A stretch of 64,000 nucleotides of DNA from Octopus sinensis. Taxonomy: Eukaryota. How positions within the stretch are numbered: position 1 is the stretch's first letter; every line of letters starts with the position of its first letter. Below the pieces are notes generated by a model. That model worked only from the letters and a program-made list of their open reading frames with translations, made no database searches and was not told where the DNA came from. The position numbers and the translations under genes are program-made. The stretch covers positions 6,510,001 to 6,574,000 of the forward strand of contig NC_043004.1 of the NCBI RefSeq assembly GCF_006345805.1. The letters are read 5' to 3'. Of this stretch, positions 1-64,000 are shown piece by piece.

Positions 1-180
1 TTTTCTAATCGCTTGAGACTCTAACCTCTGTTGTTTCTGCTCTGGTGTTTCTTGTTCCCTCAAGCAAGCTTTCCTGGTTGTTTCAAATTGAAGTATTACT
101 TCCTGCTGCTCTTGTGTCTCCATGGCATTTTGTTGCCTCTGATATTGGAGTCTGTCCTGCCTTTCTTATTTTTTCCTAGC
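1..180 (-). mobile_element. Degenerate STPR-repeat coding fragment, probably Helitron-derived (runs off window start)
   Basis: Minus strand reads *ERQDRLQYQRQQNAM-ETQEQQEVILQFETTRKACLREQ-ETPEQKQQRLESQAIRK: ET.EQ motifs 23 aa apart, with an in-frame stop upstream. Confidence 0.5.
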
Positions 181-2166
181 CCTTCAGCTTCCAGAGTGTC
201 AGGCTTCAGATGATTGAAAAGTGTTATGCTCTCTTCTATGCATCATATTGAATGTTCTAAAAAAAAAATATCTGAAAAATCAAAAATAAATCCCGTTACA
301 TTTAATTCATTTTATTTATTTATTTTTTTGTTTCTAAATTCATTTATGTATCTTTATTTCATCCAAGTATCAAGCTTCATATAAATCGGTCCAGTATAAC
401 AATTATACTGTCTATAGATACCATCAAACTTTCACAAAATGAAAATACAATTTCTTCAAATCATAGCACATGTAACACGAGGAATGTTCAAATTATGATA
501 TAGTAGAAAAGCATGGAAGACAGACATTAAAAGATGATGATGAGGTTATAAAATACTTGGAGGGCCATTGAATCTCTTGAGTTCATTCGACCTTTGCTGG
601 ATCTTATTTTTCCTCTTGAAGGGTATCCAAAAGGCTTGGTGGTGTTAACAGTTTAGTATTTAATGGCTCAGTCTTGCAACAGGTTGCACTAAGCTACATG
701 TTACCAGTGGCACACAAAAGCAACCTGACATACTTGGCTACATACTGCCTGCAGAAAAAAGGCATAACTGTCATGGCTGGAAGTGTTTTGATCACATGTC
801 TGTTCAGTCAGTACTAACTAGGAGCTAAACAACAATCCTTTAACCTTGACTTGGCATTTGTTCTTTTTTAGACTGTGGCACACTTCCCCAGATTTCTCTA
901 CTATGAGCTACCAATAAACTTTAGCAAATTCCACAATTTGCTACTACTACCTTCATATCAAACCAATCCTGAAATGCCCTTTTAAATCTGTCAGATGTGT
1001 CTCCACATTTTTCTTTTGATCGGTTAAAACTAAAGAATATCATTTTTTCTTTTTCGGTGTAGCTGTATGGTTAAGAACCTTGCTTTTCAAACCATGTAAT
1101 TTTGGGTTCAGTCCCACTGCACAGCACCTTGGGGAAGTGCCATCTATTATAGGTGATATTTGTTGACATTCCCTGTGCTTATATTTTTGAAGACAAGTGG
1201 AATAAAAATTTCCTTACTTGAAAAATAGTTAAGGGTTAACAACAGGAAGGGTATTTGACCATGAAACAATGCCTCAATGCTAGGTCTTCCTCAGACTCGT
1301 GCTGACATGTAAAAATATGTAAAATGAACCAATTAACTAAGTACAAATTGCAGAAAGGATTGTCACTTGGATGTACCATGATTTTAAAATGCTTTGATAA
1401 ATAATAAATGCACCCTTTTAAAGCCTAGCCAGGCTCATGGGCCCGGTTTCCCAGTTTCTATGGTGTATGTGTTCTCCAGCTGGACAGGACGCTAGTCCTT
1501 CGCAGCATTACTCATTTTTGCCAGCTGAGTGGACTGGAAATGAAGTGAAATGAAGTGTTTTGCTCAAGAACACAACACGTCACCCAGTCCAGGAATTGAA
1601 ACCACAAAGCCATGCACCTCCACTATTAACTAATTAAAATAAAACAAGAACTAATAATATATTAAGGCTTATTTTAATTACTTTCTTTTACCTACATTTA
1701 CTTGTTTCAGTTGTTGGACCATGACCATGCTGGAGCACTGCCTTCAAGAGTTTAATCGAACAAATTGACCCTTGTACTTGTTTTTCATAAGTCCAGTACT
1801 TCTATTATTGGTCTCTTTTGCCAAACCACTTAGATGTGGGGATGTAAACAAACAAGTACCAGTTGTCAATTAGTATTGGGAGACAAACACACACACACAT
1901 TCACACACGTATATATGACAACCCTCCACATAGTTTCCAAGTACCAAATTCACTCACAAGACATTGGTCAAACCAGGGCTTATAGCAAAAGACATTTGCC
2001 CAAGGTGCTGCACAGTGGGATTGAACATGAAACCACAGGGTCGCAAAGTGAGCTACTTAACCACACAGCCGTGTCTGTGCCTATTAATTATATTATCCTC
2101 TTAACCTCTTTTATTGTCTGTAGCCGAATGAAATCATAATTAATTGAGTTTTTGTATTTATTTCAG

Positions 2167-2604
2167 TGAGCCAGAATATCAAAGACATGAATTTAATGGA
2201 TTATGGTATGTGGATAACTGTCGTGGTTCTGCATTTATTGGCAATTGTTTGGGCTGTTGTGGCTGCTGGATTTACATTGTTCAATTTATTTGGTAAACCA
2301 ATAGAGACTATCACCGGACCTTTTGGTCTCTATGTATGGAATGGGTGTGCTGGTAAGCTTATCACTTTATTGCTTGTTGTTCAAAGTTCCAAAGTTTCAA
2401 TATGTAAAATGTTCGTTCACTCACACACATTTATAACTCAATAAACTGAAAGCAAATATGAATTGCAACTACTTTGCTGCTAGTCATTCATTGTGCTGAA
2501 GTATTCCCATGACCTTATGACAAACAATTCATCTCCTAATCTCTCTTATCTTTGATTTGTTTCAGTCATTGAACTGTGGCCATGCTGGGGCAATGCCTTG
2601 AAGG

Positions 2605-2658
<54 letters not shown>

Positions 2659-5470
2659 CACACACACACATATCAAGAATTTAATTTAAGAACAAACATA
2701 GAATTCAAGTTAACAAACTTTATATATCCACGCTTCTACACTTCATTACATATAAATGATACCATGGGTTTAAAATGTTAAAAAAACAACAACACCAGGT
2801 AAAAATATAAAATACACAGGATCCACACAGAAAACGTATATAAAATTCAACTAAAAATTATATAAAAAAGATTATTACAGTAAGTAAATCGACTAAAAAT
2901 TTAAAGAGAAAAGTATATAAAATAAAGTTATACCCAACCATGAAAATTGTATATAAAATGTAAATGTCAATATAGTTGTAGTCCATGATAATTGTAGGAG
3001 CATGATATGAATCCAATTGGGTAACTAATTTACATCTTCACAAATCATTCCAAAACATCCAACAACATATATTGTGAATTCTCTTGTCACTTCAATGAAT
3101 GACGGTTCAGCAAGACACAAATGCCCAGCATTCTGATACTGAAAAGCTGCCCTATGAATATTATTGTAATGGGCATGGTTTATGCAGATCCAGTCCCATA
3201 CTCGTGACCTTTAGTCTTGTATTGGTCTGATGCAGTAAGTGCTGTGAGCCCAGTAGTTATTAAGATGCAGGATTTGTATGGAGTTTTCTTCTCTTAGATG
3301 TGTGGCTAAAGAGCTGAAAGGTTTCATCTGCCTTGAGTCTACTGGGCTGCTTGTGACCATCTGTCTTTTGGAGGCAATTCCATGACATGTTAATTAACCT
3401 TTACCTGAAACCCTGATAGGGACTACTACTTAGGGTCAGAAGAGACCTAGGAACAAAAGTGGCTAAGAGGTGGTTCCACACTTCTCAAAACCCTGGAATT
3501 TCTGAAGCAGGGCCTCACTACTGGATCCAGTATTAAGTCACACCCAGAAAAAAATATTTGCATATACATAGACACAGGTGTAGCTGTGTGGTAAGAAGCT
3601 TGCTTTAAGGTGGCGAGCTGGCAGAAACGTTAGCACGCCAGGCGAAATGCTTGGCAGTTCTGAGTTCAAATTCCTCCGAGGTCGACTTTGTCTTTCATCC
3701 TTTCGGGGTCGCTAAATTAAGTACCATTTACACACTGGGGTCGATGTAATCGACTTAATCCCTTTGACTATCCCCTCTATGTTTAGCTCCTTGTGGGCAA
3801 TAAAGAAATAAGAAGCTTGCTTCCCAACCACATAGTTCCAGTTTCAGTCCAACTGCATGGCAAATTGGGCAAGTGTCTTCTACTACAGCCTTGGGCCGAC
3901 CAAAGCCTTTTGAATGGAGTTAGTAGACAGAAACTGAAAGAAGCTCATCATACATATGTGTGTGTGTGTGTCTGTTTTTGTCCCTCCACCACGGCTTGAC
4001 AACTGGTATTGGTGTATTTACATCCCTGTAACTTAGCGATTCAACAAAAGATACCAATATAATAAGTACTAGGCTTAAAAAACAAGTCCTAGAGGTGATT
4101 TGTTCAACTAAAACCCTTCAAGGCCGTGCTCCAGCATAGCCACAGTCAAATCACTGAAACAAGTAAAAGAATGTACTGGTCAAGTAAGATTTGGGTAAAA
4201 ACCTTGTAGTATGCTATGCAAAGCATGGCCATAGTTGTTGGCATCATACAGCAGGAATGATCCTGCTACTGGATATACATCAAGAATTCCATTGTATCCA
4301 ACAATTTGACCTCTTTGAAAGTCCGATAGATTTAATGAATTTTAATTACCTTTTTCTGATGGTATCTGAAAAGAAACAGCAGTTTTAGCAAAACATTAAG
4401 CAACACTAATATTAGATCAAAAAATATAAAAATGAACAAGCTTTTGCTGGTTTTATAGATATTTCAAAATTTTGATGCTATGTGTTTCCATTAATTTCTC
4501 CAACACCTGTATATGATCATAATCACCATCATTTAACGTCCGCTTTCCATGCTAGCATGGGTTGGACGATTTTGACTGAGGGCTGGTGAACCAGATGGCT
4601 GCACCAGGCTCCAATCTTGATCTGGCAGAGTTTCTACAGCTGGATGCCCATATATATATATATATCAAAATTTCTCCCCCCCCCCCCCACTACTGCTTGA
4701 CAACTGGTGCTGGTGTATTTACATCCCTGTAACCTAGTAGTTCAGTAAAAGAGACTGATTGAATAAATACCAGGTTTTAAAGGTATGAGCTGGGATCAAT
4801 ACATTTGACTGAAAGTTCTTCAAAGCAGTGCTCCAGCATGGCCACAGTCCGATGACTGAAACGAGTAAAAAGAAAAAATAGCACTAGTGGTGCTCCAGCA
4901 TGACCCCAGCATTAGGGCTGAAACATGTAAAAGAATATAAAAAAAAAAGTGAGTCAGGATATAAATTTAAAATTTTGTAAACAGTTCTCAGCTTGCAAAG
5001 TAGCTAAAATCTCTATAAGAAATGCAGGTAGTAACTCTACTGAAAAGGTTCTGTGTCATTAATGAGCTGGAGCAGGTGTCCTTTTGGGGTTAAAAAAGAG
5101 TAGTAATATTGTTCCGTATGGAACATCCATGTTAAAGTGGTAACAAACATTACAGTTCTTAGCTTCTTTATTTAATTATTTCTTTTTTCTTTCTTTTTCT
5201 ACAGCATCATTCACTCTGCTTTCAATTGTGATCTTTCTTGTCCTCTTCAAGACGAGTATCTACGACAAAAATATCTTTGAACAGGCTGAAATTAATACTG
5301 GGTGGAGATCTGTTGGACTCTCTCACCCAAGCTGGTCATTTTATATAAACCTGGGAGCCCTTGGGTGTTTCCTACTCAATATTTTGTTGCTCAAGATATC
5401 AGATGTGAGACCTTGTCGCCCCAGACTTACAAAAGAAGAGAAAGCAACACAAGATGATTTTATATACTAA
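2167..5470 (+). CDS. CLRN: Clarin-family tetraspan membrane protein, last two exons (first exon upstream of window)
   Basis: Exons 2167-2352 (ttcag|...|gtaag) and 5205-5470 (ctacag|...TAA), both introns phase 1. Peptide FNLFGKPIETITGPFGLYVWN...SFYINLGALGCFLLNILLLKIS...DDFIY* parallels clarin-1 YNAFGKPFETLHGPLGLYL...DLMY*. AATAAA motifs near 5740-5780. Paralogue not assignable. Confidence 0.85.
2609..2654. repeat. (TA)n microsatellite
   Basis: Direct reading; similar runs at about 18845-18886 and 46353-46402. Confidence 0.95.
3606..3808 (+). mobile_element. SINE family B nested in a SINE A head, 14-bp TSD
   Basis: taagaagcttgctt at 3592-3605 and 3809-3822. Confidence 0.9.
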
Positions 5471-7376
5471 ATATTCACACTATTTTCTGTATTCAGAAGC
5501 ACTAATACTTTCTTTCTGGTCTAATCATGCCAAAAGAACTCAGGAAATATTACTGTTAAATTACTATTGTGTTTTGAAAAAAAAAACTGTCTCAGTTTAA
5601 TATTTACTCTTAGCGTTCATTGCTACTTGTAACATTAGACTATATAACTTTCCATCCACACATATTTCTTCCTGTTATTCTTAGACTTCTACTTTCACAA
5701 CTTCCATTCATTTCATTGTAACCATGATTATGTTCCATCAATAAATTGTATGCTTAAAGTCTTTTGGTAAATTAAATAAAGACAAACTCATTGTATTTTA
5801 CAAAATGTATTCTTTTAATGTTACCTTGAGAAAACTTAGACAGAGAGGAGAGGGACGATGCTTTATTTACTAAAAAGTACAACTTTGGAATTAGCGATTC
5901 CTTCTTGGAATCTGCCCCACTACCTTCTTGCTTACCTTAACCTCCATCTCCTACTATAAAGCTTAGGTTTCATTGTCTTGTGAGGTCGCCAGGTTTCTCA
6001 CTAGTGCCAAAACAGACTGTGAATGACAATCCATTGGATCCTGTTAAACCACCCAACCCATGCCATCATGGATCGCAGATGACTTCAAGTGGAACCCTTC
6101 TGTAAGTGAGCACTAACTGTCCTTGTTGGCCTACTCAGGTGAAGTGTACAGACTAAGGGGCAAAGTGCTTGTTACCCAGAGATACCTGATAGTGGATATG
6201 GAAGTGTTTCCAACATTGCAATGGATTTAGAAGAGCTTGCAAAACCTCTGAGTAAATCCTGAAGTTTCTGCATGGGTCAAAGCATTTCTGATGCTTATTT
6301 CACCTTCAGCTGTTGATGCTTTATCAACTCTGAAATGGAAGCGACCAAAATGAGAGTCAATTACTCCTAAATATGTTTTCAGCTTTCAGTGTACAAGACT
6401 GTGTGATTTTCTTTGCTAGTTTCAGTCTACCTCATATGCCGTAGAAGATATTTTACCCAAGGTGTTGCAGAGTAAGTTCAAACCCAGAGTGACATAGATG
6501 CAAAGTACACTTCTTAATATCACATACCCATACCCTTATAGATGTAATTTTTAAAAATCTGTTAATAGCGTAGATTTTAAATGAGCTTACTTTTATTTGT
6601 CTAGGAGTACTATGCCTTTGCTAAAAATAGCTGTTAAATATCTCCCAACTCAAACATGTCTTACAACAATGGACACATTCAGTAATGTGGTTCTAGACAG
6701 CGCTGAAAAAAATGGGATGGCCATGGCTGGAATGAAGGTTCTTCAGTCGAGGTGGACTGGCAACTGACAACACTACAATCAACAGAATCTTGATATTAAC
6801 TAGGGAATCCTTTTTTACATCAATTACTCATATATTTCTGGTCAAAAACAAGGCATTTTATAACCAATACCCAGAACGCAGGAATCCGGTGTCCAAAACT
6901 TTCCCTAAATTATTTCCATCATACATAAGTTAAAGGAAACGGAAACAGTATAGTCCACTATTGAATGTTGATTTCTGAAGCATCAGATAGGAAAGAGGTG
7001 GGGGGAACGGAAAGCTATTCCAAGGGAGGTAATAAAGGCCATCAATATGAATTTATCAGTTGTCTTCCCATTAACTAGTTTGCAACATTTCTGATATTCC
7101 TACCCTCCTATACTGGAAATATCTTGCTATGTATAGGCCATAGAAAAAGGTCAGCGTTTTTTATTAAAAGCATTTCACTACAAGCAGTAATGCCCAATGG
7201 AAGAAAATGAACGTCACTCACACATTTAAGTCCAGAAAAGAAAATACCATAAATTCTTTCATCATTATTTTCCCATGGCTGGACATGTTCTCACAGAATA
7301 TTCAAAATAAATAACAGCTTGGTAATTGGAAATGATTGTCAATTATATAAGCTGTATTAAAACAGGGACACACACA

Positions 7377-7558
7377 TAGGGTGTTCATAAATCCTTTTTA
7401 CAACTTCCACAATTTATTGCATTGTGCCATCCAGATATGTTGCATGCAATCAATAGGCCCTATGTGGAAGTGTTAATATTTCTAATAAAATTTTGTTTTC
7501 CAATAGACTCTTTCTGAATTTTTCTAACTGTAAAGGTAAATTTATGGACACCCCGTAT
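7377..7558. mobile_element. Tc1/mariner-type MITE
   Basis: Imperfect TIRs tagggtgttcataaat / atttatggacaccccgta around about 150 bp of non-coding sequence. Confidence 0.55.
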
Positions 7559-8089
7559 AGATATACACACACACATATATATATCATCATCATCATCGGA
7601 GAACGGACGTTAAACGATGATGATGATATATATATAATAATAAGAGTAAATAATTTCTATAATGGTTTTTAAAAAAAGACCACAATTATTTACTGGTAGA
7701 ATTCGGTATGTAAATATAGCCGATTAACGGTAGGAACTTTTGTAAAGTTCAGTATATATATATTGTATATAAGAAAAAAGGGACAGGCAACAGGTTGCTT
7801 GACCGCACACCAAAAAAGTAGAAATAGCAATCAAGAATGCTTATTTCTATTTTCCAGAAGTGGGGCTCCACACACGACAAACCCTGCAATTCACATATGC
7901 AAAACAGAAGGAATATATATATAGATTAAAGTAGAAATAAAAAAAAAAACTGTTTGGCATCATTTGAAAAAGACAATTTAGAATAAGAATATAGATATAC
8001 AGTCTCTTGAAGATGTTTATAGAATAGCCAAACATGTGGATTATCATATTGCACTCATAGTACATACTTCAAGTCAGTTGATGAAAATT

Positions 8090-8667
8090 CCTTACAAGTG
8101 ATGAGAATCAAACATCTAGTCAACATCATGGTGTTTGAAGTGATCTCTAATGATGGCAACATTCATCTTCTCACCCAGCCTGGCTCAACATGAAGACCTA
8201 CATCAAGTACCTGGAGGAGGTAGTGCTGCCCTGAGTCAAAAGGGTAGCTGCAGGAAGACCCCTATGTCTGGTAACAAGACTGTACCATGGAACGTGAGCA
8301 GATCCCAGCCATGGCTACCAGACAATTTCTGCAACCACATCACCTTAAACTCCCCAGACTGCAACCCCTTTGATTATTATTTGTGAGGTGCAGTTGAGCA
8401 AGAGACCAACAAAACTCTTTGTAACACCAAAGATGAACTGATTATGGTAGCATTCATCAACTTACACAAGGAGACCGTCCAGAAGAGTTGCAGGAGATTC
8501 CAAAATCATCTGGAGGCTGTGGTTGAAGCCAGTGGCAATTTTTCTGAATAAATTTACTTTAGAATTAAAATATTTTTATGCAATTTTGGTAAATATATTT
8601 TAAGATGAGATGTCTGTTATTTTCATTTTGTGTAATTTAGACAACAGTTTATTCACCACACCCTGTA
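8090..8667 (+). mobile_element. Tc1/mariner transposase 3' remnant with right TIR
   Basis: Broken reading YLEEVVLP*VKRVA...QPWLPDNF...NSPDCNPFDYY (SPDLNP.DY motif); ends ...caccacaccctgTA. Confidence 0.8.
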
Positions 8668-8675
8668 TGTTTGTG

Positions 8676-8711
<36 letters not shown>

Positions 8712-9147
8712 GGTTTTAGGAAAGGCATCCAGCAGTAGAAACCATGCCAAAATAGACATGGAGCCCAGGCAGCTCTCCGAACCATCCAACCCATGCTGGC
8801 ATGAAGAACAGACATTGAATGATAATTATGGTGTGAAATTCTACAAGTTTTTTTCAATCTGTTTATTTTGTTATTCTTTTCTGTTGAAGAGCTTATGCTC
8901 AAAACATAAGCAACTTCATTTTCTCCGAACGTCAAACTAATATACTTGCTTGTTGTTCATACACCTGTCTTCTTGCTTTTCTATAAATTTCAACATTATA
9001 TTCTTTTACTTATTTCAGTCCTTTGACTGCAGCCATGATGGAGCACCACTTTTAGTCAAGCAATTCAGCCCCAGGATTTATTCTTTGTTAGCCTAGTACT
9101 TATTCTATTGGTCTCTTTTGCCAAGCCACTAAGCTACTGGACATAAA

Positions 9148-9688
9148 TGAGGTGATAAACCTCTTACATTCAGATAGACTCCACGTCCTTACAAAATGAG
9201 GCACTAAGCCTCTTACCTTTTTGTTTCCAAAAAAGGAATTACAATTCGAGGCATTAAAGCCACTTACTTCCATGCCCAACTAGGCACACTGCCTCATTCA
9301 AGCACCTGGACAGTGCCAAGTCAGGACATTTTAGCAGAAATTTAAATATGTCCTTGGGGAAGGAGTTCATTATCCTGCACAAGTCGGTTTCCCCTACAAC
9401 CGCTGCAACCACCTGCGAAGGCCAATCAGGGCCCTCAATGCAGAACAGAACCCCTTCCCTCTGGCTTTATATTCTCACCTTCTTTACGAAGTTTTCTAAA
9501 GCCCCTCCCTTGTGAGGCTTTAAACAACTACAAGCAGACAATTTGCCAGGAGCTCAGTGGAGATTTCTTATTCGGCAAAATAAACACGAGCAACAAACCC
9601 CCAATGAATCCAAGAAAAAAAAAAAGTCTTACCTGGTAATTGTGCTTCACTTGTTCAATAATTCACGACATTGGTGTCATGACTCCTA
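9148..9688 (+). mobile_element. LTR (TG...CA, about 523 bp) plus degenerate tRNA-His PBS, inserted in a SINE
   Basis: TG 9148, CA 9670, CCAAT 9422, TATA-like 9466-9473, AATAAA 9579. TGGTGTCATGACTC at 9672-9685 matches the tRNA-His PBS TGGTGCCGTGACTC at 12/14. The SINE appears interrupted at 9147 and resumes near 9755. Confidence 0.55.
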
Positions 9689-10551
9689 GCAATGCAAAGA
9701 AAACACTGACCAACGCATGCGCAGGGAAGCAAGCTTCTTACCACACAACCACACCTGCACATATCTATACCTATATGGCAGGCCTCTTTACAGCTTTTGT
9801 TGGCCTGAGACTATAGAAGACATTTGCCTAGGAATCTTCAACTACAGGCCAAAGAAAGCCAAATTTTAAATAGCACAAACCTGTTAATGAATAGTAAATT
9901 ACGTTGTCTAAACTCAGATGTTTTCAAATCCAGTACAAAGATACTTACCTCAACCAATATCCTGGATGGATTATCTTTAACATCACAATAGAAATATAGA
10001 ATTCAGTTAAAGGTATTCTTATCCTCTGCACTCAATAAATGCAAGAGATATCTAATGTGTTTGAACCGAATAACTTCAATGCTCAGCTTGATGCTAAAGA
10101 CAATTCTCTCATCTCACTGGCATCTGTGTGGCAAGAAGTTTGCTTCACAACCACGTGTTTCTGGGTTCAGTCCCACTGTGTAGCACCTTGGCAAGTGTCT
10201 TCTATTATAGTCTCAGGCTGATCAAAACCTTGTGAGTGGATTCGGTAGACAGAAACCAAAAGAAGCTCATTGAGTGGGTGAGTGTGTTTGTTCACCAGCA
10301 TCACTCAACTATTGGTGCTTGTGTGCTTATGTTCCTGTAACGTGGTTTGGCAAAAGATTGATAAAATAAGTACCAGGCTTACAAGAAAAAATTCTGAGGT
10401 CGATTCATTTGACTAAAAATTCTTCCAGCTAGTGCCCCAGTATGGCTGCAGTCCAATGACTGAAACAAGATAAAAGAATATCTAGTTAATCACCACTGCA
10501 AATGTTGAAAAGGCCCATTATTTATACAATCTCGTATCACCACCATTTTAA

Positions 10552-10754
10552 CCCTTTCGTTACTGTATTTATTTTGAGATGCTCTGTGTTTCTTTCAATT
10601 ATTTGAAATATAACAAAGAAAAATAACTTAGTTATGATTCAGCTAGTGTTAGGAACATAACTTGTGACTAAGGTTTGGTGGAAGATTTTAATTCAAAACT
10701 TATGAAAACAAGACATTTTACCACAGAGCCGGAGCCAGGTTAGTAACAAAAGGG
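10552..10754. mobile_element. piggyBac-type MITE with TTAA TSD
   Basis: TTAA|ccctttcgttact ... tagtaacaaaaggg|TTAA. Confidence 0.75.
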
Positions 10755-12057
10755 TTAATGTCCCCTTTTCTATACCTGCATAGGTTAGATAGAATTTGTT
10801 TTGATATATGGAAGTTTCAAATTGAAGAAAATATCTCAAAACTGTCTGACCTATGCATAAAAAGTGGATGTTAAAATGACAAAAGCATCTTAGCATCCAG
10901 CTGCTAATTTGAAAATTCAAAAAAATCAAGAATTACATATTAGTTTACATTAAATGAGAAAAATCAAACCCAACAAATTTTAGCACATATTTATTACGGA
11001 ATTCCAACAATTTGAGAGATAAGAAAAACCAGTTTTCTTTCTCAAAAGTCCAGGGACAGTCAGACACAGACAGACAGACAAAACAAAACAAGTGTAGTTT
11101 ACTTGCCACATTAACTTATAACAATAATTGCTATAAGTAAATATTACAAATTTTAATGTTTTTCATTAATTGAACATATTTTGCTGAATTGGAATAACAA
11201 GAAAACACCTCAAATATCAATTAAGAACAATTATTTTGTTTTCCACTATAACGCAATGTAAGAAATGAAATGATCAAATAGATAAGTTACCGAACTTGTC
11301 TCGATGTGATTTCAAATTTCATGCAATTTTATATGAAATGTGTGTGTTGTTTTTTTTTTTAGGTAGTGGTGGCTGAATACTCAGATGCATTCTCATTTGC
11401 TTCAGTTTAACCAAGTTGCTGTGGGTTAGGGTACTTAGATTTCAAAGGAAAAGTCAATACAGTTGACCCTCCATGATACCCAAGTGCAGTTAAGAAATGT
11501 TAGACATTGGATAAATAATTTTATAGCACAATAGTCACAGCTGGCCAGAGAGGGGGGAGCTTACTGGTTAAAACATCACTAATTCATGCTGATTATATCC
11601 AAGAAAAAAAAAAAAAAAAAATCAACTCGTATTTACTCAAACTTCAAGATGAGTGAAGGTGTCAGTGGCTATGCAGATAACAATGTTTTTTTTTTTTAGT
11701 TCAAATATGTTAATATTTACACAATTTATGTACATCAGTTCCTTACACTTCATAAATTAATAAAAGGAAATGATTCTGAAAAGAAATTTATAATACTTTG
11801 TAACAAAATTACATGTTGAAGGATTTACAAATTACTTGAATGTGATGCAAGGCTAGCTGGTTTTTTTAAATTTATTAGAAAATTTCTTTACATGATGGCT
11901 ACTTTATGTGTAACAGTTTCTAAATATCCTAAACAGTAATATCAAGATAATTTCACAATATTACAGAAAATCCTGGCAAATATCAAAAGGTTAAATTTTA
12001 TCAAAAATAATTTTAATTTTAGAAATATTGAATTTCTAAATGTCTCAAAGAGACATG

Positions 12058-12330
12058 AGCAGTGGTGGAGCGATAGAGTGGTTGTATACTGTCAACATAA
12101 CGTGACAGCCCCGTAAAGGGAATTACACCACCGCTTTATAGCCCTAGGAAGCATCGACGCTTCCTGTCGGCTTTGACACATTTCCTGTGTCCTTATATTT
12201 GCGAAGGGGAGGCAAGCACCCCCACCAGCTAGGACTAGCAACCTGAAGACATGCATGTTTCTGGGTCTTGCCCGTCATCAGTTCAGGGTAGCAAGTCCTG
12301 CTAGTTGAGATACCTGCCAAGCCTTCGCAA
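12058..12330 (-). mobile_element. GC-richer structured insert carrying the hammerhead (Penelope terminal repeat or retrozyme-like)
   Basis: Abrupt GC-richer island in AT-rich UTR-like sequence. Inverted repeat 12199-12207/12322-12330 closes a long stem around the ribozyme; further hairpins at 12146-12165 and 12175-12191. No TSD seen. Confidence 0.5.
12242..12287 (-). ncRNA. Type I minimal hammerhead ribozyme (Penelope/retrozyme-like)
   Basis: Minus strand: CCUGAA-CUGAUGA-CGGG CAAGA CCCA-GAAAC AUGCAU GUC-UUCAGG. Core intact, 6-bp stem I, palindromic stem III, GUC cleavage triplet, C-A mismatch at the base of stem II. Confidence 0.75.
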
Positions 12331-13541
12331 TTTTAATTTTGTGGAGTTGAAATTTCTTATTTAACATCCCTGAAAATTATTCACTCTTAAACTAAAATAA
12401 AGTAAGCATTTAAAACGGGAAAATATTTGCATCGTTTATAACTAATAATACTCTGAGAAGTTTCATTTTATAATAATATGGGCACATTTACTGAAATTAA
12501 AAGTTGAGCAAGACTTAATGACTCTTGTTATATTCTTTTCAAGAAAAAACAAATCTGGAAATGTAAAATCAGACTAAATTACTCACAAGTTAAATTTATA
12601 GATAGCTTAAAAGTTTCCAAGATAATCAAGAGGATTTGTTATAAAATTGTTTCCATTTCTTGAGCGATTAAATTTCATCTTCCAATAATTTACAAATATT
12701 CCAACAAGAATTCATTAATCTAATTTAACTTTGAAAATTAAATTGCAACTAAAATCTCATCCCATTTGAAAGGCTTCAATTGTCCAAGTTGTGGCAACAA
12801 TTTGCTTTTAGATATAAATTTCATGAACTAAATAAACATGAAAATTTACTAGAAAAGCTCTAATTGATTTCATTGATAAATAGCTTTTACTAAAAAAATT
12901 ATTTACATTAAAAATATATATATAAAGATGAATGATAATGGTGTGAAAAGTTTGAATTTAAAAAAATTATGGTTCTATTCATTTGTTTGATGAAAACTTT
13001 GTAAAGATACTAGAAAAATATTCAAGAAATATTCAGAGAAAAACCACATTTGTTCTGAAAATAAATAATGTGATTCCAGAATTATAAGAATAAAAAGCCA
13101 TACCTCTTCAACATTGATTCATATCACAAAATAATTAAATTCCAGCCAACCCACAGAAAGGGAGGTTCTACTGACTGTTCACCTGACATAGATTTAGTTA
13201 AGTTAAAAAATATATGAAGCTCTAATAGTTAAATAGATGGTGAGTCTCCATCAAACATGTATTTAACTAAATATAAGATCATACATTGATAGTAAAATTT
13301 TCATTTCTAACCGACAACATGATAAAATGAAAGAAACAAAAATTTTTTACAATTCAATGAAGAACATAATTGAATTTCCAAATAGATGATTCTTTTGATT
13401 CTTTGCTAACGCAATACTAACATTCCACACAGCACTTATGTAATAATGACGCAGTAATACTTTTTCCAATAAGTCGTTTTATATCTTTCAGCAAACACTC
13501 AAACACACACAAAAATGAATATTTTAGTGAATCTGTAATAT

Positions 13542-15131
13542 CTAAAAGTTTAACTGCCGTAAACCACTTCGATGAGTTCTTTCTCCAGCCCATGACTTAG
13601 ATTTTCCTCTGAAGTGTTTCAAATCACTGGAATGATCACTGTGTAACATTGGCTTGTAGGTTTGAGGTTCACAAAATTCCTGCAACATAAGAAATAACTT
13701 ATTAACTACAATTTAGAATTAGCAGCATTAAAAACTACTTAATATATATATATAGCACTTACATAGCATTACATTCCAACTTGGGTCTTCTGGATACCAA
13801 TACCTCTCATATATCATCAGTATCGTTTAACATCCGCTTTCCATGCTAGCATGGGTTGTCCTCAGTTAAATCGTCCAAAGCGGACGTTAAACAATGATGA
13901 TATATGAGAGGTATTTGTATCCAGAAGACCGAAGTTGGAAGGTAATGCTATGTAAGTGCTATGGAAGGACCATAGTTAAGCTATCAGTTCGATTATGATA
14001 TGAGTGAGGAGTAATGTGGATCTTGTATGAGCATGTTAAATATATTGAGACAACAAAGCAAAAGTTGTGTGGAATTTTCAAGACATTTGTAAAGAGAAAG
14101 TCTTACAGCTGTTTCTGGGATATCCCTTCATCAGAGACGATGTGAGATGGTTAAATAGAAAGAAATATTTGAGTTCAATATAAGGAGTTATTTTGGAAAA
14201 GGAAGGAAATAAGGAGTATATAGGGAAATAGGAGAATGGATGTAGAAAAAAAGAAAAAATTAAAATATATAAAGATGTTATAGTTGCAGTTCCATTATCC
14301 AAGGAAAGTGGTGTGTAGAAGAGGTAGAAATGCTTCTTGTCTGTGGGATGTAAATTCCAATAGGAGTTCATATTTTGTCGTTACAAATGGAAAGTGTAGA
14401 GATGAAAATTCCATGTACTGTTCATTCAAAGGGGTCTTGTGGTGTGAATGAAAATTTGAGAATGTAGTGGTAGTATTTAGTGGATAGAGAGGGGAGAATC
14501 ATCATCATCATCGTTTAACATCCGTTTTCCATGCTAACATGGGTTGGACGTATGACAGAGGGCCAGCAAACTAGTTGGCTACACCAGGCTTCAATCTTGA
14601 TCTGGCAAAGTTTCTACAGCTGGATGCCCTTCCTAACGCCAACCACTCCGAGAGTGTAGTAGGTGGTTTTACGTGCCACTGGCACGGAGGCCAGAGAGCC
14701 GCTCTGGCAACGATCATGTTAAAATGAAGAGAGAGGTCAAAAGGAAAAGGTGAGAAAAGAAGGAAAGAAAGACGAAGAGAAAATGAAAACTAGAAAATAA
14801 GACAAAATATTAAAGGAGTGTTTGTTGGTGATCAAGATAATATGAGGGGGAGACGAGAGAAGAGTAGGGGAGGGGTAGGAAGAGATAACAATGTAAGTAA
14901 TGAATATGATGAGGTGGGGGTGATGATATGTTAGAATGGTATTAAGGGATGGGTACAGAAAAAGGTATAGGGGTGGTTCTAAACCACAAAACAGAAGGGA
15001 AGAATACTAAGAATGGTCAAGTTTCTATACATAGACTTATGTCTATTGTACTGGCTAATGTGATAGTGTGGGTAGAGGAATCAGAAAGAAAGAAGTGTAC
15101 ATTGATATACGCACACATGCACAAACATGTT

Positions 15132-15164
<33 letters not shown>

Positions 15165-18100
15165 ACTATTACATTGTTTTGAATTGAAACTGAACTTATG
15201 GTATGAAGGCAAAGTTATTCTGACATACCTTTTATCTGTTATTTGTTTTAGCCATAGGACTGGCCATTCTAGAGCACTGCTTTGAAGGACCAAGATACCC
15301 CCCCAGTACTTATTCTATCAGTCTTTCTTGCTAAGCTGCTAAGTTACAGGATAGAAACAAACCAACACGAATTGAGGACCAAGTGAGAGAGACAAACACA
15401 GACATGCAAACATGTAAGTGATGGGCTTCTGCATTGTTTCCACCTACCAAATTCCTTCACAAAGCTTTGGTTAGTTTGGGGCTATGGAAGACATTCAACC
15501 AAGGTGTCATGCAGTGGGACTGAACCTGTAACCATGTGGTCAAGATGCAAATTTCTTAACCACACAGCCACAAAACTTAAACTTGAAATTTAAAAAAAAA
15601 GGGTAACTTACAAGTAAACATAAGAATCTATTATGAAGTGAAATACAAAATTAAATTTTAAACATTTTAACTCTGGCATTTAGCAACGTATCTACCAAAA
15701 TCTGGTATGATTCCATTTCTTCTTGAAACACTTAACCTTCTAAGCTTTTGTCTTTAATCACAGTAATTTCTGATTTAGGGTACATGGCCAGCATTTTTTG
15801 AAAGAATGGGTACTTGATTGATAGTGTACATTATTGACTCTGAAAGAATGAGCCGACCTCAATGAGATTTGAACTCAGAACAAAGAACCAGAAGAAATAC
15901 TTTAATGGACTTTTCTATGTGATGCTCTAACATTTCTGCCAACCCATTGCCCATAAAAAGAAACATAGAAACAATTACCATGCATTTCTCGAAGAAAGCT
16001 TTGTAACCACCATCAAGAATATAAATTTCGGGGTAATACAGATAAGGATAACAGCTTTCATTTGCATTTCGGTCTCTGCTTCTTAGGAATTTTGCTCTGA
16101 AATTTTAGAAGTGAAAATATTAGAAACTTTAGGAAAAAGGCTGATTTACAAACACAACACATGGTATTGCAATTTAATCCTTTAACATAAACCTGACAGG
16201 TCCAGCCTAAATATTCTACCATGTTTTATGTTCAAACCATTTGGATCTGGTCTCTTACTCCTATCCTACAATATCCTAAAAATAAATAATCTCACCATTG
16301 AATTCTCAAAGCTATAATGTAAATAAATTAGCATTACATTTGACAGAGTAACCTGAATACTAAAGAATTAATCCTCAACCATTCTCATAACATTCATGAA
16401 ACTCAAACCTCGGTAAAGCTTCTACCATCATGTATTATTTTTTCTTTTTCATCATCCCTACTTTTCCCAGTAGAGAACATACTCAAGCTGTGTCATTTGC
16501 TAGGATCACTGTTTTAATGTTGATGAATACAAGCAGTACATCTATATGAAAAATGCACTGCCTTACAGCAGTCAAAAAACACAAGCAATAGTCAGTGCAT
16601 TTGGGGTAGCTGAGCACACTGGGTGGTGGCTGGGGTGTGTTTTTGTAGCACAAAGAGAATCTTTGATTGTTAACCTTGTTATCACAGATCAATCCATGCT
16701 AAGTGTAATATGGTTTGCAATTAAGCATACCATGTTATCCTAGGTCAATGATAAACAAAGCCACATATATTCAAATATAAACATAACACAAAATGGCTCT
16801 GAATTACATGTTAGCATAAAACTAGAAGCATCCTGAAGCAGGTTGATATGGAAAGCATAAATACTGAGATTCTGAATTATTAACACAAATTAAAACCAAC
16901 TATCTATAGCAGCTATTTAACAGCTCATCATCATCACTTTTCTAATATCTGAAAAATAAAGCTGTCTCTCAGCAAGACAAATTAAATACTCATGGCACCC
17001 AATATCAGAAGAGTGAAAGACTCGGGCAGAATATAAACCCAAACCCAAAACAGCAAAATTACATTAACCCTTTAGCATTCAAATTACTCTGACAAATGTA
17101 CGGATTATTTGTTTAGTTTTGAATTAATCATACATTATCTCAGCTTTAAAATTTCAATGATGTGATTATTTTTACAGTAACACAGAATAGTAGGCATGAA
17201 AGGCTGGCACTAGCTGGTTTGAACATATAAGGTAAGGGTAAAGACCCCCTTCGATCATGAACAATCATAGGATTGCACCTACAAAGTTCCCATCTGAGGC
17301 ACAAGTCTGGGCATGGTTGTTTTGTAGAAGACCAGCAGTCGCCCTTCTCCACACCACTGATGTTATCTAAGGGAAAGGCAAAGGCTGATACAGCTTGGCA
17401 CCAGTGATGTTACAATTCATTTCTACAGCTGAGTGAACTGGAGTAACATGAAATAAAGTGTCTTGCTTAAAAGAACACAATGCACAGGCCGATCTGGGAA
17501 TGGAACTCACAACCTCATGATTATAAGCCCAGCCATGCACCTTCAATGAACATGTAATTGTTAGAATATTTGGGCCAGATATGGCTGCTTTAAAAGCTAG
17601 AGGACTAACACATTCAGTGCTAACATACTGCTCCAGTCATCTCAACATTCTACAAAATTTAAACAAAGAAAGAAACCAGTCCTACAAAATTTAAAATAAA
17701 AGCACAATTACTTACAACTTTGGTGCTCTTTCAGAAGAAAATTCGCAATGGAATACAACAATATCTCTTTTTGCAGAATCACTCATTTTTGGAGGATTTT
17801 CTAAAAATTTCTTATAAATGCTGTTTTCATCATAAAGATTTTCTGCTTTCTGAAACAAAGATTTCAATATTGAAATATTTCACATGGAACATACTAAAAT
17901 CTCGCTAATATTTAAATATTTCACAATGAAACATACTCAAATTTAGTCGGAAGGGAAAGAAACAATGTGCATCCTCTTCCGATTCCATAATCAAATTAGA
18001 AGATAAGCAGATCAGAAGTTTGGAAGAAGAAAATGGTAGGTTATATTGACCCAAGTGTGTAGCTGAGTGGTAAGAAATTTGCTTCCCAGCCACATGGATT

Positions 18101-18840
18101 CTGGTTCAGTCCTACTGCATGGCACCTTAGGTAAGTGTCTTTAACTACAGCACTGGGCCAATGAAAGCCTTGTGAATGGTTTTGGTGAAGAGAAACTAAA
18201 AGAAACCTGTTGTATGCATGTTATTATCCCCTTGCCTTGAAATAGCCTGATTGCTGTAAACAAGTGCCATTGTCATCCAAGTGGTGTCTATCATTTCCAA
18301 CCTTCCATGTAAAAATGTCTCATCATGGTGGGAAATATTATAAACAGGCAAGGGTTTAGCATTTAAATTACTCTGTCAAATGTATGGACTATTTGTTTAC
18401 AGCTTTTAATTAATCATAGATTATCTCAGCTTTGAGATTTCAAATGAGGTGATTATTTTTACAGTAACACAGAATGGTAGGTGTAGAGAATCTGTTTCAG
18501 CAAATTTCATCTGACCCATGCGAGCATGAAAAGTTGACGTTAAAAATGATACTGATGTAGGACTTGTATTTTATTTTACCAACCCCAGAAGAATGAATGG
18601 CAAAGTAGGCCTTGGTAAAATTTGAACACAGATACAAAATGACAACTACTAAATTCCGCAAGGTATTTTATCAAATGCTCTATAATTCACAACCATTACA
18701 GGCACCAAGATCTGAAATAAGACTGTGTCATATATATATATATATATATATATACAATTAAGGGCTCTTAAATTAAGATGCCGAGTGCTGGGAACACAAA
18801 AAGGGGATGAATTTATCGAGAGTGAAAAACAAAAACGTTT

Positions 18841-18890
<50 letters not shown>

Positions 18891-21800
18891 GATGATGATG
18901 ATGATATATATATATATATGAAGGCAATGACCGAGACCTTTGGCATTATGTCATGCTTGGGAAGAAGACCCATCAAGCCGAGCAAAATCGTAGTTGTGGC
19001 AGATACTGGTGTCACGCAAATTGACACCCATGCCGGTGGTACGTAAAAAAAGGCGAAATAATCCAACAGCAGGAAGGAAATTTGTTAGCGACCAAATACA
19101 GAGATAAGAGGCAGATAAATTTTCTATCTACCAATGCACAACCATGTGTAGAGGGAAATGGCACCCTGTTTGTGAACCTCGTTTATAACAGGTACATGGG
19201 CAGTGTGGATCAGCTGAACCAAATGATGGGTTATATTATCCAGTTGGTAGACCAGGTAATAAATGGAGATATTTGGTTTGATATATAGTGAACATGAGCA
19301 TTGTAGATGCATTTATATTATGTACCAAATCAGGAGGGACTCGCAAATGGTGTGACCATCTAAATCAGGAGAGGCTCGCAAACGGTGTGACCATCTGCAG
19401 TTCCAAGCAGATGTAGCAAAGCAGTCGAGGGCAGATTATTCCTCCAGAAAAATGACTGCAGGAAGGAAAAGCAAAACCTGCCAGAGAGATATCCCTCTGA
19501 GTTCAGCCGATCTCCATAAATCAGAAAAGAATCAGGGGTTGCAAAATGCAGTGTCGTTAACGACTACATCTACAAAGAAAAACTCCCAATGGACAGCCAG
19601 TTGAAACTTCTTTCTGATTTGCATTCTGCAAGGTTGCAATATGTAAGTTTCCATGATAGAAATATTGTGTGAATATCATATATATGATTAGATTGTATAC
19701 TTTTCAAATTTACTTCACTTTTATTTTTTATTTACTTGTAATTTTAATTTGCCTGTAAGGTGAGTGACAAGCTTTAATTTGATTTCTATTGTAAATCTTT
19801 ATTATATATGTTCTTGTGTATTCACGTATATGTGTGAGTTGATGTATTTAATTTTCTAGTTTTCTTCAAAAACAAATTCCAATGTTTCAGTTTATTTTAC
19901 CTTTATGGTACACCTGTTCTTCTATGTATTAAATTCAACTGATAATCTAGTGATGTGCACAACTCTTCTTTATTTAAATTTTGTTGTATACCTAATTGAA
20001 TATTAGCTGATGACTCATTTTCTATGGTGATGTTTAAGCAAAATTTAGATATTTTTTATATTTTGCTCAATTTACCTGTATTTATCTATAATTAGAGTTG
20101 CTTTGAGACAAAAGTTATGCAATAGAATTGATTAAGAACCCTTTCTTCAATTATGTTCCAAATATCACGTTAATGTTGATAAATAAAAAAGTTACAGTTG
20201 TTTAATGAAACTAGTCTACATTCATGATTATTTTGGAATTTAATTGAAATTCACGAGGTGTATTTTGGTCAGAAATATTGTAATGAAAGGGTTAAGGCAG
20301 TGCCCCAGCATAGCCACAGTCTAATGGCTCCAAACAAGTAAATCAGATGTGCCACCCAAATACCTTAAGTCACAGAACTGAACACAGATCTTGAAAAGTA
20401 AAACTTACCTTAATATGTCCACCTTCAAATTCATACGGATAGCGACAATCTATTATGGAGTAAGAATTTATTTCATTATCATAGTGCCCGTGTAATAATT
20501 CTTTTACCTGTCAGCAAAAATAAAAAGGAGAGAAGTGTTTGACTAGAAACCATTGAACTCAACCATCTAAAAATGAAAATAGCATGCCATTTGTAAATTT
20601 TTCCAACAATGAGGAGGAAACCAGGTTGCTAGAGTTCTGCGGTGCAAATTAACTTATGGCTTGTAATACTAACATCAGGAAACCTGTCAGTCCCCTATTC
20701 ACCTACTGGTCTGGTGGACACACTAGTCAAATTGACTACGTCCTTGCCAAGAAATGGGAAACATGGCTACTTATAAATGCTAAAACCTTCCAAAGTGAAG
20801 AATACACCCCACAACATAGATTAGTTGTTAGCAACTTCAGGATCAGAAGACAACCAGCATGGAAAAGAAGGGTCTGGAAGCTTAAGGATCCTGTGAAAGG
20901 ACAGATTTAGTAACGTATTACTCAAAGCTTTTGACAAAATAGAGGAGGATATAGCATCGCATGATGTGGAAGACAACTGGAGGTTCCTATGAGACAACCT
21001 GTTGAGAGTTGCTGACCAGATTTGTGGATGGTGCAAAGTCCCCTCTTGACCCAAGGTAATGTGGTGATGGAACAATGTAGTTGTCAGGGCCATTAGGAAA
21101 AAGAAACAGGCCTGGAAGAACAGTGGTAGCAGAGAATTGTATCAGATTGCCAGAAGGGAAGCTAGGAAACAGGTTTACTTAGCCAGAAGGGAAGCAGATA
21201 AAGAAAAATTTGCCAATGTTCTGCATTGTGAGGACCAAAGACTTGAAGTGTTTCATGTTGCAAGACAGTGTGCGAGAGAGAATCGTGATGTTGTAGGAGA
21301 GAAATGTGTCCACATGGATGATGGCTCGCTTACATTTAATGAGGCTGCAAAGCAAGCAACTTGGAGATGCCACTATGAAAGGTTGCTAAATGAAGAAAAT
21401 CTGCCAAATGTCGACTCAACAGAGGAACCAGCTATCTGAATTGACAGATAAAGCAGTTCAGGGTATGAAGACAGGGAAAGCTCTCGGCCCATCAAAAATC
21501 ACCGCAAAGATGCTTAAAATACTTAGTGTTATCTAGAGCCTAGTCACTCGTATAGTCAATCAGGTGATACATGAAGGAGTCATACGCAATAACTGGTGTA
21601 GCAGGACCATAGTCAACTGCTACAAAGGTAAAGGTGATGCATTAAATACAAATAATTACAAAGGTATCAAGTTGTTGGATCAGGTAACGAAAGTCATGGA
21701 GAGGGTCATAGCCCAACTAATTATGGAAAGAGTTTAGACGAAATGCAGTTTGGGTTCGTGCCAAGGAAAAGCACCACTGCTGCTACATTTCTGGTAAGAC

Positions 21801-24800
21801 AACTGCAGAAGAAATACCTAGCTAAAGATAAACCTTTGTACCTGGCTTTCAGTTATGAAATTACATGACTAAATCCAGAAGCCATTTAATCCAGGATACC
21901 AAATATAAAGTTTTAAGATATATAAAATGGACATTTTTATACATGCGAAATATATTTTACAAGAGTTAATCACTGCAATTCTTGCTTTAATTTTTCACCA
22001 CCTTCATTTTAATTTCCATTTTCCCATGCTCACATGGAGTGGACAGAGCGGACGGTTACCACCCGTTGCTAACCGTCACCTGTTCCCAAGTAATGTAATA
22101 TTTCCTCATAATCAGGCATGTTTTCACAAAAGGGTGGAAACAAAGGGACATCATTTGTATGACAATGATACTTGTTTACAACTATAACATGAAGTCAAGG
22201 CGAAGGGACAGTCACACACACCCGCACAAAAACATACGTTGAAGTAATTGAAGTAATTGAGGTAATCAGAGTATGCGACAGAATACTTAAGATTAGATTA
22301 GCGCTTCATCATAGTTTAGCAACTATTATATCAGCCTATGCTCCTCAGTCGGGGCTACCTGATGGACAGAAAGACCGATTCTATGACACTCTACTGCAGA
22401 CTACCTCGTTGACGAACGACAGAGACCTTCTCTTTGTGGCTGGTGACTTCAATGGTCACGTTGGACGACATGCTGGAGGCTTCCACGGCGTACATGGAGG
22501 CTATGGCTCTGGTTCCCGCAACGAGGAGGGAACCAGGCTGCTGGAGTTCTGCGATGCAAATAATCTTATGATTTGCAACACTAACTTCAGGAAACCTACC
22601 AGCCACCTAGTCACCTACCGATCGGGCCAACATACCAGCCAAATTGACTACATCCTTGCCAGGCAAAGGGAGAGAAGGCTACTTATAAACGCCAAAACCT
22701 TCCCAGGCGAAGAATGCACCCCACAACATAGACTGGTAGTTAGTGACTTTAGGATCAGGAGTAGGAGGACAACCAGAAGACGACCAACATGGAGAAGAAG
22801 GATCTGGAAGCTTAAGGATCCTGTGAATGGACAGAGATTTAGAGACATGTTACTTGAAGCCTTTGACGAAGTAGAAGGGGATAGTGTATCACATGGGGTA
22901 GAGGACAACTGGACGTTTCTAAGGGACAACCTGCTGAGAGCCACTGACCAGATCTGTGGCTGGTGCAAAGTCCCCTCTCGTCCCAAGGTAACGTGGTGGT
23001 GGAACAGTGTCGTAGACAGGGCTATTAGAGAAAAGAGACAGACTTGGAAGCACTGGAAGAATGGTGGTAGCAGGGAATTGTATCAGACTGCTAAAAGGGA
23101 AGCTAGGAGACAGGTCTATCTAGCCAGAGGGGAAGCAGATAAGAAAAAATTTGCCAATGTTCTGCGCCGTGAGGACCAAAGACTGGAGGTGTTTCGCGTT
23201 GCAAGACAGTGTGTGAGAGAGAATTGTGATGTGGTGGGAGAGAAGTGTGTTCGCATGGAAGATGGTTCACTTGCGCTAAACGAGGATGCAAAGAGAGAGG
23301 CTTGGAGATGCCACTATGAAAGGTTGCTGAATAAAGAAAATGAATGGGATAAAGAGAGTCTGCCGAACGTTGACCCAACAGAGGGACCAGCTATCAGGGT
23401 TGATAGTTCCTTAGTAGCTAAGGCAATTAGAAGCATGAAGACAGGGAAAGCCCCAGGCCATCAGGTATCACTGCAGAGATGCTCAAAATATCTGGTAGTG
23501 TCGGCTATAGCCTAGTCACCTGTATAGTTAATCAGGTGATACATGAAGGAGTCATACCCAATGACTGGTGTGCAGCATAATAGTCAACTGCTACAAAGGT
23601 AAAGGTGATGCCCTAGATACAAATAATTACAGAGGTATCAAGCTGTTGGATCAGGTGATGAAGGTTACAGAGAGGGTCATAAGCCAACTAATTAGAGAGA
23701 GAGTTAGTTTAGATGAGATGCAGTTTGGTTTCGTGCCAGGGAAAAGTACCACTGATGCTATATTCCTGGTAAGGCAGCTGCAGGAGAAATACCTAGCCAA
23801 AGATAAGGCCCTGTACCTGGCTTTTGTTGACATGGAGAAAGCTTTCGACAGGGTCCCCCGATCCCTCATATGGTGGTCAATGAGGAAACTAGGAATAGAA
23901 GAATGGTTAGTGAGAGCTGTGCAAGCCATGTACAGGGACGCTGCTAGTAAAGTGAGGGTTGGAAATGAGTACAGTGAAGAATTCCGGGTAGAGGTAGGGG
24001 TCCACCAAGGCTCAGTCCTCAGCCCCCTCCTATTTATCATAGTCCTCCAGGCAATAACGGAGGAATTCAAGACAGCTCCTCTATGCTGATGACCTTGCTC
24101 TAATTGCTGAGTCATTATCAGAACTGGAGAAGAAGTTTCAGGTGTGGAAGCATGGTTTAGAATCGAAGGGCCTTAGAGTCAACCTAGCTAAAACCAAAGT
24201 CATAATAAGTAGGAAGGTAGACAAATCACAAACGCCTTCAGGTAGATGGCCCTGCTCGATCTGTAGAAAAGGTGTAGGTAGAAACTCTATAAGATGCACC
24301 AAGTGTAAGCTATGGACACATAAGAGGTGCAGCAATGTCATAGGAAGGCTAACTAGGAAGATGGTTTTTGTATGTGGCAGATGCTCGGGAGCATTAACCT
24401 CTGAAAATCTGCAGAAAACAACTTCCGTCACTTTCCAGGGGAAAAAACTAGAAGTAGTTGATAGCTTCCGTTATCTTGGTGACCAAGTAAGTAGTGGGGT
24501 GGGTGTGCTGAAAGTGTAACGGCTAGAGTAAGAATAGCCTGGGCAAAGTTTAGGGAGCTCTTACCTCTGTTGGTGACTAAAGGCCTCTCGCTCAGAGTAA
24601 AAGGCAGACTGTATGATGCATGTGTACGAACAGCCATGCTACATGGCAGTGAAACATGGGCCGTGACTGCTGAGGACATGCGTAAGCTCGCGAGAAATGA
24701 AGCTAGTATGCTCCGTTGGATGTGTAATGTCAGTGTTCATAGTCGACAGAGTGTAAGTACCTTGAGAGAAAAGTTGGACCTAAGAGGAATCAGATGTTGT

Positions 24801-27371
24801 GGCAAGAGAGACGATTGCGCTGGTATGGTCATGTGGTGAGAATGGATGAAGATAGGTGTGTGAAAAAGTGCCACACCCTGGCAGTTGAGGGGACCTGTGG
24901 AAGAGGTAGACCCAGGAAAACCTGGGTCGAGGTGGTGAAGCACGACCTTCGAACTCTAGGTCTCACCAAGGAAATGACCAGAGACCGAGGCCTATGGAAG
25001 TATGCTGTGCGTGAGAAGACCCGGCAAGACCAGTGAGAACAATCAAAATCAAATCATATATCAGAAAGCAGGGGTTAAGTGACCCATCTGTTCGTGTCCG
25101 CTGTCAGCCTCGTCTGGCACCCGTGCCGGTGATACGTAAAAGCACCATTCGCTCATGGTCGTTTGCCAGCTCTGGCCCCATGTCGGTGGCACGTAAAAGC
25201 ACCATCCGTTCGTGTTCGTTGCCAGCCTCGCCTGGCCCCGTGCCGGTGACACGTAAAAGCACAGTCCGTTCGTGGCCGTTGGCCAGCTCTGTCTGGCCCC
25301 GTAAAAGCACCATCCGTTCGTGGCCATTTGCCAGCTCTGTCTGGCCCCGTGTCGGTGGCACGTAAAAGCACCATCCGTCCGTGTCCGTTGCCAGCCTCGG
25401 CTGGCCCCCGTGCCGGTGACACGTAAAAGCACCGTCCGCTCGTGGCCGTTTGCCAGCTCTGTCTGGCAACCGTGTCGGTGGCACGTAAAAGCACCATCCA
25501 TTCGCGTCCGTTGCCAGCCTCAGCTGGCCCCCGTGCTGGTGACACGTAAAAGCACCATCCGTTCGTGGCCGTTTGCCAGCTCTGCCTGGCCCCGTGTCGG
25601 TGGCACGTAAAAGCACCATCCGTTCGTGGCCGTTTGCCAGCCTCGACTGGCCCCCGTGCCGGTGACACGTAAAAGCACCGTCCGCTCGTGGCCGTTTGCC
25701 AGCTCTGTCTGGCAACCGTGTCGGTGGCACGTAAAAGCACCATCCGTTCGCGTCCGTTACCAGCCTCGGCTGGCCCCCGTGCCGGTGACACGTAAAAGCA
25801 CCGTCCGTTCGTGGCCGGTTGCCAGCTCTGTCTGGCCCCGTGTCGGTGGCACGTAAAAGCACCATCCGTTCGTGTCCGTTGCCAGCATCGCCTGGCCCCG
25901 TGCCGGTGACACGTAAAAGCACCATCCGTTCGTGGCCGTTCGCCAGCTCTGTCTGGCACCTGTGCAGGTGGCACGTAAAAAACACCCACTACACTCGCGG
26001 AGTGGTTGGCGTTAGGAAGGGCATCCAGCCGTAGAAACACTGCCAGATCTGACTGGGCCTGACGAAGCCTTCAAGCTTCACAGACCCCAGTTGACCCGTC
26101 CAACCCATGCTAGCATGGAAAACGGACGCTAAACGATGATGATGATGATGTATATATGTATATCATGTGACCGACCAGGCTATCAGATGTTGCTACACAC
26201 CGCCAGTTACAATGCGCTTCGCACTGTTTTAGTCATCAATTGACGCCAACCTGCTAGCTAAGCGAGCAGGCCAACAGAAGAAAGAGTGAGGGAAAGTTGT
26301 GGCGAAAGAGTACAACAGGGATCCCCCCCCCCCACCACCCCATGCTGGAACCTCATGGAGCTTTAGGTGTTTTCGCTCAATAAACACTCACAATGCCTGG
26401 TCTAGGAATCGAAACCGCGATCCTACGATCAAGAGTCCACTGCGCCATTGCGTCTCTATGTATGTATGTATATAGAAATAAAGAGGTCAGATCCTGTACA
26501 CTATAGATCTCTATTGCAAGCAGACCTGGACACAATGCAGCAGTGGATCATGGACTAGCAACTCAAGCTGGCTGTGGATAAATGTACCACCAAGCATTTT
26601 AGGAGGGGAAACCCAGCAGCCACCTACTCCCTCCACAACACTAATCTCAAAAAGTCTTCGTGTGAACATGACCTGGGTGTTATTGTCAACAGTGATTTGC
26701 GTTGGACAATTGTCAAGAAGGCTGAGGGTGTCTTGGCATCACCCACCAAATCCTTTGTGAGTCGCTCTCCGACTATGTATCTGCGGCTTTATATAGCTAT
26801 GGTAAGACCTCACCTGAAATTTGCATCACCGGTCTGGAACCCCTATCTTGCCCAGGATATCAATCGTCTGGAAGCCGTTCAGCAACGTGCAACCAAAACC
26901 CTCCATCAGGCATTTGCCATATTCTGAACGCCTTACGTCCCTGGGCATGGACACATTGAAACTCTGACGTCTGGCAGCTGACTTGGCAGACACCCATAAA
27001 ATTATCAACCATCTTACAAACAATAACTCTGAGCACCTTTTCAAACTCCACCCATCTAACACCCGTGGACATATTTACAAAGTCAGAAAACAGCACAGCT
27101 CCCATGACTTTAGGAAACATTTTTTCACGCTGAGAGTTGCTGAAGCATGGAACAAACTGCCGGCATCAGTTGTTAGATGTCGGAGCACTGCATCCTTCGA
27201 AACTTCCATGCTTTCTGAGATTCGCCAACACTACACCTGATTTTCTCCCCTCCATACACATACAATGTTCGCTTTCCAGACATTTGTACATTACTGCATA
27301 TATTTTATACGCACTTTCTGACAAGTTGTGGTGCACCTGAGCACTGTATACAATAATTTCATTATTATTAT

Positions 27372-27405
<34 letters not shown>

Positions 27406-30400
27406 GCTGTAGAAACCATGTCAAAGCAGACAGCAGTGATTGATGCAGTTTTCTGATCTGCCAGTTCCAGTCGAACCACATGCCAGCAAGGGAAACTGAC
27501 ATTAAGTGACGAGATGATGACATATACACATACAATGAGCTTCCTTCAGAATTCATCTACCAAATACATTCACAAGGCTCTGGTTTATCTGGGGTTATTG
27601 TAGGAGACACCTGCCCCAGTTGCCATGCAGTTAAAAAGCAAATTTCTTACCACACAGCCACACCTGTGCTTATAGCCATACCTGTGCCTATATTGATTTT
27701 AATATTGATTTCAAATTTTGGCACAAGGCCAGAAATCTTGGGGGCAGAGGTAAGTTGATTACATCAACCCTAGTATTTAACTGGTACCTATTTTATGTGG
27801 CACCAGCACCAATGCTATTATGTGACACTGGCATGGGTGCCTTTTGCATGGCACCAGCAGAGGAGCTTCACATCAAGGATCCTAAAATCATGAAAGGTAA
27901 ACTCAACCTCAGCAGAATTTAAACTCAGAACAAAAGAGACAGACGAAATGCTAAGCAATTTACCCACCATGCTAACAACTCTACAGGCTTGCTGCTTTAT
28001 AAATTTTTAATATTAAAACATGTAAACTAGCTCTGTAATATTTGAGTTCTTTTAATCTTTAGTGAGACAATATTACCTATCAAATCAACACCTCCCGCAC
28101 TTAAACCCAACATCAGACACTGAATACAACAAAATAAGGAATTTTTTTTTTACGTACAGTTTGAGGAGTAACTGACTTCAGATATCCATGTTTTCCGGTT
28201 ATTGTTGGTAAGCAGTATGTCTGAAGAGGAAAAAAAAATTAAGGGGTTGGAAAATTTAGTCTAACAACAAAGACTTTCTCTGAACAAAATTCAACAAGAA
28301 GTGTATACAACAACTTAATCATTTACCTTTGATGCATCTCCAATTAAAGATGGATTATGTGATATTCTCTGAACAGCTGCCTTGATCTGCGCCTCTGTCT
28401 CTGAGTGAGAACGTTTTAAAATTGGGGATACCTATAAGCAAAAATCAGAAGATTACTTTCACTTGGTCACAGAAATACCACTCATGTATTACCATCATGT
28501 TCTATCCCATGAATTTTCTGTTTTATTTCTACAATAATTATTCAGTTTCAGGTATTTTAAATACTAGATTAGTTGGCTCCATTATCAAACTAGGAACAGA
28601 CATAGCTGTGTGGTTATGAAGCTTGCCTTGCAACCAGTGTCTTGTGAGTGGATTTGGAAGGAAACTATGTGGAAGCCCATTGTGTGTGTGTGTGTGCATG
28701 CGTGCATAAATATACACACACACATATATACGAGAGGATGCTGATAAGTTCTTGACTTTTGGTAAAAGAAAACACAGAAGAATCAGTTGATTATGATTGT
28801 ATTCAACACATCCCCCTCTCAGATTCACACTTATTGCAGCAGTTCTTCAGTTTTCCTAAGCCCTGTAAAAGAACTCAGACCCAATCAGGCCTTCCACAAT
28901 ATCTTTAAAACAAGGAACTTTTCAGCACCTCATGTGTGTATATGTGTATACCGTGTATACTTGTGTAAAAGTCAAACTTTTTCAACCATTCTTTAAGGTC
29001 AAATTTATGGGGTCAACTATTACACGGATACCACTTTTGAGAGGCTGAAATTCAAGCTAGAATCTGAAGTATCTATTTCATTATTACCCACAAGGGACTA
29101 AACACAGAGGGGACAAACAAGGACAGACACATGGATTAAGTCGATTACATTGACCCCAGTGCGTAACTGGTACTTAATTTATCGACCCCGAAAGGATGAA
29201 AGGCAAAGTCGACCTCGGTGGAATTTGAACTCAGAACATAACGGCAGACGAAATACCGCAAAGCATTTTGCCCGGCGTGCTTACGTTTTTGCCAGCTCAT
29301 CGCCTTTCTGAATCTGAAGTACATATCAGTAGCAGAAGCCCAACTGATCTCTAAGCGAATAAAAACACAATGAATTACAGTAATATTACCAACTAGCTGA
29401 CCCTGTGACGTCAAAAGTGACAGCTGATTGTAGTATCTTATATATAAAAATGGTACAGAAAGGTGAAAAAAACGAAACAGTGCTTCAACTGTGTTGAGTG
29501 TGTGCATATGTATACATTTATATGTTCGAGTAGCACAGTCTGTGGCAAACTCAGCTTTCTATACTTTGTCACATTGTTTGTTAGTTTGCTTGCAGTTATC
29601 AGTAAATATCCATAATGTGGTGTAGAGTTGTTAATCTGGAGCTGGGATTCCCAAAATGTGTTCTAGTTCCTTGAAAGTTATCAAGGTTTCCACGTTTTTA
29701 AAATAATGTCAAAGGATTCCGTGGCAAAAAAAGTTTGGGAAACATTGATCTAGCAATCAACTAAATGTATTTATTTCTTTATTGCCCACAAGGGGTTAAA
29801 CATAGAGGGGACAAACAAGGACAGACAAAGGAATTAAGTCGATTAGATCAACCCCAGTGCATAACTGGTACTTAATTTATCGACCCCCGAGCCTTCTTAC
29901 TGGAAGGGCAATTTTATAGCTTTACAAATATTTCATTATGTAAACTTCATTGTTGCATTTTTAATTCATGACCAATGCAGAAATTATATTGTGTGGTGAA
30001 ATAAAATTCCACCAATTGTTCAGGAGTGTTGGGCATTCATTATATACAACTAGAACACAACCACTTGTATCTCACATCTTTCATTTTTTGACCATCACAA
30101 CTTAAGTACCCCTTATGGCAATTATATCACACCAGCTAATTTCATCAAAATTCATGCAATAGTTACATTTTCATACAGATATAATTGCATTTCTTTAAAA
30201 TTTTTAGTTTCTAAAATGACTAGGAATGTATGTTGAGAAAACACTACAAGACTTTTGTAAGAGTTAAAACTATATCAAATTCTTACAAGTTATTAAAGAA
30301 TTTTAAAATTTTACCTTTCCATTTGTTGGTCTTCGCCGTTTTTGATAGACAGGTGTATTTTCATCTTTTATTCGATCACGCTTGTTTATGGAACGCCTTC

Positions 30401-33400
30401 TGATGTCGAAGGATTGTGTGCGGAATATGGATTTTGCAACACGCATAGTCTAATAAATGAGAAGAAACAGTAACAGATTAATGTACGGAAACTTACAGAT
30501 GAGAAGTAATTCAACATCCAATGATTCAGTGAATAGAACTTACAGTGCACCTGTATGAAGGTCGAAATGACAGCACAATTTACAGAGACCTGAGACAGAG
30601 CAACACAAAATTAGAAAAATTTCAGTTAAATTACAAGTGAAATTCTATTCTTATGGCTGTGTAGTTAAGAAGCTCACTTTGCAACCACAGCATTTTGAGT
30701 TCAGTCCCAATGTACATCACCATGGGTAAGTATCTTCTAGTCCCAGGTCAACCAATGCCTTGCCGGTGAATTTGGTAGATGGAAACTAGAAGCCCATTAC
30801 AAGTGTGCGTGTGTGTCTCCTCTACCCATTTGATAACCGGTATTGGTTTGCTTATGTCCCCATAACAATTTGGTAAAAGACACTGATAGAATAAGTACCA
30901 GACTTAAAAACAAAAACGAAGTTCAGGAGTGGATTTATTCAGTCAAAACCCTTTAAGGCAGTGCCTTAGCAGATCTGCAGTTCAAAGACTGAAAGAAGTA
31001 AAAGGTCTACGACAAGGAAATTGGAGATTGAACAGTTGCAAAATCAAATGCAATAATTTTTAAATGCTCGACATTTAGTTTGTAAGCCTGTGCTTTCATC
31101 AAGTCTTTCTCGACAAAATAAATTGTAATTAAACTACCACAAACTCATAGTAAAAGGACGAATCTTTTCAGCAGTGATTTCAAGTAAGGCAAGTAACAAA
31201 CTGATATTTACAATAACTTGTAAAAGAAAAATTTTCACTGACTGAATATTCATTACCTGGCCCATATTTTCCAGCAAAAAAGTTGAATTTTACAATCAAA
31301 GAAGGTATATTGACTTTTATTCTAAGATAAGTTTGGGGGACCAAAATTTCCATATGAAATGCAGCAGGATTGGGAAAGATAATGACAAGCTTTGAATGTT
31401 TACATGGTATGCATGTAGAGATCTAGCTTGACCCTGCCTAAGATTTGAAACCAAATCCACCTGCTTATTGCTTCTCAAAATGAGCGAGAAATCCTCTCCA
31501 CACCAGATGATTGATGAAGAAACACTCGACGCCCTAGGGCCTGTGCTGTCATGGAAAGGTCAGTCCTTTAATTAAGGTTTGACCTACATAACTGACCATA
31601 GTCTATATAACAGAATTTCTCATCTCTTCTTCTTATGTGTCAGCTATGACCAAGGAGCAACACGCTCTTTTGCATCAGCCATGACCAAGAGCAGCACTTT
31701 CCTCGGCCACAAGAATGACAATGCCACCTCTATCCTTTCTAGTCAGCACCATGCATTCCTTTCTCTTTCACTCTCTATTGACAGACAACCTTTTTCTACA
31801 CTATCAACTACTAACCAGCGAGCCATCCTTGTTGTTACTATCACTAGAATTGCTACAGCCTCTTTACCTGTCGGGCAAACAAATAAACATAGGTAAATAA
31901 TATTTCGTCCTTCTTGGTGTTGATTCTTTGATGTTTACTAGTACACTGACATGAGAACCTTGAAGCATTACATTTATATGCTACATTCAGTTGTGGGCTA
32001 CATCATATCAACCTGATAAGGGACAGCCCGCTACGTGAATTCAACTTGAATGCCAGAAAATATGGTGTTTTTTCAAATGGGAGGAGCCTTAATTTAGAGA
32101 TTACCAATATATTTTTTTATCCAAATTTCATGGATCTAACCCTTTAGCAATTAAACCAACCGTGTTGAGCCCAAATAGTCTACCTATGCTACCAGATCTG
32201 ACTTCTCACATTTACCTAACAAAGTCATTCTAAAAACAAACAATGACGTCTTTGAAATCTCAAAGCTACGAGATAATGCATGATTAATTCAAAGCAAGAT
32301 GGATAAATAAGTATTATGTTTGACAGAATAATCTAAATGTTAAAGGGCAGAAAGCAAACTGTGCATGTTTTCTTTCAATAGTGCAGGCAATATGAAGCAA
32401 TGAAGAACAATTTCCAATGCCAACTTTTAAACTATAATAAAATATATCATTTGTAATGTTTTATCTAAACCTGTAGAGCCTCGGTAGTCAAGTCTAACCA
32501 TGCATCTGTATACATATGTACAGGCCTGGGAAAGCTTTTTTTGAGGAAGATCAGTGTTTGTCAATGCATGCAAGCCTCTCCTCTCCATGTCACTGATGTT
32601 CATCCAAAGTAAAAGCTGCAGACTCGAACTGATGCAGCCTGGTTCCAGTGTAGTCACAAGCCTTGCTGTCGGAAGGCTTCTCACCTGACACTCCAACAGG
32701 TATTAATTCATTGCTCTGGATTTATCTTTCATCTTGTACTTGATTCAGTTGCTGAACCGTGACCATGCTACAGCACCACAAGTGATCTACTCTATTGATC
32801 TCTTTTGCAGAACCCCTAAATCATGGGTACATGTAGAAATCCACACTGATTGTCTAGCAGTGAGGGACAAAGACACAGAGTGACACTTATTGAGTCTGAA
32901 AAGATGAAGAGCAAAGTTGACCTTGGTGGGATTGGAACTCACAACAAAGAGATTCAGGACAAATATCGTGGTGTTCTGTCGAACACTAAAGACCGACAGT
33001 TTGTCACTTCCTCATTTAAAATTCGTTTTCCATGTTGGCATGGGTTGGACAGTTTGACAGAAACCAACAGGTCCAAGAAATATGTCGAGCTCCAATGTCT
33101 GATTTGGCATGGTTTCTATGGCTGGATGTCCTTCCTAACACTAACCACTTTACAGAATGGTGGGGGGGCTTTTTATATGGCACCAGCAACAGTGAGGTCA
33201 CCAATTAATTCACAAAGCAAAAGCTTTTCAACTGAGAGGTATGTTGTATTAAGGGAGCTGGCTTTATGCGAGGTGATGTGCAGTTAAAGTACATTAAAGG
33301 GACAGAAATGGGCATCTTGCAGTAAAGGAGATGCCTAAAACTCATACAAAAAGAACTGTCTTAGAATAAATGTTTTTTAGCACTTAAACACGCTGCACGC

Positions 33401-36400
33401 AGCCAAAATATTCCAACTATTATGTTCAACCCAGCCAAATCCAGCATCTCGCACCTTCTGTACAAATGTCATACTAAAAATAAGCAATAAGACGTAGGAG
33501 TGGCTGTGTGGTAAGTAGCTTGCTTACAAACCACATGGTTCTGGGTTCAGTCCCACTGTGTGGCACCTTGGGCAAGTGTCTTCTACTATAACCTTGGCCC
33601 GACCAAAGCCTTGTGAGTGGATTTGGTAGACGGAAACTGGCAGAAGCCCGTCATGTGTGTGTGTATATATGTTTGTTTGTGTGTCTGTGTTTGTCCCCCC
33701 AACATCGCTTGACAACCGATGGTGGTATATTTAAGTCTCCACAACTTAGCGGTTCAGCAAAAGAGACCGATAGAATAAGTACTAGGTATCCAAAGTATAA
33801 GTCCTGGGGGTCGATGTGCTCTACTAAAGGTGGTGCTCCAGTATGGCCACAGTCAAATGACTGAAACAAGTAAAAGAGTAAAGAGTAATCACATCACTGA
33901 AATCTCAAAGCTATCTGATAATTCACGATTAGTATGAAGCATTGTATTTGACAGAGTCATCTGAATGCTAAAGGATTAATTTTTAAAACACTTAAATATA
34001 AGCCAAGATGTATCAAAACAAAACGAAATAAAACCAGTTTTACTTACAGTTGGTGTGTCTAAGGAACTTCCATATGTGTAGCTGTTTGTGTTTTCAGCAT
34101 TCTCCAGAGCTTGTGAAGATAATGGTGCTTCAATGAGGCTTTTGATGCTGTCTGATACCGTCTATAAAGCAAAACAATTACGGTACAAGAGTTTTGCAGA
34201 AGACAGAAGAAAATATAAATGAATTAAATACCACCACAGAGCTAACCATAATTTAAACATGGATATAAGCATTACCTCTGCTGCTGTGTCCATTGTTTCC
34301 AAATGATCAGAGAAACCATCATCTCTTTCATTCTCTGGTTTTTTGGGGCTGTTATCTCGTTGCAAAAATTCAATATCCTGCAGGTAACAAATGGCACTTC
34401 ACTATTAAACAGGTTGTGGAAAATTATCAACAATGACATAAAAAAAAAACGAAAAAACAAAACGACCTAGAAGCAAAATTTCTAAAGCAAAAAAAAATGA
34501 AAGCCTAATAATTCCAACAGGCAGAATGTTTAAGCCTCGCATACCTCTTTCTTTATTAAAGGAGCGGAGAGAGAGCGATGAAATTTTCGATTGATTTGGA
34601 AGTCCAAACTGTCCTCAAACATTTTCACTTTACGTGGTGGCATTCCCAAGGGTGGCACAAACTGAAACTGGTCCTCCTATCAATGGAAGGAAGGAGAGGG
34701 AGGTCAGACTAGTGCACACACACAGCCTTACAGTTAGTAGTGACAAGTATGTCAAGCTTGGAGTGTATTCCAACTGAACAACCAAGCTAACATTAAGCCC
34801 TCATAAACACTTGTTTATTTATTTATTTTTTTTTAAATAAAAACATTTGCAATATGCTTCAAATATAATTACCTATGTAAACCAAATATTCTATAGGAAT
34901 TTCAACAGAATTCCATCCAGCTAAGTGAATAAATAAAAAATTTCAAATATAGAGTTAGTTCATCCTCAGCAACACTGAGAATATAGAATTTTCCAAACTT
35001 TGACAATTGATAAATTATAGCTAATTAAAATGTTCAAACCATATTTACATTTCAGGTTAACTTATGTCCTAAAATTAAAAAAATAAAAATTATATAAATA
35101 TCAATGAAATTCTTACATTATGTCTGCATGTATACAGGGTGGGTGAAAAGTAAGTAGGCATTAAAAGTTGGTAATAAAATCCATATTCTTTTCACAAATT
35201 TATTGAAACGAAAGTAAATCTTCCTATTTTAACATACGCACTGGTGGCATCAACCAGTTTCCTCAAACGGCAATGAATGGAATTTACAAACCTTCTGAAG
35301 GACATTGTCAGGGATATCATCGAGAACCTCCTGAATCCATGTCTCCAAGTCCTCCAGTATGCATGTTTTTGTCTTGTACACCTCCTCTTTTGTGCTACCA
35401 CACAGGTAAAAAAAAAAAAATCACATGGAGCAAAATCTGGACTTCTTGGAGTTCTGGACTCAGTCTTTGGGTTTTGGTTCCTGCACGTACTGGGGTTTCC
35501 ATGGATGAAAATTAAATTCTTTACTCAACACCGTATGTATTGTCTTATTAGTCCACTCTCACGAGCTACTTGACGAGATGAATTTTGTGGGCTGCGATTA
35601 AACATTTTCTACACTGTTGCCATGTTCTCCACTGATCAGGATCACTTCTTGCATCGTTCACAGAACTTGTGGTCATCAGCTTTGTATGACAACTGTCTCT
35701 GGACATAGTGTTTCATGCTTACCTTTCCATGGATGCCACCATCTCTGAACCAAAACAGAATTCCACACTTCAAAGTGACTGGCCATCAGGAAAATAAGAA
35801 ATCCCCATTAGTGTTGTCTGTTTAAAAAATTGTTTTCGTCATGACCTCAGTGATACTAAACATTCTATAAGCAATTTCTAATGCCTAGTTACTTTCCAAC
35901 CACCCTGTAGACATCATATCAAACAAGAGAAAATAAATAAAAGAAACATTTAACAATATAATTCCAAGAGTTTTAATTACTCACCCTTTCTTTTTCATAA
36001 CCCAAGCCACTGTCTCTTGAATTGCTATCATCTTGTTCAGTCTCCAAAGAACTACCCGCGTATTCAAGGTTTTTCACATCAAATAGTGGAGGTGTTTCAC
36101 TATTTGTAAGAGAACTCTGTTTTAACTAAAGAAATAAAAATCTAACAGTTAATTTTTGACAACAAAATTAGCCAATTTACAAAATACATATAAATGTGAC
36201 TGGAAAGAACATGTGGTAAATATGTCTTTCCGTAAAGTTGGGTTCCCAAGGCCTAGACCAATGATTCTCAACCATTTTTGCCTATGGATCCCACTGATTC
36301 CCATTTTACTCTGCTGGACCTCCATGTGACAAAAAAAATCCTATTATACTGGCACTCGTGCCCAAGGCACGTAAAAGCACCCACTACACTCTCGGAGTAG

Positions 36401-39195
36401 TTGGCATTAGGAAGAGCATCCAGCTGTAGAAACTCTGCCAGATCAGACTAGAGCCTGGTGCAACCATCTGGTTCACCAGTCCTCAGTCAAATCTCCCAAC
36501 CCATGGAAAGCGCACGTTAAACGATGATGATAATGATTGGCTATATGCTGTACTTGAGAAGATCTGTCAAGCCAAGTGAAATTGTAGTCATGGCTGATGA
36601 TGGTGTCACATAACCAGCACCGTGCTGGTTGCATGTAAGGAGCACCTTTTGAGCATTGAGCATCACGGAGGCAATGACCAAGACCTTTGGCATGATATTG
36701 TGCTTGAGAAGAAGACCCATCAAGCCAAGCAAAATCGCAGTCATGGCAGGTGCTGGTGTCACACAAATGACATGTAAAAGTACACATTACACTCTCAGAG
36801 TGGTTGGCGTTAGGAAAGACAAATCAGACTAGAGTCAGGTGTAGCTTTCCAGTTTACCAGCCCTGGTCAAACTGTCCAATCCATGCTAACATGGACAACG
36901 GACATTAAATGATGATTTTTATTATCAAATCTTAGGAATTGCATATAAAAAATTGAATACTTTGTGTATTATAGAAGTATAATCAATTTATTGCTCCTAC
37001 ACCAATCTTATATGGACCCTCAAGGGTCATGTGGATCCCAGTTGAGAACCACTGGCCTTCAAAGTCTCAGATTATTTATAATTACAGCACCCACTACACT
37101 CTCAGAGTGGTTGGCATTAGGAAGGGCATCCAGCTGTAGAAAACACTGCCAGATCAGATTGGAGCTTACTGCACCCTCCAGGCTACCCAGACCCCCCCCC
37201 CAATCAAACCGTCCAACCCATGCCAGCATGGAAAACGGACGTTAAATGATGATGATGATGATGATTGGAACCTCACTTTACACATTTAATTCATTGCTGA
37301 AACTATTTTTTTCCCCTTAAGAAATTCAAAACAAAGCACAGTGAATTCCAGCAGGGATGTGCACTGAGTGAAAGTTAGACAACAACTGCTCTCCTGCTGA
37401 TAATCTCAGTTTATTACCAACCATTGTTGCTGACATTGGAGAGTGGTTAGTGACAGGAAAGCTATCCAGCTATAGAAACCATGCCAAAGCTGATACTGGA
37501 GCTCGATGCAGCTCCGCTGCTTGCTGGATCCCATCAAACTGTCCAATCCATGTCAGCTTGGAAACATTAAATGGCCAAAAACTGATCAAATTTTCAAGGG
37601 TTTCTTTCAACATAAGTTTCGTAATGAATTTACTTTCAATGCTCAGACATGAGTGCTTTTAGCAACATCAGAAGACAAAGAAAATTAGACATAAAAAATT
37701 TACACACATATCAACAAGGGGAGGAGTTTTTAGTTCTATGTTTAATTTATAACAATGAACAACTAAATCTCCAAATCATTCTCAGCCAACATTTTTACAT
37801 CTGCATGTTTATGTTGGAATGGGTTACATGATTACTGAGGCAATATCCTGTGGTCAGATGCTCTGCCTATTATCAACCATTACTTTCCTAGTAAGGTTTT
37901 CTTCTAATCTATTAGTCTTCATACATGACAAAAACTAAAAGCAATCATTATCATCATTTGATGTCCATTATTCTATGCTTGCATGAGTCTGAGATAATCT
38001 GTTGAGGTAGCTTTTTCTATGACCAGATACCCTTCCTGTTGCCAGCCACCACACGTTTCCTTGGAAAGTAATATTTCCAGTCACCATGTTTACCGCAGAA
38101 GATTGGAAATAACATAGCTTGAATGATGATGAGACATTTACTACCATCACATGATATCAGGACAAGGATACATAAAGACACAGACACATATACATATACT
38201 ATGGGCTTCTTTCAGTTTCTATCAATCAAATCCACTCACAAAGCTTTGATCAGTTCAGGGTTATAGTAAAAGACATTTTCCCAAGCTGATGGGCAGTGGG
38301 ACTGAACCAGAGATCACGTGATTGGGAAGTAAACATCTTAACCATACACCTATGGGACGTTTACAAGACAATATGGTTACTACTTTCGCTTACACAGTGA
38401 CAGACCTAGCGAGACACACACACACACAATAAATCTCCATACAGTTTGTTGCCTCCTTAATTTCACATTCAATGTATTGGTCAGTGTGAGGCTAATGTAG
38501 AAGCCACTTGTCTGTGTAGTGGAATGTAATCCAAAGCCACATGACTGGAGTGAACTTTGACTGCACTGCACAACCTTCTTTGGGCCACTTTAAAGTGTGT
38601 GTGTGTAGGGGGGGGGAGAAGATCCACTAAATCCGGGCTGACTATGACTACAGAGCTCAGATATTAAAAACAATAAATTGAAAACAGTGTTCCAAAAGCA
38701 CTAAGAACCTATGGAACAACATTTCCAACTATTTGTAAAGATACAATAGATACACTGAAAAATGCAAAAGAAAAAAATTTTATTTTTAACAAAGCACAGG
38801 AGTGGCTGTATGGTAAGAAGTTTGCTTCCAGCGGCGAGCTGGCAGAAACGTTAGCACGCCGGGCGAAATGCTTAGCGGTATTTTGTCTGCGTTACGTTGT
38901 GAGTTCAAATTCCGCCGAGGTCGACTTTGCCTTTCATCCTTTCGGGGTCGATAAATTAAGTACCAGTTACGCACTGGGGTCGATGTAATCGACTTAATAC
39001 CTATGTCTGTCCTTGTTTGTCCCCTTGTAGGTAATAAAGAAATAGGTAAGAAGTTTGCTTCCCAATTACATAGTTCCAGGTTCAGACCCACTGCATGGCA
39101 CCTTGGGCAAATGTCTTCTATAGATTTGGGCCAACCAAAGCCTTGTGAGTGGATTTGGTAGACAGAAACTGAAAGAAGCCCGTTGAGTATGTGTG

Positions 39196-39231
<36 letters not shown>

Positions 39232-42200
39232 ATTTGTGTATGTGCCCTCACCATCACTTGATAACTGATGTTGGTGTGTTTATGTCCCTGTTACTTAGCG
39301 GTTCGGCAAAAAGAATCCAACAGAATAAGCACTAGGCTTACAAAGAATAAGTCTTGGGGTTGATTTGTTCAACTAAAGGCTGTGCTCCAGCATGGGCTCA
39401 GTCAAATGACTGAAACAAGTAAAAGAATAACTGTCTACATTATAGCAACTTGTAAAACCTAATGAACCTGGCTACTTTTGGTTTAAGAAGTCGTCTACTG
39501 TAAATGTTTATCAATCATTTTAGTACAACCATTGAATACAATTTCTTTCAAAATCTAATTCAATCTAGTCAAATACAAGTTCAATCAAGTTTAATCATTC
39601 ACTATAAACCAAGACTTACAGGTTTTATTATAGCAATAACATTTTGAACTTGAGTCTTGCTTTTAAGGGATAACAGATTCACACAGACAAATATGTACTG
39701 AATAGAAATACAAATTTACATTACTACACTCATGTGTATCTGCCTCGATAAACTCACCCATACTCATTCTAAATTCATTCAAAAACGAAAACCCTCTCAC
39801 TGTAAACCTACTACCCACATCATCATTTAACATTACTTTTTCCATGCTGGCATGGGTTGGACAGTTTGACAAGAACCAACAAGCCAGAGAGCTGCAGTAA
39901 GCTCCAGTGTCTCCTTTGGCATGGTTTCTACTGCTTACAGCTAGATTCTCTTTAAAATGTCAACCATTTTACAGAGTGTACTGGGTGCTTTTTTTCCCAT
40001 GGCATCAGCACTAGTGAAGTCCCTAAGTACCCATACGACAATACTCCTCAACTGAGTGGAACATGTACTTATTGAAAGATGTGAAAGTAGGAGAGAGACA
40101 GGAACAGGTGTCTTGCTGAAGAGGGGAATATATGGCTTGCCCATCTGCAAAGGGAGAGGGGAAATGGTGATGGCATATTCTCAAAGTACAAAGTGAATAC
40201 TAGAGAGAGAATAGGGACAGAAGGAGCTATAGGGGATGCTGAAAAGTCCCAGCTTTAAGGGTATTGTGAAAGGCCTGTTTGGAGGCTCAACCTTCCGAAT
40301 TCTTTTACAGGGCTTAGGAAAACTGAAGGATTGCTGCAATAAGTGTGTGAAGCTGAGGGGGGAAATATGTTCAATAAAATCATAATTAACTAATCCTTCT
40401 GTATTTTCTTTATCTAAAGTGAGGAACTTTTCAGCACCCCCTCATACATTCCTTCTAACCTGTCAACATTGTACCTTTGATGAACCCACTTCTTAAAGCC
40501 TAACCCACAGAGAAAAGTGTCCACTTACATTTTCCTCATCACAAATCCTCTATAATTGAAATCAAATAGTCGCTACACTAGTCTCATTCATTTACCCCCA
40601 CTTTTCACAAGTAACACACTCAGTAGCACAGTCTCCCTCATCTCAAACCAACAAAGAATTATCAAAGACATTTCAAACCAAGACCTTCCAATGCACTGCC
40701 ACTCACTACTTTTCCTTGAAATGCCAAATATCAGAAGTAAAAACTCTGGACAATTTTGTTTGTTCTCCAATATCCATGAACTTCATTCCAATCTCAATCC
40801 CACTTGTCACTTCTAAGAACTCAAAGATACACACCACACATCTTTTCCCTTTCCAATACACAAATCTCTCAAACTCTGGCTCCAGCTCATCTCAGCTGTC
40901 CAGGTCAAACTTTGTTCTAACTTCATTCCAAAAGGAAAAGTTTGTGCTTACAAAGACCACAATCTCCTTTCTCCCTTACATATCAGCAATAATGACTCCC
41001 AGTTATTCTGGATCAAAATTTCTCTCCCTCATACATCAGCACTATCTGTCACTCTATGAATCGACAATCTCTCTTCAATCATAATTCCTTTTGCTTTGAA
41101 CGTACATTTAACTTCCCTCTTCTCCCAAGTCGCTATTCTTGGTGACTTCAACATTCATCACCAGCTATTTATTGCTCTCCCTTACTTACCTCATACTGAG
41201 GCTGAAGCCAAGTCTTTTGCAATCCTCCAGCTCCGGCCTCAACAGGTCTCATCCCTTACACACATCCCACTCAAATATCCAAACACCCTTGATCTCTTTC
41301 TCACCTCCAAATCTAATATATACCAAGCCATAACCGTTTCCACATCTATTAGGTCATCTGACCACTACCCCACAGCAACTTCCAAACCACCCAGTCTAAT
41401 CAAAGCATTATGAATGAATCTGGTAGATGGAAACTGAAAAAAGAAAAAAAAAACCCATCACACTCTAATCATAGGCAATACTGTTAGAGGCTTCAAAATT
41501 GCTTCAGTTGTTGAATCTCACTATTATTGAGCGATCTCTCCAGGTTAAAGACTATCCTTAACATCACTAGGGCAAGGTCTCAATGACTAACCCACCTCTT
41601 TAGGTCTATAAATGACTTAATCTTCCAACAATTGATATTTCCTGAAGCTCAGATGAAGGCCATAATAGAATATTGCCCTCACAACTGAGACGGTCCTGTT
41701 ACTGCTGCAAACACAGACTGCATCCAGAAAAGGGACATCTAACTGACCAACATAAAGTTGTTCACACATGCATTCCAACCTCTGGTCCACAGGTATGTTA
41801 TCTCATCTCAGGCTTTTCAGCTATAATGATTTTAGCTCCTCAGTGCTGACTGGGCTCATGTGCTCTCTTCTACTCAGGCATTCCTGACCCATTTGTCTCC
41901 CCTCCCACTACTCTTGCCCCACACCCAGCCTCTCCTTCACAGAACTGAGCCTCTAGAACTCCCTTGGTTATATCTTTTTTGAAGACATTCATCATCATCA
42001 TCATCGTTTAACGTCCGTTTTCCATGCTAGCGAGAACAATTAATGCCATCAATTTCAACAGAATGTGAAGGATCCAAGCGATGCCATTTGTCAAACAAAA
42101 TAAAAAGCAAAGAAAAAAAAATTACTGTTTCGGAATTTACTAATTATTACTTACAAAGGAAGGATTCTGTGGTTTGATTCTGAAATCAAAAATAAAATAT

Positions 42201-45200
42201 GCTGTTATTTAAAGGAGTGAATACAAGACAAAATTCTGACATAGCTTCAGTATTACTTCTTAAAGTTATAGTAGCCTAATAGAATCAACAATCAACTATG
42301 TCTGGATCCTAGCTGCTGTGACTTTTTATTGCTCCTTCAAAAAAACTATGATTTATACTGAATGAATGTATCACAATCTCATATTTTGAAAAAAAATGAA
42401 ATATAAAAATTGCAAAAATAATGCTTTGAAAAACTGATTACACTAATTGGGATCAGAAAAACCTAACTGGAATACTTCATAATGAATATCAGTCATAAAA
42501 TGGACAACTTTTTGTAAATATTAGCATATATGGTTGTTTTGAATTTTAAAAAACTAGCAGCATGGCTGTGTGGTTAAGAAGCTTATTTTGCAACCAAATA
42601 GCTGTGGGTTCTGGCCCACTGTGCATTACCTTGGGCAAGTATCCTCTACTATAAGGCCAACCAACACCTCTGAGTGAATATGATAGGCAGAAATTGTGTG
42701 GAAGCACATCATGCATGTATGTGTGTGTGTATATATATGTCTTTGTAACTTTGCAGTTTTGTGGGGAAAGAGACCAATAAAATAAGTACCAGACTTAAGT
42801 ACTGTGGTCAATTCAATTTGACCAAAACCCTTCAGCAAGAGTACAAGAATGGAAACGAGACATTTTCTAACTTTCAAATGAAACTTGTAGGAAATCAAAA
42901 TGACATTTTGATATTCAATTAAAGTTTATAAACAAGAAATAGAATGCTTTATAGAAAGCTTAACCCTTTAGCATTTAATCCAGCCCTATTAGGCCAAAGT
43001 GGAGGTGCGTGGCTTAGTGGTTAGGGTGTCAGCATCATGATTGTAAGATTGTGGTTTCGATTCCTGGACCAGGTGATGCGTTGTGTTCTGGAGCAAAACA
43101 CTTCATTTCACATTGCTCCAGTCCACTCAGCTGGCAAAAATGAGTAACGCTGCGATGAACTGGCATCCTGCCCAGCTCGGGAACACATACGCCATAGAAA
43201 CCGGACCCATGAGCATGGCTAGACTTTAAAAAGGGCACATTTATTTTTTTATTAGGCCAAAAATATTCTACCGGCTTTATATTAAAACAGGCCAGATCAG
43301 GCCTCTTGCACCTACCCTACAATGTCACAAAAATAATCACATCACTGAAACTTTGAAGCTACAAGATAATGTATGTTTAATTCAATAGAATGTGAATAAC
43401 TAAGCAATACATTTGAGAGAATAATCTGAATGCTAAAGGGTTAAGCCATTAAATATTACTTGGTGAGGAAAAGTGGATATTATTTAATGTCCATTTTTCC
43501 ATGCCGGCATGGGTCAGATAGAATCTGATTAAGCAGATTTTCTATGACTGGATGCCCTTCCAGTTTCCAAGCAAGGCAATATTCCCATGGCCAGGTAAGT
43601 TTTCCATAGAAGACGGAAAATGAACAGCATCACCTGAATGATGGCAATACTTGATTATAACCATCACAGGACATTAAGACAAAGGTATACTCAAACATAA
43701 ACAGGCGTCATTCAGTTTCCTCTGCCAAACCCATTTACAAGCCTTTGGTTTGCCCAGGGACATAAAAAAACACTCGCCCAATGTGTTGCACAGCAGGATA
43801 CAAGGACCATCATCATCATTTAACATCTTCCATGTTAGCATGTGTCGGATGGTTTAACAGGAGCTGTGTCTGTTTTGGCATGGATTTTATGGCTGGATGC
43901 CCTTCCTAATGCCAACCATAGATATTAAATGATAATTTGAACCCTCTACTTTTCCCCGCCTGCATGTGTCAGATAAAATTCACTGTGACACATTTTCTAA
44001 AGTCGGATGTTCTTTTTGTCATGGATTATCACTCGACACCAAGCAAGGTAACATTTTCCCTTAGTCTGGATGAGTTTTTACAAATGTTACAAACAAACAA
44101 CACTTCTTGTATGACAAGGACACACACACACAAATAATAGGCTTCTCTTCAGTTTCCATGTACTAAATTCACTCACAAGACTTGCTTGTCCAGGGGTATA
44201 TTAGAAAACATTTGTCTCCCACCCCCACTCCTGTGTTGCATCATCATCATCACTTAACGTCCGTTTTCCATGCTAGCATGGATTGGACAATTTTGACTGA
44301 GGGCTGGCAAGCCAGATGGCTGCACCAGGCTCCAGTCTTGATCTGGCACAGTTTCTACAGCTGGATGCCCTTCCTAACGCCAACCACTCCGAGAGTGTAG
44401 TGGGTGCTTTTTACGTGCCACCTGCATGGGGGCCAGTCAGGCGGTACTGGCAATGACCTCGCTCGAATCTTTTTACACGTGCCAGTGAAGCGACGTTGGT
44501 AACAATCACGCTCAAATGGTGCCCTTTTACGTGCCACATGTATGGAAGCCAGTTGGCTGCTCTGGCAATGATCACAACGATCACGTTCGGATGGTGTTCT
44601 TGGCACCCTACTAGCACAGGCGTAAGTGCCAGTAAGGCCACTGGAATTAAACCCCAAGCTATGTGGTTGTGAAGCAAACTTCTAAACAACAGTCATACCT
44701 GCATCTACATACAGACATTTACAAGGAAAAGGCTGACCGCTATTTTGAGGCCTTGTAAGACTGATGAAGCTGACAGACAGCTAAACTTTTAAAGTCCCCA
44801 TCACCTTTTTTTTTTTGGTAAAAATAGATTCAATACTCTGTATAAATGTGTTGAGGGATCCTTTAGTTAATGCTTTAGTTTCCATGTATAACCAGACAGA
44901 GCACACAGTCATTTGACTGCAGCCATGCTGGAGCACCACCTTTAGTCGAAGAAATCAACCCTAGGACTTATTCTTTGTAAGCCTAGTACTTATTCTATGG
45001 ATCTCTTTTGCCAAACCATTAAGTTACGGGGATGGGGGGCAAGGATACAAAGACACACACATATAGAGAGAGAGAGAGCTTCTTTCTACCAAATCCACTC
45101 ACAAGGCTTTAGTTGGCCTGAGGGTATACCAGACACTGGCCCAGGGTGCCATGCAGTGGGACTGAACCCAGAACCATGTAGTTGGGAAGCAAGCTTCTTA

Positions 45201-45254
45201 CCACACAGCCACGCCTAATTATATATATATATACACACACATATATATACATAT

Positions 45255-45291
<37 letters not shown>

Positions 45292-46335
45292 GCAATCACC
45301 ATTTAATGCTCGTTTTCCATGCTACTACAAGTTGGTCAGAATGGAGCTGGTGAATTAGAAGACTGTGCCAGACTGCTCTGGCCTGGTTTCTATTGTTGGA
45401 TTCCCTTCCTAATGCCAATCACTTTACAGAGTGTACTGGGCATTTTTTATGTGGCACCAGCACCAGAGATCAAGTAACTTGCAAGACAAGGCTCCTCTCA
45501 AATGAGTGAGGAACAGTGTGATTACATGTTAGAAATATATTTTGATTTAAAAACTCGTCTTGGTTTGTGTAAACTCAAAATTAAAATATAATTAAATGTA
45601 AGAAATTTCGAATAAAAAATCTGTAAGATCAATTTAGTGATTTGATATAAAGAAAAAATTAGACATAGGAATTTTTCCTCATGTCCTTTGTTTAAATAGC
45701 AATGGTATAAATGTTTTATTGTATGAGAAGGGGGGAGTGAAGAAAAGAAAATATATTAATAAGCTTGTCTACTCCCCTAAGGAATCTTTTCTTTAGAAAA
45801 AAGAAAATAGCCACCAGCTGGTTGAGGACACTATTCTAATCTTGCAAAGCATCTCTCTCTCTCTACCCATGTCCACAGCATTTGGCTATAGCAAGCAATT
45901 CGATTGGTTGCTCTAACAATAGGCTAGTTTCTAAAGTGCATGCCCTGTGAAGCCTTTGTCCTCTGCCTCCACTACTTACATGATTATAGTAAAGAAGTAA
46001 AGAACAGCTGAGATAATGTGAATAGAATCAGCTGTCTCCTAGAAAAACTAAGGGAGGGGACTAAGTAACAACACTAATTTAATAAACAACACATAGGTTA
46101 TAAATATTGGGTTCCACTTTGAACAAAACCATTTCCGTTACTAAAATTCATGAAAACATTTACTAAAACGAAAAAATTACTGTTAAAGAATTTAATACAA
46201 GTTTTTTATTAAAATTATACAATTTTTCATTCATATATAATTATTATACTATTAAACAGTTTGTACAAATAAACTACATGCTATAGAGTTCAACAAAAAA
46301 GCAGGGGTTAATACAATATTGTTAATTCATTATTG

Positions 46336-46406
<71 letters not shown>

Positions 46407-49400
46407 ATTATATAATGTAAAAATACCTAGATATGAAAATATAAAATCGTTTCTCATGGGAGGGCAATCAAACTCACCTATATTCCTCGGAAGGTGAATA
46501 GAACGGAGTCGGAGAGTCTTTAAAACAACCTGAGAAATACAATTATAAGGAAAGAAAAATTAAATTCTTAAAGCTAATTTAAAATGAAATAAATCGTGAA
46601 GAAAACAAATGAATTTCCCCTAGTGTAGTTAAACCACACTAAGATATCTAATACATTATAAACATCAATCATATAGACTCATGCAAGCAGATGAAGCCAA
46701 TACCATACAAACTACTTAGAATATCTTTCTTATAACAAAGAAACTCTAGAATATATTGTCATAAAAGACACTTTTATTAAATCGATAACGCTGAAAAAAA
46801 AATTTTTATCATTGATCACAAAAATTTGAAAATGATATTTGCAATGTAAGTTCGCAATTCAAAAACTGAATTCTTGATACCTGTCCCACTTTAAAATCTT
46901 GAAGAAATTAACATTAAAATTACCTGATAATATTGGCCCACTGTCCACGGTATTTAGCGATAAACGTCTTTTGGGAGTTGACCTGCAAACATATATTAAA
47001 CCATATTCACTCTGTAAATAAATAATCAGTTCGAAAAAGTCAGAATATTTATTTATTTTGATCTAAATCGTTAGCGCGCCGGACAAAATGTTTAGTGGCA
47101 TTTCTTCTGGCTCCTTACGTTCTGAGTTCAAATACCGCCCAGGTTAACTTTAACCGCATCCTTTCGGAGCCGATAAAATAGGTAACAGTTGAGCACTGGG
47201 GTCGATGTAATCGACTAACCTCTTCCCCATACAACTGGCTTGCCTTGTATCGAAATGTAAAGGTATTGACCTTTTCAAACATATACTCCAACAATTAAAT
47301 CCACCTTAACAGAACAGTAAACTACCGAAGCGTTTTGTGAGGTTACAGCCATCGGTTACCTCTCGATATCAGATTTGAAAATCGGGATAAAATTTCAAGT
47401 ATTGCTCGGTGACAACGCATAACCGGATACAAACTCCCATTGCTTAAAGGGCGTCATAACCGTTTCGGCAAGATCGTTCTTTCAATTTAAATTACATATG
47501 CTAGGAAAATAATTTTACTGGCAATTTACTAAGTTCCTACAGTGTTGTTTCAGTAAAAAGAAATTTTAAAAACTGCCTTCAAAGTACCACGATTCATAAA
47601 ATAGGAAAAGCGTATTTTTTTAACCATAATTTTTTTTTTAAATACTCTCCAAAGTTTTCGGGCTTTTCCCCCCTTTATTTCTTTTTCTTCTTTTACAATT
47701 TTACCTCCTCCACTTTCATAACCTTTTCTTTCCCATAAAAGTATGGGACTTCGAAGGACAGACAGCCATTCCAAAAATCTACCATTCATACTAACAGCTA
47801 TAACTTAATCAAAATCAGGAGATATAAAGAACCAGTTTAATTGTCCAATAAGATTTCAAAAACAGAATGACTCTTGTTAACAGCATCTCTTAAAAGGACA
47901 ATGACCCCGAAAGAAACGCATAAAGACTGACGTTACTCAATGCAAGTGTCTCTTGAATAAAACTTTAAAATCTGAAAGAATTTTCTTTTGTTCAGTTGTC
48001 TGTGGTCATGCTGGAGCATCGCTTTAAAGGGTTTTTAGTCGAAGAAATCGACCCTAGAGCCTATTCCTAGGCTCTAGTCATAAGTACTAGAGCCTAGTAC
48101 TTATTCTATCGGTCGCTTTTGCCAAACCGTTAAGTTACGGGGATCTATTCAATAGATCCAGTTACGGGGGCACACACACACACACACCAGCGATTGTCAA
48201 GCGATAACAGGGGGACAGAAACACAGAACACGTTTTTTTTTTTAAATTCTCTATTTATTGCCTCTTCTTTCTTTCTGCCGAAGAGCGTAAGCTGGAAACG
48301 TAAGACTTGCCATTTTTTCCCGAGTGTTAAAAACTAATACGCATGCGTTGCTACAAATGAAGGAATGCTACACACATGTATATACATACACACACACACA
48401 CGGCGGGCTTCTTTCAGTTTCCGTCTACCAAATCCATTCGCGAGGCCTTGGTCAGCCACGCAATGGGAACTGAACCCGGAACAATGTGATTGGGCAGCAA
48501 CCTTCTTACCACACAGCTACAATGTCTTCCAGTCCTTCAAATGAAGGACTTAACTGGCATTTAAGCTTTTATGAGCAAAAAATTTAATAAAAAATACACC
48601 TTTGAACAAATTTTAAGGAATTTCAATAAATGTTAAACCAATAATGTGGAGCAACCAGAAAGTTCATAGTTTTAAGTTGAAAATAGCGAAGTTTGCCTTC
48701 AACGAAATAGTCAAACCGATAACAATTTCATCCCCCACCACCTACATTCTGAATTTCTAAAATTCAAAACATATAAATCTGAAGAAACTACAAAAAAGGT
48801 TCCCCGATGGTGGGGGTAATACATTCGAAAACATAAGTGCGAAGGTTTGGTTGTTATTTCTAGGAGGACCAACAGCCACATATAGGTTCCCTCGCAAGGA
48901 TCGTATTTGGAATGCGGTGAACAGGGTGCGGTAATGGCGAGTTTTCAATTGCAGTACTTAGCGAATGTTTAATCTTTTACTTGTTTCAGTTAGTTATCTT
49001 TTACTGCAATCATACTGAAACACCTTGAAGGGTTTAAAGTCAAATAAATCAACCCTGTACTTATACTATCGCTCCCTTTTTGACAAACAGCTAAGTTACG
49101 AGGTGCGTAATAAGAGGTGGGGGGGAACAAACATACAGTCGCTGCCCCAGGATAATATTTACACAAAGTGCCGCGCAGTGAAACTGAACCCGATACCTCG
49201 TAGCTGTAAAACCAGTTTCATAACTACATAGCCATGCCTGCGCCTGTTAAATCACTCAGCTTCATTGTTCGACATTTTAATATTTCTAGTGCAAAAGGCG
49301 GTGGAGCTGATTGAATCGTGAGCACGCCAGATAAAATTGCTTAGCGGCTTCTCCAACATCAGGTTCTGGTTCAAATTCTACTGAGAGTCGATGAAATAAG

Positions 49401-51973
49401 TACCAATTGAGCACAGGAGTTGATATACTCCTCTTTCCCTCTCCCTCAAAATTTCAGGCTTTGTGCCTAGACTAGAAAGGTTTATTTCTAGTCCAATTAC
49501 TTTTCATTAGATATGAACTTACATTCCACAACTCATTTTACATGTATTGCTCTTTATTGTTTGAATTTCAAAACAGATTACAATACTAGCTTTTTAAGAT
49601 ATATATAGGTCATGACCATGGCAAGTTCTGTTCAGAAAGATTCCTGCACGACGAAGTTGATGACAATAAAAAAAGTGTTCATTTTGAAAAACGTGAAATA
49701 AGAGCACAATGCGTGATTTTTTTAAACAGTAACATCAAATAAATGGTAATGTTAAAATAGATTTATAAGTATAATGTCCTGAAATGAGCCATTGGATGAC
49801 CAAGGTGATCAATTTGAGTAGCAAGTTTTCCAACGGGAGACAAATTGTCATAAGGCTGAGAGACCACTGGAAGAGAGGATATCTTAAACAATTACACCTA
49901 TACAGCTGCTAATTTACCATTCTCTTATCATTTATCTTGGAAATTGTGGTTAAAATAATTGCTCATTCAATGCAATGTTCTTTAGGGACAAAGTTTCAAA
50001 TCAAGAGATTCTAGTTCAAATATTAATTGGTGAGCAATTTCAAATTTGAGCCGGAGGAGTTACTCCATTGCTCAGATATCAATTGAAACTTTACAGCAAC
50101 TTTTACCAATTTACGAACGTAGTCGACGTTTATGGCGCGAATTAGTTATTCAAACAGGTGACATAATTACAAGTGCATGTAAATAGAGGACAAAACTGGA
50201 TATGTACAATTCGTCATCAGTTAAGAGCCGACTTGTTCAGTAGCATATATACTCACAAGTCATGGTCCTGCATGAGAACACGACTTCATTTACTGACGGA
50301 TGCTGAACAAAAAGGAAAATGACAGTAAAATATAAAAAAAGTTTAAGACTGAAAGTTAGTCATGACTGGTTATGAACCCTAACGGATTTTTCTTTCTTTA
50401 AATCTTACAAGTAAGCTTTGCAATATAAAAAAAAATATTTCCTCCCAAATTCGTCGTTTTTGAAGAACGGGTTTATCAAAATATTTTGTTTCCAAGCTGA
50501 GAAACAAAGAAAGCAATGATTAAGCCGGTTATATGAATCAGTACATAGTAATAGATGGGATATTTTTTTTAAAAAAGTAGTTTCAGCAAAAAAATAACTA
50601 GGAATTTTTTTAAATTTAGCGAATTACTTTTGACTAAAGAAATTCAATTTTTTAATGAATTTTCATTTGGCAATAAGTCAAGAATAATAATACAGAACAC
50701 GAGACCAGAGAATTTTTAAAGCCCTGCTCAAAACTAGATCTTGAAAAAAATATTGCATCACTTAATGTAATCAACTTAGTTATGAAATATACCAATTGTA
50801 TTTCGTTAGAAAGGGTTTTTATATTGCAAAATAGATAACTTCAGAGTAATTAGATTTGAAATCAATATACATAATAAATTCCGATATTTAGAAAGTACTA
50901 AACTTAAAAACTAAGGACAAAAAAAGAGAAGGCTGGATTTTCTTATTTAATATTTTATTGGGTGATTATTATGTGGCCAAGAAAGTAAAGCGCTCCGGTT
51001 AACTCAATGTATTTCAACATCTATGTTCCTCTCCAAATCCTGCCGAGATCGACTTTTTTTAATTTTATTTTTAAGCGTCGATAAAGTAGAATCGATCCAA
51101 CTGACTTGAACCATTTAGTGAACTAATCAATTTTCAAACTTTGATAAGCTACATATAGGGCAGGCGGAGATGGGGGGGGGGAGACAATTTCAAATTTGAA
51201 ACCCTGACATTGTTTGTCGGTATTCCGAAAACAAACCACTGGTGAGAGGACAGTAAAGCAACACTTTCCTGGAGAAATGGAAAGAGAGAGAACGAGAGAG
51301 AGAGAGAGAGTAAAGCAACCCCCTTTATATCCAAGACTTAGGCCAGAACTAATTGAAACGTGATCAGTGTCAGTAGCGAGAGAGAGAGAGTGAGAGGAAT
51401 TCACACCGATTGGTTGACACCAAACAAACCAACAACTTTAAATTCGTTGTCTTTAGGGAAATTAATTCACACATGCAACAATAATACACCAAATAAAACG
51501 TGCTAAGACACGTGAATATAACACTTTCCGTTTATGAATGTCCTCAAATTAATTTTACTCAAAATAAATATACAAAACGCAACTAAAAATAGAAAAACAA
51601 CGCTAGAAAAAAGTTTAGTGTCCAAAATTAAAAGATATATTAAACAGGTAAATCATGCTAATTTATAAATTACTTTTGGTAATTATACAGTAAGCGTTAG
51701 ACATACAAGGAATAAAATAAAAATTATTCGTCAATTCTAAATAATTTCGAAGAGTTTCATCAAGAGAGGCAACAAAAAGAAAACAAAATTAAACACCATA
51801 TGATGAAGTTTAATTATAAAAAGAAAAATAATTTACCTGTCAGTTCTAAGTTCACTTAGGTTCATCGCCAGATTTGTAACAGGGGAATGCAAGTTTCCAT
51901 TGTTTTCGCCTTTAGTTATCGACGAATTACAATCTAAAGCCATTAGTTGTAACGATCTTCCAAAATTAGACAT
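13542..51973 (-). CDS. CDC25: M-phase inducer phosphatase Cdc25/string, complete, 14 exons, 470 aa
   Basis: Exons: 51973-51837, 46982-46924, 46529-46478, 42179-42155, 36116-35985, 34377-34276, 34161-34048, 30449-30315, 28431-28327, 28220-28158, 20507-20409, 17849-17716, 16096-15979, 13679-13542. All GT-AG with consistent phases; total 1413 nt. Motifs: [29 protein letters not shown], catalytic [40 protein letters not shown]. Confidence 0.96.
13752..13962. repeat. Long inverted repeat (about 87-bp arms, 36-nt loop)
   Basis: 13752-13840 is the reverse complement of 13877-13962 apart from about 5 substitutions and one small indel. Confidence 0.9.
19055..20291 (+). mobile_element. piggyBac transposase C-terminal remnant and right end
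   Basis: [13 protein letters not shown]...[17 protein letters not shown], then after a frameshift RPGNKWRYL; ends aaaggg|TTAA (20292-20295). Confidence 0.85.
20603..21850 (+). mobile_element. Older degraded RTE LINE fragment (endonuclease end to RT start)
   Basis: Colinear with 22515-23830 ([30 protein letters not shown]); many stops. Confidence 0.9.
22236..26149 (+). mobile_element. RTE-clade LINE, 5'-truncated and frameshifted, with VNTR-containing 3' UTR and (GAT)n tail
   Basis: APE endonuclease ([25 protein letters not shown]); RT ([37 protein letters not shown]); ORF ends ...[12 protein letters not shown] at 25036; about 5 frameshifts or deletions. Followed by (CAAAT)n, tandem array, hairpin and (GAT)n. 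Antisense within a Cdc25 intron. Confidence 0.93.
25085..25981 (+). repeat. GC/CpG-rich minisatellite, 15 x about 60 bp with A/B higher-order structure
   Basis: CGTAAAA recurs 15 times about 60-62 bp apart (one shorter unit); two unit types mostly alternate. Confidence 0.95.
26490..27375 (+). mobile_element. CR1-like LINE 3' fragment (RT C-terminus and tail)
   Basis: [55 protein letters not shown]; (ATT)n tail. Confidence 0.9.
28729..28935. mobile_element. Mariner-type MITE
   Basis: TIR-like tacgagaggatgctgataagttc / ggaacttttcagcacctc; an inverted sister copy lies at 40228-40446. Confidence 0.7.
33491..33886 (+). mobile_element. tRNA-derived SINE family A, well-preserved example (many further copies in window)
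   Basis: A box TGGCTGTGTGG, B box GGTTCAGTCCC, internal (GT)n, (AAAGAGT)n tail. Other copies include about 1690-2080, 3571-4110, 10130-10480, 38793-39428 and 47990-48500. Confidence 0.85.
35135..35907 (-). mobile_element. Internally deleted Tc1/mariner element with both TIRs
   Basis: TA|cagggtgggtgaaaagtaa ... ttactttccaaccaccctg|TA; minus-strand transposase C-terminal remnants ([19 protein letters not shown]...IP). Confidence 0.85.
36350..36915 (+). mobile_element. Cluster of tandem RTE 3'-end fragments
   Basis: Hairpin-(GAT)n tail, then two RTE ORF-terminus-like segments ([11 protein letters not shown] near 36541; [14 protein letters not shown] near 36680) and a second tail. Confidence 0.7.
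38830..39044 (+). mobile_element. SINE family B nested in a SINE A head, 18-bp TSD
   Basis: ggtaagaagtttgcttcc at 38812-38829 and 39045-39062. Confidence 0.9.
40228..40446. mobile_element. Mariner-type MITE (same family as 28729-28935, opposite orientation)
   Basis: TIRs aggggatgctgaaaagt / aacttttcagcaccccct; interior matches the reverse complement of the other copy. Confidence 0.7.
41095..41960 (+). mobile_element. Old CR1/L2-like LINE remnant (APE endonuclease)
   Basis: [13 protein letters not shown]...[13 protein letters not shown] motifs; broken frames. Confidence 0.75.
42964..43440. mobile_element. TTAA-flanked MITE containing a tRNA-SINE (family C, 42999-43249)
   Basis: TTAA|ccctttagcatt ... 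aatgctaaaggg|TTAA. SINE has A box TGGCTTAGTGG, B box GGTTTCGATTCC and TSD tattaggccaaa (42987-42998, 43250-43261). Confidence 0.88.
44230..44640 (-). mobile_element. RTE 3'-UTR fragment with a few diverged VNTR units
   Basis: Reverse (GAT)n tail and CCATGCTAGCATGG hairpin, followed by decayed ttttacgtgccac units. Confidence 0.8.
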
Positions 51974-52299
51974 TTGAAGAGTTTAAACGATGGTGCTCAG
52001 CTGAAATTCGATATATTTACGATATAACAAGCAAGAACTACTCAAACTAGACTTTCTGGTAACTTCAACAGAAATTTCTTGTTAACGCTGTCCTCGTGTC
52101 TCTAAATCTCTCCAAGAGGGTTTAATACCGATTATTTCAACCACAAAGAAGTGTTTAGTAAATAGCTGTAGGCGTGATTAAATAATTTTTAAAAAAAAAA
52201 CTCATTCAACCTTATTTTTTTTTCTACAAACTAAAGAGGCACAGGCGTTTTGTGGGGGGTTTTTTTGTTTGCTATAGGGTAAATAAATAAACGTTACAA

Positions 52300-52700
52300 A
52301 TAGTTATTATCGCAGATGACGTGTAAATGTACATTCGTGGTTTTTAACGCCAATTCGGTGTGCTAAAAGAGCACTAGGGTGGCGACTGGCCTAAGATTAT
52401 CTTGGTCAACTAACAAGGATTACTTAGAAAACGTCGGCGCCACAATTTTCAAACATAAATTTATTCGAGCCAATCAACAACCAGCATTTACACAGCTCCC
52501 CTTATTGCATATAGTTATACACACTTGAAAATTAAAATCTCCAGAAAAATATATTTTGTTCATTTACACCCGTCTTAATTGTGATTTCGATTCTAAATCT
52601 AGACTTTATATAAAAAAATAATTCGATGTTTTATTTTGATTTTGAGTCCGAAGCGCATGCGCCATGTTTGGCGGGAACTTATCAGTTGATTACCAGTCAT
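52300..52700. promoter_or_regulatory. Cell-cycle promoter motifs between divergent Cdc25 and SLBP-like genes
   Basis: E2F TTTGGCGGGAA 52667-52677, NRF1 palindrome GCGCATGCGC 52653-52662, CCAAT 52350-52354 and 52470-52474, CHR TTTGAA (minus) 52448-52453 next to GGCGCC. Confidence 0.65.
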
Positions 52701-55491
52701 ACAAATATTAACATGGATTCGTTATCGGCTGCCACTTCCATTCATAATGTATCTTTTCCTGATAATAATAGAATGACCACTCCGCGCAGGAACAAGTTCG
52801 TATTATCACATCAGTTTTTTTATCGTATATTCCTTGTTGCATGCGAAACTGAAATCTTACTGCTCTGCTGAAATTTATTTCAGTCACTTGACAATCTTTC
52901 ATCAACCTTTACAGTTTATATTATTCTATTTTAGCGGCATGCTACCAAAGCCTTTCACCGCATATTACCTTCTTGAGATCTATTAATTTCACATTTTTAT
53001 TTATTTCACACAATGGTTATTAATTTAGATATAATTGAAAATAGGAATTACAGTGCGAATTGGAATTCTTCTGAAACTCGATCGCTTCGAAATATTTGTT
53101 TTAAGCTCGCAAACTTGTTTCCCTACAAGTGGATGGAACGATCGGATCCAGAAGGTTCTTTGTACATAATCCTTTATAGTTTAGCTTTCTTGTGTATTAA
53201 CTGCTAACACTGAAGTCCAGCGATTATCCATATCGCGCCATCTTAATACTCTCCCCTCCTTTTTGAATCCATTTCGACATTGTTTATGTTTTTCTTCATC
53301 TGGCGCTCTTTGCTGATCGAATGAAATTCTACAACGTAACGTTCAGGACCAACGGCATAAATTTAGGCGGTTATTTATCAAACCACGAAATCTTCAATTC
53401 GGTTTTTATAATTACAAACAAACATTTTTTATTTTATTGTTTTAGAAAAGAAAATAATGACAAATAATTAAAAAAAAAAAAAAAAGAAAGCACAGGAGAG
53501 GATGAATTCATTAAACAATATTAAAAATCTGTTTCCTCGAGAACAATATCAAAGAAAAGTTTACGAATCAATTGAGACAAAAAAAATTGGGTTGTTTTTT
53601 TTTCGCGGGATAATGTTATAAGCGATCGTTGAAATATTAATCAAAGGTCACACATCTATGAAAGGGGTCAACCGATAATTGTGTGGAAGCTCGATTAATA
53701 TATTATCCCGAATTTTGGCATCTCCTTCCACTTGTGGATTTTTTAAAGTTCTTATTTTTCAGGTTATAGAAGCACTCTCAATGATGTCTTTATTTTTACT
53801 ATAGGATGGTCTCGCGGCGTAGCGCAATTAATTCTAAGAAAGAATCAATTCCAGGACCAGAACTTTCTCGACCATGGAATTTGAACTTTGCACAGAGTGC
53901 CGCAAGGTATTTTATCTAACACTCTGCCAAACGGTTCAACTTGAAGGGCAGACTCTATAAAGCCATAGAATATTTCTTCCGGCTCTTCAAATCCCGCCAA
54001 ACTCAACCCTGCTTTTTATCCCTCCGGCATAGATAAAATAAAATACCTATGCTGTGAACAATAAGCTAGTTGACTGCGATGGGTTCGCAAAATCTGTGTT
54101 CAGTCGAGGATCATCATTGCATTTAATCCTTCCAAGATCAATATCGTGAATACACGAGTTAATCTAGTCATCTGTACACATCGTCTAAATTTGACTAGTC
54201 TCTTATTTTATTGTCATAATAAAAACGATTCCGGAATAAATTGTAAAGCCCAAGCACTAGGATTTTGTTAACTTAGTTTGCGTGTATATACTGCTGCAAG
54301 AACATGTTTTATAAGATTTTACTTTTTTTTTTATATTTCAATTACTGCTATAAAGAATAACACAGGTTCAGGCGTGAACATCTAGTTTTTTGTTTTTTTC
54401 TATACATACATATGGTTTAAATGAAGATGGTACATTTTCACTTGAAGATATTCGGTTTCCATTTCTTTAGCAACAAATCTTTTGCCTTTGTTTCAATAAA
54501 CCACTTTAATAGGAAATACACATCCACATATATATATAGTGATCATTTTGCGTCCGATTTTCCTGGTAGCATGTTTGACGGGCCCTCAGTGTGCGCTCGT
54601 GTTTTAATGCGTATTCTGGATTTCAACGTGGAAAATTAATTAAAATGGGAAGCAACTCGAATTTGAAATCTTATGGCGATTTGGATAGTTTGAAGAATAA
54701 CTGATTGGAAAATAAAAAGCTTATGTTTATGAACTGTCAGTGTTTGTGGAAAGGAACTTAGAAATTACAATAAGATCAAGTTCTGAAAAATTCCATTGTA
54801 TCCCTTTTTGCATTTGTAATGAATATATTCGTCACCATCCACCGGTTTGAGAGTCGGTGTTTCGGTCTAGACATAATCGTCAAGGGGAGAGAAATAAACA
54901 TTATATTGAATCAACATATTTTGTTATCATTAAGCACCAGGCTGACGTTAGTCGGAAAAAACTATGATTAAAGATGTTCCAGTTGTGACTACCTCATCTT
55001 TTTACGGGTATTTAGAACTATATTATCGAATATGTGATCTGAGAATATAATTGACGAAAAGGTGAAATAATTTTTAGAGAATCTGTTGCTTGTATTGCGC
55101 TTATGTGCAGTTCGGTATTTAGCTTCGCGTTTCCGAATTCGGGGTCGATAAATGGGTACCAATTAGATGTCGGAATACTTTTTGATCGAGTGTGACCATT
55201 TTATGGAATTGGTCTTGTTGAATAGCAGAAATTTTCTGTCACCTGTGCTCTAATTAATTAATGTATGGATATTGCTCATTTTACTTTACATCTCCTATAG
55301 GAATGAAGTATGAAAACCTTTTTACTTCATAAATATAAAAGAATCTGATCTGATATTGTAGTTATCTTGTCACATAATATTTTGTTATATTCAATTAACC
55401 AAGTTAATACCTTACTTGTCTGAATTTTCTCCCATAGCTCTTGTTTCACCTGGTAACTTTTCTTCATTGTTTCAGAGATGATCGAAGACAA

Positions 55492-58400
55492 ATGAGTGAG
55501 AATTCCAGTCCATTACGTAGTCCACTCAGAAGAGACGACGCCTGTGGAGGACAAAACTCAAGGTCTATTTTGCTTTTTATTTCCTACATGTTCTGGGGAA
55601 AACACAGAATAAAGGTCTGTGCTAGATACTGAGTGTATCATTATCATTTAATACCCAGTTTCCAAGCTGGCCTGAACCGGACAGTTTGACGGGATTTGGC
55701 ATGGTCTCTGAATAGTGGGGGGGGGAACCCTCACGAATAACTGGTGCTAATATTTGAAAAGGAGGTGGCTTTATATCAGGTGAAGAAAGCCAAAGTATCA
55801 GTGGGACAAGCACATATGTCTTCATAAAGGAAATACATGGCTATCCAACATAAAGGACAGGTGGTAAGTAGTTGGGAAGAAGATAAAGATGGTAGTGATG
55901 GAGTGCCAGAGAAATTTTTCAATGTCCAAGAAGGTAAGCATAAGAGAGGGTACTATCTGCTTTCCATGCTGGGTAGTGTAATAATATCAAATCCTGCTGG
56001 GCTGAAATTTTTCTTCATATCTTCAGGTAAAGGAACCACATAGGCTGCCTCTATCTTATCACTCAGCCTTCTAGGAATATTGGCTTCCCTCAATACAATA
56101 CTGCACAAAAGTGAAGCATAGACTATTACCAGTTTTTAGCGCTCTTTTTCTTATGCTCTATTGATATTGTTGGGTAGGGAATGAAAGTAAAAATATTTTT
56201 GCTGAAGTAATTGACTTTTACTAATTTTCACTAACTGCCTTTTGATGCATAGAAAGGTACCTAGAGAAAGCAGAGAGAAGTAGTTAAATGTTTCAAGGTT
56301 AAAAGTGGTTATATGCTGAGGAAGTCAACTCAGAAAGAAATTTATAGAGTTGAGTGAGTGAGTTTGCAGTGGTGGGTGAAGAATATTGGGAGGTGTTCTC
56401 ACATTAGTAACAAAACTGTATGTATACTCTGCATATTCAGCAACATGCAATATACAGTGAAGCAGCTAAGCTAGAAAAATGCTGTTGCTTATTTATAGGT
56501 AAAAAAAATATGCTACCTGTTGGCCTTGCTCAGCTGTAGTGTAATACATCTAATGTTACTAGGTCTGTGCACATTAACAGTTATATATTTCTGAAATTTA
56601 GTGATCCTGCCTGTGATCTCACAAAGCTTCTACCTGTCATTGTGTGGGTGTCACCACTGTTTCCGATGGATTGACACCCAGGGTAAGTAGCTGTCATGTG
56701 CTCTGCCTTGCCAAAATGTAGCTAATGTTTGGTTCAGGGCAGCTTATTGCCATATTCACTGCCTGTATGAAGAAATCATTCCACTATCCTCTACCAGGGG
56801 TTCTCCAGGTTAGAGTTCTTTCTCCTAATCCTATTATCATCATTTAATATCTGTTTTTGATACTGGCATAGGTTGGGTGATTTGAAAGAATCTGATGAGT
56901 TGCAGAGCTGCATCAAGCTCCAATAACAGCTTTGCTATGGTTCCTATAGCTGGATGCCCAACACCCATCTCCATGCAATTGGTACAAGAGACTTGCAAAC
57001 ACTCTTCAGCAAAGTGGAAAAATCCATGAAAGATGAGTGAATGTTATATGTCTTTCATTATGTATGCAAGGGGCAGGGTCACCGTATCTAGTTGGGTGTT
57101 TATCTGATTTAGCAATTACACTCACAGAGTGGTTGGCGTTAGGAAGGGCATCCAGCTGTAGAAACATTGCCAGATAAGACTGGAGCCTGGTGCAGCCTTC
57201 TGGCTTCCCAGATCCCCGGTCGAACCGTCCAACCCATGCTAGCATGGAGAATGGATGTTAAACGATGATGATGATGATGAATGCTTGACTATGAATGGCA
57301 TTGGTGCTGGTGCAACTCCTGGCATTGCCAGCATGGAAAACTGATGTTAAATGATGATTATAAAACTAGTTTTTGTATCTTATATATACTGTGTATACAC
57401 TGAAGCAGTGTTTTAGCATTAGCTACTTTTCAAGAGCCAATTTGTATTATGTCGTAGAAATATTAACATCGTGTGTTGGATCTACTCAGAAAAGACATAT
57501 GGTTACTTCATGACCTTAGTAGCGAGGGGGAGAGAAACTTGAGGCCTTGTCCAAATTCTTGCAAATATGCACTCTGTTAAATGAAACCAAAGGCTGCATA
57601 TTATATTTCCTATTTGGTGCATTCAACCATTATGTTTGCTGATTGAATTACATATTTTTATTTTTCTCTTGCTCGTTTTTATTTGTTCTTTCATATATTG
57701 AGATTTTTGCATTGGTCTTTGTATTCATTTTAAATCTTGTGTATATTACAGAGATAATAATCAAAAGTTTCATCAACGACGTTATCGCTATAAGCCCCAG
57801 GAATTTCCTCCTCTTCCGACTACTCCAGAATGGTGAGAAATTTTCTTTGTATTTTAAATGCGTTTGTGTCTGAGCAACTAAAGTGGGTTCAACTAGGCTA
57901 CTAAATGAAATCTCAAGCAGTATCATTAGGTTTGGTGCATTATTTCCTGTTTCAGTCAACTAACTTAGATATAGAGAATCCAGCTGTGTAATATTTGTAC
58001 CAAATGTCCAGCAATAGTATCCTATCACTTGCAGGACCATTGAACCATAAGTGGTGTAGAAAAATATTAAACATATGCATTCTGTGGGTTGCTGAATGAG
58101 GGATCTTGAAAAGCTGTTTCAGCAATAATGTACTTATAATGGTTGATACAATTTTATGGTTCTTCGTAACCCTGTCAGTGCAGGTTCCACTTATGAAGTG
58201 GTTGGCATTTGGAAGAGTATCCAGCTGTAAAAACTTTACCAAAACTGACCTTCCCTGCTGTGCTTCTGCCACGTAAAAAGCACTAAGTCCACTGCTTGGT
58301 GGTTGGTGTTAGGAAGGGCATCCAGCTGTAAAAATTCCTGCCAAAACTGTCACAGGCTTCTGGCTGGCCGACTCCTGCCAAACCATCCTACCTATGGGAG

Positions 58401-59176
58401 GTGGACATTCACCTGTGCTGTGTGGTTGTTGTGGCCTTTGTAACAGTTGCTGTATGTTTTACTTTGTATTCTAGTCATCATCATCGTTTAACGTCTGCTC
58501 TAACTTGTTCTTAATTTCTGGAGAGGCTACATTATTGATTATGTTGTAAGCATATTCTTTTTCTATAGGTGCCATGTCCAGAATGTAGGACATAAGCGAT
58601 CATGCCTTCCCACAATTCTCTGACTGTCTTTCTTTTGTTTTTTACTTCTTTCAGTCATTGGGTTGTGGTCATGCTGGGCCACTCACTGCCTTGAGTGTGT
58701 TAATAGAATAAATCAACCCTTGTACTTATTCTTTTGTTTCTCTTTTGCCTAACTTAAGTTACAGGGGACATAAGCACCAACATTGCTTGTCAAGCAGTTG
58801 TGGGTGACACACACATGCATGATGGGCTTCCACACAGTTTCCATCTGCCAAGTTCACACACTGTGTACATTGCTGTTACTTTCGTTTCCTTGCAGGACTC
58901 CTCCAGCTCAGGCTACAACAGGGGTTGAGTGGTCCAAGAGAGCCACTCCTAAATCTGAGGTTGACTTAACATGCGAACTCCAAGATTACGAACATCGAGC
59001 CAGGCAAGAACATAAAAGCTTAAAAAGGTAATAAATTGCTTTCTTTGTTGTTTCATTTATATCGTCTCGTAGAGCAGTTTGTTCTAATAATGCTGATGTT
59101 TACTCATTTACTTTTGCTTATTCACCAGGTATTGCCGTAAACTAGAATTGAATCAGAGAGGAAGAAAGAATACAGA
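55492..59176 (+). CDS. SLBP: Probable histone RNA hairpin-binding protein (SLBP), N-terminal exons; continues beyond window
   Basis: Exons 55476-55562, 57752-57832, 58896-59027 and 59129-59176 are each phase 2-2 and join into one open frame: MSENSSPLRSP...EFPPLPTTPEW...KSLKRYCRKLELNQRGRKN. This resembles vertebrate SLBP SFTTPE and EMARYKRKLLINDFGRERK (recalled, not aligned). The RNA-binding domain was not found in the window. The exon chain is more certain than the name; start codon and first exon are uncertain. Confidence 0.6.
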
Positions 59177-60183
59177 GTAAGTGATTTCCTTTTTTTAATC
59201 ATTAAGTTGTTGAGATTTTAAATCTGTGGAGATAGAGAGGATTATAAGGGAGCTATATGCATGGGTCAGATAGGATTTAGTGAAACGGATTTTCTACAGC
59301 TGGATGTTTTTCCTGTCACTAACTCACCCCTGCTTCCAGATATGGTAATATTTTCCCACAGCTAGGCATCTTTTGTTCATAGGTGACTAGAAATCAATAA
59401 CTTTACTTGTATAACAGTGACATTCATTTACAACCATCATGTGATGTTATAGCATAGGGACACATATAGAGAGAGGGGTTTATATGGTGGGTGTCTTTTA
59501 CTTTCCAGCTACTGAATCCTCTCTCAAGGATTTTGTAGGCAGTGGACACCCATGGTGCTGCACAGTGGGAGTGATCCAAGAATCATGGTTCGGAAGCAAG
59601 GTTTCCCAAGGAGTTTTTTTATGAGCAAAAAGTGGGAGTTGCATTATATTTGAGATACGGTTATTGGTAGTGCCCCAGCATGGCAGCAATTTAATGACTG
59701 CAACATGTTATAGAATATGAGTGTGTACATCTGAACATAAGTTAGTGTGTAGAATAGAAGCATGCAAAAGAAAACATACATTTGACATTACCATGTTGTA
59801 TGAGAAGGCAATTGTCATTATTATCATTTAATGTCCATGTTCCATGCTGGCATGGGTTGGATGGTTTGAGAGAGTCTAATGGGTTCAAGAATAGCATTGT
59901 GCTGTCTGCTTTGGCATGGTTTTTAATGTTGGATGGCCTTTATAGTGTATACTGGCTGTTTTTTTTTCATTCAACTAGCACTAGTGAGTCTGGTTACCTT
60001 GCACCTCATGAAACTACAAACCTTGAGAGGTGGGGTGCTTTATGCTATGATATAAGAGGGTGGAAGCTGAGCAGGTTCTTCTTGTAGAGGTGCTACATGG
60101 CTGCTCTCATTTGAAGAGGGGGTAGGAATAATCAGTAGGAGCTGCAAAGAGAAAATATTTTTATTGAAAAAAAAAAAAAAAAA

Positions 60184-61390
60184 TCAAACCAAATCAAAAT
60201 AGATGAATATCAATGAATTTGTATCTTGTGGTTCCAGTACCGGTGGCACCAAGAAACCATCCGAGTGGCCGTAGCTGGTACCGCATCGACTGGCCTCCGT
60301 GCTGTGGGCACAACAAACACCATCTGATCGTGGCCGTTCGCCAGCCTCACCTGGCACCTGTGTCGGTGGCACATAAAAACACCATCCAAAGACCCGGCGA
60401 CGTAGTCAGTCCACCTGTGCATACCTTCCCTCTTATGACACTTGGAAGACCTGTTGAGGCAAGGCAAGTGTGTGCACTTTGTGAAGACCTGTTGAGGCAG
60501 AGGCAAGTGTGTGACACTTGTGGAGACCTGTGAGGCAGTGTGTGACACGCGTGACACTTGTGAAGACCTGTTGAGGCAAGTGAAAAAAACCAAATCAAAA
60601 TAGATGAACATCAATGGAATTGTATCTTTGTGGTTCCTTACCGTGGCACACAAAAAACCATCCGATCGTGGCCGTTCGCCAGCCACATCTGGCACCTGTG
60701 TCGGTGGCACATAAAGACACCATCCGAGACGGCGACGTAGACAGTCCACCTGTGCATACCTTCCTTCTTGTGACACTTGTGAAGACCTGTTGAGGCAAGT
60801 GAAAATCAAATCAAATCAAATCAAAACAAATCAAAATAGATGAGCATAATGGAATTGTATCTTTGTGGTACCAGTGCCGGTGGCACACAAGAAAATCATC
60901 GAACGTGGCCGTAGCCAGTACCGCATAGACTGGCCTCCGTGTTTTGGGACGTAACAACACCATCCGTTCGTGGCCGTCCGCCAGCCTCATCTGGCACCTG
61001 TGGTCGGTGGCACATAAAAACACCATTGAGCGTGGCCGTCTGCCAGCTCGTCTGGCACCTGCAGCCTCATCTGGCACCTGTGGTCGGTGGCACAAAAAAC
61101 ACCATCCGAGCGTGGCCGTCTGCCAGCCTCGTCTGGCACCTGTGTCGGTGGCACATAAAAACACCATCCGAGCGTGGCCGTTCGCCCAGCTCGTCTGGCA
61201 CCTGTGTGTGGCACATAAAATCACCCACTACACTCTCGGAGTGGTTGCGTTAGGAAGGGCATCCAGCTGTAGAAACACTGCCAGATCTGACTGGCCTGGT
61301 GCAGCCTTCGGGCTCCCAGACCCCTTGAACCGTCCAACCCATGCTAGCATGGAAACGGACGCTATGATGATGATGATGATGATGATGATG
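60184..61390 (+). mobile_element. RTE-derived 3' element with triplicated 5' module, VNTR and (GAT)n tail
   Basis: Module (CAAAT)n-agatgaacatcaatggaattgtatc at about 60184, 60587 and 60803; repeated gaagacctgttgaggcaag; array of ggtggcacataaaaacaccatcc units; same tail as 25982-26149. Confidence 0.8.
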
Positions 61391-64000
61391 TTTTCAAACC
61401 AGTCATCAGGAATTGGGGTTGTGGGTGGGAGTCCATTTAAATTGACTGTACCTGGCCAAAATAATCTACCTGTTTTATCTTCAAATTGGCCATATCCAAC
61501 CTTACAATAACCCTAAAGTATCATTGTAGAAATAAACAGTCGCATTAAAATCTCAAAGCTACAAGGCGATGCATAGCAAGTTCAAATCTGTGTAAATGAA
61601 TAAACATTACTATTGACACAAATCTGAATGCCAAAGAGATAACGTACCTGATATGCTTAGCTGCAAGTCAGCTCTGTGGGAGCAGTTACCCTTTTAGCAT
61701 TCGGGTTATGTTGGAAAATGTAATGCTTATCATTGTTGTGAATTAATCATGTTTTCTAGTTTTGAGATTGTAGTGATGTGAGAGACTGGATCTGGTCAGT
61801 TTGATCATTAAACAGGTAAATTAATGATTAAAGATTTATATACAGATAAATTGTTCTAACATCCACTTTTTCATGCTCGCATTGGTCAGAGTGCATTTGT
61901 GGAAGCAGGTATGGTGATATTTCCCTGTAGCCAGGCATGTTTTCACTGAAGACTGAAAATGAAAAGTTTCGCTCGTACAACAGTGACAGCTTGGTAAACA
62001 GTAATGATGATGATGATAGCAACATAGGCAGTATTAATCCTTTAGCCTTTAAGCCAGCCATATCTGGGCCATGCATGCTACCTGTTTTATTTTCTAACCA
62101 TCCAGATCCGGCCTACCACACTACCCTTCAGCACCATTCTGAAAATATACAATCACATCACCAAAATTTCATACCCATGAAATAATGCATGATTAATAAA
62201 AAAATAAATAATTTGAATGAAAAAGTATTACATTTGGCAGAATTATCTGAATGCTAAAGGATTAAACATGGCTGTTCTGTTAGAACAGACTATACTGTGG
62301 TAGTTATCATGAGAGAAATTCTCATATTGGCTTTTAGTGCAAAATATACTCTTGTTTATATTGCTGCTGAGGAGAGACATCCCCACCAGCACCAAGATCA
62401 CCAGATCCCGTAATTTCAACCTTTCTTGGTTTTGTCAATGATGGATGCTTGACTGCTAGAGATAGGGATTCAACTCCCAATGATATATGGAATAACAATG
62501 CCAGAAAATATGCTGGTGTTGTGATTAGCCACTGAGCTTGTTAAAAATATAATTTTTAACAAGCTCACTGGGTGTACGTCATTGCTGGCAGGTTTATGCA
62601 GTTGAGAAGCTTGCTTCCCAACTACATCGTCACAAGTTCAGGTCCACTGTGTGGCACCTTGGATGAGTGTCTTCTACTGTAGTCCCAGGCTGACCAAAGC
62701 CTGCCTCATGGGTGAGTTTAGTTGAAGGAAAGTGAAAGAAGCCAGTCATGTATGTGTACCTTTTACCTTGACCTCACATGATGGCCGTAAATGAGCATCA
62801 CCATCATACAAGGGGTGTTGATTGTTTCTGGTCTACCATGGAAAAATGTGTCTGTTCATAGGAAATATTAACTTGCTTGGAAACAGGTGAGGGCTGGGGA
62901 CAAAAAATGTAACTGGCTGTTGAAAATATACCTCAACAAATTCAATCTGACCCATGTATGCATGAAAAGGAGGGTAGATGATAATGATGGTGAAATGCTG
63001 CACAACTTTGGAAACCGTCTTTTTGGTCGTGATACTAGAGATATAAGGGACTAACAAAAGATTTTTCTGTACTCCATGTTTTCCATACTGGTATCATTGG
63101 ATGGTTTGACAAGATCTGGTGAGCTTCAGGGCTGTGTCAAGCTTCAATGTCTGCTTTGGCATGGTTTCTACAACTGACGGTGAAGGCCCCCTCGGCTTTG
63201 TAGGTGGTGGGTGGGTACTTGAGAGGGCAGGATTATACTAGATTTCAAGAGGTGTCTTGCTATAGAGGAGATGCATGGCTATCAGGTATATTATATAAAG
63301 GTGGATGGGAGTAGTTGGAAAGAAACTAGAGATGGTGGTGAAATCTGGAATAAATTCATTCTCACTTCCAGTGTTTCTGCTAAACTTGGTATCATCATCA
63401 TTTTTTACTTCCTTGTTGGCATTGGTTGGATGGTTTGAAAGGAACTGGTCGATGCCCTTCCTAACGCCAGCGACTATACAGTGTGTACTGAGTGCATTTT
63501 ATGTCGTATCTGCACCAATGCTTTGTTATCTCTACTGGAAATAGTCAATGAATGTGATGCGAGTGTTAATTTAGTTCAGGTGTAGAACATTATAAAGATG
63601 ATGTGTGGACTGGAGGAATGTCTCTCCTCTCCATCCCACCCACCCCTTATTTATTTGGCACAAATTTCAAATCATGAAATGTTAGGAAAGGTTCCGCATG
63701 CATGTGTTTATCTTGTGAGGTCATGTTATTCATTCATGGCCCTAGAAACCTTCTCAAGTCCTGACAGACTATGCAACCCATGCCGGTATGGAACATGGAT
63801 GTTAATTGACAATGATGATTTATAATTACAGGCAGTATTTAGTGGATGGGTTGGTAATTAAGGACATTGAGTGGCAGGCTGTTAAAACAGTTATATCTTT
63901 CAGATGTTGATGATTAGTAGCAATGCTAATGATAGATCTCTTTGGGATTCTGGTTGGGTTTTGATATTATTTGGAGCTCTTATAGTCTCTGTCTTATTTT

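Follow-up and report, generated by a model that had tools for sequence, protein, structure and literature searches.

The hammerhead motif lying on the minus strand downstream of the Cdc25 stop codon is genuine. In all likelihood it is a ribozyme of the usual retroelement sort and not a device for the control of Cdc25. It probably forms part of a solitary, structured, non-coding retroposon of 308 bp, retrozyme- or SINE-like in character and inserted in the sense orientation, which may be what is left of a larger retroelement that carried a hammerhead. The motif is referred to below as HH1, a second copy in the last Cdc25 intron as HH2, and the whole 64-kb stretch of DNA analysed as the window. 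The features on which the argument depends are as follows.

12242..12287, minus strand: HH1, hammerhead copy 1, minimal motif (sequence read, descriptor match, fold energies)
12198..12330, minus strand: 133-nt hairpin extending helix I to ~45 bp and topped by the three-way junction of the hammerhead (folding)
12021..12328, minus strand: putative inserted element, 308 bp, GC-rich and highly self-paired (composition, fold)
12329..12340, minus strand: upstream copy of the 12-mer AAAATTAAAATT, read as target-site duplication, containing ATTAAA 12337-12332 (12-mer count)
12009..12020, minus strand: downstream copy of AAAATTAAAATT, read as target-site duplication, containing the twin ATTAAA 12017-12012 (12-mer count)
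14100..14138, minus strand: HH2, hammerhead copy 2, in the last Cdc25 intron (core scan, descriptor match)
13542..13712, minus strand: last coding exon of Cdc25, stop codon at 13544-13542 (ORFs, tblastx match to a related transcript)
11871..11876, minus strand: first AATAAA past the stop, a candidate polyadenylation signal (1666 nt downstream)

The hammerhead motif and the element around it

Read on the minus strand, HH1 consists of a helix I in which CCUGAA (12287-12282) pairs with UUCAGG (12247-12242), the core CUGAUGA (12281-12275), a helix II made up of C(12274), GGG, the loop CAAGA, CCC and A(12262), the bases G12-A13-A14 (12261-12259), a helix III formed by the 10-nt palindrome ACAUGCAUGU (12258-12249), and C17 at 12248, so that the predicted cut falls between 12248 and 12247, after GUC. 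The core is complete (C3 U4 G5 A6 N7 G8 A9, G12 A13 A14, A15.1-U16.1 and H17; 12281-12275, 12261-12258, 12249 and 12248), with all 11 conserved hammerhead bases and three correctly placed helices. The layout is that of type I, in which helices II and III are closed by loops and helix I is open; helix II counts nominally as 4 bp (GGG/CCC plus C.A) and has a 5-nt loop, helix III comprises 2-3 bp alone or a 10-bp palindrome as a dimer, and helix I runs for 6 bp up to an internal loop (UAC/UU) and from there into a long duplex, ~45 bp in total. The motif and cut site given in the preliminary description match this reading base for base; the sequence also bears out a type I hammerhead in complete form on the sense strand of Cdc25, ~1.25 kb past the stop codon, and the AGGACU/AGUCCU extension proposed there for helix I pairs on folding. 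Helix III is likewise a short palindrome, as in retroelements, and the motif sits within what appears to be a retroposed element flanked by a target-site duplication of 12 bp.

The boundaries of this element are defined by composition and by the sequence at its edges. The GC content of the 308-bp island is 49% overall (47-56% per 100-nt window), compared with 19-31% in the flanks. The 12-mer AAAATTAAAATT occurs only twice in the 64-kb window, once at each edge of the island and with 12/12 positions identical, and we read these copies as a target-site duplication; an AT-rich 12-mer may instead be a chance repeat, or a terminal redundancy resulting from the copying of a circular template. The element has an observed/expected CpG ratio of 0.55, higher than the 0.25-0.36 of its flanks; together with the intact duplication, this suggests that the insertion is fairly recent and not ancient. 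Target-primed reverse transcription of an A-ended RNA at a LINE endonuclease target leaves an AAAA at the start of the duplication. Read on the hammerhead strand, AAAATTAAAATT begins with AAAA, thus suggesting that the RNA intermediate was likely the hammerhead-sense strand. The only reverse transcriptase of the window belongs to LINE fragments with an AP-endonuclease domain and RVT_1, found in a Cdc25 intron at ~20.6-24.5 kb.

The RNA structure of the element is specific to the hammerhead strand. The 133-nt hairpin, which forms the 5' part of the island and in which the internal loop lies 6 bp from the hammerhead core, folds at -67.9 kcal/mol as minus-strand RNA (z = -6.6) and at -49.5 kcal/mol as plus-strand RNA, the latter folding less well because several of the pairs are G-U. 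The whole 308-nt element folds at -128.5 kcal/mol (z = -6.8), whilst its complement, at -107.5 kcal/mol, is 21 kcal/mol worse.

Several points were counted against a retroposon. The HH1 locus holds a single unit, whereas retrozymes are defined by tandem repeats; no second copy of the element was found in the window when positions 11501-13000 were compared with it by blastn; the element gave no Rfam match in a slice search at E<=10; and neither a poly(A) tail nor a tRNA-like head was found within it. No reverse transcriptase ORF lies beside the element, a six-frame translation of the 308 bp found no protein relative at E<=10 among 5.8 billion proteins, and exact look-ups of the two ORFs which cross it gave no record. 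A short A tail would be masked by the AAAA which opens the duplication. As no terminal inverted repeats were seen by eye at the ends of the insert, its identification as a MITE was rejected.

The motif was also judged against chance, using a descriptor which required CUGANGA, GAAA and H17 as well as minimum helix lengths of 4 bp (I), 3 bp (II, where a closing mismatch was allowed) and 2 bp (III). It matched twice in the 64-kb window, compared with a mean of 0.031 in 1000 dinucleotide shuffles, none of which (0/1000) held two or more matches; with helix I set to at least 6 bp, the expectation from shuffles falls to 0.003 per window. A strict version of the descriptor, demanding G10.1-C11.1, matched nowhere in the window. 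In the entire window no hammerhead model (RF00163 and related) reached the Rfam gathering threshold, nor was a hammerhead found around HH1 when slices of 501 nt and 106 nt were searched at E<=10. The only Rfam matches were at noise level, to snR40 and mir-52.

The preliminary description had named the lack of a covariance-model match as grounds for giving up the hammerhead, and formally this is what the Rfam search returned, but calibration on motifs of the same kind shows that ground to be a weak one. At 15 metagenomic loci with hammerhead-like motifs carrying A at position 11.1 (A11.1, as in HH1), several of which have a perfect helix III of 4-10 bp and a helix I of 5-8 bp, not one reached the Rfam gathering level for a hammerhead (0/15), the best scoring 23.1 bits against a threshold of 34 (locus L048). 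Since well-formed metagenomic A11.1 hammerheads also fall short of the Rfam thresholds, the silence of Rfam on HH1 is a weak negative, and published surveys of retroelement hammerheads have relied on structure descriptors, not covariance models (PMC4209133, PMC8557442). A chance resemblance with no ribozyme origin could draw on this silence, and on the consideration that a genome of gigabase size would hold some random matches to the descriptor; however, the expectation of only 0.003-0.03 per window, the embedding of the motif in a discrete insert and a second copy that shares a pattern expected 7.7e-7 times per window (see below) effectively refute it.

The second copy and the closing pair of helix II

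HH2, which lies 1.86 kb upstream of HH1 on the same strand, is the sole other site found in a generic core scan of the window. It reads GUCU CUGAUGA A GGG AUAU CCC A GAA ACAGCUGU A AGAC and shares with HH1 the pattern CUGAUGA-N-GGG-(4-5 nt)-CCCAGAAAC, a total of 19 bases. Because base composition predicts this pattern only 7.7e-7 times per window, the two copies are related rather than coincidental. The remainder of the motif differs: helix I is GUCU/AGAC in HH2 and CCUGAA/UUCAGG in HH1, different sequences which nevertheless both pair; helix III is the 8-nt palindrome ACAGCUGU in the former and the 10-nt ACAUGCAUGU in the latter; and loop 2 and H17 also differ. No homology between the copies was found beyond the motif, and the flanks of HH2 contain no repeat, no long hairpin and no recognisable element boundaries. 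The possibility that HH1 and HH2 mark the two ends of one element was rejected, as HH1 has its own duplication and the last Cdc25 exon lies between them. A heterodimer of the two was likewise rejected, the palindromes pairing with one another at -3.5 kcal/mol compared with -13.3 and -11.1 kcal/mol for the self-duplexes. Fast ribozymes in introns abort splicing. An efficient ribozyme at HH2 would sever the pre-mRNA, and it is therefore argued that hammerheads of this family are slow in this context.

Neither copy has the canonical G10.1-C11.1 pair at the base of helix II; C12274 stands opposite A12262 in HH1, and the corresponding bases in HH2 are A.A. In the preliminary description the C.A was attributed to CpG decay of a former C-G pair, an origin which we reject: A11.1 is common to both copies in the window, and natural A11.1 hammerheads exist elsewhere. 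As both copies have it, an A11.1 ancestral to the family is more parsimonious than CpG decay, and judging by the two sequences it looks like a family trait rather than a lesion. When public metagenome contigs were scanned for the shared pattern, 75 loci were recovered, and at least 10 of these can be recognised clearly as type I hammerheads that have long helices I and III and C.A, A.A or G.A at 10.1/11.1. In one case (L051/L057) two copies, one A.A and the other C.A, lie 2.57 kb apart and adjoin type I restriction-modification genes; they flank two ORFs, which a tyrosine-recombinase-like motif leads us to read as putative integrases. At another A11.1 locus (L072) there is a type-P5 twister ribozyme 1.1 kb away. 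A further group, from eukaryote-like, ORF-poor contigs, has U-A at 10.1/11.1 and a short palindromic helix III. Two termite-gut-like contigs of this group (L003, L033) contain no ORF of 150 aa or more, and a link to Penelope-like elements could not be established from them. The same scan of species-representative prokaryotic genomes gave 13 matches, none of which was a complete type I hammerhead by the descriptor.

G10.1-C11.1 is the most conserved pair after A15.1-U16.1, and yet natural hammerheads with U.U at these positions are active (Perreault et al., 2011; PMC3088659). The axolotl retrozyme hammerhead HHR_Amex2 likewise has U.U as the first pair of helix II, and it performs better as a dimer than as a monomer, in which form it is weak (PMC7229834). 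HH1 and HH2 resemble both in having a non-Watson-Crick 10.1/11.1 in an otherwise complete motif, and differ in that the pair is C.A or A.A. As mismatched hammerheads exist and some of them are active, the C.A pair is regarded as a handicap and not as proof of a dead ribozyme.

Folding, life cycle and relation to known elements

As a monomer, the hammerhead fold of HH1 lies 3.2 kcal/mol above the minimum-free-energy fold, in which GACG pairs with UGUC in place of helices II and III. When two copies are folded together they form a double hammerhead with a 10-bp intermolecular helix III, predicted at -30.5 kcal/mol compared with 2 x -11.2 (-22.4) kcal/mol for separate molecules; on these calculations the palindrome favours action as a dimer. 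Since the copy is solitary, the C.A pair non-canonical and the competing fold 3.2 kcal/mol better, self-cleavage of HH1 is expected to be slow at best, and the cleavage products would be expected to remain annealed through ~45 bp.

A life cycle for such an element can be proposed from these features. The element would have inserted in the sense orientation ~1.2 kb past the Cdc25 stop, duplicating the AT-rich target AAAATTAAAATT. In its active state, two element RNAs would pair through the 10-nt palindrome ACAUGCAUGU to form a double hammerhead, with cleavage after GUC, and the long helix I would keep both ends of the unit-length RNA together for a tRNA-type ligase. Viroids also hold their ends adjacent for ligation into circles. 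Ends held side by side are the ligation geometry for circles in retrozymes as well (PMC7229834). A LINE- or Penelope-type reverse transcriptase would then copy the RNA into the genome. The ribozyme would thus serve the RNA processing of the element itself and, at Cdc25, would be a lone passenger; if Cdc25 transcripts were affected at all, this would be a side effect of the insertion and not an evolved control.

The closest likenesses are to several groups of retroelements, with none of which the element agrees in full. One is Sm-alpha of Schistosoma, which Ferbeyre et al. reportedly described in 1998 as a dispersed SINE-like element of ~300 bp with a type I hammerhead whose helix I is interrupted by an internal loop ~6 bp away from the core; it is also said to have a canonical G10.1-C11.1 pair and polymerase III promoter boxes. 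The present element is similar in being a short retroposon of ~300 bp, with a type I hammerhead and a helix I internal loop at the same distance. It differs in that no tRNA-like or promoter feature was found in the 308 bp, and in having C.A instead of G10.1-C11.1. As regards SINE features in general, a duplication is present, whilst a tRNA-like head and an Rfam match are lacking.

Animal non-LTR retrozymes, which include a mussel family (Cervera and de la Pena, 2020; PMC7229834), are 170-400 nt long and highly self-paired, are present in molluscs and have duplications, if any, of more than 4 bp. The 308-nt unit is in keeping with these in its length, its non-coding and self-paired RNA, its type I hammerhead, its mollusc-like genome, the length of its duplication and its ends lying in a duplex suited to ligation. 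Its GC content of 49% is at the upper edge of the <45-50% described for retrozymes. The difference lies in the number of units: retrozymes consist of at least two in tandem, allowing excision of a unit, whereas by blastn within the window there is only one here.

In animals, type I hammerheads combine 6 bp of helix I and 4 bp of helix II with a helix III of 1-2 bp that has a palindromic loop. HH1 fits this layout, except that its helix I extension is unusually long; copies in animals are mostly solitary and probably derive from truncated elements (PMC4209133). With the minimal hammerheads of Penelope-like elements (Cervera and de la Pena, 2014; PMC4209133) it shares a short palindromic helix III implying a dimer (both ACAUGCAUGU and ACAGCUGU are of this kind), possibly an unpaired or additional base following A9, mostly solitary copies and a low expected activity as a single motif. 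Those hammerheads, however, keep G10.1-C11.1 and have a helix II of 6-8 bp and a helix I of 4-5 bp, compared with 3 bp plus C.A and ~45 bp in HH1. C12274 could be the extra base of the Penelope type, yet an extra A then precedes G12, which is undescribed for those elements (PMC4209133). Neither an ORF with a Penelope-like reverse transcriptase and GIY-YIG domain nor a pseudo-LTR was found near HH1 or HH2. As the element lacks tandem repeats, such an ORF or pseudo-LTR, and a promoter head, it is not filed as a retrozyme, a Penelope-like element or a SINE, and is described instead as a solitary retrozyme- or SINE-like hammerhead retroposon which would work like retroelement hammerheads.

Cdc25 context and alternative explanations

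In addition to the last coding exon, minus-strand exons of Cdc25 were recognised at ~17879-17715 (HCEFSSER) and near 16104 (GGYKAFFEK). The best matches to a C-terminal query were molluscan, with 55-64% identity, together with other invertebrates, no cephalopod being named; an exact look-up of the last-exon ORF gave no record. There is no AATAAA or ATTAAA from the stop codon (13544-13542) to the ATTAAA at 12337-12332, and the first AATAAA is that at 11876-11871, just as had been noted by eye. With the insert and the duplicated target removed, this AATAAA would lie 1346 nt past the stop. The best match at transcript level, and the only related Cdc25 transcript found (L076, a Logan contig from run SRR32924703), is 79% identical in the last exon by tblastx and has a 3' UTR of 1.58 kb ending at AATAAA; no hammerhead core follows its stop codon, and its 3' UTR cannot be aligned to the window. 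By analogy with this UTR, the AATAAA at 11876-11871 is a reasonable signal, and its use would place the element inside the UTR, a location which is plausible. The earlier placing of the motif in or just behind the Cdc25 3' UTR, on the sense strand, stays plausible, whilst the ATTAAA that had been taken as a signal is only duplicated target. The accompanying suggestion, that the ribozyme removes the distal UTR or acts as a terminator behind a weak ATTAAA, found no evidence here: the element has the character of an insertion, its duplication is 12/12 intact and that ATTAAA has a twin at 12017-12012.

A role of HH1 in the control of Cdc25 3' ends is possible, but a co-opted ribozyme is an unlikely explanation of the locus. 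Acting in cis, it would cut Cdc25 transcripts and so take off their poly(A) tail and the distal 3' UTR, or open an entry for a 5'-3' exonuclease and thereby aid termination behind the ATTAAA. The sense orientation, the position between the ATTAAA and the first AATAAA, the long UTR of the related mRNA and the complete core are all compatible with this, and natural hammerheads with a non-Watson-Crick partner of A11.1 look intact. However, the signature of a fairly recent insertion argues for a passenger, as does the reduction of the ATTAAA to duplicated target; with its weak helix III, a lone copy should depend on a partner (PMC4209133, PMC7229834; cofold), and the ~45-bp helix would keep the products together after cleavage. 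Moreover, there are thousands of such motifs across invertebrate genomes, so that chance alone should put one into a long UTR. The likeness to the rodent Clec2 3'-UTR hammerhead, which is sense-stranded and downstream of the coding region, is also limited. The Clec2 ribozyme is reportedly discontinuous, kept in several mammals and active, and is said to have been shown by Martick et al. in 2008 to be able to lower mRNA, whereas HH1 is a predicted ribozyme, continuous and derived from an insertion. We consider it very unlikely that HH2 and HH1 both act on the Cdc25 pre-mRNA, with HH1 trimming or destabilising long-UTR transcripts, or with the pair excising a 1,856-nt segment (14103-12248) that includes the last exon and has ends which a tRNA ligase could circularise. 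If true, this would amount to ribozyme control of a mitotic trigger, and to the first functional animal hammerhead family with a non-Watson-Crick 10.1/11.1 (A.A or C.A).

It is possible, though doubtful, that HH1 is a catalytically dead fossil of a retroelement hammerhead, in which C.A (12274/12262) has replaced the highly conserved G10.1-C11.1 and the competing fold dominates. The empty result of the strict descriptor, the absence of an Rfam match and the 3.2 kcal/mol advantage of that fold all agree with such a history, and as single motifs minimal Penelope-like hammerheads are barely active, if at all (PMC4209133). The occurrence of A11.1 in both window copies points instead to a family trait. 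Against a dead fossil there are also the at least 10 metagenomic type I hammerheads which carry A11.1 alongside long perfect helices I and III, one of them close to the twister ribozyme, and the activity of natural U.U mismatches at the same positions (PMC3088659, PMC7229834). It is highly improbable that the near-perfect 133-nt duplex matters as a dsRNA substrate, for small-RNA processing or adenosine deamination, with the hammerhead-like apex being incidental. Whilst the z-score of the hairpin and the restriction of its G-U pairs to the transcribed strand could be cited in its favour, the apex has all of the core bases and helices of a hammerhead and HH2 shares the core without any long hairpin; no microRNA family scores meaningfully, the mir-52-like score being on the opposite strand and at noise level (11 bits, E = 4.2).

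The retroposon thus stays the favoured explanation and, if it is right, the locus adds to the solitary retroelement hammerheads of invertebrate genes and is chiefly of value for annotation. The A11.1 closing-pair variant, common to both window copies and to well-formed bacterial or phage hammerheads from metagenomes, is a little-described one, a full-text search finding no paper that joins the term 'A11.1' with 'hammerhead', and as standard covariance models miss all such copies the class is probably under-counted. Through inserts of this kind, long 3' UTRs acquire strongly structured RNA and a possible site of cleavage, and a dosage-sensitive cell-cycle gene with a sense-strand ribozyme in its UTR would provide a cheap natural test of in vivo cleavage by solitary dimer-type hammerheads.

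Repeats and base composition of the window

Several repeats were noted in the window, and are listed here by window position.

13752-13819 / 13895-13962: 68-nt inverted repeat, 96% complementary, arms 75 nt apart
13813-13858 / 14501-14546: direct repeat of 46 nt, its copies 91% identical
20656-24519 (+): non-LTR retrotransposon fragments (Exo_endo_phos_2, RVT_1, PHD-like finger)
25100-26050 and 60200-61250: tandem arrays, GC-rich, with repeat units of about 61 and 123 bp

The inverted repeat lies directly upstream of the last Cdc25 exon and the direct repeat brackets the region of HH2, the second hammerhead motif of the window; both are probably members of a further family of short repeats. 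The non-LTR fragments sit within a Cdc25 intron and appear to be duplicated: the ORFs near 20.6-21.7 kb resemble those near 22.4-24.5 kb. The two tandem arrays have in common the motif GGTGGCAC(G/A)TAAAAGCACCATCCG, and give rise to spurious long ORFs on both strands. CpG observed/expected climbs to 0.84-0.97 at 48001-56000, possibly marking an unmethylated region, for instance a promoter. Over most other parts of the window it is 0.22-0.45, with values of up to 0.66 where repeats are dense, at 24-28 kb.

A third 9-mer match and a Cdc25-related transcript

The 9-mer CCCAGAAAC occurs a third time in the window, at 10165-10157 (-), in antisense to a short repeat whose plus strand bears a tRNA-like B-box motif. 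Neither CUGAUGA nor a helix II is present at this site. Since about 0.5 occurrences of a given 9-mer are expected per window, the match was judged to be due to chance.

A relative of Cdc25 is represented by a polyadenylated transcript, a Logan contig of 3734 nt (L076, run SRR32924703) with a 3' UTR of 1.58 kb. The coding region of this contig is divided over two called genes, 251-1702 and 1686-2126, thus suggesting that the assembly carries a frameshift.

Hammerheads with A11.1 in metagenomes

Well-formed type I hammerheads were found at ten metagenome loci (L036, L040, L042, L043, L048, L049, L051, L056, L057 and L072), in all of which helix II opens with A.A, C.A or G.A, that is with A at position 11.1, and not with G-C. 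The neighbourhoods of three are as follows.

L051, 2334 and 4902 (-): hammerhead pair, 2.57 kb apart
L057, 1078 and 3646 (+): hammerhead pair, 2.57 kb apart
L072, about 11725 (-): A11.1 hammerhead variant
L072, 12807-12861 (-): type-P5 twister ribozyme (62 bits), same contig, ~1.1 kb from the hammerhead

In the L051/L057 pair one copy has A.A and the other C.A, and between them lie two ORFs, 299 and 281 aa long, read as putative integrases from a tyrosine-recombinase-like motif, with type I restriction-modification genes adjoining on what is a bacterial contig.

None of the ten reached the Rfam gathering score, and a full-text literature search found no paper containing 'A11.1' and 'hammerhead' together; the A11.1 variants may be an under-counted class of hammerhead.
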